From: an uncultured Gammaproteobacteria bacterium
Lineage (GTDB): Bacteria; Pseudomonadota; Gammaproteobacteria; Eutrophobiales; Eutrophobiaceae
NCBI GenBank assembly: GCA_938084745.1
Contig: CALKEZ010000006.1
Location: forward strand, 3,007 to 67,006
Direction of reading: 5' to 3'
Length of the DNA: 64,000 nt
Positions within the stretch are counted from its first letter, which is position 1. Every line of letters starts with the position of its first letter. Below are positions 1 through 64,000 of this stretch, piece by piece. The translations under genes and the position numbers were made by a program. Below the pieces are notes generated by a model. The model was not told the origin of the DNA. It saw only the letters and a program-made list of their open reading frames with translations, and did not search any database.

Positions 1-479
1 CTTTCTTGCTGAATACTCAACTCATTCTCTTGCCAACTCTCGCCACCATCAGGAGTAATATAAAGTAATCCATAGGCACCAATCACGATACCGTTTAATG
101 CATCGCTAAAGAAAACATCAAGTAATGGCGCTTCCTTATCTATATCACTGAATATTTTATGCCAGGTTTTTGCACCGTCTTTTGTTTTTAAAATTACAGC
201 ATCATGTCCAACTGCCCAGCCTGTTTTGTCATCCAACATGAAGACGCCGGTTAAAGTGGTATTCGAATCAACACTTGCTTGCGTCCAGTTTTTGGCATCC
301 CGCGAATACAGAATATGTCCTCGCTCACCAACAACGACACTCAGTGCGCCACATTGCGATGATGCCAGTAACAGTGATTTTTTAACCCATGGCGAAATTG
401 TTGCTTGCTCATCCGCAACGACTAATGTAGTCAGAATAAAAAAGGAAAACAGTGGAACGATTTTGGAAAGTTTAATCAT
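1..479 (-). CDS. Ycf48/BNR-repeat-like beta-propeller protein, N-terminal part; the 3' end runs off the window
   Basis: Absent from the ORF track because it is open at the window edge. Reverse translation from the ATG at 477-479 gives MIKLSKIVPLFSFFILTTLVVADEQATISPW (signal-peptide-like). It continues with repeats such as GWAVGHDAVILKTKDGAKTW and GIVIGAYGLLYITPDGGESW, and I saw no stop codon down to position 3. It sits downstream of the DUF1302/DUF1329 genes on the same strand. Confidence 0.6.
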   Translation of the reverse strand, partial: MIKLSKIVPLFSFFILTTLVVADEQATISPWVKKSLLLASSQCGALSVVVGERGHILYSRDAKNWTQASVDSNTTLTGVFMLDDKTGWAVGHDAVILKTKDGAKTWHKIFSDIDKEAPLLDVFFSDALNGIVIGAYGLLYITPDGGESWQENELSIQQE

Positions 480-567
480 CCAGACACAGACATTTTATAT
501 TTATATTAAAGCCTGAGTAATTATCAGCGTACTTGGACTTTATAAAGAAAGATTTAAGCTTTCATGT

Positions 568-1935
568 CTAACGATGGCCTTCCCTACGCAGGGCAGAAGG
601 CAGAAAATCACTATCATCAAACTTTACCTTAAAGTTGTATGGCGTAGTTTCATTACACAGTCCTATTGCAAGGTATCTTCCAGCCTGTAGATCAGAATGC
701 ACTTCCAATGTCGTCCATACACTTTGAACATCATAATAATTAATGGCAAAACCTTCAGACACACGCCAAAGCTGATCACGATTGTCATATTGATCAACAA
801 TTAAGATTTGCCAGGAATCTTCATCGATATAAAATGTTCGGCGCTTATAGATATGTCTCGCATCAGATTTTAAACTTGCTTCAACGACCCAGACCCGATG
901 TAGCTCATAACGGGGATAAGCCTGATTAATGTGTAGGGGTGTTAAAATATCACTGTACTTTAATGATGGTGCCTGTAGTTTATAATTGTTATAGGGGACA
1001 TAGATTTCTTTCTTACCCACCAGCTTCCAGTCATAACGTTCCGGACTACCATTGTACATATCAAATTGATCATTAGTGCGCATCCCGTCTGACGCTGTCC
1101 CGGGATTATCAAATGCGACATTGGGTGCGCGTCTCACTCGTCGTTGTCCGGGGTTATACAACCAGGCTTTTCGATTCTCGGCCTTTTGATTCATAGTTTC
1201 ATGAACCAGCAGAATACCACCCGCTAATCTGGCCGGGGCTTTCACTTCCTGTTTAAAATATAAAATAGTATTGTTCAATTCATCTGCCGTCATTCCTGAA
1301 TGGCTATATAACAGATTAAACTGATCCGAAAACTGCACCAGCGTGTAGCCCCCACCTCGGGTAGGCGCAGCTTGTGCGACATTACGTTCAGCATAGTCCC
1401 CACGCCAACGTAATAAATGATTCCATAAAACTTCAAGACCCTGACTTGGAATAGGAAAAGGTATCCCAATCGCAGCATTTTCAACACCATTGCCATCACT
1501 CGTCAACTTTGCTGTTGCAGCAATTCTACTGGTTGCAGCATAAATGCGTTCTGGAGCAGACGCACTGCGCCGGGTTGGATAAACGTTGAGTTTATATGTG
1601 TCTGGATAGGTGTTTAATAATGCCTTGTGACCCTCGCTCAGCTTGTCAGCATATTTAGACATATTGCTTTTTGTGATGCTGAACTGAATTGCATCATCCG
1701 CATAGGGGTCAATATAATGCTGTCCCGGTTTATAGCCTGCAGGTGGTGTCATTATTCCCCCATCCCAGGCCGGAATTGTGCCATCGGCATTCGCCGCTTT
1801 TTCGCCTCCGAGTGGGGTCAGGTCATTTCCCAGTCGGGCAATATCATCCGCTGATATTTCTGCATGCAGCGATAATGGGAACGTCATTACAATGCAAATG
1901 AAAGAGATAAAAATTATGTTTATTTTTTTATTCAT
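568..1935 (-). CDS. DUF1329 family periplasmic protein (LolA-like fold family)
   Basis: 455-aa ORF with an N-terminal signal peptide (MNKKINIIFISFICIVMTFPLSLHAE). The ADDIARLGNDLTPLGGEKAANADGTIPAWDGG opening is characteristic of DUF1329. It is adjacent to a DUF1302 gene. Confidence 0.8.
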   Translation of the reverse strand: MNKKINIIFISFICIVMTFPLSLHAEISADDIARLGNDLTPLGGEKAANADGTIPAWDGGIMTPPAGYKPGQHYIDPYADDAIQFSITKSNMSKYADKLSEGHKALLNTYPDTYKLNVYPTRRSASAPERIYAATSRIAATAKLTSDGNGVENAAIGIPFPIPSQGLEVLWNHLLRWRGDYAERNVAQAAPTRGGGYTLVQFSDQFNLLYSHSGMTADELNNTILYFKQEVKAPARLAGGILLVHETMNQKAENRKAWLYNPGQRRVRRAPNVAFDNPGTASDGMRTNDQFDMYNGSPERYDWKLVGKKEIYVPYNNYKLQAPSLKYSDILTPLHINQAYPRYELHRVWVVEASLKSDARHIYKRRTFYIDEDSWQILIVDQYDNRDQLWRVSEGFAINYYDVQSVWTTLEVHSDLQAGRYLAIGLCNETTPYNFKVKFDDSDFLPSALRREGHR

Positions 1936-1970
1936 AATATCGATTGTGTAGGCCCTAAAAAAATAAAAAT

Positions 1971-3785
1971 CTAGAAAGCATAACTTAAGCTAAATGCGAC
2001 GAAGTCCCGATCCTGTAACAGGTTTTGTGAGCCCGCACCATAGAAGCCGGTATAACTTAGATCGGCACGCCAGCTATTTTGATAATCGGCAGTCACGCCC
2101 AGCGTCATTTGTTTGAAACCTTCAATAAAATTTCCCCCGGGACCGGGAGTATTACCGGAAACATCATGTCGCCAACCAATTCTTGGCGATAAATTGACCG
2201 CACCAATGACATTATTATAAGTCAGTCGGCCAACAAAGCGGTATCCCCAGGAAGTAGAGTCAGCATAGTCATTTGTTTCAACAGGAACCGTAAAAAATCC
2301 GGCTGTTATCGGGTTACCGGGAAGGTTTGTTCCGGCAGCCTCTAGACGTAAATCACTTTGACTTGGCATGTCATGTATATGCGTGATGGCGAATTCACTC
2401 AGCATTACTGCCTGATTTGCCTTGAATACATTGCCAAAGACCTTGCTCGCAGTCATTTGAAACTGGCTTACATCACGTTCGATGAACCCCGGGATAGTGG
2501 CACCATTAGCAAACACGCCTAATTGACTCGTTGCGCCGCCGCCGGGTAATAGCTCGAAATGTAGTGCTGCGGCCAGAAGCTCAACATCGTCCACCTGCAG
2601 CGGCACATCATTACGATAGGAATATTCACCTTGCAAAGCGATACCGGAAGTCCCTAATTGTGTATTGAAACTGGCACCAAACAGATGGATATCTTCCGGG
2701 TAACTAATAAAATAGGATGCTGGTAATGCCGGATTATTTACCGGGAAAGTGGCTCCGGGGGTATCTGCTATTGCGTTAATGACCGGCAGGCGGCTATGGT
2801 ACTTGATATGGTAAAAACCGAACTCGGAATCATTGAGTGCTTCTGAATAAATACGTAAAGCAACCCCATATTCTTCACCTTGATCAGGTCTGACATCGTC
2901 GGCACGACCCGCTGAGAATGCAGTACCCGGTGCAGCCCCACAGATAGCAGCCGGGAAGTTAGGTAATGAGGTCAGTGTACCACCCAATGTTAAGTAGTCG
3001 GGACATGCGCCAAAACCCAGTGCGACAAATGTTCCACCAGCCCCGACGAAATCATTAGTACTAAAATATGACCCGGTAGGATCAATCAGCGTACGCTCAT
3101 AGTCATACTGCCAATACGCTTCCAGAGAGACATCATCGAATATTCCAAGCGAGGCAAAGACAATACCAACTGGTGTTAAGGCTTCTTTAAGTTGAGCACC
3201 CGGGACTCTTAACTTACTAACATCAACCGGGTTAATGACATTAATACTGTTTTGAATAAACGTACTCTCGCCCCAGCTAACAACCTGTTCCCCCACGCGC
3301 AAAGAAAAGGGCATTGAACCAATCTTAAAATCACCCCATACATAGGCATCTAATAATGAAAGATTTTCACCGTTTAATCGTATCGTAGTGTCAGACAAGG
3401 GCGTGCGTTGTGTATCACCAGTAATACCATTCGCTTTGCTATCCTGAAAACCGGTACCCCTGACAAAGACACCAAAGTTTTTATAATTGAGTTCGAGTTC
3501 GGTGGTAAATTTAAGTGTGCTGCTTACAAGACCGGTGTCTTTGTAGTTCAAATTACCATCATCACCGTTAGCAGAATATGCAGCACCGCCACTTGCTCTA
3601 CTATGCAAGTCGGACGCCATGGGTTGGACGCGATGCAAAGTACCAAAAGAAATGTTGGTATCCCAACTTCCGGTTAAGTCTCCCTGATTTATTTCAATGG
3701 CCTCAACGTACCCGCCATTTGATAACACGGCGATTAAAAACAGGCTGATAATCCATTTCGATCTTACATGACAATTAGCAGTCAT
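1971..3785 (-). CDS. DUF1302 family outer-membrane beta-barrel protein
   Basis: 604-aa ORF with a signal peptide. Alternating Gly/aromatic-rich strands and a C-terminal ...FSLSYAF with terminal Phe are typical of outer-membrane proteins. Paired with DUF1329. Confidence 0.8.
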   Translation of the reverse strand: MTANCHVRSKWIISLFLIAVLSNGGYVEAIEINQGDLTGSWDTNISFGTLHRVQPMASDLHSRASGGAAYSANGDDGNLNYKDTGLVSSTLKFTTELELNYKNFGVFVRGTGFQDSKANGITGDTQRTPLSDTTIRLNGENLSLLDAYVWGDFKIGSMPFSLRVGEQVVSWGESTFIQNSINVINPVDVSKLRVPGAQLKEALTPVGIVFASLGIFDDVSLEAYWQYDYERTLIDPTGSYFSTNDFVGAGGTFVALGFGACPDYLTLGGTLTSLPNFPAAICGAAPGTAFSAGRADDVRPDQGEEYGVALRIYSEALNDSEFGFYHIKYHSRLPVINAIADTPGATFPVNNPALPASYFISYPEDIHLFGASFNTQLGTSGIALQGEYSYRNDVPLQVDDVELLAAALHFELLPGGGATSQLGVFANGATIPGFIERDVSQFQMTASKVFGNVFKANQAVMLSEFAITHIHDMPSQSDLRLEAAGTNLPGNPITAGFFTVPVETNDYADSTSWGYRFVGRLTYNNVIGAVNLSPRIGWRHDVSGNTPGPGGNFIEGFKQMTLGVTADYQNSWRADLSYTGFYGAGSQNLLQDRDFVAFSLSYAF

Positions 3786-3910
3786 GATCTACCCCTTACT
3801 TTTGGATTATTATTACGATTTTTCCAAAAACCTCACTGTATCTGGAATTTAGTAAATAATTATATTTATAGCACAATTAATATTATTTTTTTCTATCACA
3901 ACGGGATAGC

Positions 3911-5203
3911 CTAGACATCCTGAGACATTTTTTCTGTTGTTGCTGATAAACGATGGATTAATGTTCTCAAAAAAACCTTAAGGAACCTGACCTGACAATT
4001 CAATGAAACCTGGGAAATTACGGTTGAATTAATCTTCATCAAAGAGGTGTGATCAGGTGCTTTAATTGTGGCCGTTCGTTTCGTTTTAGCCAAATAACCC
4101 ATCTCACCAAAACAATCGCCTTTTTCCAGGTTTCGTATCACCGTTCCATTTTTCATAACATCGACACTACCTTTAACGATAATATAAAAACAATCATCCA
4201 TATCGCCTTCAACAATAATGTCATCATTAGCATTATAGTCCTGCCAGCTACTGGCACGGAGGATTTCCCATATTTCCGCATCCGGGAAGCCGGTAAAGAA
4301 ATCAAGTTTTTTAACTGAATTAAACTTTTCTTCAGCGGAAATATCTTTCTTCGGTTTTTCCAGCGTATCAAATGCCTTGGTAAGATCGGCTGCCAGATCA
4401 AGGCCCATCTGATAACGGTTAGCGACATCTTTTTCTAATGCTTTGCAGACAATCTCGTTTAATGAATCCGGCAAATCAGTTCGATAGTCGCTCATAGGCG
4501 GCGGCTCATCATTCAGAATTGTATTGACCAGGCGCGAAAAATTATCTGCCGGAAAAGGTTGTCTGCCAGTCAACAATTCATACATCACCACACCTAATGA
4601 GAAAAGGTCACTCTGATTAGTAACATGTTCTTCTCGCAGTTGTTCTGGTGACATATACCTTGGTGAGCCCATCATGCCGCCCATTTGTGTCGTCGTTGAA
4701 TCGGCATTGTAGATATGGGCAATACTGAAATCACCAATCTTTACATCCTGATCAGGCGTAAACAGTATATTCGAGGGTTTAATATCTCGATGCACCACTC
4801 CTTGTCGGTGAGCGTAATCAAGCGCATTAGCGCATTTGAAAATGATTTCAACGACCTTGTTTACCGGTAATAAATTATCCGAGCTGCAAAAGGGTTTTAA
4901 GGTATTCCCACCCTCGATGTATTCCATAACGATGTAACAGTTATCTTCATCAACACCCGCATCATAGATATTAATGACATTCGGATGAGTCAGGAGGCCC
5001 GCGGTATGCGCCTCATTAAAAAACATCTTCCGATAGCGCGCGCCTGATTCGACATTATTTAACGCATCAAGAAAAGCAACTTTTAATGCTACCGGACGAT
5101 TAATGTAGGGATCATGACCAAGATAGACCACCCCCATACTGCCCCGATCAATTTCTTCACGAACTTCATATTTACCTAGTTTCTCAGGGACATTATTAGT
5201 CAT
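3911..5203 (-). CDS. Hanks-type Ser/Thr protein kinase fused to a C-terminal cyclic-nucleotide-binding domain (paralog 1)
   Basis: Kinase motifs: RGSMGVVY loop, VALKV lysine, HRDIKPSN catalytic loop, DFS (DFG position), SPRYMSPE. C-terminal cNMP-binding signature: FYIIVKGSVDV...GDCFGEMGYLAKTKRTATIKA. Confidence 0.85.
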   Translation of the reverse strand: MTNNVPEKLGKYEVREEIDRGSMGVVYLGHDPYINRPVALKVAFLDALNNVESGARYRKMFFNEAHTAGLLTHPNVINIYDAGVDEDNCYIVMEYIEGGNTLKPFCSSDNLLPVNKVVEIIFKCANALDYAHRQGVVHRDIKPSNILFTPDQDVKIGDFSIAHIYNADSTTTQMGGMMGSPRYMSPEQLREEHVTNQSDLFSLGVVMYELLTGRQPFPADNFSRLVNTILNDEPPPMSDYRTDLPDSLNEIVCKALEKDVANRYQMGLDLAADLTKAFDTLEKPKKDISAEEKFNSVKKLDFFTGFPDAEIWEILRASSWQDYNANDDIIVEGDMDDCFYIIVKGSVDVMKNGTVIRNLEKGDCFGEMGYLAKTKRTATIKAPDHTSLMKINSTVISQVSLNCQVRFLKVFLRTLIHRLSATTEKMSQDV

Positions 5204-5489
5204 GTGATTCTTCTGTTTATCTCTAATTTTATGTAACCAAAGGCTATTATGTGCAGTGCAACAAGTCTGTCACCTAATAACTTATCATAACGATGTAACT
5301 TATTGTCGTATATTAATCCATCTTCATTGATTTTAATATCTATCATAGTGTCATATCACAACGACATTAATGATTGCTATTAAACATAAAAGCGGCAATA
5401 TTGACCATAATGTTCAGCCTACTATACTGGCAGATATGTACTAATATTAATCTGGGGCAAGGATTGCGCACAAATGGAGACTGACAATT

Positions 5490-5927
5490 ATGACCACTAC
5501 TGTTAATCAGCTACTTAATGCTAAAAAAAGTGAAATATTTTCGGTTACGCCAGACTCACTCGTGATTGATGCCATCAGGATGATGAATGACAAAAAAGTC
5601 GGCGCATTACTCGTTATGGAAGACGGAAAACTATCAGGGATTCTGTCGGAACGAGATTACACCAGAAAAGTAATACTTAATAACCGCAGTTCATCTGACA
5701 CCAAGGTCGGGGAAATCATGACTGCCGAGCTAAAGACAGTCAACACATCGCAAACTATCGATGAATGCCTGGTTATTATGTCGCATAATCATATACGGCA
5801 TTTACCCGTTGTTGATAATGATAAAACCGTTGGTATTTTGTCCGTTATGGATGTTGTTAAAAATATTATCTCTGAAAAGGAATTTATAATAGAACAATTG
5901 GAGCATTATATTACAGATACGGCCTAA
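5490..5927 (+). CDS. CBS-pair domain protein
   Basis: 145-aa ORF with two CBS repeats (VGALLVMEDGKLSGILSERD and IRHLPVVDNDKTVGILSVMD). A GGAGA Shine-Dalgarno lies upstream of the ATG. Confidence 0.85.
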   Translation: MTTTVNQLLNAKKSEIFSVTPDSLVIDAIRMMNDKKVGALLVMEDGKLSGILSERDYTRKVILNNRSSSDTKVGEIMTAELKTVNTSQTIDECLVIMSHNHIRHLPVVDNDKTVGILSVMDVVKNIISEKEFIIEQLEHYITDTA

Positions 5928-6003
5928 TCATTCCTTCACAATCCCGTAATCACCATGGATAGTGTTTAAAACTTGAGCCTTTAAAGTAAGAACCTTCGAC
6001 GTT

Positions 6004-6040
6004 AGCTGCCATACATTTAAATATGGCAGCTATTATTTTT
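6004..6040 (+). terminator. Rho-independent terminator downstream of the CBS gene
   Basis: Perfect 10-bp stem agctgccata/tatggcagct (6004-6013 / 6022-6031) with an 8-nt loop, followed by attattttt. Confidence 0.65.
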
Positions 6041-6134
6041 ATAATCAAAATTAATTGGCTTTGGACGGATAATAAACCAGTCTGGAATCGATTTTTTGAC
6101 TCTCGAATAAATAGATATTTACATAACGAACAGT

Positions 6135-7712
6135 ATGTCAAAAACGAAAAAATCAGTCATTCACGAGCAATTAAGTTCGCATCATGCAGCGATGAAAAAT
6201 ATTCGCTTACGAGATCTGTTTATGCATGACCCGCAACGCGGCAAAACGTATACACAGCATTTTGGTGGACTGTATATCGACCTATCCAAGAATATCATTT
6301 CAAATGAAACACTGCCTTTACTGAACAAGTTTGCAAAAGTATCGGGTATTGAAGCATCGATTAAGGCGATGTTTGCCGGTGAAAAAATCAATAACACTGA
6401 AGATCGTGCAGTCCTGCATACCGCGCTGCGCTCCATGCCTGAGCAACAGCTTGAACTCGATAATAAAGAGATCATCAGTCAGGTACATGCTGAACTCGAT
6501 AAGGTACAAAATTTTGTTACCCGCATTCATTCCAAAAACCATCGTGGCTGGACCAATAAACCAATCGATACCTTTGTCAATATTGGAATCGGTGGTTCTG
6601 ATCTCGGTCCCAAAATGATAGTTGCTGCATTGGAAGAGTATCGACAAGGTGAAACGCGATCTTTTTTCATTTCAAATATAGATTATGAAGCGATTGATTC
6701 AGTACAAAAAAAGATAGATCCCGAAACAACACTATTCATTATTGCATCAAAGTCATTCAATACAATTGAAACCCTGACCAATGCCGAAACCCTCAAGACA
6801 TGGATGCTAGCGTCGGGTTGTAATGATATAAGCAAACACTTTGTTGCGGTATCTAACAATCTTGAAGCCACCGGCAGTTTTGGCATAAAACCGGAAAATG
6901 TGTTTACTTTATGGGACTGGGTCGGTGGGCGCTTCTCATTATGGTCAGCAATTGGTTTACCCATTGCACTGGCTATTGGTTATGACAACTTCAAAGCCTT
7001 ACTAGCTGGTGCACATGAGCTGGATGAACATTTTTCACATGCGCCACTGGAAAAAAATATACCGGTCACCCTGGCATTGATCGATTATTGGTACGCTCGT
7101 TTCTTTGACGCACCAACACATGCCTTCATACCTTACGATGAATCTCTTAAATTATTACCGGATTATCTTTCACAACTGTTTATGGAGAGTAATGGCAAAT
7201 CAACAGACATAAACGGACATATTGTTGATTACAAAACCATGCCAATTACATGGGGTTCTGTCGGTACAAATTCACAGCATTCTTTTTTTCAATTATTACA
7301 TCAAGGCACACACCTGGTGCCAATTGATTTTCTTGCGCCATTAAGAAAGAAAGGTGACCAAAAACATCATGCCTTATTGCTGGCTAACTGCCTGGCTCAG
7401 AGTCAGGCTCTGATGCAAGGTGAAAGCAGTACCGATCCAAATCGCCATATAGTTGGCAATAAACCCAGCACCACGATTCTATACACTGAACTTACACCCA
7501 CCATACTGGGTTCTTTAATCGCGATGTATGAGCACCGAACCTTCGTGCAGGGTTTGTTATGGAACATCAATCCATTCGACCAATGGGGGGTCGAATTGGG
7601 GAAAAAACTCGCCGTGGACATCTATGACGTACTCGAGGGAAAGAAGACCGGCGATAACTTGGATTCATCCACGCAGAATCTGATTGACCTCTACCATAAT
7701 TATCATCACTAG
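6135..7712 (+). CDS. pgi: glucose-6-phosphate isomerase
   Basis: 525-aa ORF with full-length resemblance to bacterial PGI. Motifs include IGIGGSDLGP, FIIASKSFNT(I)ET and GVELGK. Confidence 0.95.
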   Translation: MSKTKKSVIHEQLSSHHAAMKNIRLRDLFMHDPQRGKTYTQHFGGLYIDLSKNIISNETLPLLNKFAKVSGIEASIKAMFAGEKINNTEDRAVLHTALRSMPEQQLELDNKEIISQVHAELDKVQNFVTRIHSKNHRGWTNKPIDTFVNIGIGGSDLGPKMIVAALEEYRQGETRSFFISNIDYEAIDSVQKKIDPETTLFIIASKSFNTIETLTNAETLKTWMLASGCNDISKHFVAVSNNLEATGSFGIKPENVFTLWDWVGGRFSLWSAIGLPIALAIGYDNFKALLAGAHELDEHFSHAPLEKNIPVTLALIDYWYARFFDAPTHAFIPYDESLKLLPDYLSQLFMESNGKSTDINGHIVDYKTMPITWGSVGTNSQHSFFQLLHQGTHLVPIDFLAPLRKKGDQKHHALLLANCLAQSQALMQGESSTDPNRHIVGNKPSTTILYTELTPTILGSLIAMYEHRTFVQGLLWNINPFDQWGVELGKKLAVDIYDVLEGKKTGDNLDSSTQNLIDLYHNYHH

Positions 7713-7730
7713 ATTTCGCGGGCTATAAAA

Positions 7731-9020
7731 TCAATCATGACGTGACACATACATTGCTGTTGTTTCAGAGAGTCGTTTAACCAGGGTCTGCATAAAGACA
7801 CGACTAAAGTGTAACTGACATTCTACCGAGGCCTGTTCAATTAGTGTTGCATTAATCTTCATCAAGTCGACATGGTTTCTGGCGAGTATAGTTGCGGTTC
7901 GTTTGGCCTTGCTGAGATAACTCATTTCCCCAAAACAATCGCCGGCTTGTAAATTGCCAATCAAGGCGCCGTCCTTATAAACATCTACCTCGCCAGAGAT
8001 AATGATATAGAACGAATCATCAATATCACCTTCAACAATAATTTGAGTGCCTGTATCAAATTTCTGCCAGATACACGCCCGTATAATCTCCCATATTTCA
8101 GATTCGGGAAACTCGCTGAAAAAATCCAGTGACTGGATAGAATTAAATTTTTCCTGAACTTCAACTTCTTCTTCCGGTTTGTCGAGGTAATCAAATGCCA
8201 GACTTAAGTCTGCAGCAAAATTCAAACCCATTTTGTAGCGTTTCTCCGGATTTTTCTGTAAGGCATGGTGAATAATCTTTTCGAGGATTTCCGGTACATC
8301 AGTCCGGTGAGCACTCAAGGGCGCATTATTTTCGTTGATGATCATATGGATTAAACGCGAAAAACTATCTGCCGGAAAGGGATGCTTACCGGTCAACAAT
8401 TCATACATGACTATACCCAACGAAAAGAGATCAGTTTGATTCGTTATAACATCTTCCTGCACTTGTTCCGGTGACATGTATCGTGGAGAACCAACAAAGC
8501 CCATCGGCATGGTATTGGTTGTGTCAGAGGTCATGATATGAGCAATACTAAAATCGGCAATCTTCACGTCCTGCTCTTGGGTAATTAAAATATTGGTCGG
8601 TTTAATATCCCGGTGAATGACACCATTACGATGGGCATAATCCAGCGCTTTTGCGCATTTAAATGTAATTTCAATGACTTTTTCAAGCGGCAACAGATTC
8701 TTTGCGTTACAGAATGGTTTCAGTGTTTCGCCACCTTCGATGAGTTCCATCACTATATAGCAATGATCATCTTCCGCACCGGCATCCAGAATCTCGACAA
8801 TGTTGGGGTGTCTTAATGTTCCTGCGGCATGAGCTTCGTTAAAGAACATTTTACGATAGCGTTCACCTGATTCTTTATCTTTCAGGGATTCAGATAGAGC
8901 AACTTTCACCGCCACATCGCGTTCGGCAAAAGGGTCGTAACCTTTGTAAACAATACCCATACTGCCACGACCGACCTGCTCTTTTATTTCATACTTGCCT
9001 AATTGTTCAGGAATATTCAT
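7731..9020 (-). CDS. Hanks-type Ser/Thr protein kinase fused to a C-terminal cyclic-nucleotide-binding domain (paralog 2)
   Basis: Collinear with the 3911-5203 protein: GRGSMGIVY, VAVKV, HRDIKPTN, DFS, SPRYMSPE and GDCFGEMSYLSKAKRTATILA. The ORF is open to a GTG at 9038, but the ATG at 9018-9020 (MNIPEQLGKYE) aligns with the start of paralog 1. Confidence 0.85.
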   Translation of the reverse strand: MNIPEQLGKYEIKEQVGRGSMGIVYKGYDPFAERDVAVKVALSESLKDKESGERYRKMFFNEAHAAGTLRHPNIVEILDAGAEDDHCYIVMELIEGGETLKPFCNAKNLLPLEKVIEITFKCAKALDYAHRNGVIHRDIKPTNILITQEQDVKIADFSIAHIMTSDTTNTMPMGFVGSPRYMSPEQVQEDVITNQTDLFSLGIVMYELLTGKHPFPADSFSRLIHMIINENNAPLSAHRTDVPEILEKIIHHALQKNPEKRYKMGLNFAADLSLAFDYLDKPEEEVEVQEKFNSIQSLDFFSEFPESEIWEIIRACIWQKFDTGTQIIVEGDIDDSFYIIISGEVDVYKDGALIGNLQAGDCFGEMSYLSKAKRTATILARNHVDLMKINATLIEQASVECQLHFSRVFMQTLVKRLSETTAMYVSRHD

Positions 9021-9221
9021 TTGAAGATTAAAATACACTACTTATAATGAGTTATTTCATTTTATTAAAACATATTATTGATAAATTACTGAATCTTTCT
9101 CTTAAATTGTTGGCAAAGACGATTCCTTGATACAATTCGAAACTTCTTAATCGTTGTCAATAAACGACAAAACCTGCTCTACTTCTCTGTCAATTTACAC
9201 AAAGGTATAACTAACATCATT

Positions 9222-9971
9222 ATGAAGGCTATTATTCTTGCCGCGGGCATAGGTAACCGACTCGGCAATCATGCTGCAAACCAACCTAAATCGTTACTGG
9301 AATTTGATGGAAAAAGCTTATTAAAACGTCATATTGAGATTCTTTCGGCAAATAATATCGACGAAATTACCATTGTCACCGGCTACGAATCCGCGCTGCT
9401 GATGGATCATCTTCAGGGTCAAAGCATACCTATCAATTACATTTATAATGACCGTTATACCGAAGGCAGTATCATCAGTCTCGGCTGTGCACGGCCGGTA
9501 ATAGTGAGTGAACCTGAATTTATCTTAATGGATGCTGATGTTCTTTATGATCAGGAAATGATTCGGCGTTTGGTCAATACCGCTATAAACAACTGCCTCT
9601 TGCTGGATCGCGACTTTATCCCGGGCGATGAACCAGTCAAGATTTGTGTTGATAAAAATGGACGCATAAATGAATTTAGAAAACACATCGCTGACGATCT
9701 TGATTATACTATGCAGGGAGAATCAGTAGGCTTTTTCAAATTTAATAACCACATTGGCCAGTCCCTGCTTGAACGTATCGATGACTATCTTGCCAAAGGC
9801 GAAAACAAGACGCCCTATGAAGAAGCTATTCGCGATTTGTTATTAGAAGATGCGACACGATTTGGCTATGAAGATGTCACCGGTGTCCCCTGGATCGAAA
9901 TTGATTTCCCTGAAGATATTGAACGTGCACAAAACGAGATAATACCCGCATTAACCCCTATCAATCATTAA
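9222..9971 (+). CDS. LicC/PntC-like nucleotidyltransferase (probable phosphonate or phospho-alcohol cytidylyltransferase)
   Basis: N-terminal MKAIILAAGIGNRLG nucleotide-binding signature, KSLLEFDGKSLL, and C-terminal GVPWIEIDFPEDIERA. It sits immediately upstream of pepM. Confidence 0.75.
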   Translation: MKAIILAAGIGNRLGNHAANQPKSLLEFDGKSLLKRHIEILSANNIDEITIVTGYESALLMDHLQGQSIPINYIYNDRYTEGSIISLGCARPVIVSEPEFILMDADVLYDQEMIRRLVNTAINNCLLLDRDFIPGDEPVKICVDKNGRINEFRKHIADDLDYTMQGESVGFFKFNNHIGQSLLERIDDYLAKGENKTPYEEAIRDLLLEDATRFGYEDVTGVPWIEIDFPEDIERAQNEIIPALTPINH

Positions 9972-9990
9972 TCAGTAGTTAATATAAAAA

Positions 9991-11628
9991 ATGTCTAAAA
10001 ATAGCCATAAAGAAATAAGCAAATGCAAACAGCTGCGTACGCTGCTTGAATCAAACGAACTTGAATTTATCCTCGAAGCCCATAACGGCATCTCGGCAAG
10101 CATTGTAGAAAGCGCCGGTTTTAAGGGTATCTGGGGCAGTGGCCTTGCGATGTCCGCACAGTTTGGCGTACGTGATAGTAATGAGGCCAGTTGGACGCAA
10201 GTGGTCGATATGCTCGAATTCATGTCAGATGCCACCACCATCCCTATCTTGCTAGATGGCGATACCGGCTACGGTAACTTTAATAATATGCGCCGACTGG
10301 TGGTAAAACTTGAGCAACGTGATATCGCTGGCGTCTGCATAGAAGACAAACAGTTCCCTAAAACCAACAGCTTTATTGATGGCAATAAACAACCACTGGC
10401 TGAGATTGGCGAATTCTGTGGCAAGATTAAAGCAGGCAAAGATAGCCAGACCAATGATGATTTTTGTATTGTCGCCAGAGTCGAGGCCTTGATCGCCGGC
10501 TGGGGATTAACTGAGGCATTGAAAAGAGCCGAAGCCTATCATCAGGCTGGAGCGGATGGAATATTAATCCATAGCAAGTTATCCAGACCCGATGAAATCC
10601 TCGCCTTTGCCAAAGAATGGGCTGGACGTTCACCATTGGTTATTGTGCCGACCAAATATTACAGCACACCAACCGACGCCTTTCGTAAAGCAGGTATCGA
10701 TCTTGTTATCTGGGCAAACCACATGATCCGCACCGCTGTGGCCGCCATGGAAAAAACCAGCAAGACTATTTACGAATCAGAGTCTTTAGTTGATGTGGAA
10801 GACAAGATTGCCGGTGTCGACCATATCTTCAAATTACAGGGTGCTGAAGAACTAAGTAAGGCACAGGATAAATACCTCGTCCAAAAGTCGGATATCCACG
10901 CGATCATTCTGGCTGCCAGCCGCGGCAATGAGCTACATGAATTAACGCATGATAAACCCAAGGCCATGATCAGTATTGGTGGCAAAACCCTGCTCGGTCG
11001 CTTAATGGACGGGCTTAAAAAAGCAGGCATCAATAAATCCACCGTCATTGCCGGTTATAAAGCAGAGGCAATAAACCTGCTCGGCATCGAAAAATGCATT
11101 AATGAAGATTATGAAAACGGCGATGAATTAAAAACATTGATCTGCGCACAAGAGAATTTCAACGATGACATGCTGATTCTTTATAGTGATCTTTTATTCC
11201 GGGAATATATTCTCAGGGACTTGATTGAAATAGAAGGCGAAGTGGTCATTATCGTTGACTCTGCGCTGGACAATCCAAATATTACCGGCTCACCAGACTA
11301 TGCTTACTGTAGTAAAGATGATGACCGTTCACCCTTTATGCAAAATGTGACGCTAACCCAATTGTCTTCATCGGCAGATGCCGCTGCGAAACCACCCTCC
11401 GGTTACTGGATTGGCATGATGCGCGTCAGGAAAGAAGGTCGACAATGGATAGAAGCCGCACTCGATGAATTAAAGACTGCAGCAAACTTTAATGAACTGA
11501 CTTTGCCCGATCTGTTGAACCATCTCATCAAACAAGGCAAACCCATTCATGTTCATTATATTGATGGCCATTGGCTTGATGTGAATTCACTGGACGATAT
11601 TGATCGCGCTGGCGATTTCACACAATAA
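9991..11628 (+). CDS. pepM: phosphoenolpyruvate mutase (PepM) fused to a C-terminal nucleotidyltransferase-like domain
   Basis: The N-terminal ~290 aa show isocitrate-lyase/PEP-mutase superfamily motifs ([26 protein letters not shown]). The C-terminal ~250 aa resemble an NTP-transferase ([14 protein letters not shown]...[14 protein letters not shown]...[16 protein letters not shown]). Confidence 0.9.
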
Positions 11629-11664
11629 TGAATCAATGCAATTAAACCTTAAAAGAGAAGTACA

Positions 11665-12819
11665 TTGATAGAAGCAAAAGATTTTGTTGAAGCGGCCCGA
11701 GAACTCGGCTTCAGTCGTTATACAGGTGTGCCCTGTTCATTTTTAACACCGTTTATTAACTATGTCATTAATGATGATGCATTGGAATATGTCTCATCCG
11801 CAAACGAAGGCGATGCGTTGGCCACTGCCGCTGGCGCAGCCATTGGCGGTCAACGTTCCGTTGTGATGATGCAAAACTCAGGTTTGGGTAATGCGGTCAG
11901 TCCCATCACCTCGCTGTCTTATGTATTTCGTATCCCGTGTTTAATCATCAGCACGCATCGCGGGCAACCCGGCGTAAAGGATGAACCACAACATGAACTG
12001 ATGGGACAAATCACCAAAGAACTGTTCGACACGATGCGTGTGCCCTGGGAAATTTTTCCCAGCAAGCTAGAAGATATTGCGCCTGCCTTGCAACGCGCCG
12101 ATGAATACATGAAGAAAGAACAACGACCTTATGCCTTCATCATGGAAAAAGGGATGGTAGCACCACAGGCATTATATAAAAATCCTGTTGCCAATATTTC
12201 AGGACGCAAAGCCCTTGTTCGTTCAGCATATAATCCCGGTGCCATATCGATAAATCGTAATGCAGCATTACGGCGTATTATCGATCACACACCAGAAGAG
12301 AATACCGTCTTAATTGCGACTACCGGATTTACCGGACGTGAGTTATTCGCGATTAATGATCGACCGAATCAAATCTACATGGTCGGTTCGATGGGTTGTG
12401 CCTCATCGCTAGGCCTGGGGATTGCCCTAGCGAGGCCCGATTTAAAAGTCGTTGTGATCGACGGCGACGGTGCTGGCTTGATGCGCATGGGAAATTTCGC
12501 AACCATCGGCAGCTATGCTGGCAATAACCTGATACATATACTATTAAATAATGAAGTACATGATTCCACCGGTGCCCAGGCAACCGTTGGTGGCAATATT
12601 GACTTTTCAAAGGTAGCTGAAGCGAGTGGCTATGGCGTCTGTTTATCGGGTAACGAAATCGAAACGATTGATGAGGTGTTTGCATTGGAACCACAAGCAG
12701 GACCCGTCTTCGCTCATCTAAAAATAGCTGCCGGTACAATTGATGATTTACCCAGGCCGGATATCACCCCAAACGAGGTATTAGTAAGATTTATGCAACA
12801 CATAAACAGCAGTTTTTAA
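11665..12819 (+). CDS. aepY: phosphonopyruvate decarboxylase (TPP-dependent)
   Basis: 384-aa ORF with a TTG start. TPP-binding motif VIDGDGAGLMRMGNFATIG...NNEVHDSTG. Positioned directly after pepM. Confidence 0.9.
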   Translation: MIEAKDFVEAARELGFSRYTGVPCSFLTPFINYVINDDALEYVSSANEGDALATAAGAAIGGQRSVVMMQNSGLGNAVSPITSLSYVFRIPCLIISTHRGQPGVKDEPQHELMGQITKELFDTMRVPWEIFPSKLEDIAPALQRADEYMKKEQRPYAFIMEKGMVAPQALYKNPVANISGRKALVRSAYNPGAISINRNAALRRIIDHTPEENTVLIATTGFTGRELFAINDRPNQIYMVGSMGCASSLGLGIALARPDLKVVVIDGDGAGLMRMGNFATIGSYAGNNLIHILLNNEVHDSTGAQATVGGNIDFSKVAEASGYGVCLSGNEIETIDEVFALEPQAGPVFAHLKIAAGTIDDLPRPDITPNEVLVRFMQHINSSF

Positions 12820-12821
12820 CT

Positions 12822-13910
12822 ATGACAACTCTATTACTCAATCCGGGCCCTGTCGTTTTAAGTAAACGTGTGCGTGAGGCACTGTTAAAACCCGATCTCT
12901 GTCATCGCGAACAAGAGTTTATCGATTTACAAAACAAGATCCGAACTGAGTTGTTGAATATTTATCAACTCCTCGCTACCGACTGGGCAAGTATTGTCTT
13001 TACCGGTTCTGGCACCTCAGCAATGGAAGCGATGCTGACCAGCCTTGTGCCCGCACACGGCAAAGTACTAATCATCGAAAATGGCGTCTATGGTGAACGC
13101 CTGACCAAGATTGCCCAGATACATGATATTGCGCATGTCGTACTACATAATGGATGGGGTGATGAGATCGATCTCGTCAAGCTTGAAGGAGAACTCCAAT
13201 ACCATAAAGAAATTTCACATGTTGCCGTAGTCCATCATGAAACTACCACGGGACGTTTAAATGATATCGATGCCATTGCAGAACTCTGCAAAAAATACGG
13301 CAACATCCCTATGCTACTCGATGCTGTCAGCAGCTTTGGTGCAGAAGAAATAAAATTTGAAGACTGGAATATCGCTGCCTGTGCCGCAACCGCAAACAAA
13401 TGTTTACATGCCGTACCAGGGACATCTTTCGTGATTGCAAATAGAACCGCGATGGCACAAATGTCGGCAACACCTCCCCGCACACTCTATCTTGATCTGG
13501 TTACCTACCTTAAAAATCAGGACGCCAATGGCACACCCTTCACGCAATCGGTACACACATTCTATGCTTTGGCCGAGGCATTAGATGAATTAAACGATGC
13601 GGGTGGTTGGAAAAAAAGACAACAACTCTACTGGCAACGCATGGATATCGTGCGTGATGGTTTACAACAACTAAACATCAACGCCTGCCTTGAACGAGAA
13701 CAATGCTCCTGTGTATTAAACTCATTCCCGTTACCCAAAGGCATCAGTTACGAATTACTACATGACAAACTCAAAACAGCCGGCTTCGTGATCTACGCCG
13801 GTCAAGGCAGCTTTGCACAATCACGCTTTCGCATCTCTTGCATGGGAGAGATAAGTAATAGTGATATGGAACGGTTAGTTAAAGAAATTAAAAATATTGT
13901 TAGTGGTTAG
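12822..13910 (+). CDS. phnW: 2-aminoethylphosphonate--pyruvate transaminase (class V aminotransferase)
   Basis: 362-aa ORF with class V aminotransferase features (LLNPGPV, FTGSGTSAMEA, ANKCLHAVPG lysine region). It starts 2 nt after the ppd stop. Confidence 0.85.
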   Translation: MTTLLLNPGPVVLSKRVREALLKPDLCHREQEFIDLQNKIRTELLNIYQLLATDWASIVFTGSGTSAMEAMLTSLVPAHGKVLIIENGVYGERLTKIAQIHDIAHVVLHNGWGDEIDLVKLEGELQYHKEISHVAVVHHETTTGRLNDIDAIAELCKKYGNIPMLLDAVSSFGAEEIKFEDWNIAACAATANKCLHAVPGTSFVIANRTAMAQMSATPPRTLYLDLVTYLKNQDANGTPFTQSVHTFYALAEALDELNDAGGWKKRQQLYWQRMDIVRDGLQQLNINACLEREQCSCVLNSFPLPKGISYELLHDKLKTAGFVIYAGQGSFAQSRFRISCMGEISNSDMERLVKEIKNIVSG

Positions 13911-13967
13911 CAATCAAGCGTCTTGATCATGAAAGTTGCCATCAGCCAGTACGCTAGTTAAATTGCA

Positions 13968-14288
13968 ATGAAGCGATCAGGCATAATTAAACTAAGTATT
14001 TGGTTAATTATTTGTAGTGCTATTTTGTGCGTACCGTTGTTTGATATGCATAATAAAGAGGCTCACGTTTATTATGGGCTGCTTATGTTAGGGATAACAT
14101 TTCCTTCAGGTTATTTATTTGCAATCTCTATTGCATTTATTGGGTTTTCTCTGGATAAGTGCTGCGGAATCTCATTGCCCGGTAATGAATTAATGCTAAT
14201 TCCCGTTTGGATTGGTTTTGTAATAGTTGGCTATATCCAGTGGTTTATATTAACTCCATGGATATTCAAAAAATTAAAAGGGAATTAG
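13968..14288 (+). CDS. small polytopic membrane protein, function unknown
   Basis: 106-aa ORF with three to four hydrophobic segments. I recognise no family. Confidence 0.45.
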   Translation: MKRSGIIKLSIWLIICSAILCVPLFDMHNKEAHVYYGLLMLGITFPSGYLFAISIAFIGFSLDKCCGISLPGNELMLIPVWIGFVIVGYIQWFILTPWIFKKLKGN

Positions 14289-14381
14289 TTTGGGCTGACT
14301 ATTCAGTCCAAAGCGAAGTTGCCTAACTGAATGGCTGAATCCATTCGTTAATTTATCAACTAAAGATACTTAAAATTTTCA

Positions 14382-14618
14382 GTGAATAACAAAAAGCCAA
14401 GGGTTTTATCAATCGCACTTTCGAGTGAGGTTGTTGCTATATCGATAAAGATGTCTTTGGTCGTTGGAACACTATTGGCAATGATTAATCATGGGTCAGC
14501 AATACTGGAAGGTTCATTAAATCAAGAAAGAGTTTTTCAAATCGCATTAACTTATCTCGTGCCCTATTGTGTGGCTACTTTATCTTCAGTCAAAGCCATT
14601 CAAAAACGCACTCCCTAA
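14382..14618 (+). CDS. NrtS-family small membrane protein (putative nitrate/nitrite transporter NrtS)
   Basis: 78-aa ORF with a GTG start. SLVVGTLLAMINHGSAIL...ALTYLVPYCVAT matches my recollection of the NrtS signature (VVG..L..INHG ... TY.VPY.V). Confidence 0.5.
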   Translation: MNNKKPRVLSIALSSEVVAISIKMSLVVGTLLAMINHGSAILEGSLNQERVFQIALTYLVPYCVATLSSVKAIQKRTP

Positions 14619-14661
14619 AAATAGACTAATATTAATCATCTTGATTAATGTTTAATTCCCC

Positions 14662-14803
14662 CTTATAGCTTGCCTCGTCTTTATTCTATTTTGGAGGGTT
14701 GAGCAACACGGATGTTGCGAAAGCGTATTGACCAGAGGGACGTCGTCTATACGCGTGCCAGTTAAAATAGAATAAGGACGAGGGTATCCGCAGGACAAGC
14801 TAT
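14662..14803. other. ~140-nt imperfect palindrome / multi-stem structured element (possible sRNA, REP- or MITE-like element)
   Basis: The 20-nt arms 14673-14692 and 14764-14783 are complementary with one G-T wobble when read on the + strand. An outer 8-bp stem pairs 14665-14672 with 14796-14803. Internal hairpins are gcaac/gttgc (14703-14718) and gcgtat/atacgc (14723-14754). Confidence 0.5.
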
Positions 14804-14823
14804 TGGCGTGGTCTTTCTTTTGC

Positions 14824-14855
14824 TTACTTTTCTTTGACCATTCAAAGAAAAGTAA
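14824..14855. terminator. Perfect 14-bp hairpin in the convergent gap downstream of dxs (candidate bidirectional terminator, atypical)
   Basis: ttacttttctttga / tcaaagaaaagtaa with a 4-nt loop ccat. There is no clean U-tract on either strand, so terminator function is uncertain. Confidence 0.4.
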
Positions 14856-14902
14856 CTCGCTATCAAGCGAAATCTAAACTTAAAAGTAAACTAGAGAAAA
14901 AA

Positions 14903-16804
14903 CTACGATGCTCTACTAATTTTTCGTTCCTTTTCAGATTGATCTAATTGCGCAGTAATAAAGTCAAGTATGCCTTCATAATCGAGCTTCGCATCTCTTA
15001 ACATATCATCTCGGGAACCGTGTTGAAGTAATCTATCCGGTAAACCGTAGTTAGCCACTTTTTGGGTAATGCCATGGGCTGCAATAACTTCATTCACAGC
15101 TGCACCGGCGCCACCGGGTATAACGTTTTCTTCAACCGTAACAATCAGATCATGATCGGCACACATTTCAACAATCAGCATTTCATCGATCGGTTTAACA
15201 AAACGCATGTTAACGACTGTTGCATTGAGTTCTTCTGCTATACGTTCACAAGGTTCAACCATGGTTCCAAATGCGAGTATTGCCAGGTTCTTGCCTTTAC
15301 GTCTTAGTTCAGCCTTACCAATCGGTAACGCCGTCATCTCTTGTTGAATTTCCACGCCGGGACCGGTGCCACGTGGATAACGCACGGCTGCAGGCTGATC
15401 GAGTTGATAACCTGTATATAGCATCTGACGACATTCGTTTTCATCTGCCGGTGCCATGATCACCATATTCGGCAAGCAACGCATAAAACTGAGATCGTAA
15501 GAACCGTTATGGGTTGGACCATCAGCACCAACACAACCGGCCCGGTCTATTGCAAACAGTACCGGTAATTCCTGAACAACGACGTCATGGATCAACTGAT
15601 CATAGGCGCGTTGCAGGAATGTAGAATAGATTGCAACAACCGGCTTTAAACCGTCACACGCCATACCAGCGGCAACAGTGACACTATGTTGTTCCGCGAT
15701 AGCCACATCGAAATACTTATCCGGGTGATCTTTTTCAAACTGAACCAGACCAGAGCCTTCACGCATCGCCGGGGTTATTGCCGCAAAACGGTGATCCAGT
15801 GTTGCCATATCATTGGCCCAATCACCAAAGATCTTGCTATAGGTTGGACCGGAAGAAGACGGTTTAGCGGGTGGAACAATACCCTTGTGTGGATCAAACG
15901 GTGTAACACCATGATATTTAACCGGATCATTCTCCGCCGGCTCGTAGCCTTTTCCTTTCTTGGTAATGATGTGTAAAAACTGGGGACCTTCGAGTTCTCT
16001 TATGTTCTTTAAGGTCGCGATCAGCGCATGCAGATCATGCCCGTCTACCGGCCCAATATAATTGAATCCAAATTCTTCAAATAATGTTCCCGGAACAATC
16101 AAGCCTTTGACATGCTCTTCTGCTCGTTTCGCTAATTCGACTGCATTCGGGATATTGGATAATACTTTTTTACTGCCCTTGCGCATGCTGGAATATATCT
16201 TTCCGGAGATTAACTGCGCAAAACGATTTGAAAGTGCACCGACATTGGGTGAAATCGACATATTATTGTCATTCAGAATAACCAACAGGTCGCTATGTTG
16301 TGCGCCGGCATGATTCAGCGCCTCAAAAGCCATACCCGCTGTCATACTGCCATCGCCAATAATGGCGACACATTTTCGATCTGAACCGGTTCTGGACGCC
16401 GCTATAGACATACCCAAAGCCGCACTAATAGAGGTACTGGAATGCCCTACTCCAAAGGTGTCGTATTCACTTTCATCACGTTTGGGAAACGGGGCTAAAC
16501 CTTCCCATTGACGAATACTGTGCAGGCGATCTTTTCTGCCGGTCAGGATTTTATGAATATAGGCTTGATGACCCACGTCCCAAACCAGACGATCCTCCGG
16601 TGTGTTATACAGATAATGAAGTGCCACGGTTAGTTCCGTCACGCCCAAACTAGCCGCAAAGTGGCCACCACTCTTGCTCACAGAATGGAGCAAAAACAAT
16701 CTGAGTTCTTCGACGAGCTGTTCTAATTGCGATTCGGGCAGCTTTCTGAGATCTGCAGGGCAATTAATTTGGTCAAGAAGAGGTGTATTTATTTCGTTAT
16801 TCAT
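14903..16804 (-). CDS. dxs: 1-deoxy-D-xylulose-5-phosphate synthase
   Basis: 633-aa ORF with [24 protein letters not shown], the [18 protein letters not shown] motif and transketolase-like C-terminal domains. Confidence 0.95.
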
Positions 16805-17029
16805 TACTTATTTGCTTTCAAATAGCGCATTATGAATAGTGATAAAGAGCCATGCAAGGAGTTCGATTCATTAACACAACAAAGATGCCTTAATGACCGA
16901 CCATGAAATTAACTAAACCCGAGGCTGTACATTCATGCAGACATCACTTATCTTGACGGGTTTTAGTGCAACAGCACATAAAATTGCATCAAAACTCGAT
17001 AATTAACCAACAATCTGGAGTCTTTCTTA

Positions 17030-18160
17030 ATGGGTGTACCTCTAATTCAGCAATTCAGGATGGGAAAATATATCCTCGGCAAAAAATTCAGTGGAGAAAA
17101 GAAATATCCATTGGTCTTAATGTTAGAGCCTTTGTTTCGTTGCAATCTGGCCTGTGCCGGCTGTGGCAAAATTGATTATCCGAAAGAGATACTGGATAAA
17201 CGCCTGAGTTATGAAGAATGCATGACTGCTATCGATGAATGTGGTGCCCCGGTCGTGTCTATTGCTGGCGGCGAACCATTGATACACAAGGAAATGAAGC
17301 AGATTGTTGATGGTTATATTGAGCGTAAGAAATTCGTTTATCTTTGCACAAACGCACTCTTGTTGAAGAAACATATTGATGAATACACACCATCACCCTA
17401 TTTAACCTTTTCTATCCATCTTGACGGTAATAAAGAGCGTCATGATGCGTCGGTCTGTCTAGACGGTGTTTTTGATAAATGTATAAATGTTATTAAACTG
17501 GCCCGTGAAAAAGGCTTCCGTGTCACCATCAACTGCACCCTGTTCCAGAACGAAACCGCTGATGAGGTTGCTGAATTCATGGATATGGCGATGGAATTGG
17601 GCGTCGAAGGCGTTACCATATCGCCGGGATACAATTACGAAAGAGCGCCAAAACAGGATGTATTCCTGAAGAAAACCGAAAGCAAACAACTTTTCCGAGA
17701 CATATTCAAATTAGGCATCGGTAAAAAATGGCGTTTCAACCAGTCCTCCTTGTATCTGGATTTCCTGGCCGGTAACCAGACCTATGAATGTACGCCCTGG
17801 GGGAATCCAACCCGTAATGTATTTGGTTGGCAAAAACCCTGTTACCTTTTGGTAGGCGAAGGTTATGCACCAACTTTCTCTGCCTTGATGGCAGATACTG
17901 AATGGGAAAATTATGGCACCGGACGTAATCCTAAATGCGCCAATTGCATGGTTCATTGTGGTTATGAAGCTACCGCTGTTAACGACACGGTAAGCCATCC
18001 ATTCAAGGCCTTGGGTATCTTCCTTAAAGGACCGAAGACGGAGGGCGAAATGGCACCTGAATTACCCATACTCTATGACGATGATGCGGTAACCGCACCG
18101 AAACTGGTTGCTGAAAATAAAGCGACAAAGAGTTGCGGTAGTAGTAAACAAGTCGCCTGA
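17030..18160 (+). CDS. hpnH: hopanoid biosynthesis radical SAM protein HpnH (adenosylhopane synthase)
   Basis: 376-aa ORF with the radical-SAM CNLACAGCGK motif preceded by YPLVLMLEPLFR. Length and C-terminal Cys-rich region (KCANCMVHCGYE) are typical of HpnH. Confidence 0.9.
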   Translation: MGVPLIQQFRMGKYILGKKFSGEKKYPLVLMLEPLFRCNLACAGCGKIDYPKEILDKRLSYEECMTAIDECGAPVVSIAGGEPLIHKEMKQIVDGYIERKKFVYLCTNALLLKKHIDEYTPSPYLTFSIHLDGNKERHDASVCLDGVFDKCINVIKLAREKGFRVTINCTLFQNETADEVAEFMDMAMELGVEGVTISPGYNYERAPKQDVFLKKTESKQLFRDIFKLGIGKKWRFNQSSLYLDFLAGNQTYECTPWGNPTRNVFGWQKPCYLLVGEGYAPTFSALMADTEWENYGTGRNPKCANCMVHCGYEATAVNDTVSHPFKALGIFLKGPKTEGEMAPELPILYDDDAVTAPKLVAENKATKSCGSSKQVA

Positions 18161-19272
18161 TGGAATTTACACTCCTGGCAGTAATGCCAGGATTGCTTAT
18201 CTGGGTCGCAATACTCTTATTGCCCTGGCGGCCCTGGAGTACCCGAGAATCTCTCGATAACCAAACCACAGAAAAACAGGACTTATCCGAAGTCACAGTC
18301 CTTATTCCCGCCCGGGATGAAGCTGACACAATAACTCAAACTCTCACTGCCCTGAAAGAACAGGGTGATGGACTGCAGGTGGTTCTGGTTGATGATCAAT
18401 CTACCGATAATACCGCTGAGCTGGCTAAATCCGTCAATCTGGCCAACCTCAATATCGTCTCTGGCACAACACTGGCCGACGGTTGGAGTGGTAAGTTATG
18501 GGCGCTGGAACAGGGTCGACAGCATGTGAAAACCAAATACCTTTTGTTGTTAGACGCTGATATTGTTTTAGTACCGGGGCTCATTCCAACACTCGTCGAA
18601 TTCGCACGAAAAAATGACTTGAAAATGTTGTCTTTAATGGCTCATTTGAAGATGCAATCACACTGGGAAAAGTTTTTAATGCCCGCCTTTATCTTCTTTT
18701 TCAAACTGCTTTATCCATTTCATCTGTCGAACAAACCTGCTTCATCAATCGCCGCTGCTGCAGGAGGCTGTATCCTGCTGGAATCGAGTATACTTGAAAA
18801 ATTAGGCGGGTTTGATTGCATCAAAAATGCCTTGATTGATGACTGTTCATTGGCTAGGCAAGTTAAAGCAGACGGACATAAGATCTGGATGGGTTTAACT
18901 CATTCGGCAATTAGTATTCGAAGTTACGATACACTTTCAACGATCTGGCAGATGGTCAGCCGAACAGCCTACACACAGCTTGCCTATTCCCCGCTACTGT
19001 TAATCATTTGCACTATGCTCATGATTGCTGCCTTTGGTTTACCCATCGCCGCATTATTACAAACACAACTCACTGTCTTCATAGCCGGTCTACTCATACT
19101 CGGCTTACAAGTCGTCTGTTATCTGCCCACGCTACGCTATTACTCGATGAATCCTCTGTATGCCTTATCATTGCCCTTAACCGGTGTTCTCTACTTATTA
19201 ATGACATGGAGTTCCGCATTTCATTATTATTTCGGTAAGGGCGCGGTCTGGAAGAACCGCCATTATAATTAA
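18160..19272 (+). CDS. hpnB: hopene-associated family-2 glycosyltransferase HpnB
   Basis: N-terminal TM segment, then VLIPARDEA...VVLVDDQSTDNT...GWSGKLWAL (GT2). The ATG overlaps the hpnH stop by 1 nt (tgATG). Confidence 0.75.
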   Translation: MEFTLLAVMPGLLIWVAILLLPWRPWSTRESLDNQTTEKQDLSEVTVLIPARDEADTITQTLTALKEQGDGLQVVLVDDQSTDNTAELAKSVNLANLNIVSGTTLADGWSGKLWALEQGRQHVKTKYLLLLDADIVLVPGLIPTLVEFARKNDLKMLSLMAHLKMQSHWEKFLMPAFIFFFKLLYPFHLSNKPASSIAAAAGGCILLESSILEKLGGFDCIKNALIDDCSLARQVKADGHKIWMGLTHSAISIRSYDTLSTIWQMVSRTAYTQLAYSPLLLIICTMLMIAAFGLPIAALLQTQLTVFIAGLLILGLQVVCYLPTLRYYSMNPLYALSLPLTGVLYLLMTWSSAFHYYFGKGAVWKNRHYN

Positions 19273-19374
19273 TTGCAACAAAACCCAGTTGAACACATCT
19301 AATTCTCTGTAACTTGGAAACAATGATAAAATAACCCGATTGATCTGCATTATAATAACCATGGATTTCACCTG

Positions 19375-20010
19375 ATGACATTAATGAACACTCAGTTTGT
19401 GCGACTTTTAAAATCTATATTATGCCTGGGCATGCTATTTCTCAGTTGTTTTATATCGGCTGAAGCCATCGAGGAAGAAGCGATTCAGGCTCCCGTCAAT
19501 GAATTGCATACAACCTTAATCAGCATCATGCAGGCGGCTGAAAAGCAAAGCTTTCAAGAACGTTACGACATTATGGAAAAGACCGTGCTTAAGCACTTTG
19601 ATTCGCCTCTGATAGCGAAAGTTATATTAGGTCGATACTGGAAAACGCTGGATCAAACTTCACAAACCGAGTTTATCGACTTGTTTAATCAACTGACGAT
19701 AGCCACTTATGTCGACCGATTTGATTCTTACGAAGGTGAAACTTTTAAAAACCTCGCTGTAGAACAAATGAAAGAAAATCGGTTTATGGTAAAAACAGAA
19801 TTTCTGCCGGTGGATGACGAGCCGATTTCATTTAACTACATTATTCAAAGTAATAAGGATAAATGGAAAATTATCAGTGTTATCGCTGATGGTATTAACG
19901 ACCTGTCGTTGAAACGGGCAGACTATTCCGCGGTCATTAAAGATCAAGGCTTTGATGCCCTGATAACCACTTTGAAAGAAAAAATAAGCGCCTTGAAACC
20001 AAAATCCTGA
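19375..20010 (+). CDS. hpnM: MlaC/Ttg2D-family periplasmic lipid-binding protein (HpnM-like)
   Basis: 211-aa ORF with a signal peptide. The toluene-tolerance Ttg2D-like pattern is present (ILGRYWKTL...F..LF...YV..F). Located in the hpn cluster. Confidence 0.7.
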   Translation: MTLMNTQFVRLLKSILCLGMLFLSCFISAEAIEEEAIQAPVNELHTTLISIMQAAEKQSFQERYDIMEKTVLKHFDSPLIAKVILGRYWKTLDQTSQTEFIDLFNQLTIATYVDRFDSYEGETFKNLAVEQMKENRFMVKTEFLPVDDEPISFNYIIQSNKDKWKIISVIADGINDLSLKRADYSAVIKDQGFDALITTLKEKISALKPKS

Positions 20011-20107
20011 ACAAAACTAATATTAAAAATTGTCTCCAGCCTTAAGGTATGTCAATATTTGCCGATAGATTTTAACAACCTATTTGCATTGCAAGAGAGA
20101 GTAGAAA

Positions 20108-20902
20108 ATGACTGGATGGCGATTATTTAATATAGCAAAACTCATTATTCCTACCTGGCTGATATTACTGGCGACGGGTTGTGCAACAACACAAAATAAT
20201 GACGGTGCTAGTGACCCATTGGAACCGGCAAACCGAGTGATCTTTGATGTAACAGAGACACTGGATAAACATCTTATAAAGCCAATAGCAGAGCAATATG
20301 TCGATGTACTTCCGGTACCCGTTAGGACCAGCGTAACCAACTTTTTCAATAACCTCGGCTACTTGAATGTCATCTTGAATGATTTTTTGCAAGGGAAATT
20401 TGAACAGGGAATAACAGATATGCTTCGCTTTACCTATAATTCAACGTTTGGTATTGCCGGCCTGTTCGATGTTTCTACACCAATAGGAATGCCGGCTAAT
20501 CAAGAAGATTTTGGCCAAACACTTGCTGTTTGGGGGGTAGATCAAGGCTCTTATCTCTATATAATCGCGCCAACCACAACACGTGACATAACAGATCAAG
20601 TACCAAGCACACTGTTAAACCCGTTCTTTTATATGCAAGGTCTAATTTTCGCTCCGATTAGCGCTCTAAGCGCTATAAATACCCGCGCCAATCTGCTTGA
20701 AGCAACTAAGATTCGTGACGAAGCAGCGCTTGATCCTTATTCGTTTACCCGTGAAGCCTATTTACAACAACGTGAATTTCTCATCTACGACGGCAACCCG
20801 CCGGATACTGGTTATGATGATATCTTCGGTGATAATGGCGATTTCGACGATTTTAGCGATGCCGGAGATAGTAACGATTCGGGAATACTGATCATCGAAT
20901 AA
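20108..20902 (+). CDS. MlaA/VacJ-family outer-membrane lipoprotein
   Basis: Lipobox LLATGC. VacJ motifs DPLEPANRVIFDVT, NNLGYLNVILNDFLQGK and EDFGQTLAVWGV. Acidic low-complexity C-terminal tail. Confidence 0.85.
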   Translation: MTGWRLFNIAKLIIPTWLILLATGCATTQNNDGASDPLEPANRVIFDVTETLDKHLIKPIAEQYVDVLPVPVRTSVTNFFNNLGYLNVILNDFLQGKFEQGITDMLRFTYNSTFGIAGLFDVSTPIGMPANQEDFGQTLAVWGVDQGSYLYIIAPTTTRDITDQVPSTLLNPFFYMQGLIFAPISALSAINTRANLLEATKIRDEAALDPYSFTREAYLQQREFLIYDGNPPDTGYDDIFGDNGDFDDFSDAGDSNDSGILIIE

Positions 20903-20954
20903 GTTTTTAGCCTGAATTCAGATACCGCCGATATAACCATTACAAGTCGCTGTA

Positions 20955-22172
20955 TTAGTTCATTAATGCAGCGACTTCTTCAATCCAATGTTTGACTGGA
21001 ACCGGACTTTTTTCCTGCAAGTGTTTAAGGCAACCGATGTTGGCTGTCAGTATCATCTCCGGTTGATTGTGCATGAGCTTTTCAATTTTATTTTTTTGAA
21101 GTTGGCCTGATATTTCTTCTTGTAACAATGAATAAACACCTGCTGACCCACAACATAGATGTGCATCGGCCACCGGCTTCAAACTAAACCCTAATCGCGC
21201 TAACAAAGCTTCGGTCACACCGTTTAATTTTTGTCCATGCTGTAATGTACAAGGACTTTGAAATGCAACATCTTTTGGGCTATGTAACGTTATTTTGTCC
21301 AATTCACACCCTGTGACAAATTCGGAAATATCCTTCGTCAACTCGGAAATCTTCGCAGCCTTCTCAGCATAGTCTTCATCTTCTCGTAATAAATAACCAT
21401 ACTCTTTGATGTGAACACCACAGCCACTGGCAGAGACAACTATCGCTTCTACACCCTGTTCAATAAGAGGCCAATACGCGTCAATATTATGTCGCATAAA
21501 TGATGTGGCCTGTTCTGCTGCAGTCAGATGCTGACTCAAAGCCCCGCAACATTGTTCTTGCTCTACTTCGATAACAGAAACACCAAGCGCATCTAAAACT
21601 TTTATTACAGACTGATTTATTCCTGGTGCCAATGCCGGCTGCACACACCCCGAAAATAGAATCACTTTTCGTGCATGCTCTTTGATATTTTTATTAGTGC
21701 CCTGCCCGGAATATTCCGGAAGCATCATTTTAATTTTTGCGGGAAGACATACCCGAACAACGCCCCCCAGCTTTAGCAGGAAATTAAATCGTTTTTTGTA
21801 AGGCAAGGTTTGTAATATCAAAAAACGAAACAAGCCTTGGTGCCACGGCCGCGATATTTTCGCTTCCACGTGCTGTCTTCCGATATCAAGTAGCTTCCCG
21901 TATTCAACACCGGAAGGACAGGTAGTTTCACATGCACGGCAAGTTAAGCAACGGTCCAAATGCTGCATCGTTTTATTTGTTGTTGTTTCACCCTCGAGCA
22001 TTGATTTAATCAGGTAGATCCTTCCCCTGGGGCCATCAAGCTCGTCACCTAAGAGTTGGTAGGTAGGGCATGTCGCTGTACAAAAACCGCAGTGCACACA
22101 GGAACGTAATATCCGTTCAGCTTCCTGCCCATCCGGGGTGTTGCTTATCGATTGTTCTATAAATGTTTGCAT
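20955..22172 (-). CDS. glcF: glycolate oxidase iron-sulfur subunit GlcF
   Basis: Two 4Fe-4S ferredoxin motifs (CVHCGFCTATCP and CLTCRACETTCP) plus CCG domains. Confidence 0.9.
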   Translation of the reverse strand: MQTFIEQSISNTPDGQEAERILRSCVHCGFCTATCPTYQLLGDELDGPRGRIYLIKSMLEGETTTNKTMQHLDRCLTCRACETTCPSGVEYGKLLDIGRQHVEAKISRPWHQGLFRFLILQTLPYKKRFNFLLKLGGVVRVCLPAKIKMMLPEYSGQGTNKNIKEHARKVILFSGCVQPALAPGINQSVIKVLDALGVSVIEVEQEQCCGALSQHLTAAEQATSFMRHNIDAYWPLIEQGVEAIVVSASGCGVHIKEYGYLLREDEDYAEKAAKISELTKDISEFVTGCELDKITLHSPKDVAFQSPCTLQHGQKLNGVTEALLARLGFSLKPVADAHLCCGSAGVYSLLQEEISGQLQKNKIEKLMHNQPEMILTANIGCLKHLQEKSPVPVKHWIEEVAALMN

Positions 22173-22177
22173 ATGGT

Positions 22178-23236
22178 TTAGAGTGTTGCGTACATTTTCC
22201 CGGGATTTAATATGCCGTGTGGATCAAAGGCATTTTTTAAACCTTGATGTAATGACAATAAGCCTTTCGATAATGGGTGAAATCTATCTTGTTCCTGATT
22301 CACGCCGCGAAACAACATCGCGCTGCCACCGGCAGCACTTGCCATTGCGAAGATTTCTTGCGCCGGTCTTTTTGAATTAAGCCAGTATAATCCACCACCC
22401 CATTCAATAAAAAAAGGCTCATTCTTTAAATCGAGAGTTGCATTTACCGGAATGGATATTCGCCAGACATTACTATCCGAGTTAAAGATAGCTGCTTTAT
22501 AATCTCGCAATTCGTTCCAGAACAGTTGACCTTGTTCATATTCATCCATACCTAACATCTTGCATGCTTCTTTTACGACTTTCTCATTACCGGATAGTCG
22601 AATAAACAAGGCTTTCCCATCATAAGCACTCGCCGAAACGGGCAATCCTCGTGCTGATAAACCAGGCATTATGGACAACGCTTTAGCAACCGGCATCGCC
22701 TGCTTAAATGTCATCTCAAACTCAGGTAATGGCATGACCTTGAGAGAAACGTCCAGAATGATACCCAGAGTCCCGTATGCACCAGTCATTAATCGTGACA
22801 GATCATAACCAGCAACATTCTTCATTACCTGACCACCAAACGTCAGGTCTTGTGCAAGACCATTAATACATCGAATTCCCAAGACATAATCCCGTACCGA
22901 ACCGCTATACGGACGTCGAGGCCCACTCAAACCAGTAGCAACAACACCGCCGATGGTCGTTTTAGCATTAATATGCGGTGGCTCAAATGCCAACATTTGA
23001 CCTTGTTCAGTCAACGCATGGTTGATTTCAGTCAGTGTGGTACCCGCTCTTGCTGTGATGTAAAGTTCTGTCGGTTCATAGCTGACTATCCCGCTATAAC
23101 CCGCCATTTCTAACGGTGTTCCTGTAATACTTCGCGCCAGAAATGCCTTACTATCACCGCCCACAATCTGCACTGGCCTGGCCTGCTCAATCGCGGAAGC
23201 AACCAGAGCCTGAATGGCCTTAATTTTATTATTCAT
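22178..23236 (-). CDS. glcE: glycolate oxidase FAD-binding subunit GlcE
   Basis: 352-aa FAD-binding PCMH-type domain protein lying between glcF and the glcD locus. Confidence 0.85.
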   Translation of the reverse strand: MNNKIKAIQALVASAIEQARPVQIVGGDSKAFLARSITGTPLEMAGYSGIVSYEPTELYITARAGTTLTEINHALTEQGQMLAFEPPHINAKTTIGGVVATGLSGPRRPYSGSVRDYVLGIRCINGLAQDLTFGGQVMKNVAGYDLSRLMTGAYGTLGIILDVSLKVMPLPEFEMTFKQAMPVAKALSIMPGLSARGLPVSASAYDGKALFIRLSGNEKVVKEACKMLGMDEYEQGQLFWNELRDYKAAIFNSDSNVWRISIPVNATLDLKNEPFFIEWGGGLYWLNSKRPAQEIFAMASAAGGSAMLFRGVNQEQDRFHPLSKGLLSLHQGLKNAFDPHGILNPGKMYATL

Positions 23237-23302
23237 AAGATTATCTACGATTCATTTTTAGATTTAATCATTTGACTATATAAACTTGCGATATAAAAAC
23301 CT

Positions 23303-23328
23303 AACCAAAAAACTAAAGTTTTTTGGTT
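23303..23328. repeat. Perfect 12-bp inverted repeat with a 2-nt spacer, in the divergent glcE / REC-GGDEF promoter region
   Basis: aaccaaaaaact aa agttttttggtt. The arms at 23303-23314 and 23317-23328 are exact reverse complements. Confidence 0.9.
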
Positions 23329-23409
23329 TTCGACCGAAATAGTCATCATAGATGAATATATCTGCATTATAAGAAGAACAATTTTACTAGTATAACTTGA
23401 AAGATAGCG

Positions 23410-24366
23410 ATGAAAGTACTGCTTGCTGAAGATTCTGTGACGATGATGTTAACCACATCATCCCTCATCGAGGAATCCGGGCATGATGTAATACCAGCAA
23501 AGGACGGAAAAGAAGCGCTGTCGTTATATAAATCTGAACAGCCTGATTTAGTATTACTTGATGTTGAAATGCCCGAATACACTGGTTATGAGGTCGCAGA
23601 AAAAATACGATCTGACAAAACCGGAAAATGGGTCCCGATAATGTTTTTGACTGCCCATCTGGGTGATGCGCATTTGCTTAAAGGAATTAATGCCGGAGGC
23701 GATGATTACCTGGTTAAACCGGTCAGTAGTATTGTTTTAAATGCAAAATTAAATGCCATGCATCGCATCTCAATGATGCAAAATGAACTCATCGATTTAT
23801 CCAAAGAACTGACCAAGGCAAACAATAAACTACAGAAGAGTATCATTACAGATCCACTTACCGGTGCTAAAAATCGACTTTTCCTGGATGATTGTATTAA
23901 ACGTGAATGGAATCGCTGTAAGCGTAACAAGTTCGAATTATCGTTATTAATTATCGATGTTGATAATTTTAAAACGCTGAATGATACCAACGGCCATCAA
24001 GCAGGTGATGCATGCCTGATTGATTTGGTAAAACTATTCAACTCACATTTAAAACGTTCATCAGATGTACTTTGCCGTTATGGCGGGGATGAATTTGTCA
24101 TTGTGTTGCCCGAGACATCCCCGGCTAGTGCCTTAGAGATTGGAGAAAGGATCAGAACCAGTGTAGAAAAATATACTACTCAATGTGTTACTGGATCATC
24201 TGTCGATATCAGTGTGAGTATTGGTTGCGCCTCGTATATACCCGATGACAGAATTAGTTTTGGTGAGTTTCTCACTTTTGCGGACAAGGCACTTTACGAG
24301 GCGAAGGATGCCGGTCGGAATTGTGTAGTCGAAGCAGATACCTCTAGAAAAACAATAGCGGCTTAA
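23410..24366 (+). CDS. response regulator-diguanylate cyclase (REC-GGDEF)
   Basis: REC domain (LLAEDS..., DLVLLDVEMP acceptor Asp, K in LVKP), a coiled linker, and a GGDEF domain with an intact RYGGDEF. An RSSD (RxxD I-site) lies 5 residues upstream of GGDEF. Confidence 0.9.
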   Translation: MKVLLAEDSVTMMLTTSSLIEESGHDVIPAKDGKEALSLYKSEQPDLVLLDVEMPEYTGYEVAEKIRSDKTGKWVPIMFLTAHLGDAHLLKGINAGGDDYLVKPVSSIVLNAKLNAMHRISMMQNELIDLSKELTKANNKLQKSIITDPLTGAKNRLFLDDCIKREWNRCKRNKFELSLLIIDVDNFKTLNDTNGHQAGDACLIDLVKLFNSHLKRSSDVLCRYGGDEFVIVLPETSPASALEIGERIRTSVEKYTTQCVTGSSVDISVSIGCASYIPDDRISFGEFLTFADKALYEAKDAGRNCVVEADTSRKTIAA

Positions 24367-25883
24367 TAACGTTCCAGATCGGGAAATTTGTCTTTACCTG
24401 CATGGACATGCATTGCGCCAAATTCTGCGCACCGATTTAAGGTCGGTACCGCTTTTCCTGGATTTAACAAGCCTTTTGCATCAAATGCTGCCTTTACTGC
24501 ATGAAACTGTTTCAATTCATTCTCATTGAACTGGATGCACATCTCGTTAATCTTCTCTATACCGACACCATGCTCACCGGTGATGGTGCCGCCCATTGCG
24601 ATACACAGTTTGAGTATGTCACTACCAAACGCTTCCGTTCGCGCTAATTCACCCGGGATGGCAACATCATATAAAATGAGCGGATGTAAATTCCCATCAC
24701 CGGCGTGGAATACGTTAATCACATCAAGTTGATACTTATCTGACAAGGCATTGATACCGGATAAAACCTCCGCGATGTTTTTTCTTGGAATGGTGCCATC
24801 CATGCAGTAATAATCCGGTGCGACTCGCCCCGCAGCCGGAAAAGCAGCCTTTCTTCCCGCCCAAAACAGGTCTGATTCCGCATCATTGTGTGCAACTCGG
24901 ACTTCACTCGCGCCATAGCGTATCAATAATTCTTCAACTTCAGCTAATCCAGTTTCAACTTCATCCTGAGTGCCATCCATCTCACATAATAAAATGGCTG
25001 CTGCATCGGTTGGATATCCGGCATGAACAAAGTCTTCAACGGCTCTAACACCAGCCTGATCCATCATTTCCAAACCTGCCGGGATAATCCCCTCGGCAAT
25101 AATAGCCGCCACAGCGTTACCGGCTTTCTCGATATCATCAAATGTGGCCAACAAAACCCGGCTGAAAGCCGGTTTTGGCGTCAGTTTCACGGTAACTTCG
25201 ACGACCACACCCAACATGCCTTCAGAGCCAGTCAATAGTGCCAATAAGTCATAGCCGGCTGAGTCAAAGGCATGGCTACCGATAGTCAGTATTTCGCCTT
25301 CGATAGTAACGATTTTCAACTGCATAATGTTGTGGACTGTCAGGCCATATTTCAGGCAATGAACCCCGCCTGAATTTTCAGCAACATTTCCGCCTATCGT
25401 GCAGGCGATTTGTGAAGAGGGATCGGGGGCGTAATAGAGGCCGTGTGTTTTAACCGCTTCGGATATGGCCAGATTACGTACGCCGGGTTGAACTGTTGCT
25501 GTTTTCTGTATGGGGTCAATGCCAATAATCTTGTTAAATTTCGCCAGACTCAGTAAGACACCCTCTGCATGCGGCATAGCGCCCCCGGAAAGTCCTGTGC
25601 CCGCACCACGCGCGACCACCGGTATGTCATTTGAGTGACAATAGGACATTATGGCTTGAACCTGTTCGATGGAATCAGGCAGAAGAACACAGCCCGGCAT
25701 CACCCGATGCGCCGAGAGTGCATCACATTCATAGACCCGTCGTGATTCCTCAGAGAGTAAAACAGCCTGGGTTGGGAGAAACTCGTTAAATTTGCTGAAA
25801 TTCATAGTTTTGTATTTTATGCTCATTTGACTGAGATGACAGCCTGCATATATCACTGTTTTATGACAATTTCCTGAACACAT
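24363..25883 (-). CDS. glcD: glycolate oxidase FAD-linked subunit GlcD
   Basis: FAD-linked oxidase motifs (ARGAGTGLSGGA; C-terminal GTITGEHGVG). The start is ambiguous: the ATGs at 25826 or 25805 give a length closer to known GlcD than the ATG at 25883. Confidence 0.9.
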   Translation of the reverse strand: MCSGNCHKTVIYAGCHLSQMSIKYKTMNFSKFNEFLPTQAVLLSEESRRVYECDALSAHRVMPGCVLLPDSIEQVQAIMSYCHSNDIPVVARGAGTGLSGGAMPHAEGVLLSLAKFNKIIGIDPIQKTATVQPGVRNLAISEAVKTHGLYYAPDPSSQIACTIGGNVAENSGGVHCLKYGLTVHNIMQLKIVTIEGEILTIGSHAFDSAGYDLLALLTGSEGMLGVVVEVTVKLTPKPAFSRVLLATFDDIEKAGNAVAAIIAEGIIPAGLEMMDQAGVRAVEDFVHAGYPTDAAAILLCEMDGTQDEVETGLAEVEELLIRYGASEVRVAHNDAESDLFWAGRKAAFPAAGRVAPDYYCMDGTIPRKNIAEVLSGINALSDKYQLDVINVFHAGDGNLHPLILYDVAIPGELARTEAFGSDILKLCIAMGGTITGEHGVGIEKINEMCIQFNENELKQFHAVKAAFDAKGLLNPGKAVPTLNRCAEFGAMHVHAGKDKFPDLERY

Positions 25884-25964
25884 CTAAAACAAGATAATGA
25901 TATAATGTATGACTCCTAAACGTTGTAGTTAAACATAATTGCGGTCATTAAAACGCTGAATCCC

Positions 25965-27509
25965 ATGAGTGAAGAAATCCTGATTAATGTTACTCCGCAA
26001 GAAACACGTGTTGCTGTTGTTGATAATGGCGTCTTGCAAGAGGTTCACATCGAGCGTTCCCAAAAACGCGGCCTCGTTGGCAATATTTTTAAAGGGCGAG
26101 TATCTCGTGTTTTACCGGGGATGCAAGCAGCATTCATCGATATTGGCCTTGAGCGAACAGGCTTCCTGCATTCATCAGATATTGTTGCCAGCAATACTGA
26201 ATATGAAATTGAACGAAACGAAACCGAACATATACAACCGATAGAATCAATTATCCGGGAAGGTGAAGAAATCCTGGTTCAGGTCATCAAGGATCCGATC
26301 GGCAGCAAGGGAGCTCGACTCACAACACGCCTGTCAATTCCTTCCCGTTATATAGTCTTCATGCCGGATTACCCATCGATAGGTATTTCACAGCGAATAG
26401 AAACAGAAGAGGAACGGGAGAGGCTCCGAAACGTTATACTAGGGTATCTGTCAGGTATTGAAAAACTGGCTGTGGGTAACGAGGACAATGTTGTCTTGCA
26501 CAGCGCCTTGCGTCAATCTGAAATCTTAAAGAAAGGCGGGTTTATCGTCAGGACAGCGGCCGAAAACATACCTGATGAAGATATTTGTAAAGATATCGAC
26601 TTTCTCAGAAAAATCTGGGAATCGATTCTGGTTCGTGCAAAAAACACATTCCCACCCAGCATAGTCTATGAAGATTTACCCCTGGTAATGCGCACAATGC
26701 GGGACCTGGTTCATTCTGAAGTTGAAAAAGTGCGCATTGATTCAAAAGAAACCTATCAACGCGTAATGCAATTTTCAAAACACTTCATTCCCGAGTTTCT
26801 AGCCAGAATAGAGTATTACACCGGCAGTCATCCGATACTCGACTTGTATTCGGTAGAGGATGAAATACAACGCTCGCTTAATAAAAAAGTACCGCTGAAA
26901 TCCGGCGGATATCTGATTATTGATCAAACTGAAGCCATGACAACGATCGATGTCAATACTGGCGCCTTCGTTGGCCATCGAAATCAGGAAGAAACAATCT
27001 ATAAAACTAATCTCGAAGCTGCACATACGATAGCCAGACAGCTCAGGTTGCGTAATCTTGGCGGTATTATCATTATTGATTTTATTGACATGAAAGATCC
27101 TGAGCACGGTCGCCAGGTATTACGTTCGCTTGAAAAGAATATCGAGAAAGATCATTCCAAATCAACACTTAGTGAACTTACCTCTCTTGGACTCGTTCAG
27201 CTAACCCGAAAACGAACCAGAGAAAGTCTGGAACATATCCTCTGCGAAACTTGTCCTACTTGTGACGGCAGGGCTTCTATAAAGACCCCTGAAACAATTT
27301 GTTATGAAATATTTCGGGAAATTTTACGTGAAGTCAGGCAATTTGATGCAAACAAATTATTGGTAGTAGCATCGCAACGCGTTGTCGATATGTTGCTAGA
27401 CGATGAATCAACCAGTGTTGCCGAACTGGAAGCCTTTATTGGTAGGCCTATTAATTTTCAGGTAGAAACTTTTTATACGCAAGAACAATACGACATCGTT
27501 CTACTTTGA
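25965..27509 (+). CDS. rng: ribonuclease G
   Basis: The N-terminal S1 domain opening (ILINVTPQETRVAVVDNGVLQEVHIER) and RNase E/G catalytic-domain motifs are present. Followed by yhdP, as in enterobacteria. Confidence 0.9.
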   Translation: MSEEILINVTPQETRVAVVDNGVLQEVHIERSQKRGLVGNIFKGRVSRVLPGMQAAFIDIGLERTGFLHSSDIVASNTEYEIERNETEHIQPIESIIREGEEILVQVIKDPIGSKGARLTTRLSIPSRYIVFMPDYPSIGISQRIETEEERERLRNVILGYLSGIEKLAVGNEDNVVLHSALRQSEILKKGGFIVRTAAENIPDEDICKDIDFLRKIWESILVRAKNTFPPSIVYEDLPLVMRTMRDLVHSEVEKVRIDSKETYQRVMQFSKHFIPEFLARIEYYTGSHPILDLYSVEDEIQRSLNKKVPLKSGGYLIIDQTEAMTTIDVNTGAFVGHRNQEETIYKTNLEAAHTIARQLRLRNLGGIIIIDFIDMKDPEHGRQVLRSLEKNIEKDHSKSTLSELTSLGLVQLTRKRTRESLEHILCETCPTCDGRASIKTPETICYEIFREILREVRQFDANKLLVVASQRVVDMLLDDESTSVAELEAFIGRPINFQVETFYTQEQYDIVLL

Positions 27510-27519
27510 TTTATCTTTA

Positions 27520-30500
27520 ATGTTAAATAAAATTTTTACAGGTCTATACCATTTTTGCTGGTATGCATTTGCCTTTATTATTCTGAATGCGGCTGTTCTG
27601 GTTACTGTTGTGCGTCTGGCATTACCCGAGATTGGCACTTATAAAACCGAGATACAATCCTGGGTTAGTCAACAGATGGGGCATCCGGTGGTCATAACTG
27701 ATATCAGTGCCGAGTGGCAAGGCTGGACACCGAATCTTTATCTCGGCAACATCGATCTATATACACAAGATAACAGCAACATCATCACGAAGTTAGACTC
27801 TGCACACATAGGCATAGACCTGATCGCCAGTATTCAAGCCGTTGAGATAATTCCAAATCACTTATCTGTTTCAGGCCTCGACCTCGGTATAAGCCGACAT
27901 CGCGACGGCTCGATATCCATAAGTAGTGATGATCCGCAGAGTCGTGATAGCAACAACACCGCATTGTCGGGTTGGCTGCTAAAACAAAAATACATCATTC
28001 TTGATAATGCATCTGTCAGGTGGAAAGATGAGACGTCTGCTAGCAAGGAAAAACAGTTCTCGAATGTACAAATCCAGTTAAGAACCGACAAACAACGTTT
28101 ACAACTTGAAACAAGTATTGGCTTACCTGAAGAATTTGGGCAGTCGCTTAGTATGAAGATAGACGTAACAGGCAATATTCTGACGCCCGACTGGAGTGGC
28201 TCTGTTTATGTCGCAGCGGAAGAATTTAAACCCTCCGGCTTACTTCATGCGATTAATATTAAAAGCGTTGGTGGCAATGGGAATTTTAAAATATGGACCC
28301 GTTGGGAAAAATCAAAGTTAATTGATTTCAGTGGCGAAACAACCTATTCCGACTTTTTACTTAGCAATGGAAATCATAACCTGCGCATCGACACTCTTGC
28401 GCTGAAGTTATTCGGCGAACGTCAATTGGACAGCACCTGGTTATTAAACGCAAAACTGGATAAGTTAAAAACGAAAAATGGGGCATGGCCTGCTTCGACT
28501 CATCAGCTAATCTTTACAAAAGACTCAAGTAAAAAAATACAATACAGTGCTTATTTTTCTTACCTGAAACTGGAAGAAGTTCTGCCTTTTGTAATATCTG
28601 CTAATGCTATTCCTGATAAATTTAAAAAAGCAATTCAATATCAATCAGTCAAGGGGGCGCTCATTGATTTGAAGATTGCTCATGGTACAGATTCAAAATC
28701 AAGTGACATGTTTCAGGTTGAGTCTGGCTTTAAAGATATTGAGCTCGTTTCCCATGACAATAAAAATGCTGCTTCCGGACTTGACGGCACTTTCAGCGCC
28801 AACAACGAACAGATAAATGTTCAGCTCAAAAGCGAACTGCCACAATTAAAAATCGGTTTTCTTTTTGATGAGCCACATACTCTTTCAGCACTCAATGCTC
28901 ATTTTGAGATCAGTAACAATGAGCTTGGTATTCAAGACCTGGAACTCAAGTTCACCGAGCTCTCTATAAGCTCATCTGGAAAAATACGCTTTGAGGATGA
29001 ATCACCCTTTGTCGATATGGTTGTGCATCTTGATGAAACAAATATAGAAAACATTCCTTCTTATTTACCAAAACAAACCAAGCCCAAATTAAGAGACTGG
29101 TTTAAACGCGCTTTGGCAGGAGGAAGAGTATTACCCAGCGATTTAATTTTTCGTGGTTACTTGAAAGATTATCCATTTAAGGAATCAGAGGGGCATCTTA
29201 AAGCCATTATTAATATTGCTGATACGACACTTGATTATAATGAGAAGTGGCCAGCGATTGATAATTTCACAGCAGAAATCATTTTGAACAACGACAATCT
29301 AAAAGTCTTGTCTCATTCAGGGTATATCTTTAATGCTAAAATCAATGACCTTACAGCAGAAATAAAAACCCTGGCCACGGCAAAACGTGAAATTGATATT
29401 AGTGGCAGATTGAATGGTCACACCAGCGACGCGAGAAATTTTATTGTACAAAGCCCTATAAATAAAAATAAATCCGTCAGCGATTTAATGAACAATATAG
29501 CAGGTGGTTTTAATCTCGATCTGAAATTAAATATCCCGTTATTTCCAAAGCAGCCAAAAGTTGAAGGTCTGGTTTCTTTTACAGACACCACCATAGAGTC
29601 GAGGCTGCCCGGACTTGGACTCGAAAAAGTAAATGGCGATGTTCATTTTACCAAAAATAAGGTTTGGGCAAGTGAAGTGGATGCATTGTATTACGGCACC
29701 CCGGTAACATTGACCATTCCCAAAATTGAAGAAGGCGCGCCTTATTCAGAAATATTCGAAATTAGCGGTTCTGCTGACAAGGCATTTATTATTAACCAAC
29801 TAGGAAGGTTCTTTCCCTCGTCCAGTAATGTTGGTGCAAAAATAAATGATTATTTCAATGGGGAGAGTAAATGGACCGTTGCCTTAAAAAAGTCAATTTC
29901 TGAAAACAACATCAGCAGCAGCGACGTTGAATTAAGCTCTGACTTAAACGGCGTTCAGGTAAGCCTGCCTTATCCCTTTGGCAAGACCAAACTAGAAAGT
30001 CGCCCCTTGACCATATCGACCAGATTAACTGATGTGTCGATTAATAAGATCACCTTTAATTATGACGACCTCTTTTATACTGACGTCATCGTCGACAACA
30101 GTAACAACTTGCTGATCAAAAATATATTGGTTGGTTTGGGTCAACCACATAGTGAAATAGAAGATACTAGCGATGTGTCAATACAGGGCAACCTCGACTC
30201 ATTAAACCTGTCAGAATGGATGAGTACCATTGCTGCCGCTAGCGCCGATAAATCACCAACAGATAGTTCAACACAGCCTCGCCATGTATCAGGCAATATC
30301 AATATTAATCAACTAAAAATTCTCGACAATAATTTTAATAATGTAAATGTAAAACTGGCCAACTCAACTGAAGGCTGGAATGTTACTTTTGACGGTAATG
30401 AAATGAAGGGAGATACCCGTTTTATCAAAGGTATAGAAAATCGACCGAATAAATTGAATGTCGATCTGGAAAAATTATCATTAGAAGGACATGAACAGGA

Positions 30501-31365
30501 AGATACCTCAACTCCGCCGGATATAGATAAAATTCCTGACCTCGTTGTCAATATAGATGAGTTCACTTATAAAAATAATCAGCTTGGGAAATTTAATCTG
30601 CTAACCCAGAAAATTGAAAATGGCATCAATATCAGCAACCTTGCTATTAACAAGCCTGGCTTTAGCATATCAGCAAACGGAATTTGGAACCGGGTTGATG
30701 AAGTCGATCGCTCCGAGTTTAATTTAAAACTCGAATCCGATTCAGTTGAAACCATGTTAAGTACTTTTAATTATAATTCTGCCAACATCAAGGATGGTCA
30801 AACAACTATTGAGATGAATGCAAGCTGGATGGATACGCCGATGAATTTCGCCATGGGAAAGGTTAATGGCGATCTTGATATGAAAATTGAAAAAGGCCAA
30901 TTTCTTGATATTAATCCTTCCGCTGGCAGAATATTTGGACTGCTCAGTATACAAACGCTGCCCAGACGACTTGCGCTTGATTTCACTGACCTGTTCAACA
31001 AGGGTTTCTCTTTCGATAGCATCAGTGGTCACTTTAGTCTGGACAAGGGCCATGCCTATACGAATGATCTTGAGTTACTCGGACCCGCCGCAAACATCAT
31101 CGTCAGCGGACGTACGGGATTTATTACTGAAGATTATGATCAAATTGCGACCATAACGCCGAAGTTCTCCAATAGTTTACCCGTCGCCAGCGCATTATTT
31201 GGACCAATAGGTGTGGGCGTCGGCGCGGTTATTTACCTTACCGGGGAACTGTTTAAATCGATTCCCGATAGAATAGACGAAATATTACAGTATCAATATA
31301 GCATCAAGGGACGTTGGGATAATCCCGATATTGTAAAACTCAAAAAAGATAAGAAGAGTGGCTGA
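27520..31365 (+). CDS. yhdP: YhdP family (AsmA-like) envelope protein
   Basis: 1281-aa ORF with a single N-terminal TM segment and a long beta-rich body. Conserved position after rng. C-terminal ...YSIKGRWDNPDI. Confidence 0.85.
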   Translation: MLNKIFTGLYHFCWYAFAFIILNAAVLVTVVRLALPEIGTYKTEIQSWVSQQMGHPVVITDISAEWQGWTPNLYLGNIDLYTQDNSNIITKLDSAHIGIDLIASIQAVEIIPNHLSVSGLDLGISRHRDGSISISSDDPQSRDSNNTALSGWLLKQKYIILDNASVRWKDETSASKEKQFSNVQIQLRTDKQRLQLETSIGLPEEFGQSLSMKIDVTGNILTPDWSGSVYVAAEEFKPSGLLHAINIKSVGGNGNFKIWTRWEKSKLIDFSGETTYSDFLLSNGNHNLRIDTLALKLFGERQLDSTWLLNAKLDKLKTKNGAWPASTHQLIFTKDSSKKIQYSAYFSYLKLEEVLPFVISANAIPDKFKKAIQYQSVKGALIDLKIAHGTDSKSSDMFQVESGFKDIELVSHDNKNAASGLDGTFSANNEQINVQLKSELPQLKIGFLFDEPHTLSALNAHFEISNNELGIQDLELKFTELSISSSGKIRFEDESPFVDMVVHLDETNIENIPSYLPKQTKPKLRDWFKRALAGGRVLPSDLIFRGYLKDYPFKESEGHLKAIINIADTTLDYNEKWPAIDNFTAEIILNNDNLKVLSHSGYIFNAKINDLTAEIKTLATAKREIDISGRLNGHTSDARNFIVQSPINKNKSVSDLMNNIAGGFNLDLKLNIPLFPKQPKVEGLVSFTDTTIESRLPGLGLEKVNGDVHFTKNKVWASEVDALYYGTPVTLTIPKIEEGAPYSEIFEISGSADKAFIINQLGRFFPSSSNVGAKINDYFNGESKWTVALKKSISENNISSSDVELSSDLNGVQVSLPYPFGKTKLESRPLTISTRLTDVSINKITFNYDDLFYTDVIVDNSNNLLIKNILVGLGQPHSEIEDTSDVSIQGNLDSLNLSEWMSTIAAASADKSPTDSSTQPRHVSGNININQLKILDNNFNNVNVKLANSTEGWNVTFDGNEMKGDTRFIKGIENRPNKLNVDLEKLSLEGHEQEDTSTPPDIDKIPDLVVNIDEFTYKNNQLGKFNLLTQKIENGINISNLAINKPGFSISANGIWNRVDEVDRSEFNLKLESDSVETMLSTFNYNSANIKDGQTTIEMNASWMDTPMNFAMGKVNGDLDMKIEKGQFLDINPSAGRIFGLLSIQTLPRRLALDFTDLFNKGFSFDSISGHFSLDKGHAYTNDLELLGPAANIIVSGRTGFITEDYDQIATITPKFSNSLPVASALFGPIGVGVGAVIYLTGELFKSIPDRIDEILQYQYSIKGRWDNPDIVKLKKDKKSG

Positions 31366-31441
31366 ACATTCACTAGCTGCTCGACAACATGTATAAAGAT
31401 CACATTCGTTAAAATAATATCATTTTAGCAGAGACTATATA

Positions 31442-31897
31442 ATGCAGTGGAAACCAAACACGACTGTTGCAGCAATCGCTGAGCACGACGGCCGCTTCTT
31501 GCTTGTTGAAGAATCAATCAACGGGAACATTGTCTTTAATCAACCGGCAGGACACCTGGAACAAGGCGAAACATTAATAGAAGCCATTAAACGTGAAGTA
31601 ATGGAGGAAACTGCCTGGGAATTTGAACCCTCATCACTAGTGGGTGTTTATCTTTATCCGAATCCGCATCAGCCAGATATCACCTATTTACGATTTTGCT
31701 TTTATGGCAAATGTACCAATGAACACAAAGGACAAGCCCTTGACGAAGGAATCGTCCGCGCTGTGTGGTTAACGCCCGCAGAGATAGAAACAGAACATCA
31801 ACGTATGCGTAGTCCATTAGTGCCGCGTTGTATCAAAGATCACCTGGATGGAAACAGCTACCCACTTGAACTATTACATCATTATTTAGACCAGTGA
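31442..31897 (+). CDS. NUDIX hydrolase
   Basis: Nudix box GHLEQGETLIEAIKREVMEETAW. Its stop overlaps the mnmA GTG start (GTGA). Confidence 0.8.
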   Translation: MQWKPNTTVAAIAEHDGRFLLVEESINGNIVFNQPAGHLEQGETLIEAIKREVMEETAWEFEPSSLVGVYLYPNPHQPDITYLRFCFYGKCTNEHKGQALDEGIVRAVWLTPAEIETEHQRMRSPLVPRCIKDHLDGNSYPLELLHHYLDQ

Positions 31898-32988
31898 CTG
31901 AGACTTCTCACAATAAAATTATTGTCGGTATATCTGGCGGGGTTGACTCATCAGTAACAGCAATGCTGCTGAAAGAACAAGGTTATGAAGTTGAAGCCTT
32001 GTTCATGAAAAACTGGAATGATCAATCAGAAGATGGTGCCTGTCTTTGGGAAACGGATGTAGAAGATGCCATGCTGGTTTGCGATAAGCTCGATATCCCG
32101 TTAAACACCGTTGATCTTTCATCGGACTACTGGGATAAGGTCTTTAAGAACTTTCTGAGTGAATACAAAAATGGACGAACGCCCAATCCGGATGTGTTGT
32201 GTAATCAGGAAATTAAATTCAAGGCCTTTCTGGAACATGCAGAGAATCTCGGTGCAACAAAAATCGCCACGGGTCACTATGCCAGAATCAAGGAACAAGG
32301 TAAGTCGTTCCAGTTATTAAAAGGACTGGATCAAAATAAGGATCAAAGCTATTTCCTGTGTCGTCTAAATCAAGCACAGCTGCAAAAAGCCCTGTTCCCT
32401 ATAGGTGAACTTGATAAAGCAGACGTGAGACAGCGTGCCGAACGGGCTGGATTAGTGACGCACGATAAAAAAGACAGTACCGGAATTTGTTTTATCGGGG
32501 AACAGCCCTTCCGCCAATTTCTCAGTCGCTATATCCCACCTGATCCGGGTTTTATCAAAACTACCGATAATAAAACCATAGGCAAACATGAAGGTGTCTT
32601 TTATTACACTCTGGGACAACGGCAAGGCCTTGGTATTGGCGGCGTCAAAGGTGCCAGTGATGCGCCCTGGTATGTCGTGCAAAAAAACATTGAAGAAAAC
32701 ATACTGATTGTCGCACAGGATCATGACCATCCCCTGTTACACAGCCATGGTCTCACGGCATCCGATATAAACTGGGTTGCAGATGAAATACCCGAAATTC
32801 CCTATAAATGTCAGGCAAAAAACCGTTATCGGCAAGCGGATCAGAGCTGCACGATTGAAAAAATTGAAAATGGCCGTTACTACGTCAACTTTGAGTCTTC
32901 TCAAAGAGCCATTACACCCGGTCAATTCATTGTATTTTATAAGGAAGATTCCTGCCTCGGCGGTGGAATTATCGATTCAGTACACTGA
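31894..32988 (+). CDS. mnmA: tRNA 2-thiouridine(34) synthase MnmA
   Basis: PP-loop VGISGGVDSSV, NPDVLCN, and the KDQSYFL motif. GTG start. Confidence 0.95.
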   Translation: MTETSHNKIIVGISGGVDSSVTAMLLKEQGYEVEALFMKNWNDQSEDGACLWETDVEDAMLVCDKLDIPLNTVDLSSDYWDKVFKNFLSEYKNGRTPNPDVLCNQEIKFKAFLEHAENLGATKIATGHYARIKEQGKSFQLLKGLDQNKDQSYFLCRLNQAQLQKALFPIGELDKADVRQRAERAGLVTHDKKDSTGICFIGEQPFRQFLSRYIPPDPGFIKTTDNKTIGKHEGVFYYTLGQRQGLGIGGVKGASDAPWYVVQKNIEENILIVAQDHDHPLLHSHGLTASDINWVADEIPEIPYKCQAKNRYRQADQSCTIEKIENGRYYVNFESSQRAITPGQFIVFYKEDSCLGGGIIDSVH

Positions 32989-33111
32989 CTTTGCACCAAA
33001 ATAAATCATAAATTCGATTAAACATTACATCGAACTTCAATTATACTAGCCGGCCTTCGATCTGGTTGCTAACCAAGCATCCCATCCAAGAATAACTAAA
33101 GGAGAATTGTT

Positions 33112-35730
33112 TTGCTCGAAGCTTATCGCCAACATGTAAAAGAGCGGGCCGACCAAGGTGTCGTACCACAACCATTATCGCCAGAACAAACTGCAGCACT
33201 CGTTGAATTATTAAAAAACCCGCCTGCTGGTGAGGAAGAATTCATTCTCGATCTGATAACAAATCGTATTCCAGCGGGTGTGGATCAAGCCGCTTATGTC
33301 AAAGCCGGTTTCCTCGCAGCGATTACCAAGGGTGAAGCAAAATCACCGCTGATCGATAAGGTAAAGGCAGTTGAGCTTCTGGGCTCTATGCTTGGCGGTT
33401 ACAATATCGTACCTTTAATTGATTGTCTTGATGACGATACACTGGCACCGACAGCTGTAAAAGCATTGTCACATACGCTGTTAATGTTCGATGCTTTTCA
33501 TGATGTGAAAGAAAAAGCGGATGCCGGTAACGAACACGCGATAAAAATTATTCAATCCTGGGCTGATGCAGAATGGTTTACATCCAAGCCACCATTGGCT
33601 GACAAGATAACCGTCACGGTTTTTAAAGTTTCCGGCGAAACCAATACCGATGACTTGTCACCTGCTCCGGATGCCTGGTCACGACCCGATATTCCACTGC
33701 ATGCTCTTGCCATGTTAAAAATGGAACGCGAAGGCATTACGCCTGACAAACCCGGCGAAGTTGGTCCGATTAAACAAATTGAAACATTAAAAGCAAAAGG
33801 ATATCCACTCGCCTATGTCGGTGACGTAGTCGGTACCGGATCGTCACGTAAATCGGCAACCAACTCTGTACTCTGGCACATGGGTGATGATATCCCCTTC
33901 ATTCCAAATAAACGCGATGGCGGTTATTGCCTTGGTGGTAAAATTGCACCGATCTTTTTCAATACTATGGAAGACGCGGGTGCGCTGCCAATTGAATGTG
34001 ATGTTAGTAAGTTGAAGATGGGCGATGTCATCGACATTTATCCCTATGAAGGCAAGGTGAAGAACGCCGAAACAGGTGAAGAATTGTGTGACTTTTCACT
34101 GAAAACCGACATTATCCTTGATGAAGTTCAGGCCGGTGGACGTATTCCCTTAATCATTGGTCGCGGTTTAACGACGCGTGCGCGTGAAGCCCTGGGTCTG
34201 GAAACCAGTACGCTATTTCGTGTACCCGTACCTGTCAATGATACAGGCAAAGGCTATACTCTGGCGCAGAAGATGGTCGGTAAAGCCTGTGGTGTTGAAG
34301 GTATACGTCCGGAAACATATTGTGAGCCTAGAATGACGACGGTCGGTTCACAAGATACCACTGGCCCAATGACCCGTGATGAATTGAAAGATCTGGCCTG
34401 CCTTGGTTTTTCTGCCGATCTGGTTATGCAGTCCTTTTGCCATACCGCCGCTTATCCAAAACCAATTGATGTGAATACACACCACACCTTGCCTGACTTT
34501 ATCCAGACTCGAGGTGGTGTCGCATTACGTCCAGGTGATGGCATTATCCATTCCTGGTTAAACCGTATGTTATTACCGGATACCGTCGGTACCGGCGGTG
34601 ATTCACATACGCGTTTCCCGATTGGCATTTCTTTCCCGGCGGGTTCCGGCCTGGTGGCGTTTGCCGCAGCAACCGGCGTTATGCCATTGGATATGCCTGA
34701 ATCTGTATTGATACGTTTTAAAGGTGAGATGCAACCCGGTATTACCTTACGTGATTTGGTCAATGCGATTCCTTACGCTGCAATACAAAGTGGTGATCTC
34801 ACGGTAGCCAAGGAAGGAAAGAAAAATATCTTCTCCGGTCGTATTCTTGAGATTGAAGGTTTGCCTAACCTAAAATGCGAACAAGCCTTCGAATTATCCG
34901 ACGCCAGTGCCGAACGTTCGGCTGGTGGTTGTACCATTCGTTTAGGCAAAGACCCGATCATTGAGTATCTGTCATCGAACATCACGCTGTTACGCTGGAT
35001 GATTACTGAAGGCTATGGTGATGCCCGTACATTGGATCGTCGCGCTAAAGCCATGGAAGACTGGATTGCAAATCCGGTCTTAATGGAGCCGGATGCGGAT
35101 GCCGAGTATGCCAAAATCTTTGAGATCGATCTCAATGAAATCAAGGAGCCACTATTGGCTTGTCCAAATGATCCGGATGATGTTAAACCCTTGTCAGAAG
35201 TTGCGGGAACCAAAATTGACGAAGTATTTATTGGTTCTTGTATGACCAACATTGGTCACTTCCGAGCCGCAGGTAAGATGCTGGAAAAAGCAGCAACGAC
35301 ATTACCGACACGACTGTGGATATCACCACCGACCAAAATGGACCAACACCAACTAACCGAGGAAGGCTATTACAGTATCTTTGGCAAAGCCGGGGCAAGA
35401 ACAGAGATGCCAGGATGTTCCCTTTGTATGGGCAACCAGGCACGTATTGCAGCAAAATCAACTGCTGTCTCGACCTCAACCCGTAACTTCCCGAATCGCC
35501 TTGGAGATGGTGCGAACGTGTTCCTGGCCTCGGCAGAGATTGCAGCGGTATCTTCTATCCTCGGTCATATACCAACGATGGATGAATACATGGCGTTTGC
35601 CGCCGATCTGAATCCAATGGCAGCAGACGTCTACCGCTATCTCAACTTTGATGAAATCGAATCTTTTCAAAAGAGTGCGTCACAAGCACATTCCAAGCTT
35701 GAGTCGATTCCGGTCGCAGTAGTGAATTAA
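33112..35730 (+). CDS. acnB: aconitate hydratase B (bifunctional aconitase 2 / 2-methylisocitrate dehydratase)
   Basis: 872-aa ORF. The N-terminal [22 protein letters not shown] is typical of AcnB. The TTG start is preceded by AAGGAG 7 nt upstream. Confidence 0.95.
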
Positions 35731-35749
35731 ACATCGTTTTTGTATTAAT

Positions 35750-35778
35750 AAAAAAGGCGACTTTTAGTCGCCTTTTTT
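35750..35778. terminator. Bidirectional rho-independent terminator between acnB and the convergent response-regulator gene
   Basis: aaaaaaggcgac-tttta-gtcgcctttttt: a GC-containing stem flanked by an A-run and a T-run. Confidence 0.85.
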
Positions 35779-35804
35779 ATTGCTTGGATATCATTTTCGT
35801 CTAA

Positions 35805-36176
35805 TCAGAGACCACCGGCATCAGCGATAAAGCTGTCGATCACTTTTTCAAGCTCCCTCATTTCCATGTCCTTTACGATATAATCGTCGCAACCCGCGGC
35901 TAATGCTGCTTCCTTGTCTTCATCTTTATCCAGAGCCGTCAAGGCAACAATGGGATTTATAAAACCCCGTTTCCTTAATTCTTGGGTAGTCACAAGGCCA
36001 TTCATGCCAGGCATATTCAAGTCCATCAGAATCATATCCGGATTATTATTTTGACAATACTCTAATGTAGCCTGACCACTGGTTAATGAATCGAGTTGGT
36101 ATCCTGAATTAGCCAACACTATCCCAACGAGTTCGATCATCTCTTCGTTATCATCTACATACAATATTGTTTTCAT
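35805..36176 (-). CDS. single-domain CheY-like response regulator
   Basis: MKTILYVDDNEEM...DMILMDLNMPGMNG...ALTA...K. I moved the start to the ATG at 36174-36176 because AAGGAG lies 6 nt upstream. The ORF itself is open to 36236. Confidence 0.85.
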   Translation of the reverse strand: MKTILYVDDNEEMIELVGIVLANSGYQLDSLTSGQATLEYCQNNNPDMILMDLNMPGMNGLVTTQELRKRGFINPIVALTALDKDEDKEAALAAGCDDYIVKDMEMRELEKVIDSFIADAGGL

Positions 36177-36342
36177 AAGAATCTCCTTTTCAGTTACACG
36201 ATATTGAATAAACAAAAAAAGATAGTTTTTTATCATATCTATCTTTATAGACTAAAATTTGGTGAATACTATTGAATTACATCAAGAAATAACGATTTTC
36301 GCGCTATAATGACCGAATTAATAAAACAGTTAAGAACTTAAT

Positions 36343-37860
36343 ATGACCACAATTAAACAAGATGATTTGATCGAAAGCGTTGCTGACGCCCTGCAATATA
36401 TTTCCTATTACCACCCGGTCGATTTTATTCAGGCCGTTAATGCCGCCTATGAAAAAGAAGAATCCAGGGCTGCTAAAGATGCGATGGCGCAAATATTAAT
36501 TAATTCACGACTCTGTGCAGAAGGACATCGCCCTATCTGTCAAGACACAGGCATCGTGACGGTGTTTATTAAAGTGGGTATGGATGTGCGATGGGATGCC
36601 GATTTATCAGTAGAAGATATGGTCAATGAAGGCGTGCGGCGCGCCTATAATCATCCCGATAATAAATTACGTGCCTCCATCATGTCAGACCCGGCGGGAG
36701 CAAGAAAAAATACCGGTGACAATACTCCGGCTGTCATTCATATGGAAATAGTCAAAGGCGATAAAGTCGATATTCAAGTTGCGGCCAAAGGTGGTGGCTC
36801 GGAAGCGAAATCAAAATTTGTCATGCTAAACCCGTCCGATGATATTGTTGATTGGGTCGTTAAAACTGTGCCCAGCATGGGGGCCGGCTGGTGTCCTCCC
36901 GGCATGTTAGGTATCGGTATTGGCGGTACTGCTGAAAAAGCGATGGTCATGGCTAAAGAAGCATTAATGGATCCGGTTGATATCCAGGAATTAATAGCCC
37001 GCGGACCCAAAACAACGACTGAAAAATTACGCCTGGATATTTATGACCGCGTTAATGATCTCGGCATCGGAGCACAGGGACTCGGCGGATTAACAACGGT
37101 GCTGGATATAAAGATAAAAGATTATCCAACTCACGCCGCAAATAAGCCGGTGGCCATGATTCCTAATTGTGCTGCAACACGTCATGCGCATTTTGTGCTG
37201 GATGGCTCTGGTCCAGCATTACAAACACCCCCAAATCTTGATGATTGGCCCAAAGTTAGCTGGGATGTAGGTCCTGCAGCCAGACGTGTCAATCTGGATA
37301 CCATTACGGCCGATGATATTAAAGAGTGGCAACCGGGAGAAACCATCTTGTTATCCGGCAAGATGCTAACGGGACGAGATGCTGCACATAAAAAGATTCA
37401 AGACTTGCTTGATAAGGGAGAGCCATTACCGAATGGCGTCGATTTCAAAAATCGTTTTATCTATTACGTCGGCCCTGTCGATGCAGTGCGTGAAGAAGTC
37501 GTTGGTCCTGCCGGTCCTACTACAGCAACACGCATGGATAAATTTACCGAGATGATGTTAGATAAAACCGGTTTAATTGGCATGGTAGGTAAAGCGGAAC
37601 GTGGCCCCATGGGTATCGATGCGATCAAGAAACACAAAGCAGTTTATCTAATGGCTGTCGGTGGTGCCGCTTACCTCGTCTCAAAAGCGATAATTCATTC
37701 AAGAGTGATCGCTTTTCCTGAGCTAGGAATGGAAGCAATCCATGAGTTTGAAGTAAAAGATATGCCCGTAACTGTTGCGGTAGATGTGCATGGTAATTCG
37801 GTTCATCAATCTGGCCCGAAACAATGGCAAAAAATAATCTTTGATAGAAAATCAGCATGA
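36343..37860 (+). CDS. fumA: class I (Fe-S dependent) fumarate hydratase
   Basis: 505-aa ORF with CQDTGIV, GGGSE and the C-terminal beta-domain of class I fumarases. Confidence 0.9.
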   Translation: MTTIKQDDLIESVADALQYISYYHPVDFIQAVNAAYEKEESRAAKDAMAQILINSRLCAEGHRPICQDTGIVTVFIKVGMDVRWDADLSVEDMVNEGVRRAYNHPDNKLRASIMSDPAGARKNTGDNTPAVIHMEIVKGDKVDIQVAAKGGGSEAKSKFVMLNPSDDIVDWVVKTVPSMGAGWCPPGMLGIGIGGTAEKAMVMAKEALMDPVDIQELIARGPKTTTEKLRLDIYDRVNDLGIGAQGLGGLTTVLDIKIKDYPTHAANKPVAMIPNCAATRHAHFVLDGSGPALQTPPNLDDWPKVSWDVGPAARRVNLDTITADDIKEWQPGETILLSGKMLTGRDAAHKKIQDLLDKGEPLPNGVDFKNRFIYYVGPVDAVREEVVGPAGPTTATRMDKFTEMMLDKTGLIGMVGKAERGPMGIDAIKKHKAVYLMAVGGAAYLVSKAIIHSRVIAFPELGMEAIHEFEVKDMPVTVAVDVHGNSVHQSGPKQWQKIIFDRKSA

Positions 37861-37999
37861 TGAATAATCAAACAATGGCCTTTCAATTATTGAATTTATT
37901 ACGATAGAGATTGTCTATTAGAAAAATATGCCATTAACTGATCTTTAACATTATGTTCAGCTTATTAATTATGGCAATCAAACTTCCAGAGAGGCGTTA

Positions 38000-38437
38000 A
38001 TGAGAATCCAACTGTTTTTCATCATTATATCTATCATTATATCCGGCCATGCTTTTGCAGTTAGTGCTGAAGAAACCACAGCAACATCATTTGAAGCGAC
38101 GGAAGAGAATTATCTGGCTTTATGGAATAAATACTCCAAGAACCCGAATAATCAAATGCAGGAAAATGAGTTGTTTTATCGATTTGTTGCCGTTGATGAA
38201 GATAAAGCCTGGTTCTATTTTACCAAAGAGACAAACCCGGCCTATCCCAGTCTGTTTAAAATTGGAACTAAATATGAAGGCAAGGAACTCAGATTTTTTC
38301 TGGAAAGTTTTACCTTAGGCAACAAGGATGAATACAGCAAAGTTCTCGATTATATGAAAAAGTTTACAGCCGCATTAACTAAAAATTATCAGGAAAACCT
38401 GAAGCAACAAAGCAAAGGTCAGCCAACTAAAAAATAA
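38000..38437 (+). CDS. secreted hypothetical protein
   Basis: 145-aa ORF with a signal peptide (…IIISGHAFAVSAEE). I recognise no family. Confidence 0.45.
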   Translation: MRIQLFFIIISIIISGHAFAVSAEETTATSFEATEENYLALWNKYSKNPNNQMQENELFYRFVAVDEDKAWFYFTKETNPAYPSLFKIGTKYEGKELRFFLESFTLGNKDEYSKVLDYMKKFTAALTKNYQENLKQQSKGQPTKK

Positions 38438-38499
38438 ATCAATCTTATTTTCAGGCCGTCATAGAACAGACGTGATCGGATCAATTGGAGGAAGTTAAA

Positions 38500-38841
38500 T
38501 TACTTGGTTCGTTTTGTCCAGATTGAATCTTTTGTGGACACTTGCTTGTTACTTTTATTTGATTTTGGCTCTACACTTTTGGCAGTCACTTCGCTCTCAG
38601 CTTTAGCTTCTGCTTTTTTAACCCGAATTTTACTTCCATCAAGCTCTTTACCATTGAGAGCTTTCATCGCCACTCGTGCTTCACCTTGTTTAGGCATATC
38701 AACAAAAGCAAAGCCTTTGGAGGTTCCAGTGTCTTTATCCAGAATCAGGGAACAGGATTGTACTCTTCCATAGTCAGCAAACATGTTCTGAAGATCTGCT
38801 TCTGTTGTTGTACGGGAAAGATTGCGTATTAATAATTTCAT
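38500..38841 (-). CDS. RRM-type RNA-binding protein with a Lys-rich tail
   Basis: RNP-2 LLIRNL and RNP-1 KGFAFVDM. The ~35-aa C-terminus is rich in K, S and E. Confidence 0.85.
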   Translation of the reverse strand: MKLLIRNLSRTTTEADLQNMFADYGRVQSCSLILDKDTGTSKGFAFVDMPKQGEARVAMKALNGKELDGSKIRVKKAEAKAESEVTAKSVEPKSNKSNKQVSTKDSIWTKRTK

Positions 38842-39036
38842 AAATATAAAAGCAGGCCATATAAAAAGGGTTAATGTCGCTAGACGAAGAGTTTATCGTA
38901 TTTCTATAGGCCATGTTTCAGATTTAGATTAAATAGCATGGCTGCTGCTAACAATACCGAATTTCGTTCTGTTTAGTTCGCCACAGATTGATTTATAATA
39001 GCCAGTATCATTCTCTGACACCTATTCTTAATCAAT

Positions 39037-39588
39037 ATGAACACATACATTAATACTAAACACATGTTTTTAAAGTGGTTTATTCCTTCAATGGCTGTTT
39101 TCACTTTAACTGCATGTGATACACAGACAGAAACGCGTGAACTTAGTGCCTTGCCTGAAAGTACTGTCGAGCTAAAAACCGTGCCCGCTGAAGAACAGGG
39201 TTCGATGTCACCGGCTCCCATAATTGAAAACAAGAGTTATCTGTTTGATGTCAGTAATCACAGCATTGAGGAACTTGAAGCTCTACTGGTACGTGCAGAA
39301 GAAGTCTCCCAAACACATCCCAAAGACTTTGAAGACCTTGAGATCGTCATGATTATCCACGGACCGGATATAGATTTTTTTACAAATCAGAAATATGAAG
39401 AGAATCGAAAGCTGATTGATTTGGCGGCACGACTGGATGCCTATGATGTCATTGATATGAAAGTTTGTGAACAGACCATGTCAATGAGAGGCGTTGCCAG
39501 AGATGATATACCTCAATTCATAGAATCTGTTCCTTATGCACCAACAGAAATCAAACAACGATTGACCGGTGGGTATATAAATCTTTAA
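39037..39588 (+). CDS. lipoprotein with a C-terminal DsrE/DsrF-like (COG1416-type) domain
   Basis: Lipobox FTLTAC near the N-terminus. C-terminal pattern IVMIIHGPDIDFF...DVIDMKVCEQTM...VPYAPTEIKQRLTGGYINL resembles the DsrE-related fold as I recall it. Confidence 0.5.
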   Translation: MNTYINTKHMFLKWFIPSMAVFTLTACDTQTETRELSALPESTVELKTVPAEEQGSMSPAPIIENKSYLFDVSNHSIEELEALLVRAEEVSQTHPKDFEDLEIVMIIHGPDIDFFTNQKYEENRKLIDLAARLDAYDVIDMKVCEQTMSMRGVARDDIPQFIESVPYAPTEIKQRLTGGYINL

Positions 39589-39620
39589 TTTATAAGAACT
39601 GATTAACAGGAGGTGGACTG

Positions 39621-40133
39621 ATGTCTAAACAAGAAAAAAGTTTACATATGACTGTCTTGATGACACCTGATTTGGCTAATTTCTCCGGTAATGTCCATGG
39701 TGGATCAATTTTAAAATTGCTCGATCAAGTTGCCTATGCTTGTGCAGCACGTTATTGTAAATCCTATGTTGTCACCATCTCTCTTGATCAAGTTACCTTC
39801 AGGGCACCGATCAAGGTCGGAGAGTTGGTCAGTTTCAGGGCCCACGTAAATTATGTCGGCAAATCATCACTTGAGGTAGGGGTTAAGGTTTTTTCTGAAG
39901 ATTTACAATCAAAACAGATACGACATACCAACTCATGCTATGTGATCATGGTTGCCATGGGAGAAGATGGAAAACGTATATCCGCACCACCGTTAGAACT
40001 GGAAAATGAATTTGAAAAAAAGCTTTATGAAGCAGCGTTAATGCGCAGAGAGTTACGCGAGGAAGCGGTGAGACGTAACAAGGAAATTACCGATGGTATA
40101 CCTGATTACAACTCGGATTTAAACCTGAGCTAA
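39621..40133 (+). CDS. acyl-CoA thioesterase (hotdog fold, YciA/BFIT type)
   Basis: PDLANFSGNVHGGSILKLLDQVAYACA...VSFRAHVNYVGKSSLEVGVKV. Confidence 0.85.
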   Translation: MSKQEKSLHMTVLMTPDLANFSGNVHGGSILKLLDQVAYACAARYCKSYVVTISLDQVTFRAPIKVGELVSFRAHVNYVGKSSLEVGVKVFSEDLQSKQIRHTNSCYVIMVAMGEDGKRISAPPLELENEFEKKLYEAALMRRELREEAVRRNKEITDGIPDYNSDLNLS

Positions 40134-41086
40134 AAATGGCGATATGCTTCAGTCTTGATATTGTAAGGTTCATCATTTTCATCCATTAGCAAAAGCTCTG
40201 CTGACTTGCTGGTAATTGTACCAATGCAATAGACCGGGCATATAGACTCCAGCTCATCTAATACGTCCTTTGGTAGACCTGCCGTAAGCGTGAAACATAG
40301 TTCATAATCGTCTCCACCTGTTAATGCCAGTTCGATAGCCAGATCTTTATCAATTTTCTTCAAGCTATCTGAATACGGAATATCCGCTATATTTAGCTCC
40401 GCTCCTACCTTGCTTGCTTTCAATATATGACCCAGATCGGACAGCAAACCATCTGAAATATCGATACAACTTGTTGCAACATCGCGTAATTCAACCCCGG
40501 TTTTTACTCTTGGTGTTGGTCTATGCAAGCGTTGCTTTTCACTCGCTGCGGGTTCCGGTAGTGATGTACTATTTTGTATATATTGGAGTGCATACGCTGC
40601 CGCACCAAGCTTGCCACTGACATAAATCAGATCCCCAACATTGGCACCACTACGACGTAAGGATTTTCCCTTCGGACTTACACCATGGACCTGGACTGTG
40701 ATAGCGAGTGGCCCTTTGCTCAGATCACCGCCTATCAATATTAATGAATACTCTTTTGCCAAGGCGTTAAAACTGGAAGAGAAACGCTCTATCCAGGTCA
40801 TGTTTTTTTCGGGCAATGTCAGTGACAGAGTGATCCAGCGCGGTGATGCGCCCATAGAAGCGATGTCGCTCAAACTCACAGCGAGTGACTTGTAAGCAAT
40901 ATCTTCGGCACTGGCATCTTCAAAAAAGTGCACCCCGGCAACCAGGGTATCCATTGAGATGACTAATTCAGAATCATTTGGGACATTAATAATAGCCGCA
41001 TCATCACCTATGCCTAAAACAAGATCCCCTTTACTGGAAGGATAGGCTTGCCTGAAGAAATGCTCTATTATTTCGAATTCATTCAA
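40130..41086 (-). CDS. thiL: thiamine-monophosphate kinase
   Basis: EFEIIEHFF...GIGDDAA opening and PurM-like domains. Located downstream of nusB. Confidence 0.9.
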   Translation of the reverse strand: MNEFEIIEHFFRQAYPSSKGDLVLGIGDDAAIINVPNDSELVISMDTLVAGVHFFEDASAEDIAYKSLAVSLSDIASMGASPRWITLSLTLPEKNMTWIERFSSSFNALAKEYSLILIGGDLSKGPLAITVQVHGVSPKGKSLRRSGANVGDLIYVSGKLGAAAYALQYIQNSTSLPEPAASEKQRLHRPTPRVKTGVELRDVATSCIDISDGLLSDLGHILKASKVGAELNIADIPYSDSLKKIDKDLAIELALTGGDDYELCFTLTAGLPKDVLDELESICPVYCIGTITSKSAELLLMDENDEPYNIKTEAYRHF

Positions 41087-41094
41087 GACTATGA

Positions 41095-41550
41095 CTATCT
41101 GATATTATTAATTTCAGTGGAACGTAACTCTCTAGCAATCTTGTCGAGGATGCTATTAATATATTTGTGTGATTGCTCTGCACCAAACATCTTTGCAAGT
41201 TCAATAGACTCGTTAACAACAACGCGCCAGGGTAATTCCAGATGATGTTCAAGTTCATAACAACCAATGTGCAAGATAGCGCGTTCGATTGCATCAAGTT
41301 CGTCAACTGGTCGATCGATTAAACCGGCAATTCTTTCATCCAGTTCAGTGTTGTGCCTTATTGTTCCTCTCAGAAGCAACTTAAAATATTCCACATCAGT
41401 TTTTGCAAGTGTCTGTTCATCACTTTCAAACTCGGCAATCACGTCACTGACGTCTTTACCCGTCATAAACCATTCATATAATGCCTGCACGGTATTTCGT
41501 CTGGCCTTGATACGGGCACGCTTGCTTATTGCAGGGGCATTCACGCTCAT
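41095..41550 (-). CDS. nusB: transcription antitermination factor NusB
   Basis: RARIKARRNTVQALYEW... plus conserved ribH-nusB-thiL order. Confidence 0.95.
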   Translation of the reverse strand: MSVNAPAISKRARIKARRNTVQALYEWFMTGKDVSDVIAEFESDEQTLAKTDVEYFKLLLRGTIRHNTELDERIAGLIDRPVDELDAIERAILHIGCYELEHHLELPWRVVVNESIELAKMFGAEQSHKYINSILDKIARELRSTEINNIR

Positions 41551-42032
41551 GATTTTATTTGTTCCAGTACACCAATCATTTCCAGAGCGGCGGCAGCTGC
41601 CTCTGAACCTTTATTACTCTCCTCATCTCCCGCTCGATCCATTGCTTGTTCAGCATCGTCTACGGTTAAGACACCAAAAATTACCGGTACGCCTGAATTT
41701 ATAGCCAATGTTCCTATGCCACGCGTACACTCAGTCGCGATAAAATCAAAATGTGGAGTCTCACCCCTAATAATAGCGCCTAGGGTAATAACTGCATTGT
41801 ATTCATTTTTATCAAGCAAGGATTGCACGGCGACAGGAATTTCAAATGCGCCTGGCACTTTGACAAGTGTGATAGATTCATCATCCACACCATTACTATT
41901 AAGCGTCCTAATCGCACCGGCATATAACCGGTCAACGATAAAACTATTAAAGCGACTGGCAACAATCGCTATCTTGACGGCACCTTTATAGGCGTTTTTT
42001 TGTTCGATAACTCTTATGGAAGACATTGTCAT
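41547..42032 (-). CDS. ribH: 6,7-dimethyl-8-ribityllumazine synthase
   Basis: IAIVASRFN, VPGAFEIP and GETPHFD motifs. Confidence 0.95.
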   Translation of the reverse strand: MTMSSIRVIEQKNAYKGAVKIAIVASRFNSFIVDRLYAGAIRTLNSNGVDDESITLVKVPGAFEIPVAVQSLLDKNEYNAVITLGAIIRGETPHFDFIATECTRGIGTLAINSGVPVIFGVLTVDDAEQAMDRAGDEESNKGSEAAAAALEMIGVLEQIKS

Positions 42033-42043
42033 TTATTATCTAG

Positions 42044-43162
42044 TTAATTTACGTATTCAATAACTTCAAGTCCAAAACCGGATAAGGCATGGATACGTTT
42101 AGGTGCGCTGAGGACACGCATTTTTCTGACACCCAGATCAGACAGAATTTGTGCACCCAGACCTATAGTACGCAGGTCTTTAGTGTTTCCATTACTACTT
42201 GATTCCTGTTGCTGTTTGTTCGTCTTGTAAGATTCGATCTGATTGATTAATTCCACCGGCTCATATTGGTTGCATAGAATAACCAATACGCCCGAGTCTT
42301 CATCAGCAAGCCGTCGTAATACATCATCGACAGGCCAGCCACGATCCTTCGCCAGACTGCCCGTCAGATCTGAAATAGGATTCTCTAGATGAACCCGGAC
42401 CAAGGTTGGCTTATCCGGATCGATCTTGCCTTTTACCAGGGCCAGATGCAGTTTCTTTTCCAGCTTATCCTGATAGGCATGTAAAACAAAATCGCCATAA
42501 GCTGTTGGCAAAATTGATTCCGTCATATGCTCGACTGTTTTTTCGTTTTCTATTCGATAGCGTATCAGATCTGCAATAGTACCCATTTTCAGATTATGTT
42601 GTCTGGCAAACTTTTCCAGATCGGGCCGTCTGGCCATTGAACCGTCATCGTTTAATATCTCAACAATTACCGCCGATGATTGCAAACCGGCGATTCTTGC
42701 CAGATCACATCCCGCCTCTGTGTGACCGGCACGGGATAATACGCCCCCGGGTTGTGCCATCAATGGAAACACATGACCTGGTTGTACCAGATCAGTCGGT
42801 TTTGCATCAGGAGCCACCGCCTTTTGTATCGTCAGTGCACGGTCTGCGGCAGAGATACCGGTCGTAACACCTTCAGCGGCTTCAATTGAAACGGTAAAAT
42901 TGGTCGAAAAATTTGAATTTGAATGGCTCGTCATTAATGGCAGATTTAATTTTTGACAATGCTCACCCGTCAATGTCAGACAGATGAGTCCACGTCCAAA
43001 CCTGGCCATAAAATTAATATCTTCCGAGCGAACACAGGATGCTGCAATGATTAAATCACCTTCATTCTCACGGTCTTCATCATCCATCAAGATGACCATA
43101 CGGCCATTGCGAATTTCATCAATGATTTCTGAAATGGTATTAAGCGACATAGTTTTCTTCAA
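42044..43162 (-). CDS. ribBA: bifunctional 3,4-dihydroxy-2-butanone-4-phosphate synthase / GTP cyclohydrolase II
   Basis: [12 protein letters not shown] and RAGHTEA (DHBP synthase half) plus a GCH-II-like C-terminal half. Confidence 0.95.
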
Positions 43163-43187
43163 TTATTTAGCAACTACTAACTATACA

Positions 43188-43781
43188 TTATTCTTTCGTT
43201 ATTAACTGATCTAGATAACGTGCAATCAGGTCAACTTCTATATTTACTCTCGTGCCCGGCCGGTATTCCGAAAATAATGTTGCAGATAATGTATGTGGAA
43301 TAATATTAACATTGAATGTATTCCCTTCGACGGCATTAATCGTCAAGCTGACCCCATCGACCGTGACGGATCCTTTTTTTGACAAATACCTGCTCAATGT
43401 TGGTGGGATTTTAATAACATAACGAATTGAACGCGCGTCATTAGCCATATCAACAATCTCGCCAATACCATCTATATGCCCACTGACCATATGACCGTTG
43501 ATTCGATCAGACAATAGCATCGCCTTTTCCAGATTGATGCGAGAGCCTACTGTCAAATCACCGAATGTTGTCAGGCTCAATGTTTCTTTGGATAGATCGG
43601 CTATGAAAGCATGAGGCCCTTTCTCAATAATCGTTAAACAGGCACCATTAACAGCAATGCTATCGCCGACACCTACATCAGATAGATCCATATTGCCGAC
43701 ATCAAATACGAAACGGCTATCGCCACCACGTTCTTCAATGGAACTAATCTTGCCGGTACTCTGGATAATGCCTGTGAACAT
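43188..43781 (-). CDS. ribE: riboflavin synthase
   Basis: MFTGII opening and a duplicated lumazine-binding repeat (GDSIAVNGACLT / GSVTVDGVSLT). Confidence 0.9.
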   Translation of the reverse strand: MFTGIIQSTGKISSIEERGGDSRFVFDVGNMDLSDVGVGDSIAVNGACLTIIEKGPHAFIADLSKETLSLTTFGDLTVGSRINLEKAMLLSDRINGHMVSGHIDGIGEIVDMANDARSIRYVIKIPPTLSRYLSKKGSVTVDGVSLTINAVEGNTFNVNIIPHTLSATLFSEYRPGTRVNIEVDLIARYLDQLITKE

Positions 43782-43790
43782 AACTGTGTT

Positions 43791-44882
43791 TTAACTCGTT
43801 AGTATCATTGTAAAGCGCAGGTCTTTCCCCACTTGTCTGACATCATTAATCTGAAGATGCCTTGCTTCGTTGAGTGTTTCAATTTTCGTTAATTTTAACA
43901 ATGGATTTGCATCATGACCCAGTAAAACAGGGGCCATATAAACTATCAGTTCATCAATTAAACCCCGTTCCAGCAAGACGCCGCAAAAACGTGAACCGGC
44001 CTCAACCATAAGCTCATTTATCTGAATTTCATTTGCGAGATGGGAAAACACATTGCTTAACCATGACTCGGATCCGGGTAAGGCAACTATCTCGGCACCG
44101 GTACTACTTGCATAAGTATTAATACGTTCAGCATTATTATGTTCTGTATAAATGATTATTTGTCCGGGGATACTGAATATTTTTGCTTGTGTTGGTGTTT
44201 TCAGCTGCCTATCAACTATCACGCGTACTGCTTGTTTAAATTCAAAGTCCAGGCCTCTTGCATTTAATGCGGGGTCATCTTTAATCACAGATTCGGCAGT
44301 GGTTAATATTGCACTACTTGCGGCACGCAAACGATGCACATCATGTCGCGCTTGCTCAGAAGTTATCCATTGACTCTCACCGTTAGCCAGGGCTGTGCGT
44401 CCATCGAGACTCATTGCCATTTTGCAACGAACGTAAGGCAGACCCGATGTCATGCGTTTAATAAAGCCCGGATTAAGTTTACGTGCCTCGGCATCAAGCA
44501 AACCCAGCCTGACACCTATGCCTGCTTTTTCAAGCGTTTCAATACCGGAACCTGACACCACTGGATTCGGATCGACCATCGCAATGACGACATCATTTAC
44601 TCCGGCATCGATTAAGGCATTTACACACGGTGGCGTGCGACCTTCATGGGAACAGGGTTCGAGTGTTAAATAAACACTAGCGCCAGCAGCATTACATTTT
44701 GCAAGTGCGTTAATTTCTGCATGTACTTCACCCGCGACTGCGTGCCAGCCTTCGGCCAGTAACTGATTATCTTTCGTTATTACACATCCAACACGCGGAT
44801 TAGGATCACAGGTATAACGACCACGCTGTGCCAGTTGAATAGCCTGCGACATAAATTGAAAGTCTTGTGCTGTCCACGTCAA
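43791..44882 (-). CDS. ribD: bifunctional riboflavin biosynthesis deaminase/reductase RibD
   Basis: HAEINAL...TLEPCSH...PPC deaminase zinc motifs plus a C-terminal reductase domain. Confidence 0.95.
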
Positions 44883-45391
44883 CTCTCATCACCATCAGTA
44901 TTGAGCAGATCCATCTGGCTCTCTTTTAAATCTGGCGGAAGTTCATGCTCAAGGCGTTCTATCTCTTCAAGAAAAGCGCGCACATCCTCAAAGCTTCTAT
45001 AAACAGATGCAAACCGGACATAGGCAACCTGGTCTATTCCTCGTAATTGTTCCATAACCCAATCACCAACCTGCAGTGATTTAACTTCCCTATCACCTGT
45101 CGCGCGTAATTTATGCATAATATTGGAAACGGCAAATTCGACACGCTCCATTTCAACCGGACGTTTTTCAATAGCACGCAAGATACCGCCACGTAGCTTT
45201 TCTTCCTTAAAGGGCTCACGTCGGCCATCAGATTTAACAATGCGAGGAAAATTCAGTTCAGCTGATTCGTAGGTCGTATAGCGTTCTTTACACTTTGTAC
45301 ATTCACGACGACGACGTATTTGATCACCCTCACCAACAAGACGTGAATCAATAACGCGTGTATCAGGATCGGTGCAGAATGGGCAACGCAT
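44879..45391 (-). CDS. nrdR: transcriptional repressor NrdR
   Basis: MRCPFC...CTKC zinc ribbon plus an ATP-cone. Its stop overlaps the ribD start. Confidence 0.95.
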
Positions 45392-45426
45392 CTATTGTCT
45401 CAATTATTTCAGCTTCAAAAATGAAT

Positions 45427-45449
45427 GAGGGATTTTAGAACAATCCCTC
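45427..45449 (-). terminator. Candidate terminator/attenuator hairpin between glyA and nrdR
   Basis: 8-bp stem gagggatt/aatccctc with a 7-nt loop. On the minus strand it is followed by attcattttt, a short and displaced U-tract. Confidence 0.35.
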
Positions 45450-45474
45450 AAATGAACAAACATTTACAGTCTTT

Positions 45475-46746
45475 TTACTTTAAATCATCATTGGACTCAT
45501 ATAAAGGTCGGCTCTTACAAAGCGTAAGCACCTCACTTTTAACGCGTTCAATAACAGATTCATCACCCATGTTATCCATAATGTCACAACACCAGTTTGC
45601 CACCTGCTTTGAATCGGCTTCATTGAAGCCACGCGTGGTAATAGAAGGTGTACCGATACGAATACCACTGGTCACAAATGGTGATTGAGGATCATTAGGA
45701 ACAGCATTTTTATTAACGGTAATATTGGCGCGTCCCAGAGCAGCATCTACTTCCTTGCCCGTCAGTCCTTTCTCAACCATGTCTACCAGGAACAAGTGAT
45801 TATCAGTACCTCCGGACACAATCTTCAGACCACGCTCAACAAAGGTTTCCGCCATAACATTCGCGTTCTTTTTAACCTGTTGAATATAGGTCTTGAATTC
45901 AGGTTGCATCGCTTCCTTAAAAGCGACTGCTTTGGCCGCAATTGTGTGCATCAAAGGACCGCCTTGATATGCCGGGAAAACCATGAAGTTGACCTTTTTT
46001 TGAATTTCTTCATTGGCTTTACCCATAATCAGGCCAGAACGTGGACCACGCAGGGTTTTATGTGTAGTGGTAGTTGTAACATCTGCAATCTGAACTGGGC
46101 TAGGGTATTCACCAACAGCAACCAGACCAGCAATGTGAGCAATGTCGGCCATCATTAATGCACCCACTTTATCCGCGATGTCACGGAAACGTTGCCAATC
46201 GACAATGCGTGAATAAGCAGAAAAACCGGTAATGATTAATTTAGGTTTATGCTCCACTGCAAGGCGTTCTGCTTCATCATAATCAATCTCGCCGGTATTG
46301 GTATCGATACCATATTGCACTGCTTTATAAATTCGACCAGAAACATTCACTGAGGCACCATGCGTTAAATGACCACCATGTGCCAGGCTCATACCCATAA
46401 TGGTATCACCGGGTTCCAACAGAGCATGGTAGACCGCGCCATTCGCTTGTGAGCCGGAATGTGATTGAACGTTTGCCCAGTCTGCACCAAATAATTCCAT
46501 CGCACGATCAATCGCAAGTTGCTCGGCAACATCGACATACTCACATCCACCGTAATAACGCTTGCCAGGATAGCCTTCAGCATATTTATTAGTCAGTACC
46601 GAACCCTGACATTCGAGGACCCTGGGACTTGCCATATTTTCTGATGCGATTAATTCGATATGCTCTTCCTGCCGGCGTCGCTCTCCTTCCATTGCGATAA
46701 AGAGTTCGTTATCAAACCCCTCCACTTTAGTATCTTTAGTAAACAT
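45475..46746 (-). CDS. glyA: serine hydroxymethyltransferase
   Basis: 423-aa ORF with ELIASEN, GGHLTHG and the [15 protein letters not shown]-lysine motif. Confidence 0.95.
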
Positions 46747-47140
46747 AAGTTGCCCTCAATTATTGATTTAGAAAAAAGTATTAAAATTAATGAATTCGAT
46801 TCGTTCTTATTATTATTTACCTGATCATGTATACAGGGTTTAACCCAAAGACAGTTTGCTTAAGCTATCTTTAAAATTTGTTCTTTTGACATTTGCATCC
46901 GGCTCAATTCAGTCCTGGCATTCGTTGAGCAATATCTGATTACTCATTTGTAAACCGGTTGCGTCACACCATCGTCATATTATGCTCTTTCCCAACAGAC
47001 GCGGATATTACCAAAAGCCGCCTGACTGTGCATCGCTGAGAGGAGCTTAAATTAGTATTGTTTTCAATAATCTAAATTCTCGCAAAAACCCCTACCCATT
47101 GACTACTTAAGATAATGAAAATTAAAGGAATTTTATTTTC

Positions 47141-47196
47141 CCTGATCAATTTATTTTTATGAAGATTTTTCTAGTTTGGTCGATAAATTGATCAGG
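47141..47196. repeat. Perfect 14-bp inverted repeat with a 28-nt spacer, upstream of cyaA
   Basis: cctgatcaatttat (47141-47154) and ataaattgatcagg (47183-47196) are exact reverse complements. Each arm contains TGATCA (GATC). Confidence 0.9.
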
Positions 47197-47419
47197 ACTT
47201 CTTCTGCACCCAAAAGCCCACTGCAAAAGAGCGTCAAATACTATAAATAAAACAATATTACTATATAAAACAATGAGATAAGTAATTAAAGCTAATCTAA
47301 AACATACTTCAGAATTAGATCTTCATAGTATAGAAGCACGTTTTCTTAAGATTAATCAGCAACGAATTGAGACCATCAGGCAGGGACTAAGCGAACGTCA
47401 GGCTCGATTTATTGAGCTT

Positions 47420-50116
47420 TTGCCACTCCTTTTTCACGAAAATAATCCCGATCTACCCGGTTATATTAATGATGACGTCCCCGCCGGAGTTTCGGAATAT
47501 GCGCCAGAACAAACCGCCATAAAAATTGCCAAGAGTTTTTTCAATACCTACAAAACCGTACGACGCGCCCGACGAATCATGGATTTGAATGGCATCTATT
47601 TTATGGGCAGTAGTGGATCGATTGCCTATAACAGTAAAAGTGATTTTGATGTGTGGTTATTACATTCAACCGCGTTGGATGCCGATGCGGTAGATTTGAT
47701 ACAGCAGAAAGCCTATGCCATAGAACAATGGACTGAAAAAGAACTGCGTCTTGAAGTTCATTTCTTTATTTTTTCAGCCGAAGAGTTCAAACAGGGAAAA
47801 CAACAGGGTCTATCCTCGGAAAGTAGTGGCTCAGCGCAACATTATCTTCTGTTGGACGAATTTTATCGTTCAAGTTTACTTATCGCAGGCAAGATTCCTA
47901 CCTGGTGGTTAGTACCACCGGAGCAGGAACAGGATTATGAATCGTATATCAATAACCTGGCACAACAAGGAGTACTGGATCTCACCAACAGTATAGATTT
48001 TGGTGCTGTGGCCAATATACCGGCATCGGAGTTTTTTGGCGCTGCCGTCTGGCAACTTTATAAAAGCATACGATCACCCTATAAATCACTAATGAAACTG
48101 ATCTTGATGGAAGTTTATGCCAGTGAATACCCGTCCATATCCTTACTAAGTTTGATGTTCAAAGAAGCTGTTTATCAAGGCGTTGATACGAAGGATGAAC
48201 TTGATCCTTATTTAATGATGTATAAAAAAATTGAAGAATATTTAATGATTCGAAATCAGCGAGAGCGTCTCGAATTATTTCGACAATGCTTTTATGTCAA
48301 GATCAAGGAACCACTCAGCCATCAGCTCAAGAAAAAAAGCTGGCGTCGCGATCTATTTAAAAAAGTTGTTCTGGATTGGGGCTGGACACAGCAACAGTTT
48401 GAAATGATGGATACGAAGAAAGAATGGCAAATCGATATGATTTCACAACAACGAAACCGTCTTATGAATGCGTTGACGGAGAGTTATCGTTTTTTATCCG
48501 CATTTGCCCGGCGCAATACCGAGGTATCCAGAGTAAGTCAGACGGAACTGAATGTTCTTGGCCGTAAACTTTATGCCGCATTCGAACGAAAAGCGGGCAA
48601 GATAGATATCATCAATCGTGACAATCAAACCAGCATGCAATATGCAAAAGTTACGATTTCCCAGGTAAGGAACCAGTCAGGTCAGGAAAGCTGGCAAATG
48701 TATCAGGGGCATATTACGTCTCATATTATTAAAGATAATAAGCCGATTAAACGAACGCAAAGTGTCATTGAACTGCTGGTATGGGCTTATTTTAATAATA
48801 TTTTAGACTCACATTCTGCAATATCACTGATCAATAATGATGATCTGACAGTAAAGGAAATCAGAGAATTACTGGTCTCATTTGAAAAAGAATTTCCGAC
48901 CAGACAATTACCCGAAGCAGATTTCAATGATCTGAATCACTCGGCACGTATTCAACAAGCCTGCGTCTATATAAACGTAGGTCATATGCCCATCTCAACA
49001 AGAAACGAGAATCATGGTCATTTGTCTAGCGTCAGGGACAATGTACTTAGTTATGGCGGACAGCACACCAACCTTGTTTATAGTTTTGATTTGTTGATAT
49101 GCACAACATGGGAAGAATTGCTGACGTTTCGATTTGTTGGCTCAGATGCGTTACTACAATGTATTTCTGAGTATTGTCGATGGACGACTCTGGATGGATC
49201 TTCCCGACCACCAAAACTGAATGCCTACAGCTATTCATCCAGTTACGCTCCCGCTATTACACGACGCGTTGAAGAAATTGTGGCCGATGTAATAGGTGAA
49301 TATTATGGAAAACAAACCTCCTGTAATAGCCGCTACCTGATCGAAATTGAAGACTGTTACCATATGCTATTCAACGAAAACAATTATCTAAAATATAAAT
49401 ACATTGGATCTAAAAGTCATTTATATCGTGCTCTTGGAATGCCGGGAAATACTTTTAGCCCTGTTCTGTTTGAACAACAGAGTAAGGGCAACAAAATTCT
49501 CCAGCAATTATTCAGGTTAAATAGACCCGATTACATTCAGTTATTCTATGCCACGAAAGATAATATGGCAGACATCTATATTTTTGATGAGAATGGCGCC
49601 TTGTTTTTTCAAAGTATTCCTTTCCATGATAGCAAGGCATTAATTAATCACTTTGATCTTTTTTTCAAGGCCAGTATTAACAGGCGTAGCTTTCTCGCAT
49701 TAGATACTGAATCCAATATAGAGAATATGGAAATTGAGTTTTACTCAATCAATTATGACAAAACAGAAAAATTACAAATAAACAAACACGATAATGCCAT
49801 AGAAGACAGTAATGGGGGATTCTTCAACATTCAGGTCATAGGTAGTCCGGATGATGAACACAATTCCTTATGTGTATTCTGTGGCGATAGAGAGTTTTCC
49901 TATATCGAACATGGCAAGGAATTGTTTAATGTTGTAGCTACCTACATTATTCAACAACGCGCCAGCGGCCAGAAATATCCGATTTATATTACCGATATTG
50001 ATATTTCGCGGGGACTAATTAACCAGATAGAATCGGACAACTTACAAACCATACATTATCTGAATTATAAAAAACGAATCGAGGACAAACTAAATCAGGC
50101 CATAGCGATAAGCTAG
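47420..50116 (+). CDS. cyaA: class I adenylate cyclase (coordinates begin at the first canonical start; the true N-terminus is probably upstream)
   Basis: Collinear with enterobacterial CyaA as I recall it: SDFDVW, HYLLLDEFYR, FFGAAVWQLYKSIRSPYKS, RQCFYVK, RKLYAAFE. The frame is open back to 47282 and encodes a CyaA-like N-terminal helix. Confidence 0.9.
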   Translation: MPLLFHENNPDLPGYINDDVPAGVSEYAPEQTAIKIAKSFFNTYKTVRRARRIMDLNGIYFMGSSGSIAYNSKSDFDVWLLHSTALDADAVDLIQQKAYAIEQWTEKELRLEVHFFIFSAEEFKQGKQQGLSSESSGSAQHYLLLDEFYRSSLLIAGKIPTWWLVPPEQEQDYESYINNLAQQGVLDLTNSIDFGAVANIPASEFFGAAVWQLYKSIRSPYKSLMKLILMEVYASEYPSISLLSLMFKEAVYQGVDTKDELDPYLMMYKKIEEYLMIRNQRERLELFRQCFYVKIKEPLSHQLKKKSWRRDLFKKVVLDWGWTQQQFEMMDTKKEWQIDMISQQRNRLMNALTESYRFLSAFARRNTEVSRVSQTELNVLGRKLYAAFERKAGKIDIINRDNQTSMQYAKVTISQVRNQSGQESWQMYQGHITSHIIKDNKPIKRTQSVIELLVWAYFNNILDSHSAISLINNDDLTVKEIRELLVSFEKEFPTRQLPEADFNDLNHSARIQQACVYINVGHMPISTRNENHGHLSSVRDNVLSYGGQHTNLVYSFDLLICTTWEELLTFRFVGSDALLQCISEYCRWTTLDGSSRPPKLNAYSYSSSYAPAITRRVEEIVADVIGEYYGKQTSCNSRYLIEIEDCYHMLFNENNYLKYKYIGSKSHLYRALGMPGNTFSPVLFEQQSKGNKILQQLFRLNRPDYIQLFYATKDNMADIYIFDENGALFFQSIPFHDSKALINHFDLFFKASINRRSFLALDTESNIENMEIEFYSINYDKTEKLQINKHDNAIEDSNGGFFNIQVIGSPDDEHNSLCVFCGDREFSYIEHGKELFNVVATYIIQQRASGQKYPIYITDIDISRGLINQIESDNLQTIHYLNYKKRIEDKLNQAIAIS

Positions 50117-50188
50117 CTCATCATAGGGGAGAATATCTACATCGACTGACGTATAATCCGTCCCTGGATAAAATACTTTGGTGAACCC

Positions 50189-51064
50189 GTGACAGAGACA
50201 GATAGACTATTAAAACGGCTCGACTCTTTGCTAGATAAAGTCGAACCTTTAATCCCTGACTTGCCTGAAGGCATCACTGAATTTAACGGTGGTGCATTTC
50301 GTTGGCAAAACTATGGACACAACGGCCTGTTTCATAAAGTTAATCAGCCTGCCAGAATAAGCTTGACTGATTTACAATGTATAGAACGACAGAAAGAAAA
50401 AATTGATCTCAATACGCAACAGTTTCTTGCCAAGCTGCCAGCCAATAATGTGTTGTTGTGGGGGCCCAAAGGAACCGGTAAGTCTTCTTTAATAAAAGCC
50501 TTGTTGAATGAGTATCAAGCCAAGGGCTTAAACCTGATTGAAGTTGAGCGAAATGATCTGGGTGACTTAAGAAAAATCATCGAAACACTGAGTCTCAAAC
50601 AAGCGCATTTCATTCTTTACTGTGATGACCTCTCGTTTGAAGCTGATGATCTGAGCTACAAGGCCATCAAGGTCGTACTGGATGGATCACTGAGTAGCAC
50701 ACCGGAAAATATTCTGATTTATGCCACATCCAATCGGCGTCATTTAATACCCGAGATGATGAGCGATAATATTGCCAGTCAAAATATCAGTGGTGAATTA
50801 CATCTGAATGAGGCCATTGAAGAGAAATTATCGCTCTCCGAGCGTTTTGGTGTATGGCTGTCGTTCCATCCTTTTAATCAAAACCAGTATTTACAAATAG
50901 TTGACTACTGGTTGAACAAACTTGGTTTTAACAGTCCAGATATGGAAACTGTTCATAAGGCGTCTCTGAAATGGGCACTTGAACATGGTTCGCGTAGTGG
51001 TCGATCAGCATGGCAGTTTGCGAGAGACTGGACCGGACGTCATCAACTAAAGTCTAGAACCTGA
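50189..51064 (+). CDS. DUF815-type AAA ATPase (COG2607-like)
   Basis: Walker A LLWGPKGTGKSSL and Walker B ILYCDDLSF. The length and the ATSNRRHL motif are typical of the family. GTG start. Confidence 0.75.
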   Translation: MTETDRLLKRLDSLLDKVEPLIPDLPEGITEFNGGAFRWQNYGHNGLFHKVNQPARISLTDLQCIERQKEKIDLNTQQFLAKLPANNVLLWGPKGTGKSSLIKALLNEYQAKGLNLIEVERNDLGDLRKIIETLSLKQAHFILYCDDLSFEADDLSYKAIKVVLDGSLSSTPENILIYATSNRRHLIPEMMSDNIASQNISGELHLNEAIEEKLSLSERFGVWLSFHPFNQNQYLQIVDYWLNKLGFNSPDMETVHKASLKWALEHGSRSGRSAWQFARDWTGRHQLKSRT

Positions 51065-51089
51065 AAAATTTTTCGGAAACTTTATCATC

Positions 51090-51644
51090 ATGTCAAAAAA
51101 TCACATTACTCTGGAACAAGCTCAAAACGCACTCGATATTGCTGAGTTACTTTATAGCGGAGACGAAGTGGAATACGCCATCAATACTATGGCGGCATCA
51201 ATTACAGAACAATTGAACCATAAGAATCCGTTGCTTATGCCCGTCATGGTCGGCGGCTTGATTCTGGCAGGAAAATTAATTCCACAACTCAATTTTCCAG
51301 CACAGATCGATTACATCCATGCAACGCGTTATCGTGGTGGTCTCAATGGCAATGAATTGCATTGGATAAAAAAACCGGAAAAACCACTACAAGACAAAAC
51401 GGTTTTACTAATAGACGATATTCTTGATGAAGGCATTACGCTGGCGGCAATTATTGACTATTGTTACGAAGCGGGCGCAGATAAAGTACTGACTGCCGTC
51501 TTGGCAAAAAAAATCCTGAAACGAGATCCTCCTGTCATGAATGCTGACTTTACCGGCTTGAACGTCCCTGACCGATATGTTTTTGGATATGGGATGGATT
51601 ATCATGAGTACCATCGCAACCTGAACGGTATTTACGGCATATGA
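51090..51644 (+). CDS. hpt: hypoxanthine-guanine phosphoribosyltransferase family protein
   Basis: PRPP-binding loop VLLIDDILDEGITL and C-terminal VFGYGMDYHEYHRNLNGIYGI, which parallels E. coli Hpt. Confidence 0.8.
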   Translation: MSKNHITLEQAQNALDIAELLYSGDEVEYAINTMAASITEQLNHKNPLLMPVMVGGLILAGKLIPQLNFPAQIDYIHATRYRGGLNGNELHWIKKPEKPLQDKTVLLIDDILDEGITLAAIIDYCYEAGADKVLTAVLAKKILKRDPPVMNADFTGLNVPDRYVFGYGMDYHEYHRNLNGIYGI

Positions 51645-52381
51645 GTAAAATAGGAATCATTGGTGGCAGTGGACTGACCGAATTACCCGGCCTGGAAATT
51701 ACTGACGAGATAGAATTGGACACGCCCTGGGGGAGACCATCAGCATCAATCACTGTTGGCAAAATTAATAACACTGAAATACTGTTTCTGCCGCGTCATG
51801 GCAATCCGCACACTATTCCGCCTCACAAAGTTAACTACCGCGCTAATCTGTGGGCCTTACATAAATCAAATGTCAGTGAGATTATTGCCGTTAATGCTGT
51901 TGGTGGAATCACCACGGCAATGACACCCTGCCGTATTGTGATACCCAATCAACTAATTGATTATACTCATGGTCGTGCGGACAGTTTTCATGAGGAGGGC
52001 CTTGATGAAGTGAAACATATCGATTTTACTGATCCCTACTCTGAATCCTTGCGACAACAATTAATCCAGGCGGCAGCAGAAAAACATATCGATATTGTAC
52101 CCACCGGCACTTATGCCGTCACACAAGGACCAAGGCTGGAAACAACCGCAGAGATCAATCGCCTGGAAAAAGACGGTTGCGATATCGTTGGCATGACCAG
52201 CATGCCTGAAGCCAGTCTCGCCAGAGAATTAGACATCGAGTATGCCTGTTGTTCGCTGGTGGTTAACTGGGCGGCCGGAAAAACCGATGAAATGATTACC
52301 ATGGAAATCATCGTCAACAATCTAAAAGATGGTATGGGAAAAATACAAAATTTAATTGCCGCCGTCATGAGCAATAAATAA
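51641..52381 (+). CDS. S-methyl-5'-thioadenosine / S-methyl-5'-thioinosine phosphorylase (MTAP family)
   Basis: IGIIGGSG, FLPRHG..H.IPPHKVNYRAN and GMT..PEA motifs. The start overlaps the hpt stop (ATGA). Confidence 0.85.
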   Translation: MSKIGIIGGSGLTELPGLEITDEIELDTPWGRPSASITVGKINNTEILFLPRHGNPHTIPPHKVNYRANLWALHKSNVSEIIAVNAVGGITTAMTPCRIVIPNQLIDYTHGRADSFHEEGLDEVKHIDFTDPYSESLRQQLIQAAAEKHIDIVPTGTYAVTQGPRLETTAEINRLEKDGCDIVGMTSMPEASLARELDIEYACCSLVVNWAAGKTDEMITMEIIVNNLKDGMGKIQNLIAAVMSNK

Positions 52382-52572
52382 TGAATCAACTGGCAAATGA
52401 AATTATTTCATGTCCTTACTGCGGTGAAAGCATTGAATTACTGATTGACTGTAGTGTTCCAGAACAGGATTACATTGAGGACTGCGAGGTATGTTGTAGA
52501 CCAATCAATTTAAATATAGCCATCGACGGTAATGGCAGGCCACTTGTTCATCCCCGTCATGAGAATGAATAG
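52381..52572 (+). CDS. CPXCG-motif cysteine-rich small protein
   Basis: 63-aa ORF with CPYCGE ... CEVCCRP (a four-Cys zinc-ribbon-like arrangement). The start overlaps the upstream stop by 1 nt. Confidence 0.7.
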   Translation: MNQLANEIISCPYCGESIELLIDCSVPEQDYIEDCEVCCRPINLNIAIDGNGRPLVHPRHENE

Positions 52573-52598
52573 CTGTACTTACCCTCTCGCCTGCCACG

Positions 52599-53081
52599 AT
52601 GAAATACAAATATCTTCTTTTACTTTTTCTTCTGTTAGGTGCCTGCCAACGTGACACCTTAAACTGGGAACAACTTAACACCGAAATAAAGCAGACGTTT
52701 CCTGCTGTAGAACATATTTCTATTGATGAACTTAGTGCCAACAACAATAAAAATACATTTCTCGTTGATGTTAGAGCAGATGAAGAGTATGCCGTAAGCC
52801 ATATTCCCGGTGCATTAAATCTCACCAATCCAAAGACCATCGCCAAACTCGCTCAACAGTCGAAGAAGAATGTCGTTGTCTATTGTTCAGTCGGATATCG
52901 ATCGGCAATCATGGCAAACGAATTAAAAAAACTCGGGATTACCAATGTCAAAAACCTGGAAGGATCCATCTTTGCCTGGGCCAATGCCGGACTCCCACTC
53001 ATTAACCAGTCGGGAAACACCCGCGAAGTACATCCTTATGATGAGTATTGGGGACAATTATTAGTGACCACTGCACCATAA
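52599..53081 (+). CDS. rhodanese-domain lipoprotein
   Basis: Lipobox LLLGAC. Rhodanese active-site loop YCSVGYRS (C-X5-R). Confidence 0.85.
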   Translation: MKYKYLLLLFLLLGACQRDTLNWEQLNTEIKQTFPAVEHISIDELSANNNKNTFLVDVRADEEYAVSHIPGALNLTNPKTIAKLAQQSKKNVVVYCSVGYRSAIMANELKKLGITNVKNLEGSIFAWANAGLPLINQSGNTREVHPYDEYWGQLLVTTAP

Positions 53082-53144
53082 GCCGATATAGGACTTCCCG
53101 GCCTGTAGCATGAACTTAATCGATAGCTGCCAGCGAGAAATCTC

Positions 53145-53843
53145 CTACTGCAGGCGGCTTACCTGAAGTATCACGCCTAACATCGGATGATCAAAATAAT
53201 GGATTTCATTGAGCTTTATCTTGCGTGATTCTTTTAGTGCTATCACCGTCTTATCCGTTGCCCCTGTGAATGACTCCTCACTGCTGCGCAGGATTTTATT
53301 CTCGGCCGGGAGATCTTTGAAATAAGACAGATCAACATCAGCATGCAGATAAAAACCACTTCTAATCCTGATTGAACCATCAATGATTCTATTTGACATG
53401 ATTATTTCATCCAGAAATTCTGGTTCTGCATCGGTTATATTCGTATCAACAACGGGAATTGCCGCTTCGCCATCAAGTTTTTGCAGATGCACGAAACGTG
53501 ACTCCCGTCGTTCAGTTGCAGGTTGTTGCCAGGTCAAATGAATCAATGGTCGATATTCACTGGATAATTTTAAGACACGATAGACACCATTTAATCTCTT
53601 GCGTCTGTCATCCAATAACAGATAGGCCAGCAAACCCTCTGCAGAGGTTGAGGCTACATTGGCTGCTTGTAACTCAACCAGATTTTTTCTAGGCGTGAAT
53701 ACTTCATTTTGCCATTGCTCTCCGTCAAGATTGGGATAAAGCCTGTCAAAAACGATCACTTCAACCTGATACCAGGATTCCGCCTGAACGCTATAGGAGA
53801 AAAGCAGAACAAAAAGTACAAAATAGAATTTGATTAATTTCAT
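53145..53843 (-). CDS. CsiV-family (DUF2803) periplasmic protein
   Basis: A signal peptide followed by ESWYQVEVIVFDR, which is typical of CsiV. Located directly downstream of mfd. Confidence 0.6.
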   Translation of the reverse strand: MKLIKFYFVLFVLLFSYSVQAESWYQVEVIVFDRLYPNLDGEQWQNEVFTPRKNLVELQAANVASTSAEGLLAYLLLDDRRKRLNGVYRVLKLSSEYRPLIHLTWQQPATERRESRFVHLQKLDGEAAIPVVDTNITDAEPEFLDEIIMSNRIIDGSIRIRSGFYLHADVDLSYFKDLPAENKILRSSEESFTGATDKTVIALKESRKIKLNEIHYFDHPMLGVILQVSRLQ

Positions 53844-53850
53844 AGTCGTA

Positions 53851-56800
53851 TTATGCCGCGATCTTCAAACCAATTTCATTAAAAAGATATTCCAGTATCT
53901 CCAGACGTGATTCAGCATCGGGCAATTCCTTGCTTATTCTTAACTTATCCTGTCCATCAAGTTTATAACTGAGGGGATCTGACTGAATGAGATGAATGAT
54001 ACGGCCGGGATCAATATTAGCCTTGGGTTGAAAGAATATACGTCCACCTTTGGGTCCCAGATCAATCTTACGAATACCTAATGGCTTTGCTAATTGCTTC
54101 AGATTATTAATCTCAAACAGATTTTTTACTGCGTCAGGCAATAGACCGAAACGGTCAATCATTTCTTCCTTTAACTCATTTAATTCTGAATTCGATTTTG
54201 CACTCGCGAGCCGTTTATACATTATCAAACGCATATGCACATCCGGTAAAAAGTCTTCCGGAATCAATGCCGGTATATGTAAATCAATCTCTGCACCATG
54301 ATCAAGTGGCCGATCCAGTTCAGGATGTTTACCTTCTTTCATAGCCTGTACTGCCCGGTCGAGTAATTCCATATAGAGGCCAAAACCGATTTCCTGTATG
54401 TGACCACTTTGTCCTTCACCCAGGATTTCACCCGCACCCCTTATTTCAAGATCATGTGTTGCGAGTGTAAAACCAATACCGAGCTCTTCCAGAGCTTCAA
54501 TGGCTTCCAGCCGTTTTACCGCATCAGCAGTCATTGCTTTACGTGGTGGCACGATTAAATAAGCATAAGCTCGATGGTGTGATCGCCCTACCCGTCCGCG
54601 TAATTGATAGAGCTGTGCCAAACCAAACTTATCGGCACGCTCAATAATAATGGTGTTGGCCGTGGGCACATCAATACCGGTTTCAATAATGGTGGTACAA
54701 ACCAGCACATTAAAGCGACGATGATAAAAATCGAGCATGATCGATTCAAGTTGCTTTTCAGGCATTTGACCATGTGCAAATTCAACCCGCGCTTCGGGTA
54801 ACAGTTTTTCGATTTCAGCCGCGGCTTTTTCTATTGTTTTGACTTCATTATGCAAATAGAAAACCTGACCACCTCGTTTTATCTCGCGCAACATGGCTTC
54901 TTTCAATAGCACATCGTTGCGTTCCCGCACAAACGTCTTTACTGCCAACCGACGTGACGGTGGTGTCGCGATAATGGAAAGCTCGCGTAAATCCGACAGG
55001 GCCATATTCAATGTTCTTGGTATAGGTGTGGCCGTCAACGTTAAGACGTCTATTTCTGCACGTAAGGATTTAAATTTTTCTTTCTGGCGCACACCAAAAC
55101 GATGTTCTTCATCAATAATGATTAAACCCAGGTTTTTAAAGTTGATGTCGTTTTGTAATAACTTGTGCGTACCTATCACAATATCAGCCTTGCCATCAGC
55201 CATAGCCGCTAGAGCAATGTCCTGTTCTTTTTTTGATCTAAAGCGGGACAACAATTCTATCCGCACTGGCCAATCGGAAAATCGATCAAGAAAATTCTGA
55301 TAATGCTGTTGTGCCAGTAAGGTCGTCGGTACCAGTAAGGCGACCTGCTTGCCATTCTGAACAGCAATAAATGCAGCGCGCATCGCCACCTCGGTCTTAC
55401 CAAAACCGGCGTCACCGCAGACCAGACGATCCATGGGTTTATCATTGCGCATATCGGCAATCATGGCCTGAATAGCTTCATGCTGACCGGGCGTTTCTTC
55501 AAAGGCGAACTTTTGCGTAAATGCATAATAGGCATCCTGATCAAACTCATAGGACTGACCTTGTCTTGCCGCACGGCGTGCGTGTAACTCCAGTAATTCC
55601 GCCGCAACGTCATAGACTTTCTCGGCTGCTTTACGCCGCGCTTTTTGCCATTGCCCACTACCCAGCTTATGTAAAGGAGCGTGTTCCGGATCGACGCCGG
55701 TGTATCGCGAAATTAAATCCAGTGCCGCAACAGGCACATACAGCTTATCGCCATCGGCATATTCCAGATGAATGAATTCGCCGGGAATTCCACCCGCTTC
55801 TATCGTAATCAGACCGCAATATCGACCAACGCCATGATCTTCATGCACCACTGGCGCACCGACACGTAATTCAGTCAGGTTACGAACAACGGCCTCTGCG
55901 TCTTGTTGTTTACGTTTACGCAAACGGCGTTGCATTACCCGCTCACCAAATAATTGCGATTCGGTAATAATCGCAATATTGGGTTCATGCATGATCAACC
56001 CGTTTTCAATCGGCATGATGGCGATACCAAAATCCACATCGCCAGCTAAAAAGCTGTGCCAGTTTTTCACCTTGGCTGGCAAACCGCTTTGTTTAAACAA
56101 CTCCATGATGGTTTCGCGACGACCCTGAGTTTCTGCCGCGATCAAGACACGACCATCAAATTCTTTCAAAAAACGTTTCACCAATGACAGCGGATCTTTA
56201 GCACGTGCATCGATAGACATGTTCGTTGGTAGATCCGAGTCATACTCAATTACGTCGGCAGTCGAATCTGTTGAAAGCTTTGCGATATGAACCTGCTGAT
56301 AGGGTTTTAAGGCAGTATAAAGATCGTTTGTATTAAGAAAAATATCGCGCGGCGGCAAAATGGGTCTTTCCACGTCGTAACGTTCCTGCTCGTAACGTGA
56401 CTCAATATCCTCCCAAAATAAGTCCGCTGCTTCTTTAACGCCTTCATCGAGTACCAGAATCGAACCATCTTGAATATAATCAAACAGGTTACTGGTTTCT
56501 TCATAAAATAAAGGCAGGTAATATTCAATTCCAGCTGGTGCGAGCGATTGACTCACATCACGATAAATCGGGCATTGTCCTGGATTACCTTCAAATCTTG
56601 CGCGCCAACTTGCGCGAAAACGTGCGATGCCTTCATCGACCAGCGCGACTTCACGCGCCGGCAAAACACGGATTGATTCAACTTTTTCGATAGAGCGTTG
56701 TGTATCTATATCGAATGTGCGAATGCTGTCGACTTCATCATCAAATAAATCTATCCGATAAGGATTAGTTGCGCCCATTGGAAAAATATCAAGCAAAGAG

Positions 56801-57324
56801 CCTCTTTTTGATACTTCACCGTGTTCCGTCACCTGCTCAACAAAACGATAACCTTGTTGGTTGAGTTGCTTTCTAAACTCATCCAGTTTAATCGATTGCC
56901 CGATATCTAAAACCAGACTGTTTGCCACCAGATAATCATTGGGCAACAAACGGTGCATGACGGTAGTGATGGGAACAACCAGTATCCCCTGTTTCATATC
57001 CGGCAAATTAAACAGGGTTTGCAAGCGCTCAGAAATAATATCCTGATACGGTGAAAATAGATCGTAAGGCAAGGTTTCCCAATCAGGAAACGTAAGCACC
57101 GGGGTTGAATTATCGTCGTTGAGATAAACACGCAGTTCATTAATCAGGTTCACCGCACTGATCGTGTCGGGCGTAAGTACGATAATCGGTTTTTGTGTTT
57201 GCATTGCCATGTTGGCAATAGCAAGCGATCGGGCGCTACCGTATAAACGAGACCAATTTACTCGTGCATGGTCTTGCGCGGGCAGTTTCGGGGACAATAC
57301 ATTTTGTCGTATAGACACTGACAT
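53851..57324 (-). CDS. mfd: transcription-repair coupling factor
   Basis: 1157-aa ORF with a UvrB-homology N-terminus, CarD-like domain, DEAD/DEAH helicase motifs (GDAGFGKTEVA, DEEHRFG) and a TRG motif. Confidence 0.95.
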   Translation of the reverse strand: MSVSIRQNVLSPKLPAQDHARVNWSRLYGSARSLAIANMAMQTQKPIIVLTPDTISAVNLINELRVYLNDDNSTPVLTFPDWETLPYDLFSPYQDIISERLQTLFNLPDMKQGILVVPITTVMHRLLPNDYLVANSLVLDIGQSIKLDEFRKQLNQQGYRFVEQVTEHGEVSKRGSLLDIFPMGATNPYRIDLFDDEVDSIRTFDIDTQRSIEKVESIRVLPAREVALVDEGIARFRASWRARFEGNPGQCPIYRDVSQSLAPAGIEYYLPLFYEETSNLFDYIQDGSILVLDEGVKEAADLFWEDIESRYEQERYDVERPILPPRDIFLNTNDLYTALKPYQQVHIAKLSTDSTADVIEYDSDLPTNMSIDARAKDPLSLVKRFLKEFDGRVLIAAETQGRRETIMELFKQSGLPAKVKNWHSFLAGDVDFGIAIMPIENGLIMHEPNIAIITESQLFGERVMQRRLRKRKQQDAEAVVRNLTELRVGAPVVHEDHGVGRYCGLITIEAGGIPGEFIHLEYADGDKLYVPVAALDLISRYTGVDPEHAPLHKLGSGQWQKARRKAAEKVYDVAAELLELHARRAARQGQSYEFDQDAYYAFTQKFAFEETPGQHEAIQAMIADMRNDKPMDRLVCGDAGFGKTEVAMRAAFIAVQNGKQVALLVPTTLLAQQHYQNFLDRFSDWPVRIELLSRFRSKKEQDIALAAMADGKADIVIGTHKLLQNDINFKNLGLIIIDEEHRFGVRQKEKFKSLRAEIDVLTLTATPIPRTLNMALSDLRELSIIATPPSRRLAVKTFVRERNDVLLKEAMLREIKRGGQVFYLHNEVKTIEKAAAEIEKLLPEARVEFAHGQMPEKQLESIMLDFYHRRFNVLVCTTIIETGIDVPTANTIIIERADKFGLAQLYQLRGRVGRSHHRAYAYLIVPPRKAMTADAVKRLEAIEALEELGIGFTLATHDLEIRGAGEILGEGQSGHIQEIGFGLYMELLDRAVQAMKEGKHPELDRPLDHGAEIDLHIPALIPEDFLPDVHMRLIMYKRLASAKSNSELNELKEEMIDRFGLLPDAVKNLFEINNLKQLAKPLGIRKIDLGPKGGRIFFQPKANIDPGRIIHLIQSDPLSYKLDGQDKLRISKELPDAESRLEILEYLFNEIGLKIAA

Positions 57325-57336
57325 TAAACTGAAAGG

Positions 57337-58038
57337 TTAGATAACTGAATTTATCTCAGCATTAATTGCATTCAAAGCGGCAAGCGGATCAGCAGCTTTT
57401 GTAATTGGCCGACCAATCACGAGATAATGACTACCGGCGTTGATTGCTTCTGCGGGCGTCATAATACGTTTTTGATCATCATTGCTTGAACCTGCGGGAC
57501 GAATACCCGGTGTTACCAGGCAAAACGATTTGCCTAATTCAATGCTTAACTGATTAGCTTCTTTTGCTGAACAAACGACTCCATCCAGCCCGCATGATTT
57601 TGCCAGCCGGGCTAAAAGTAAGACCTGTTCTGCAACTGAATTCATGATCGCCAGTTCACGTATGTCTTCATCGGACATACTGGTCAATACAGTGACGGCA
57701 ATGAGTAATGGTTTATTTGGTGTTTTGTCCAATGCTTCTCCGGCTGCCTCTAACATGGCTCGACCACCAGAGGCATGCACATTGACCATCCAGACACCCA
57801 AATCGGCAGCTGCTCGACAAGCGCTGGCCACTGTATTTGGTATATCGTGATATTTTAAGTCGAGAAATATTTCAAAGTTGGAACTCACGAGCTTTTCAAC
57901 GAGCCCCGGGCCTGCTCGGGTAAATAATTCTTTACCAATTTTAAGCTTACAATTTTCCGGGTCCAGTTTTCGGGTAAGATCCAGTGCCTGTTTTGCATCG
58001 GAAAAATCCAGTGAAACGACAACGCGACTGCTATTCAC
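57337..58038 (-). CDS. pyrF: orotidine-5'-phosphate decarboxylase
   Basis: VVVSLDF, KIGKELF and [11 protein letters not shown] motifs. The ORF is open to 58122, but that extension overlaps lapB by 92 nt. The GTG at 58036-58038 gives ~233 aa with a normal N-terminus and overlaps the lapB stop (GTGAATAG). Confidence 0.9.
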
Positions 58039-59206
58039 CGGCCACCCCAAAAACGGGTTTGACAGTATCCCAATGCTTGCAACCGGGACATTGCCAATGC
58101 AACTGTTTAGCATCAAAGCCACAACTATTGCACTTATACATTGCGCGACCCTCTATGAGCTGGGCGGTTAAATCCTTAATCGTTTTCAGGTGATCATACG
58201 TTTCACCTTCAGATTTGGATAAGGCATATTCGATCAAACGATCCACGCCTTTAACGGTAGGTCGTGTTTTCAACTCATCGGAAATAAAACGAATCGCGGC
58301 ATTTTCACCTTCACGTTCGGCAATCAGTTCCGTTAACATCAAGAGCGAGCTAATGCCGCCATAAATATTAACCAGCATCCTTAGGTATTCGACAAACTCA
58401 TCGACACGATCCAGTTTTCGATAACATTCAAACAGGGGTCCAATAATTTCAGTAATGTAATCACTGTCCTGTGACTCAACCCTCTTATAGGATTTAATCG
58501 CCAGTTTCTCTTTTCCGGTTTGTTTGAACATTCTCGCTTCAATTAAACTCGCACGGACACAATCAGGATTAAAACTAATGGCTCGGCGTATATTGTCTTT
58601 TACGACCCGAATATTACCTTCGTTTAAAGCTGACTCAGCTCGCTCACAATAAAACTGTGCAATAACCGGGTTCAATGAATTACCGGAAATAAGTTCAAGC
58701 TTTCTGGCTATGGCAATGGCATTTTCCCAGTCTTTTTCCTGCTGGTATATTTCCAGCAGTTCAGTGTAGGCCTGATTGAGATGTAAATCAGAGTTTACCA
58801 ATTCAAGAAATAAACCTTCAGCACGATCCAGCAAACCCGAGCGCATATAATCCATACCCAGTTCCAGTAAGGCGTGCGCACGTTGTTCTCTGTTTAAAGT
58901 AGGTCGTGCAATCAAATTTTGGTGAATTCGTATCGCGCGATCAACTTCGCCACGCCGGCGAAATAAATTACCAAGTGCGAGATGCGTTTCTACCGTTTCA
59001 CTATCGACTTCAAGCATCCGGATAAAAACTTCAATTGCTTTATCAGGCTGTTCGTTTAAGACGAAATTCAGACCTTTGAAATATTCAGGATTGATAGAAC
59101 TTGAAGAATGATTTTTTTTCGATTGACTGGCACGCCAACCTATCCACCAACCGCTAAAAGCAGCAACGGGTAATAACAACCAAAGCGTATAGATTTCACC
59201 TTGCAT
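58031..59206 (-). CDS. lapB: lipopolysaccharide assembly protein LapB (YciM)
   Basis: N-terminal TM segment, TPR repeats, and a C-terminal rubredoxin-like CNSCGF...CPGCKHW. Confidence 0.9.
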
Positions 59207-59214
59207 TATTACTA

Positions 59215-59502
59215 CTAGTCCCTCACTGGCATAACACGAAGGTTGTTAATCTCTTTTTCGCTATTTCTAATCTGTCTTTCAAGCTTTGACTTATCTCGCT
59301 TTAATTTAATGATAATCGGTAAACTGGCAAGGACGCCGAGCATGGAACCGATAAACAAAACCAGCACAACTAACCACGATAGTGGCAGATTAATTACACC
59401 GATATAATAATTCAGTTCGATTAGTTGATTGTTTTTCAGGTGAAAGGCGAGACCAATCAACAAAATAACAAACACCAGAATCAATTTGGCAATACGGGAC
59501 AT
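59215..59502 (-). CDS. lapA: lipopolysaccharide assembly protein LapA (YciS)
   Basis: 95-aa ORF with two TM segments and a C-terminal coiled basic tail. Located directly upstream of lapB. Confidence 0.75.
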   Translation of the reverse strand: MSRIAKLILVFVILLIGLAFHLKNNQLIELNYYIGVINLPLSWLVVLVLFIGSMLGVLASLPIIIKLKRDKSKLERQIRNSEKEINNLRVMPVRD

Positions 59503-59728
59503 GTCATCTCCATTGTTATATCTAAATCAAACTCATAGGCAACAGACTATGAAAATAGTTATAGCACGCAATCAGATTATCAATTAGTTACCAGGAAAAG
59601 TATTTAATTTTCTGACACTTGATTTCAATGGAATTGGCCAGTAATTCACAATAGACAGCATGTGATGTCTCACCAGGATAACAGCAGGAGTTTAAAAACG
59701 ATTGAACTATTTCAGCTAACAGGAACGA

Positions 59729-60028
59729 TTAGTCTGTAATGGGACTATGGCAGTTATTAACCCGTTCACGCATCTGCTTACCTGGTTTGAAATGCGGGAC
59801 ATGCTTGGCTGGTAATGAAACAGGTTCACCAGACTTTGGATTACGTCCGACCCTTGGTGGGCGATAATGAAGTGAGAAACTACCAAACCCACGTATCTCG
59901 ATACGCTCTCCATTGGAGAGCGTACCAGACATGTGTTCAAGTATCGTTTTAACCGCCAACTCAACGTCTTTGTAAGCGAGTTGAGATTGTCGTCTTGCCA
60001 GTATTTCGATAAGTTCAGATTTTGTCAT
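59729..60028 (-). CDS. ihfB: integration host factor subunit beta
   Basis: MTKSELIE...[26 protein letters not shown]. Confidence 0.95.
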
Positions 60029-60135
60029 GCTTGTAATCTCGGTTAATGTGTTAAGAACACTCGTTCAAACACGTCCAAGCCATTGTTATTATTCCTAAAT
60101 CCTATCAGAAGATGGGCAATTTGTAACAGCAATTT

Positions 60136-61806
60136 TTAATTATTGTCCAAATGTTCCTTCAAAAGGTCGCCTAATTTAGCTCCGCCGCCACTTTCAGGAG
60201 CATAATCCTTGACCGTTGCCTGCTCATCATCAGATTCTTTTGCCTTGATAGAGAGGTTAATTGAACGTTTTTTACGGTCAATTGCCGTTATCTTGACTTC
60301 CAGTTCTTCCCCTTCCTTGATAACAGCGCGGGCATCATCAACGTCTTTTTCCAAGGAAATTTCGCTCGCTTTTAAAGTCCCTTCAACACCATCACCCAAA
60401 GCGATGGTAACGAATTTCTGGTCAACATTCTGCGCAATACCCTTAACAATTGTGCCTTTTGGATTTTCTGCCACAAAATTTGTGAACGGATCTTTTTCCA
60501 GCTGTTTAACACCTAACGAGATTCGTTCTCGCTCCGCGTCAACCGCAAGTACGACAGTTTCCACTTCTTCGCCCTTACTGAAACCACGAATTGATTCGTC
60601 TGCATTTTCAGCCCATGACACATCAGATAAGTGGACTAATCCATCAATACCGCCTTCAAGTCCGATAAAGATACCAAAATCTGTAATCGACTTGATGACA
60701 CCGACAACACGGTCACCTTTATTGTGTGTTGCGGCAAATTGTTCCCATGGATTTGACTGACATTGTTTCATGCCCAGCGAAATACGACGACGTTCCTGAT
60801 CGATATCCAGAATAATAACGTCACATTCCTGACCTATATGAACCAATTTTGACGGATGCACATTCTTGTTGGTCCAATCCATTTCCGAAACGTGTACCAG
60901 GCCTTCAACACCTTCTTCTAATTCCACAAAACAACCGTAATCTGCCAGATTGGTAACTTTACCGTGCAGACGTGCGCCTTCAGGATAACGACGGGTCAGG
61001 TCTAACCATGGATCTTCACCCATTTGTTTCAGACCGAGCGATACACGGTTTTTCTCGCGATCATATTTTAATACCTTGACTTCAATTTCATCGCCAATAT
61101 TCACAATTTCGCTTGGATTTTTCACACGTTTCCAGGCCATATCGGTAATATGCAATAGACCATCGATGCCGCCTAAATCAAGGAATGCGCCGTAATCGGT
61201 AAGATTTTTAACCACACCTTTAACCAAAGCACCTTCTTTCAAGGACTCTAGTAATGCATCACGTTCGACACTGCTTTCATTCTCGACCACAGCACGACGC
61301 GAAACAACGACATTATTTCGTTTTTGATCAATTTTGATAACTTTAAATTCGAGTGGCTTGCCTTCCAGATAGGAGGTATCGCGTACTGGTCGAACGTCGA
61401 CTAATGAACCGGGTAAGAAGGCACGGACCTTGTCTACATCGACTGTAAAACCACCTTTAACACGTTCAGTAATGACACCAATAATAGTTGCATTATCTTC
61501 ATGAGCCTTTTCAAGAACAGTCCAGGCAATTTTGCGTTTTGCTTTTTCACGAGAGAGATGGGTAACACCATACCCATCTTCAATAGAATCAAGGGCTACA
61601 TCAACTGCGTCGCCAACGGCTACTTCAAGCTGACCATGCTCGTCATAAAACTGATCTATTGGGATAATTCCTTCGGACTTGAGACCCGCATTGACAATGA
61701 CATTGTCAGAGGTAATATCGACGACATTGGCGCTGATGATAGCACCGGAGGTCATTTTATGTTCTATTTGGCTTTCTTCAAATAATTCTGCAAAACTCTC
61801 GCTCAT
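60136..61806 (-). CDS. rpsA: 30S ribosomal protein S1
   Basis: 556-aa ORF with six S1 repeats and the [12 protein letters not shown] opening. Confidence 0.97.
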
Positions 61807-61900
61807 GAAAGGTGATTCCTGAACCCTGCTTAAAACTACGACAGGACTATGTATGTTAAGTTAATCTTTGGTTAAATACTCATGGCGAGCATTTAACCGC

Positions 61901-62593
61901 CTATTTCGGCAAACCCGGGACCTTGTGACGGACTAATTCCGAGATATTTGCCAGAACTGCGTCGATATCAAGCAAACTGGTATCGATCACAATTGCATCT
62001 TCTGCAGGTTTCAATGGCGAAATGGCACGTGTGCTATCACGTTCATCGCGCTCAGCTATAGCTGCTGAAAGGTCGCGGAGATTAGCACTAATCCCCTTTT
62101 CCTTCAACTGTTTGTAGCGTCTTTTCGCCCTTTCTTCAGCACTTGCCGTTAAATATATTTTCAGGGTTGCTTCCGGGAAAACCACTGTCCCCATATCACG
62201 GCCGTCGGCAATCAATCCTGGTGCCTGATGAAACGCTCTTTGTCTGGCTAATAAAGCCTGGCGCACACTGGCAATCGGTGCTATAAGTGAAGCCGCATTA
62301 CCACAGGTTTCAGTACGAATTTGATCGGTAACAACTTGACCATCCAACACTACTTCGACCAGTGAACCAGCTTCGGCAACCTTAAACTCAACATTCAAAT
62401 CTCCTGCCAATCGCCCCAATGCCACCTCGTCATCATTGGCGATATGGTGTTTCTCGGCAGCCAGCGCCAGCACCCGGTACAGTGCCCCACTATCAAGGAA
62501 ATGCCAATGTAACCAATCGGCAAGATAACTGCAGATCGTCCCTTTTCCGGTACCACTTGGGCCATCAACTGTAATGACCGGAATATCAGACAT
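61901..62593 (-). CDS. cmk: (d)CMP kinase
   Basis: ITVDGPSGTGKGT P-loop. Its start overlaps the end of aroA by 8 nt. Confidence 0.95.
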   Translation of the reverse strand: MSDIPVITVDGPSGTGKGTICSYLADWLHWHFLDSGALYRVLALAAEKHHIANDDEVALGRLAGDLNVEFKVAEAGSLVEVVLDGQVVTDQIRTETCGNAASLIAPIASVRQALLARQRAFHQAPGLIADGRDMGTVVFPEATLKIYLTASAEERAKRRYKQLKEKGISANLRDLSAAIAERDERDSTRAISPLKPAEDAIVIDTSLLDIDAVLANISELVRHKVPGLPK

Positions 62594-63899
62594 AGTCGAT
62601 ATCCATCCCGGCCTGTTTGGCTAATTCGACAAAACCGGGAAATGAGGTCGCTACATTGTCACAATCGTTAATCACCATATTTTCAGCCGACACCATTCCG
62701 GCAACTGCAAAAGCCATGGCAATACGATGGTCACCATGACTGTTTATTTCGCCTCCCTGAAAACGTCCACCCTCGATTATCATGCCGTCGTCAGTCGCTT
62801 CGGCCTTAATCCCGGTTGCGATAAACCCATCCAACAAAGATTGAATACGATCACTTTCCTTGACCCGCAATTCAGCAGCGCCACTCAAGCGGGTTGTCCC
62901 TTGCGCGTTGGCGGCGGCGACCAGAATCACAGGGAACTCGTCTATCGCAATGGGTACCAGTTCTTCCGGAATATTGATGCCCTGTAGTGGGCTACTTTTG
63001 ATATGAATATCTGCAACGGGCTCACCAGACTGTTCGCGTTCGTTCAAAAGCTCAATATCTGCGCCCATCAATGTCATAATCTTTAACATTGCATCTCGCG
63101 TCGGATTAACGCCAACATTCCCGATTACCACATCCGAACCCGGTGTTATAGTCGCCGCTACAATAAAAAAGGCCGCGGAGGAAAAGTCTGCCGGGATATT
63201 CATATCTGTCGCGACAAGTCTATTGGCCTTGTTTATCGTGATTTTATTTTCCTCTCGTATTACCGGGTGCGAAAAAGCCTTGAACATTCGTTCCGTGTGA
63301 TCACGCGTTGCCTGAGGTTCTATAATCGTAGTGGTGCCTTCAGCATAGAGACCAGCAAGAAGTAAACAGGATTTTAACTGGGCACTGGCAACGGGCAAGA
63401 CATATTCAATTGCTTTTAACTGCCGGCCGCCCGTTATGTGTATCGGTAAAGTGCCTCTATCAGAACATTGAATCTCGGCGTTCATAGTACGTAACGGCTC
63501 GATGACACGCAGCATAGGCCGTGTCATTAATGATTTATCGCCAATCAATTCAGAATCAAATGATTGGGCGGACAACAAACCGGTCATCAAACGTACTGAC
63601 GTGCCCGAGTTACCAAGATCGATAGGCCTATTACTCTGACACAAGCCCTTTAAACCGACGCCCTGGATACGCACCAGATTGCCATCATTTTCAATATCAA
63701 CACCCATCTGTTGAAATGCTTTAGCCGTTGCTAAAGTATCTTCGCCTTGTAAGAAACCCTGTATCTTTGTTTCGCCTTCAGCGATGGCACCTAGCATTAA
63801 GGCGCGATGAGAAATAGATTTATCACCGGGGACAGTGATGCGACCACTAATCAGCCCTCCCGACGTGACGCGAAATCTGCAATGATTTTTTGAACTCAT
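62586..63899 (-). CDS. aroA: 3-phosphoshikimate 1-carboxyvinyltransferase
   Basis: 437-aa ORF with PGDKSISHR, LGNSGTSVRL and ESDR motifs. Confidence 0.95.
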   Translation of the reverse strand: MSSKNHCRFRVTSGGLISGRITVPGDKSISHRALMLGAIAEGETKIQGFLQGEDTLATAKAFQQMGVDIENDGNLVRIQGVGLKGLCQSNRPIDLGNSGTSVRLMTGLLSAQSFDSELIGDKSLMTRPMLRVIEPLRTMNAEIQCSDRGTLPIHITGGRQLKAIEYVLPVASAQLKSCLLLAGLYAEGTTTIIEPQATRDHTERMFKAFSHPVIREENKITINKANRLVATDMNIPADFSSAAFFIVAATITPGSDVVIGNVGVNPTRDAMLKIMTLMGADIELLNEREQSGEPVADIHIKSSPLQGINIPEELVPIAIDEFPVILVAAANAQGTTRLSGAAELRVKESDRIQSLLDGFIATGIKAEATDDGMIIEGGRFQGGEINSHGDHRIAMAFAVAGMVSAENMVINDCDNVATSFPGFVELAKQAGMDIDYV

Positions 63900-63929
63900 A
63901 TAGGTTTGTTATCCGGTGAAGGCCACTCG

Positions 63930-64000
63930 TTACTCGCGAGTATCGTCTAATCGACTTCTGACCTTGGTGAATTTATCTCTGGCAGATTTGGCGCGTTTAA
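63930..64000 (-). CDS. 3' end of an upstream gene running off the window (product unknown)
   Basis: The reverse frame reads ...KRAKSARDKFTKVRSRLDDTRE and then a stop (TAA at 63930-63932). That is too short to assign. Synteny in other gammaproteobacteria would suggest an aromatic amino-acid gene such as prephenate dehydrogenase, but this is not supported by the sequence here. Confidence 0.35.
   Translation of the reverse strand, partial: KRAKSARDKFTKVRSRLDDTRE

Follow-up and report, generated by a model that had tools for sequence, protein, structure and literature searches.

Two genes, kinA and kinB, in a 64-kb stretch of DNA (hereafter the window) from an uncultured marine gammaproteobacterium each encode a serine/threonine kinase domain followed by a cyclic-nucleotide-binding (CNB) domain. 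The locus raises the question of whether such a protein is a kinase gated by cyclic nucleotides and, if so, what each of the two copies would respond to. The literature searched contained no characterised bacterial kinase-CNB fusion, in agreement with the initial annotation of this DNA, according to which such a protein is not known to have been characterised in gammaproteobacteria. Here, we describe a computational analysis of the two genes and their relatives. We consider KinA and KinB most likely to be soluble cyclic-nucleotide-gated Hanks kinases, the gating being deduced from conserved residues.

The initial annotation had described two collinear, same-strand paralogous reading frames of 430 and about 429 aa that bracket a CBS-pair gene and pgi, with a phosphonate cluster and a DUF1302/DUF1329 module on their flanks and a class I adenylate cyclase gene 38 kb away. 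All of these features were recovered by Pfam searches (Table 1), and the two proteins align by BLASTP over 420 aa without gaps (62% identity, 81% positives). Each point of that annotation's interpretation that computation can address was borne out, and nothing that it had named as a refutation was observed. Read mechanically, the kinB frame extends over 7731..9038 and encodes 435 aa from a GTG at 9038; the 429-aa form that begins at the ATG at 9020 is an exact match to a database protein (P0121, 429 aa). The pgi gene converges on kinB, with 18 bp between the stop codons. The cyaA product is a possible source of cAMP, and no guanylate cyclase gene was found within the 64-kb window. What would tie the kinases to pgi, the CBS gene and cyaA is synteny and co-presence alone.

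Table 1. Positions of the kinase genes, their predicted functional elements and other features in the window
Feature	Position	Strand	Basis and remarks
DUF1302 and DUF1329 genes	568..3785	-	Pfam; directly downstream of kinA, same strand
kinA	3911..5203	-	430 aa; ORF, Pkinase + cNMP_binding; predicted soluble Hanks-type Ser/Thr kinase with C-terminal CNB domain
kinA C-terminal long helix, aa 401-429 (CNB hinge/lid C-helix)	3917..4003	-	AF2 secondary structure, conservation
kinA CNB β-barrel, aa 321-398	4010..4243	-	Pfam; ungapped phmmer alignments to PKG/PKA CNB domains
kinA phosphate-binding cassette (PBC) FGEMGYLAKTKRTA, aa 365-378	4070-4111	-	
kinA β5 I356-R357	4133..4138	-	Aligned with PfPKG L472/R473; clade counts
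kinA kinase domain, aa 12-265	4409..5170	-	Pfam; phmmer and Foldseek to PknB; motif table
kinA Thr-rich activation loop, aa 158-188	4640-4732	-	
CBS-pair protein, stand-alone, 145 aa	5490..5927	+	Pfam CBS 1.8e-25, 2 stretches; divergent from kinA
Terminator-like hairpin, 11-bp stem then T run	6003..6032	+	Between CBS gene and pgi; consensus scan only
pgi, glucose-6-phosphate isomerase	6135..7712	+	Pfam PGI 2.2e-180; NCBIfam NF001211, 734 bits vs cut-off 492
kinB	7731..9020	-	429 aa from ATG at 9020; same architecture as kinA
kinB CNB β-barrel	7836..8066	-	Pfam
kinB PBC FGEMSYLSKAKRTA	7893-7934	-	
kinB β5 I354-G355	7956-7961	-	Gly where kinA has Arg
Phosphonate cluster	9222..13910	+	Divergent from kinB; NTP transferase, PEP mutase-NTP transferase fusion, TPP decarboxylase, class V aminotransferase
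cyaA, class I adenylate cyclase	47420..50116	+	Adenylate_cycl 7.7e-123, Adenyl_cycl_N 2.5e-57; 38 kb from kinase locus

Judged by their sequences, KinA and KinB qualify as Hanks-type serine/threonine kinases and are predicted to catalyse phosphotransfer. Both match the Pkinase profile (PF00069, gathering score 31.7; KinA 1.1e-50, 172.9 bits; KinB 1.3e-57, 195.6 bits), and the glycine-rich loop GRGSMGVVY, the β3 lysine K41, the αC glutamate E64, the HRDIKPSN motif (D140 and N145) and D158 are present and invariant in the family, which is further set apart by an αC signature, RKMFFNEAH. By both sequence and fold the best match is Mycobacterium tuberculosis PknB: the KinA kinase domain shares about 33% identity with it (phmmer, 1.6e-48), and the bilobal fold of the KinA AF2 model resembles it closely (Foldseek E 4.8e-23, TM(target) about 0.9, rmsd 1.9 Å). 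The mean pLDDT of this model is 81.7, and its inter-domain geometry is uncertain (pTM 0.66, low-pLDDT linker).

The likeness to PknB/Stk1 covers the catalytic residues, the activation-loop threonine (KinA T172 lies opposite the PknB phospho-acceptor T171) and the residues of the back-to-back dimer. PknB R10/L33/D76, of which L33 and D76 are those mutated in PDB entries 3ori and 3orm, correspond in the phmmer alignment to KinA K11/I34/D81; the family alignments show no variation at K11 and D81, and at least 90% of kinA-clade sequences conserve I34. Unlike PknB/Stk1, KinA and KinB possess neither PASTA repeats nor a transmembrane helix (a hydropathy scan found no transmembrane segment, with a maximum KD19 of 1.03), carry a putative intracellular CNB sensor and have DFS in place of DFG. 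Assignment to the Stk1/PknB PASTA receptor kinases (NF033483) was rejected: the match, over profile positions 7-279 only, reached 295 of the 450 bits required, there is no hydrophobic segment, and the C-terminus is a CNB domain. The DFS motif, an uncommon variant that the initial annotation had not mentioned, occurs in both KinA and KinB; other family members have DFG.

The C-terminal domain is predicted to bind cAMP or cGMP. It matches cNMP_binding (PF00027) in KinA (4e-15, 56.0 bits) and KinB (8.3e-17, 61.4 bits) well above the gathering score of 27.5 and follows the kinase domain in both proteins, so that the kinase-then-cNMP order proposed earlier holds at Pfam gathering thresholds. In the KinA model the fold comprises helices at 288-298 and 308-316, strands within 318-392, and helices at 393-396 and 401-429 (AF2/DSSP), in keeping with the CNB layout of an eight-stranded β-barrel between N-terminal helices and B/C helices. 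Both cassettes satisfy the PBC pattern (Gly-Glu, 8 residues, Arg, then Ser, Thr or Ala, then Ala). Among solved structures the nearest CNB domains by sequence are those of PKG and PKA.

A domain of this fold need not be a cAMP or cGMP sensor; it could serve as a constitutive dimerisation or scaffold module, bind another ligand or sense redox state, with the kinase regulated in some other way, and such behaviour is found in some CRP/FNR-family and KCNH-type CNB homology domains. This reading would account for two universally conserved cysteines, C364, which directly precedes FGE, and C403, early in the C-helix; both are specific to the family rather than general CNB features. The very strong conservation of the C-helix, which in KinA has a 3-4 hydrophobic repeat and includes the family-invariant C403, Q404, F407, V410, F411, L415, R418 and L419, also fits an interface, and the Woeseiaceae clade departs from the cassette kept family-wide (FGE, then Arg followed by Thr or Ser and Ala) in that its PBC Arg is followed, unusually, by Gln. 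However, loss of cNMP binding by a CNB domain is usually accompanied by loss of its ribose-phosphate contacts, and here those contacts, G366, E367, R376 and A378, do not vary among 55 sequences from three clades that are about 50% identical overall, and are kept in nearly all of approximately 28 representatives of 50%-identity clusters. The PBC is, moreover, equal in length to those of PKA and PKG and aligns with them without gaps (phmmer). We therefore regard a non-sensor role for the domain as unlikely and favour a cyclic-nucleotide-gated kinase.

The two proteins might alternatively act in anti-phage defence, as PD-T4-6-like kinases or as Pycsar-like effectors switched on by a cyclic nucleotide alarm. 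PADLOC models of PD-T4-6 kinases score up to 277-279 bits, and a weak match links the CNB domain to PycTIR (8jsj, 1.8e-6), a Pycsar effector; the PADLOC matches, however, are confined to the generic kinase domain (aa 9-291), and the NCBIfam models for MAD6 (156 bits against a cut-off of 460) and PglW (77 against 990) fall far short. Around the kinases lie pgi, CBS, phosphonate and DUF1302/DUF1329 genes in conserved synteny, and neither a cyclase, a nuclease, a TIR gene nor a mobile element adjoins them. The two genes hold a stable place in the core genome of deeply diverged species and evolve under strong purifying selection; the single Woeseiaceae copy likewise lies beside housekeeping genes. 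A defence role is thus very improbable. Membership in the MADS (MAD6), BREX (PglW), PD-T4-6 and Pycsar systems was rejected, the match being to the kinase domain only, with no partner genes and no defence island.

With respect to the origin of the pair, the data indicate one ancient duplication; the initial annotation had already judged the sequences too diverged for a recent one. The genes are 64% identical in nucleotide sequence and 38% identical at third codon positions, which are saturated; their longest exact shared run, the one quoted in that annotation, is 17 nt (at 4569 and 8392); and the kinA and kinB clades, each with many species, are reciprocally monophyletic in a neighbor-joining tree drawn without support values. 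The suggestion that both copies had been retained by selection also stands. Both are held by strong purifying selection (dN 0.039 and 0.067, saturated dS, omega about 0.02; the dN of pgi is higher, at 0.18), and both are present in every locus that spans the two positions.

Only 15 positions are fixed differently between the kinA and kinB clades, and the radical ones include R357G and the lid-helix change L408S. The former lies at a position of known consequence in PKG. In Plasmodium PKG (PfPKG), L472, R473 and T493 are guanine-specific sites shared with CNB-B of human PKG I (PMC4412288), and KinA I356/R357/E367/T377 correspond to PfPKG 472/473/483/493 in the phmmer alignment. Among the 120 closest clusters to each query, the β5 position is Arg in 118/119 kinA-clade proteins and Gly in 119/120 kinB-clade and 119/120 Woeseiaceae proteins. 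The arginine at the guanine-reading β5 position of PKG, as against glycine in the kinB clade and the outgroup, is a feature of the kinA clade newly recognised here. Gly would be the ancestral state kept by kinB, with Arg gained in kinA after the duplication.

Residues aligned with the PKG guanine contacts (β5 Leu/Ile-Arg and the PBC Thr) are present in KinA only, KinB having Gly at the Arg position. Because its β5 Arg and PBC Thr would have been gained after the duplication, KinA is predicted to be cGMP-preferring or dual. In cAMP-activated bacterial proteins such as CRP and Bd1971 the PBC Arg is likewise followed by Ser or Thr (PMC6717892), so that the PBC Thr is not diagnostic for cGMP. A split in selectivity, with cGMP for KinA and cAMP for KinB, can accordingly be put forward only as a tentative proposal from the aligned residues. 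Equally conjectural, and to our minds rather less than an even chance, is a two-channel system in which KinA would be a bacterial cGMP-dependent kinase with an independently evolved PKG-type Arg and KinB its cAMP-dependent sister.

The paralogs could instead be redundant, or could work only as a heterodimer whose two subunits prefer the same ligand, in which case the R357/G difference would be neutral or structural. Their 62% identity, shared architecture and adjacent location, and the small number of fixed differences, are what one would expect of such partners. Nevertheless, simple redundancy is rarely stable for as long as these copies have been kept under strong constraint across a deep clade, and the only radical derived substitution in the pocket, fixed in 118/119 proteins, falls exactly on the base-reading position. 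We consider redundancy or a common ligand preference improbable.

In the gating mechanism that we propose, a 3',5'-cyclic nucleotide would bind at the canonical PBC and reposition the long C-terminal hinge/lid helix. Movement of this helix would alter the hold of the CNB domain on the kinase N-lobe and αC helix, a hold in which a dimer built on the lid helix would probably take part. The altered hold would allow two kinase domains to dimerise back to back, as in PknB, and to autophosphorylate the Thr-rich activation loop in trans, and the activated kinase would then phosphorylate its substrates. KinB may answer to cAMP, for which the genome has a class I cyclase, and KinA to cGMP or to both nucleotides. 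The analysis establishes the domain architecture, the intact motifs, the paralogy, the purifying selection, the synteny and the pocket difference fixed between the clades; that the proteins bind a ligand, dimerise, discriminate between nucleotides and act on substrates, and in which direction the gate works, is inferred.

The surroundings of the genes bear on what these substrates might be. The kinB-pgi-CBS-kinA block recurs with its order and orientation kept in at least 10 species-level MAGs, in which pgi identity falls to 44-50%, and a deep-branching single-copy homolog (L038, 39% identity) also adjoins pgi and a CBS gene. The conserved neighbourhood expected from the initial annotation was therefore found for this core, which persists clade-wide while the outer flanks vary; the phosphonate and DUF1302/DUF1329 flanks are restricted to a subclade, and in sister contigs the latter runs on into BNR and MMPL genes. 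These patterns would be consistent with a dedicated regulator of Pgi, the CBS-pair protein or both, through which cyclic nucleotides steer flux at the glucose-6-phosphate node. The kinases are not, however, co-transcribed with these genes, since pgi runs towards kinB and the CBS gene away from kinA, and the terminator-like hairpin parts the CBS gene from pgi. At one related locus (L006) an unrelated ORF has replaced pgi while both kinases and the CBS gene are still there, and in some related loci no CBS gene was detectable. The single-copy Woeseiaceae orthologs lie in a completely different housekeeping context, beside an nrdR-rib-nusB-thiL-like gene string assigned by gene lengths, and a gene order shared by related genomes says little about function. 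Regulation of Pgi or the CBS-pair protein is on balance unlikely; as it names a substrate, it would add to a cyclic-nucleotide-gated kinase rather than replace it.

Among known systems, PKG (human PKG I, Plasmodium PKG) and PKA offer a close parallel, in that a CNB domain controls a serine/threonine kinase, within one polypeptide in PKG, and KinA has residues aligned with those that recognise guanine in PKG. In contrast to PKG, KinA and KinB have the kinase first and the CNB domain second, a single CNB domain rather than two or four, no N-terminal dimerisation or autoinhibitory segment, and a PknB-like instead of an AGC-type kinase. KinA does not preserve the capping triad of PfPKG (R484/Q532/D533), because M368 aligns with R484. 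Classification as PKG proper was rejected, tandem N-terminal CNB domains and an AGC kinase both being absent. The kinase-CNB fusion probably arose independently of PKG and PKA.

The cAMP-regulated mycobacterial protein acetyltransferase Pat (Rv0998) and the Bdellovibrio EAL phosphodiesterase Bd1971, whose cAMP-sensing mechanism has been described (PMC6717892), likewise couple a single CNB domain to an enzyme and thereby let a cyclic nucleotide gate catalysis directly, without CRP, and both were recovered as weak matches (NF058543 for Pat; the Bd1971 CNB domain, 6hq3, 6.4e-7). In these proteins, however, an N-terminal CNB domain governs acetylation or the hydrolysis of c-di-GMP, whereas in KinA and KinB it is C-terminal and the predicted output is Ser/Thr phosphorylation. 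The CRP/FNR family shares the CNB fold, the PBC Glu and Arg-Ser/Thr, and a long C-helix, which in CRP forms the dimer interface (PMC6717892), but KinA and KinB lack its DNA-binding domain (NF008732 match 4e-12, 46 against the CRP cut-off of 266).

By analogy, the pair may be a bacterial counterpart of PKA/PKG signalling. If so, KinA, KinB and the orthologs that Woeseiaceae and further abundant marine Gammaproteobacteria carry in single copy would together constitute a prokaryotic route leading directly from cyclic nucleotide to Ser/Thr phosphorylation that parallels the eukaryotic one on a PknB-type kinase with the reverse domain order. The family is not rare, being widespread in uncultured Gammaproteobacteria including Woeseiaceae, and members are already deposited under the annotation 'serine/threonine protein kinase'.

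The two kinase genes of the window, kinA and kinB, each encode a Pkinase domain (Pfam E values of 1.1e-50 and 1.3e-57, respectively) followed by a cNMP_binding domain (4e-15 and 56 bits in kinA, 8.3e-17 and 61 bits in kinB, against a gathering score of 27.5), which confirms the kinase-then-cNMP order that the initial annotation had read from the sequence. The start of kinB was taken from an identical 429-aa database protein (P0121), and the two same-strand reading frames then have the lengths first proposed. The proteins align without gaps over 420 residues at 62% identity and 81% positives (BLASTP), in keeping with an estimate by eye that well over half of the residues are shared. Their DNA is 64% identical overall and 38% identical at third codon positions, and the longest exact common run, the one quoted in that annotation, is 17 nt; the copies are thus too diverged for a recent duplication, as had been argued. 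Domain matches likewise recovered a stand-alone CBS-pair gene (CBS) and pgi between the kinases, the phosphonate and DUF1302/DUF1329 genes outside them, and a class I adenylate cyclase gene (cyaA) elsewhere in the window.

Positions of the kinase genes and of other features in the window
Feature	Position	Strand	Remarks
DUF1302 + DUF1329	568-3785	minus	downstream of kinA, same strand
kinA	3911..5203	minus	ORF, 430 aa
CBS, stand-alone pair	5490..5927	plus	Pfam
pgi	6135..7712	plus	Pfam/NCBIfam
kinB	7731..9020	minus	429 aa from ATG at 9020; ORF 7731..9038, 435 aa from GTG
Phosphonate-type cluster	9222-13910	divergent from kinB	NTP transferase, PEP mutase-NTP transferase fusion, TPP decarboxylase, aminotransferase
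dxs	14903-16804	minus	
Radical-SAM+DUF3463 gene	17030-18160		
Family-2 glycosyltransferase	18160-19272		
MlaC	19375-20010		
MlaA	20108-20902		
CCG/Fe-S subunit	20955-22172		glycolate-oxidase-like
FAD_binding_4	22178-23236		glycolate-oxidase-like
FAD-oxidase	24363-25883		glycolate-oxidase-like
cyaA, class I adenylate cyclase	47420..50116		domain match

By sequence and by predicted fold, both proteins carry a bacterial Hanks kinase domain of the PknB type. Among solved structures, PknB ranks first at the sequence level (phmmer, 1.6e-48) and is also the best fold match of an AlphaFold2 model with a mean pLDDT of 81.7 and a pTM of 0.66 (Foldseek, TM(target) ~0.9, rmsd 1.9 Å). The Foldseek search of the PDB returned matches to the kinase domain alone (TM(query) of at most 0.58) and no solved full-length kinase-then-cNMP arrangement. 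The Gly-rich loop, K41, E64, the HRD aspartate D140, N145 and D158 (kinA numbering throughout) are invariant in the family, and the DFG motif reads DFS in kinA and kinB and DFG in other members. In alignment, the activation-loop phospho-acceptor T171 of PknB corresponds to T172, and the residues of its back-to-back dimer, R10, L33 and D76, correspond to K11, I34 and D81. The family alignments show no variation at K11 or D81, and at least 90% conservation of I34 within the kinA clade; L33 and D76 are sites mutated in several PknB PDB entries. The αC region, RKMFFNEAH, is invariant over clades that are ~50% identical overall. Neither protein contains a hydrophobic segment, and both are therefore expected to be soluble. 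Although they are Hanks kinases like the PASTA receptor kinases, they are not members of that group, scoring 295 bits against an equivalog cut-off of 450. Strong PADLOC scores for PD-T4-6 would suggest anti-phage kinases, but these matches span the generic kinase domain only, for which reason membership of the PD-T4-6 family was dismissed; the core-genome context also argues against an anti-phage role, which we find scarcely credible.

The C-terminal 156 residues find their best matches in the cyclic-nucleotide-binding (CNB) domains of Plasmodium PKG (PfPKG), PKA regulatory subunits and human PKG I, with bacterial CNB proteins ranking behind, and the alignment to these domains is gap-free through β4, the phosphate-binding cassette (PBC) and beyond. 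The AlphaFold2 model has the expected N-terminal helices of a CNB domain, a barrel of eight strands and a C-helix of 29 residues; this helix has a 3-4 hydrophobic repeat and is almost invariant. The residues predicted to bind the ribose phosphate, G366, E367, R376 and A378, do not vary among 55 sequences that span three clades, and they are kept in nearly all of ~28 full-length proteins representing clusters at 50% identity. Two cysteines are equally constant throughout the three clades, kinA, kinB and Woeseiaceae: C364 (window 4112-4114), which immediately precedes FGE in the PBC, is conserved in 359 of 359 sequences, and C403 (window 3995-3997), at the start of the C-helix, is conserved universally. 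These cysteines and their kinB equivalents are not general CNB features, and may serve in redox chemistry, metal binding or packing. Their invariance, together with a Gln variant after the PBC Arg in Woeseiaceae, would favour a domain that binds a ligand other than a cyclic nucleotide or is purely structural; the invariant ribose-phosphate contacts speak against such a module, and we regard it as unlikely.

In the best-supported reading, kinA and kinB are soluble Hanks kinases gated by cyclic nucleotides, and the sequence evidence makes such gating probable. Binding of ligand at the PBC would move the C-helix, acting as a hinge or lid, and this helix would form an interface, either in a CRP-like dimer or in contact with the kinase; that it forms an interface is made probable by its hydrophobic repeat and near invariance. 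Conservation of the PknB dimer residues and invariance of αC suggest that the output would be control of N-lobe pairing and of trans-autophosphorylation of the Thr-rich activation loop. The C-helix is the route of both the cis and the trans archetypes of CNB signalling (PMC6717892). The genome encodes a class I cyclase for cAMP, and no guanylate cyclase was seen within the 64-kb window. A scan of the window for CRP sites (TGTGA-N6-TCACA, at most two mismatches) gave 22 matches against 34.6 expected, with none near the kinases, and thus shows no sign of cAMP-CRP control.

The paralogs differ in the β5 strand of the ligand pocket. In an ungapped phmmer alignment to PfPKG (5dyk_A, residues 407-498), kinA residues I356, R357, E367, R376 and T377 correspond to L472, R473, E483, R492 and T493. 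In the CNB-D domain of PfPKG the sugar-phosphate is held by E483 and A485, the phosphate and guanine N2 are bridged by T493, and L472 and R473 of strand 5 'specifically recognize the guanine moiety', three sites that resemble those of human PKG I CNB-B (PMC4412288). Among the 120 best clusters per query, the position of R357 is Arg in 118 of 119 kinA-clade proteins and Gly in 119 of 120 proteins in both the kinB clade and the Woeseiaceae; R357 is therefore a derived residue that became fixed in kinA. It is one of 15 fixed differences between the two clades, the radical ones including R357G, L408S in the lid helix and Q173M in the activation loop. After the PBC Arg, kinA has Thr and kinB has either Thr or Ser; Woeseiaceae have an unusual Gln there, their PBC reading R-Q-A-S. 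An 'RTAT' cassette was rejected as a marker of cGMP binding, since it is not diagnostic alone: CRP and Bd1971 use Ser there and are cAMP-responsive (PMC6717892). We propose only tentatively, from these residues, that kinA may prefer cGMP and kinB cAMP. That the paralogs are instead redundant, or obligately heterodimeric, with one ligand preference appears quite improbable. For ligand selectivity the pair is a natural experiment, with one derived Arg at a position whose role in PKG is known.

Orthologs of kinA and kinB form two reciprocally monophyletic clades with Woeseiaceae outside, in a neighbour-joining tree that carries no support values, and this topology indicates one duplication at the base of the clade. 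In comparison with the closest relative available, whose proteins share 92% (kinA) and 88% (kinB) of their amino acids, dN is 0.039 for kinA and 0.067 for kinB, against 0.18 for pgi; omega is ~0.02 where computable, an upper bound only, as dS is saturated or undefined even at this distance. The low dN values place both copies under strong purifying selection, tighter than that on the housekeeping pgi gene between them, and bear out the earlier suggestion that both have been retained by selection.

Both proteins are already present in public collections, where their sole annotation is 'serine/threonine protein kinase'. Each query recovers more than 100 clusters of full-length relatives that share this architecture (72-93% identity) from marine and other metagenomes, and a Woeseiaceae homolog recovers more than 120 tightly conserved clusters. 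In a scan of one genome per species, full-length relatives occur in many uncultured Gammaproteobacteria MAGs; others, also full-length, come from MAGs of Woeseiaceae and 'Chromatiales', where identity is ~50%, and from a few lineages further away. The CNB region alone, searched against 1.84 billion representatives, matches 2493 proteins at E <= 1e-10, the best 150 of which include ~30 proteins of roughly 430-450 aa matched at the C-terminus. These counts mark the family as large.

Of the neighbourhood described initially, the core has wide support: kinB-pgi-CBS-kinA recurs, with gene order and orientation unchanged, in 10 or more species-level MAGs (tblastn and gene calls), with kinA identities of 62-86% and pgi identities of only 44-61%. 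The phosphonate and DUF1302/DUF1329 flanks, however, are confined to one subclade. The persistence of this synteny, even at a locus (L038) where a deep-branching single-copy homolog also adjoins pgi and CBS, might be taken to mean that the kinases are dedicated regulators of these two genes. We consider this improbable, as neither gene is co-transcribed with the kinases, the Woeseiaceae context is unrelated, and pgi has been lost from another MAG locus (L006 5700-7160), where an unrelated 360-aa ORF stands in its place and the order of kinB, CBS and kinA is intact.

The single Woeseiaceae copy follows a conserved same-strand string that corresponds, by gene lengths, to nrdR-ribD-ribE-ribBA-ribH-nusB-thiL-pgpA (L017-L033, from Woeseiaceae and Chromatiales MAGs), and such a neighbourhood was set aside as uninformative about function. 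The window has its own Pfam-verified nrdR-to-thiL string (40130-45391), with no kinase after it. By N-terminal sequence reading, the L038 homolog follows a run of apparent chemotaxis and response-regulator genes (207-7932), and a distant homolog of 41% identity in a Desulfonema MAG (L035 4579-7065) is followed by an apparent PP2C phosphatase. Some copies are damaged: kinB ends after ~aa 204 and gives way to unrelated sequence in a Ca. Eutrophobius brisbanensis MAG (L039 8001-8617), is split in two genes, as is PEP mutase, in L086 (6162-7470), and kinA is spread over two frames in L014 (11220-12412). Either pseudogenes or errors of long-read assembly could explain such copies.

Signalling by cAMP and cGMP in bacteria is generally seen as working mainly by way of CRP-type transcription factors, and to our knowledge few fusions of cyclic-nucleotide domains to enzymes are known in bacteria. 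Examples are mycobacterial Pat and Bdellovibrio Bd1971, the nearest bacterial logic to kinA and kinB. The function proposed here is like that of PKG, but kinA and kinB lie outside the PKG family: their domains come in the opposite order, with only one CNB domain and no N-terminal regulatory segment, and the kinase is PknB-like rather than AGC-type. No characterised bacterial kinase-CNB protein was found in openly accessible full texts, in line with the initial remark that the architecture is not known to have been characterised in gammaproteobacteria; domain surveys mention only in passing that kinases and PP2C phosphatases of bacteria can carry cNMP domains (PMC11032199, PMC12088040, PMC2887360). 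The finding is real and well conserved, yet it combines two familiar modules in an architecture already visible in databases. If the gating is true, this sensor-Hanks kinase family, which is widespread, strongly conserved and present in uncultured marine lineages of very high abundance, Woeseiaceae among them, would provide a direct post-translational output for cyclic nucleotides, a functional parallel of PKA and PKG.

Other features of the window were noted. A four-gene DUF1302-DUF1329-BNR-MMPL envelope module begins 126 bp 3' of kinA on the same strand, and a consensus scan found no terminator-like site between them; in sister contigs DUF1302-DUF1329 runs on into a BNR/PSII_BNR protein and then an MMPL/RND transporter (L081 7610-13664; L085 11474-18488). 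In the phosphonate cluster, PEP mutase is fused to a MobA-like nucleotidyltransferase (9991-11628) and a second nucleotidyltransferase stands alone (9222-9971), which suggests that a nucleotide-activated phosphonate may decorate glycans or lipids. The region 14903-20902 resembles a cluster for hopanoid side chains and lipid trafficking, here in a marine gammaproteobacterium; we take the radical SAM+DUF3463 combination to be the signature of HpnH. No tRNA or Rfam family reached the gathering threshold in the 64 kb, including upstream of the riboflavin genes (41547-44882). A diguanylate cyclase gene of the response-regulator-GGDEF type (23410-24366), which lies on the opposite strand, interrupts the glycolate-oxidase-like genes (20955-25883), and a DUF815 AAA-ATPase gene (50189-51064) lies directly downstream of cyaA on the same strand.

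Follow-up and report, generated by a model that had tools for sequence, protein, structure and literature searches.

What does a compact phosphonate operon supply when it carries two nucleotidyltransferase domains and no gene to transfer the activated product? The operon in question lies in a 64-kb stretch of gammaproteobacterial DNA, referred to here as the window. We consider it rather probable that this operon provides for the synthesis of 2-aminoethylphosphonate (AEP) and its activation with CMP, that it represents a trimmed CDP-OH / Group 1 phosphonolipid cluster, and that its product is destined for a lipid head group.

Four open reading frames (ORFs) on the forward strand form the operon (Table 1), with gaps of 19, 36 and 2 nt between their coordinates, in agreement with a preliminary description of tightly spaced same-strand genes. 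The identities proposed there were upheld by Pfam and NCBIfam matches: a LicC-like nucleotidyltransferase (NT1), a PEP mutase (PepM) fused to a second nucleotidyltransferase domain (NT2) in a single 545-aa ORF (9991-11628), a phosphonopyruvate decarboxylase (Ppd), and an AEP aminotransferase (AEPT). The PepM, Ppd and AEPT assignments are based on NCBIfam equivalog cutoffs, which all three exceed. The PepM domain matches Mytilus PepM (1m1b) in sequence with an E value of 1e-128, its structural model matches PepM at TMt 0.94-0.95, and one of its motifs, 10 residues long, is invariant in an alignment of related fusions (alignment A1). A catabolic PhnW identity was rejected for AEPT, whose TIGR02326 score of 279 is under the cutoff of that family (400.8). 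The neighbor described as a divergent cNMP-gated kinase does contain the Pkinase and cNMP_binding domains; it is a context gene and a possible regulator of the operon. Its adjacency to NT1 is retained in a set of close relatives (loci L001, L005-L009, L012, L014-L017, L019, L020 and L022) and lost in more distant ones. In and around the intergenic region between kinase gene and NT1, two weak sigma-70-like matches were found on the forward strand (9021-9048 and 9194-9223), without excess over shuffled sequences.

Table 1. Features of the AEP operon and its surroundings (positions in the window)
Feature	Position	Strand	Basis or remark
Ser/Thr protein kinase with C-terminal cNMP-binding domain, divergent	7731..9038	-	Pkinase 196 bits, cNMP_binding 61 bits
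Presumed operon promoter region	9039..9221	.	183-bp divergent intergenic region between kinase gene and NT1; function inferred only
NT1, canonical PntC/LicC-like cytidylyltransferase, 249 aa	9222..9971	+	PF12804 55.8 bits; also PF00483
PEP mutase (Ppm/PepM) domain, fusion residues 1-295	9991..10875	+	TIGR02320 395 bits, cutoff 320
NT2, fusion residues ~296-545, PntC-like fold, non-canonical P-loop	10876..11628	+	PF12804 34 bits
Ppd, 384 aa	11665..12819	+	TIGR03297 441.6 bits, cutoff 312.5; TPP_enzyme_N + TPP_enzyme_C
AEPT, biosynthetic AepZ type, 362 aa	12822..13910	+	TIGR03301 396.8 bits, cutoff 360.8
Two lineage-specific small ORFs: 106-aa membrane protein and 78-aa NrtS-like protein	13968..14618	+	judged outside the pathway
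dxs, convergent with the operon, first gene of isoprenoid/hopanoid block	14903..16804	-	TIGR00204 908 bits
hpnH - hpnB (GT2) - hpnM (MlaC-like) - mlaA/vacJ, hopanoid side-chain/lipid-trafficking block	17030..20902	+	family matches

From this equivalog-level family membership the following pathway was reconstructed. The PepM domain would convert PEP to phosphonopyruvate; Ppd would decarboxylate the latter to phosphonoacetaldehyde, drawing the unfavorable PepM equilibrium forward; AEPT would form AEP by transamination; and NT1, as a canonical PntC, would produce CMP-AEP from CTP and AEP. The chemistry outlined in the preliminary description was judged right. Among solved structures, NT1 comes closest in sequence to the T. 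denticola Tde1415 PntC domain (6pd1, E 4.7e-13), with LicC (1jyk) next. NT1 has the P-loop GIGNR-x8-PK, the motif WIEID and the C-terminal motif WIEIDFPEDIERA, and groups together with Tde-PntC in nucleotidyltransferase class B. The GxGxR signature is present in 115 of its 120 closest homologs, and its dN is 0.12-0.18 with dS saturated. NT1 is predicted from its sequence to be a CTP:AEP cytidylyltransferase; however, it has Asp rather than Glu at the position of Tde-PntC Glu104, so that its specificity for AEP is presumptive.

The absence of a transferase from the operon, pointed out earlier, extends to the whole window: its scanned ORFs include no LicD, PF01066 or EptA-like gene, the CDP-OH transferase family of the relatives gave no tblastn match in it, and oxygenase and PF03706 genes are absent from it as well. 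Considered unusual in the preliminary description, this feature is not so for the cluster family: in related genomes the missing gene lies next to the operon and encodes a CDP-alcohol phosphatidyltransferase of ~200 aa, accompanied by a HalD-type oxygenase and a PF03706/HpnL-like membrane protein. Of 89 related loci, 24 have the transferase directly adjoining the operon, an arrangement that the preliminary description had itself named as counting against its reading. In the cleanly annotated loci L090/L091 and L092 (Nitrococcus mobilis), genes for CDP-OH_P_transf, LPG_synthase_TM, HalD, NTP_transf_3, PEP_mutase+NTP_transf_3, Ppd and AEPT follow each other in a row, and the same arrangement was found in Nostoc and Burkholderiales loci. 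It agrees with the published seven-gene core of the CDP-OH / Group 1 phosphonolipid clusters, a family in which no member has a characterized product (PMC8942020); the window retains four of the seven genes. The second supposedly unusual feature, two nucleotidyltransferases in one cluster, had also been described before (Rice 2019; Li & Horsman 2022): about 60% of Ppm enzymes carry a fused nucleotidyltransferase, and clusters were pointed out in which a stand-alone nucleotidyltransferase lies near a ppm-fused one (Rice et al. 2019, PMC6697681).

In a survey from the transferase side, comprising 42 metagenome loci, each at least 9 kb long, the oxygenase was adjacent in 37 loci, NT1 in 35 and the PepM-nucleotidyltransferase fusion in 30, which indicates that this PF01066 subfamily is specific to the phosphonate cluster. 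Across the related loci the transferase co-varies with NT1 and not with NT2; it occurs in 24 of 67 NT1-positive loci versus none of 22 NT1-negative ones (Fisher p = 5e-4, uncorrected for phylogeny). In the full cluster, the phosphonyl head group would pass from CMP to a membrane-lipid alcohol by the action of the small CDP-alcohol phosphatidyltransferase, the HalD-type oxygenase probably hydroxylates AEP, and the PF03706 (MprF-TM/HpnL-like) protein probably flips the product. Since these three genes are absent within 64 kb, the transfer step of the window organism would have to be encoded elsewhere or have been lost. The close relatives listed above, in which the upstream pgi/kinase synteny is retained, likewise have no CDP-OH transferase within 10 kb, and so this lineage may use another acceptor system or have only free or CMP-bound AEP. 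In some relatives, losses of AEPT (L008/L009/L016, L018 and L045) and of NT1 (L002) hint at ongoing reduction.

One candidate for the lipid that receives the head group is suggested by the genes downstream. The operon is followed by a 106-aa ORF without a family match (13968-14288) and a 78-aa NrtS-like ORF (14382-14618; NF038050, 59.8 bits), neither of which has a counterpart in the 89 related loci. These two were correctly described earlier, but as the only followers, and the adjacent hopanoid genes were overlooked; similarly, the statement that no glycosyltransferase is present holds for the operon but misses the GT2 protein HpnB (18160-19272), which is located together with hpnH 3-4 kb downstream, beyond the convergent dxs. 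HpnH (TIGR03470 550 bits, cutoff 225), HpnB (TIGR03469 410, cutoff 379), HpnM (TIGR03481 174, cutoff 160) and MlaA (PF04333) were all confirmed by family matches, and linkage of the AEP operon to this hpn/lipid-trafficking block is conserved among relatives. One possibility, which we hold to be a real but minor one, is that the CDP-alcohol phosphotransferase esterifies AEP or hydroxy-AEP to a bacteriohopanepolyol or some other alcohol derived from hopanoids, which would make the operon a functional module of the hpn locus. The gene order is consistent with it: dxs directly follows Ppd/AEPT in about 16 species-level related loci, at PepM identities down to 59% and even without upstream synteny, and hpnN, hpnA, hpnG and a squalene-synthase-like gene are interspersed among the phosphonate genes of many relatives. 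The CDP-OH transferase ORF of L090/L091 shows overlaps of 11 nt with the stop of hpnN (TIGR03480 800 bits) and of 4 nt with the start of hpnA (TIGR03466 493 bits). The space between AEPT and dxs is occupied in L070 by genes for a CDP-OH transferase, HpnA, an HpnL-like protein and a member of the sulfotransferase family, the same genes being on the opposite side of the operon. Moreover, 16 of the 42 metagenome loci have adjacent hpn genes, with three or more different gene orders; no function has yet been established for hpnA, hpnB and hpnL (PMC12583986); and “phosphonate-terpene” adjacency was described earlier for Nitrosococcus and Acetobacteraceae (PMC7285500, PMC8942020, PMC8776678). However, no phosphonate-bearing hopanoid was found in the literature searched, and in Burkholderiales, most Nostoc and Nitrococcus mobilis no hpn genes adjoin the seven-gene core. 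The close relatives L001, L005-7, L015 and L020 have lost the hpn adjacency while keeping the operon, the loci are phylogenetically non-independent, and co-regulated envelope remodeling could explain the clustering with no shared molecule.

The role of NT2 is a separate matter. As noted earlier, both nucleotidyltransferase domains are LicC/PntC-like, each having a PF12804 match (residues ~303-535 of the fusion in the case of NT2) and PntC as the best structure match, and the C-terminal motif of NT1 has a 13-residue counterpart in NT2. The two domains are only 29% identical, across the N-terminal 119 residues. NT2 has the P-loop LAASRGNEL...PK and the motif WLDVN, and belongs to class A, whose signature is the lack of Arg/Lys in the Tde-PntC Arg15 column, a basic residue at P-loop position 2, and W-x-D; 45 of 65 class A representatives carry a PepM segment, and [ST]RGxx was found in 119 of the 120 closest NT2 homologs. 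It is unlikely, in our estimate, that NT2 is a non-catalytic nucleotide-binding pseudo-enzyme that tunes or stabilizes PepM, with NT1 as the sole real cytidylyltransferase. This alternative would account for the Arg15 column, which holds E, A, G or D throughout the NT2 class, and for the Lys153 loop missing in our alignment, given that the R15A and K153A substitutions each leave Tde-PntC with <10% activity; it also fits the persistence of NT2 with or without a nearby transferase or NT1. On the other hand, K324, D400, D423 and W528 are invariant in alignment A1, and among fusions 40-89% identical to the window protein the catalytic Lys (PK), the metal-binding Asp (D400) and W-x-D are invariant or nearly so. 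The basic P-loop residue, conserved in 55 of the 58 ungapped sequences of class A, could substitute for the absent Arg. The dN of NT2 (0.05-0.10) is below that of NT1, and the predicted fold (AF2 model, pLDDT 94.5) is complete and nearest to PntC (6pd2, TMq 0.81). In clusters devoid of NT1 (L002 and Paraburkholderia loci), NT2 is the only candidate activating enzyme, and Fom1 is a precedent for an active Ppm-fused cytidylyltransferase. A natural NT1-PepM-NT2 triple fusion also exists. We found no characterization of this fused domain in the literature searched. NT2 is a conserved and probably catalytic domain of PntC type, the second in the operon, and belongs to a distinct PepM-tethered class; our best guess is a second phosphonate cytidylyltransferase for PepM-proximal flux, and not a redundant copy of NT1.

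Decoration of a surface polysaccharide, lipopolysaccharide or glycoprotein through a LicD-like or glycosyltransferase-linked system encoded elsewhere, as proposed for oral bacteria and marine phosphonate producers, is a quite unlikely use of CMP-AEP here. Some PntC clusters do lie beside LicD-like or glycosyltransferase genes (Rice et al. 2019, PMC6697681), phosphonylated glycoproteins have been proposed for marine producers (PMC8931226), the closest relatives of the window operon are MAGs of uncultured gammaproteobacteria, some labelled Thiotrichaceae, and the lineage has no CDP-OH transferase near the operon. However, neither the window nor the flanks of the operon in the related loci inspected contain LicD or polysaccharide genes, the sole nearby glycosyltransferase is the hopanoid-associated HpnB, and the relatives of the cluster are consistently paired with a lipid-type PF01066 transferase. 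Very unlikely is a decaying remnant that yields only free AEP or CMP-AEP or is heading for loss: the cluster lacks three of the seven core genes and relatives show the further AEPT and NT1 losses given above, but the four genes are intact with equivalog-level scores, all operon domains are under strong purifying selection (dN 0.04-0.18, dS saturated, among relatives of 60-94% identity), and the four-gene set is retained in many related MAGs.

The operon of the window is, in summary, a cut-down copy of a common bacterial lipid head-group cluster of a kind already known, and its AEP is likely to end up in the head group of a membrane lipid and not on a glycan. Given the conserved embedding in hpn genes, the acceptor may be either diacylglycerol or a hopanoid polyol. 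In the latter case, HpnA, HpnB, the HpnL-like protein and HpnM would help to make, flip or traffic the lipid.

The operon is a real feature: it is a four-of-seven-gene version of the Group 1, or CDP-OH, phosphonate cluster, with the nucleotidyltransferases typical of that family. It comprises the genes for a stand-alone PntC/LicC-like nucleotidyltransferase (NT1), a PEP mutase (PepM, or Ppm) with a C-terminally fused nucleotidyltransferase domain (NT2), a phosphonopyruvate decarboxylase (Ppd), and a 2-aminoethylphosphonate (AEP) aminotransferase (AEPT). The four plus-strand ORFs and the family calls of the preliminary description were borne out by the ORF coordinates and HMM scores; the C-terminal motif common to both nucleotidyltransferase domains, the 106-aa ORF without a family, the NrtS-like ORF and the divergent kinase with a cNMP-binding domain were likewise confirmed. 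The PEP mutase is an equivalog-level HMM match (TIGR02320, 395.1 bits versus a cutoff of 319.55), and the Ppm-specific motif EDKxxxxxNS is present at its residues 118-127 and is invariant in the alignment of PepM-NT proteins. Ppd and the AepZ-type aminotransferase are adjacent and on the same strand, as in an AEP biosynthetic core. A catabolic, PhnW-type role of the aminotransferase was rejected, given that PepM and Ppd are present alongside, and that the cutoff of the PhnW-AepZ model TIGR03301 is reached while both 2-aminoethylphosphonate--pyruvate transaminase (PhnW) model cutoffs are missed. From the equivalog-level matches and characterised homologs, we infer a route from PEP to CMP-AEP: the PepM domain would convert PEP to phosphonopyruvate, Ppd would decarboxylate the latter to phosphonoacetaldehyde, AEPT would transaminate this to AEP, and NT1 would activate AEP to CMP-AEP. 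Promoter and terminator scans returned sites no more commonly than in shuffled sequences. The crystallised "mollusk" (Mytilus) PEP mutase (1m1b/1pym) shares 67% identity with the PepM domain (E 1e-128, TMt 0.95), an unusually high value for an animal and a bacterium.

Coordinates of the phosphonate operon and of other features in the window
Feature	Position	Strand	Gap to next ORF (nt)	Description
DUF1329/DUF1302 gene pair	568-3785	-		DUF1329 is LolA-like; upstream of kinase/pgi block
Ser/Thr kinase	3911-5203	-		C-terminal cNMP-binding domain
Ser/Thr kinase	7731-9038	-		C-terminal cNMP-binding domain; paralog of the preceding kinase
NT1	9222-9971	+	19	249 aa, PF12804
PepM-NT fusion	9991-11628	+	36	PEP mutase domain (9991-10875), then PF12804 nucleotidyltransferase domain (NT2)
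Ppd	11665-12819	+	2	phosphonopyruvate decarboxylase; TIGR03297 441.6 bits (cutoff 312.5)
AEPT	12822-13910	+		AepZ-type AEP aminotransferase; TIGR03301 396.8 bits (cutoff 360.8)
Possible RNA or repeat element	14657-14799	+		between NrtS-like ORF and dxs 3' end
dxs	14903-16804	-		directly downstream of operon region
HpnM (MlaC-like) and MlaA genes	19375-20902	+		
YhdP gene	27520-31365	+		1281 aa; PF13116, 772 bits
Class I adenylate cyclase gene	47420-50116	+		38 kb from kinase pair

Two nucleotidyltransferases and a missing transferase were called unusual in the preliminary description; both features are already documented or are explained by the neighbours in related genomes. Two nucleotidyltransferases are the rule in this cluster family (PMC6697681, PMC8942020), since the core of Li & Horsman 2022 contains both. 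Roughly 60% of Ppm enzymes carry a fused nucleotidyltransferase domain, 33% of them PF12804, and the stand-alone or AEPT-fused proteins Ari1348 and Tde1415 are AEP-specific cytidylyltransferases, named PntC (Rice et al. 2019, PMC6697681). The seven-gene core, which includes Ppm, Ppd, AEPT, an alpha-KG oxygenase and two phospholipid-type genes, is that of the "Burkholderiales_CDP-OH" group, whose 318 members correspond to the Group 1 phosphonolipids and whose product has never been characterised (PMC8942020). With these families (Yu et al. 2013; Li & Horsman 2022, PMC8942020) the window has in common the Ppm-PF12804 fusion, the stand-alone PntC, Ppd and AEPT in the same order, but it is without the alpha-KG/HalD-type oxygenase, the CDP-alcohol phosphatidyltransferase and the PF03706 membrane protein. 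The four members present (Ppm-PntC fusion, second PntC, Ppd and AEPT) are ordered as in the related loci L090-L092 and in Nostoc and Burkholderiales loci.

The absence of a recognisable transferase near the operon holds across the 64-kb window. The PF01066 CDP-alcohol phosphatidyltransferase, the PF03706 protein and the HalD-type oxygenase gave no tblastn match (E<1e-3) there, and a Pfam scan of window ORFs of at least 100-150 aa (threshold set by region; all 64 kb, minus a few ORFs overlapping longer genes) detected no PF01066, PF03706, HalD, LicD, EptA-like or polysaccharide gene; the rest of the window holds mostly housekeeping genes. Since this trio is absent from the window, 1-hydroxylation is not predicted and the transfer step is not encoded locally. 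In related genomes, among them Nostoc, Nitrococcus mobilis, NT1-bearing Burkholderiales and the loci L090/L091, a transferase adjoins the operon, a finding that the preliminary description itself had named as refuting its reading. Judging from these relatives, the most likely next step would be transfer of the phosphonyl head group onto a membrane-lipid alcohol by a cluster-specific CDP-alcohol phosphotransferase, whose gene in the source genome would lie outside the window. The 106-aa membrane protein and the NrtS-like ORF were rejected as missing pathway parts, since all 89 related loci lack homologs of both.

The two nucleotidyltransferases of the operon differ markedly in sequence, with just 29% identity, confined to the N-terminal halves. 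The best solved relative of NT1 is the PntC domain of Treponema denticola Tde1415 (Tde-PntC; 6pd1, E 4.7e-13), followed by LicC. Its P-loop, GIGNR-x8-PK, agrees with the PntC consensus GXG(T/S)RX4-8PK except for Asn in place of Thr/Ser at position 4, and its R13 and K23 align with R15 and K25 of Tde-PntC. At the column of the AEP-contacting Glu104, NT1 has Asp, like D105 of LicC; in the MAFFT alignment, the Glu196 and Lys153 columns hold Glu and Lys, respectively, in a region that is poorly aligned across the family. NT1 is a predicted AEP-specific cytidylyltransferase, the preference for AEP over phosphocholine having adjacency to PepM, Ppd and AEPT as its sole support. In NT2, the corresponding motif, SRGNE-x8-PK, departs from the PntC consensus: Ser replaces the first Gly and Glu replaces the Arg, while the Lys25 equivalent (K324) is kept.

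The NT2 domain was searched against 1.84 billion representative proteins, motifs were scanned, and columns were mapped to Tde-PntC numbering, yielding two classes. The canonical loop A-G-x-G-x-R-L...PK, with W-x-E-x-D, marks class B, which has 38 members, NT1 and Tde-PntC among them (36 database representatives); in class A, with 66 members (NT2 and 65 database representatives), the loop reads A-[STA]-[RKQ]-G-x-x-[LF]...PK and the second motif W-x-D-x-[DN]. Class A was defined by the absence of Arg/Lys at the Arg15 column, so the count of 0/66 there holds by definition; the split is accompanied by correlated changes in the remaining P-loop columns and in the W-x-D/E column. Class A has a basic residue at P-loop position 2 in place of the Arg of the Arg15 column, and the alignment contains no counterpart of the Lys153 loop, in a mapping that near Lys153/Glu196 rests on a poorly aligned region. 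Of the 65 class A representatives, 45 have an N-terminal PepM segment (the remainder being too short to tell), versus 3 of the 36 in class B. Among the 120 closest homologs of each, [ST]RGxx occurs in 119 PepM-NT proteins and GxGxR in 115 NT1 proteins. A triple fusion of NT1, PEP mutase and NT2 (P0112, 797 aa; PF12804-PF13714-PF12804) was observed on three contigs from ENA and JGI samples, including the loci L003 (6819-9212) and L004 (6801-9194), with both P-loop types kept (GIGKR, SRGHA).

Each of the substitutions R15A, K25A and K153A lowers Tde-PntC activity below 10% (Rice et al. 2019, PMC6697681), and NT2, which has no Arg at the Arg15 column and, in the alignment, no Lys153 loop, fails the PntC sequence consensus. 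This failure, together with the class-wide lack of the canonical catalytic arginine, is what a regulatory pseudo-enzyme might show; we consider such a role for NT2 unlikely, as the deviations are class-wide and conserved, dN for NT2 (0.05-0.10) is below that for NT1 (0.12-0.18) at saturated synonymous sites, and the PntC-like fold is complete. On the same grounds, decay or inactivity of NT2 was discarded as the principal explanation. K324, D400, D423 and W528 are invariant in fusions 40-89% identical to the window PepM-NT protein. The AF2 model of the NT2 domain (pLDDT 94.5, pTM 0.91) has a PntC/LicC-type fold spanning the whole domain, and Foldseek against the PDB placed PntC first (6pd2/6pd1, TMq 0.77-0.81, rmsd 2.5-2.8 over ~245 columns), with 6pd2 (TMq 0.81) ahead of the sugar-1-phosphate enzyme ST0452 and of LicC (TMq 0.78). 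We read NT1 as the canonical PntC feeding the CDP-OH transferase, and NT2 as a distinct PepM-tethered PntC-like domain that is probably catalytic. Precedent for NT2 is provided by Fom1 of fosfomycin synthesis, in which a Ppm-fused cytidylyltransferase acts on a downstream phosphonate (HEP to CMP-HEP), although the Fom1 domain is N-terminal, belongs to PF01467 (CTP_transf_like) and serves an antibiotic pathway, whereas NT2 is C-terminal and belongs to PF12804. Our literature search found no paper assaying a Ppm-fused PF12804 domain; among the PntCs of Pnt clusters, only non-Ppm-fused ones were assayed (PMC6697681). PepM-fused domains, which occur on about one third of all PEP mutases, form a separate sequence class lacking the canonical catalytic arginine, and their activity should therefore not be equated with that of PntC by default.

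An exact-sequence lookup of the window PepM-NT protein returned no record, and genomic context was therefore drawn from homologs. Homologs that share the architecture of the fusion number in the thousands; nearest among genome records are MAGs of uncultured gammaproteobacteria from marine or aquatic settings, some of which carry the label Thiotrichaceae, while identity is ~65% in Nostoc and ~60% in Burkholderiales (59-61% for Burkholderia, Paraburkholderia and Cupriavidus proteins). The 89 related loci were tabulated by tblastn, gene-order strings were built and precomputed Pfam annotation of neighbours was read; ORF calling was crude outside low-GC loci, and high-GC Burkholderiales loci, with their spurious antisense ORFs, were scored by tblastn presence or absence. 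In distant gammaproteobacterial relatives (59-63% PepM identity), extra genes precede the operon in the order squalene-synthase-like, hpnG-like, hpnN, CDP-OH transferase (PF01066, ~200 aa), hpnA, PF03706/HpnL-like and HalD-type oxygenase, followed by NT1, PepM-NT, Ppd, AEPT, dxs (minus strand) and hpnH. This full order is seen in L069, L034 and L040, where the sequence extends further and hpnB, hpnM and mlaA follow; the cleanly annotated L090/L091 show it up to hpnH, at which both loci end. HpnN and HpnA of these relatives score 800 bits with TIGR03480 (cutoff 752) and 493 bits with TIGR03466, and in L090/L091 the transferase ORF shares 11 nt with the end of hpnN and 4 nt with the start of hpnA. 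The transferase, oxygenase and PF03706 trio also lies directly 5' of NT1 in Nostoc loci, in Nitrococcus mobilis Nb-231 (L092) and in NT1-bearing Burkholderiales loci, an arrangement equal to the seven-gene core known from the literature. In L070, AEPT and dxs are separated by the CDP-OH transferase, hpnA, an HpnL-like gene and after it, on the dxs side, a gene of the sulfotransferase family (9251-10570, plus strand; PF13469, 161 bits), which hints at further head-group tailoring.

In the window lineage, NT1, PepM-NT, Ppd and AEPT sit between the pgi/kinase block and the dxs/hpnH block. Close relatives are further reduced: AEPT is absent in L008/L009/L016, L018 and L045, NT1 in L002, and hpn adjacency is lost in L001, L005-7, L015 and L020. 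NT1, PepM-NT and Ppd run straight into dxs in the loci without a clustered AEPT, where the locally made product would be phosphonoacetaldehyde, barring a transaminase or reductase gene elsewhere. Across the 89 loci, 24 of the 67 with NT1 also have the CDP-OH transferase, against 0 of the 22 without NT1 (Fisher p = 5e-4, with no phylogenetic correction), and NT2 is present irrespective of it; NT1, not the PepM-fused domain, tracks the CDP-OH transferase. No NT1-PF01066 Rosetta-stone fusion was found among the 120 best NT1 homologs, all of them stand-alone proteins. An activate-then-transfer pair of an NT1-type enzyme and a small PF01066 enzyme is seen in IPCT/DIPPS (PDB 4MND, NF041135), whose cytidylyltransferase half is the best NCBIfam match of NT1 (83.7 bits, far below cutoff) and whose transferase half is matched by the PF01066 protein of the relatives, also far below cutoff. 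With such scores this is an analogy and not membership; IPCT/DIPPS acts on inositol phosphate and has its two parts fused, whereas the phosphonate cluster has separate genes.

From the transferase side, JGI metagenome contigs were scanned with a PF01066 alignment and 42 loci of at least 9 kb were counted. Beside the transferase lie the oxygenase (37/42), the PF03706 protein (36/42), NT1 (35/42) and PepM-NT (30/42, several of the loci without it being cut off by contig ends); because core genes adjoin it in most loci, this transferase subfamily is dedicated to the phosphonate cluster. Hpn genes stand beside it in 16 of the 42 loci, in at least three different gene orders, including a same-strand run of hpnG, hpnA, transferase, oxygenase, HpnL-like, NT1, PepM-NT, Ppd and AEPT in L143 and L169. 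Gene order that is rearranged while clustering is retained is the usual signature of functional linkage, here among loci that are phylogenetically non-independent.

The window itself contains a hopanoid-associated block. The 106-aa and NrtS-like ORFs do follow the operon, as the preliminary description stated, but it missed the block just beyond them. HpnH (TIGR03470, 549.9 bits, cutoff 225), the GT2 protein HpnB (TIGR03469, 409.6 bits, cutoff 379) and HpnM (TIGR03481, 174.1 bits, cutoff 160) are encoded there, and an MlaA/VacJ gene completes the block beside the operon; judged by these matches, the adjoining dxs-HpnH-HpnB-HpnM-MlaA series is a genuine hopanoid-associated block. The squalene-hopene cyclase gene shc is not in the 64-kb window. 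A gene for YhdP lies 6.6 kb downstream of the HpnM and MlaA genes, so that several lipid-trafficking genes are concentrated near the operon. A comparable arrangement was described for Nitrosococcus GCF 731 "phosphonate-terpene" (Wang et al. 2020, PMC7285500; Li & Horsman 2022), an AEPT-type cluster beside squalene/hopanoid genes in a gammaproteobacterium, for which a possible phosphonoterpene was speculated, similarly to a note on Acetobacteraceae (PMC8776678). These passing remarks on "phosphonate-terpene" adjacency (PMC7285500 and PMC8942020 for Nitrosococcus) rest on antiSMASH or BiG-SCAPE adjacency only and are compared here by published description; the Nitrosococcus cluster has a squalene synthase or cyclase, the window hpnH, hpnB, hpnM, mlaA and dxs. 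No paper tying hopanoid loci to a CDP-alcohol phosphotransferase was found in our literature search, and a 2025 survey (PMC12583986) describes hpnA, hpnB and hpnL as still lacking an established function.

A lipid of some kind, either a glycerolipid or a hopanoid, is the rather probable destination of the head group. That the acceptor is specifically a hopanoid is suggested by the recurrent hpn neighbours of the metagenomic transferase loci, yet the same core occurs without them in Burkholderiales, most Nostoc and Nitrococcus, and we regard this acceptor as unlikely. Equally doubtful is a more detailed proposal, in which the AEP/CMP-AEP operon would be a working part of a hopanoid locus, the small CDP-alcohol phosphotransferase specific to the phosphonate cluster would attach AEP or 1-hydroxy-AEP to a bacteriohopanepolyol, and the PepM-fused NT2 would form a distinct nucleotidyltransferase class that has its P-loop arginine relocated and acts on a substrate of its own. 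A glycan or glycoprotein destination, which appears quite improbable, is brought to mind by the Pnt (phosphonyl tailoring) clusters of Treponema denticola, Atopobium rimae and Olsenella uli (PMC6697681; PDB 6PD1/6PD2): like the window, they combine AEP synthesis with cytidylyl activation and hold a ppm-fused and a separate nucleotidyltransferase in one cluster, and Tde-PntC is both the best sequence match of NT1 and the best structure match of NT2. Unlike the window, these clusters have LicD-like or glycosyltransferase neighbours, with glycan decoration as their presumed role, and in Tde1415 PntC is fused to AEPT, whereas NT1 stands alone. A remnant operon, to which the missing trio and the further reduction in close relatives might point, is very unlikely beside four intact genes.

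Several other features of the window were observed. The kinase pair flanks a CBS-domain gene and pgi, and is kept in L005-7, L012, L014, L015 and L020; adjacency of the cNMP-gated kinase to the operon is kept only in closer relatives and lost in distant operon carriers. In relatives, the DUF1329/DUF1302 pair is followed by a BNR/Ycf48-like protein and what appears by eye to be an RND-type transporter N-terminus, together a putative conserved envelope module. The element between the NrtS-like ORF and dxs is a sub-threshold match to the Rfam TwoAYGGAY RNA (RF01731; 33.5 bits versus a gathering threshold of 43, E 0.026), in which a 20-nt inverted repeat (14673-14692/14764-14783) closes a long stem (fold -51.7 kcal/mol, z = -4.1 versus shuffles); a structured RNA and a repeat element are both possible readings.

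The family to which the operon belongs represents the most abundant phosphonate gene clusters, and the product of the whole family has never been identified. The recurrent interleaving of its transferase with hpnA, hpnB, hpnL and hpnM, genes of unestablished function, provides concrete targets for lipidomics, and a cultured carrier of the seven-gene core exists in Nitrococcus mobilis Nb-231. By-products of interest are the integration into hopanoid loci, the co-variation of NT1 with the transferase and the conserved non-canonical P-loop class. If the hopanoid proposal were true, it would reveal a so far undescribed class of phosphono-hopanoid lipids, and the orphan genes hpnA, hpnB, hpnL-like and hpnM would act in phosphono-hopanoid synthesis, flipping and transport.
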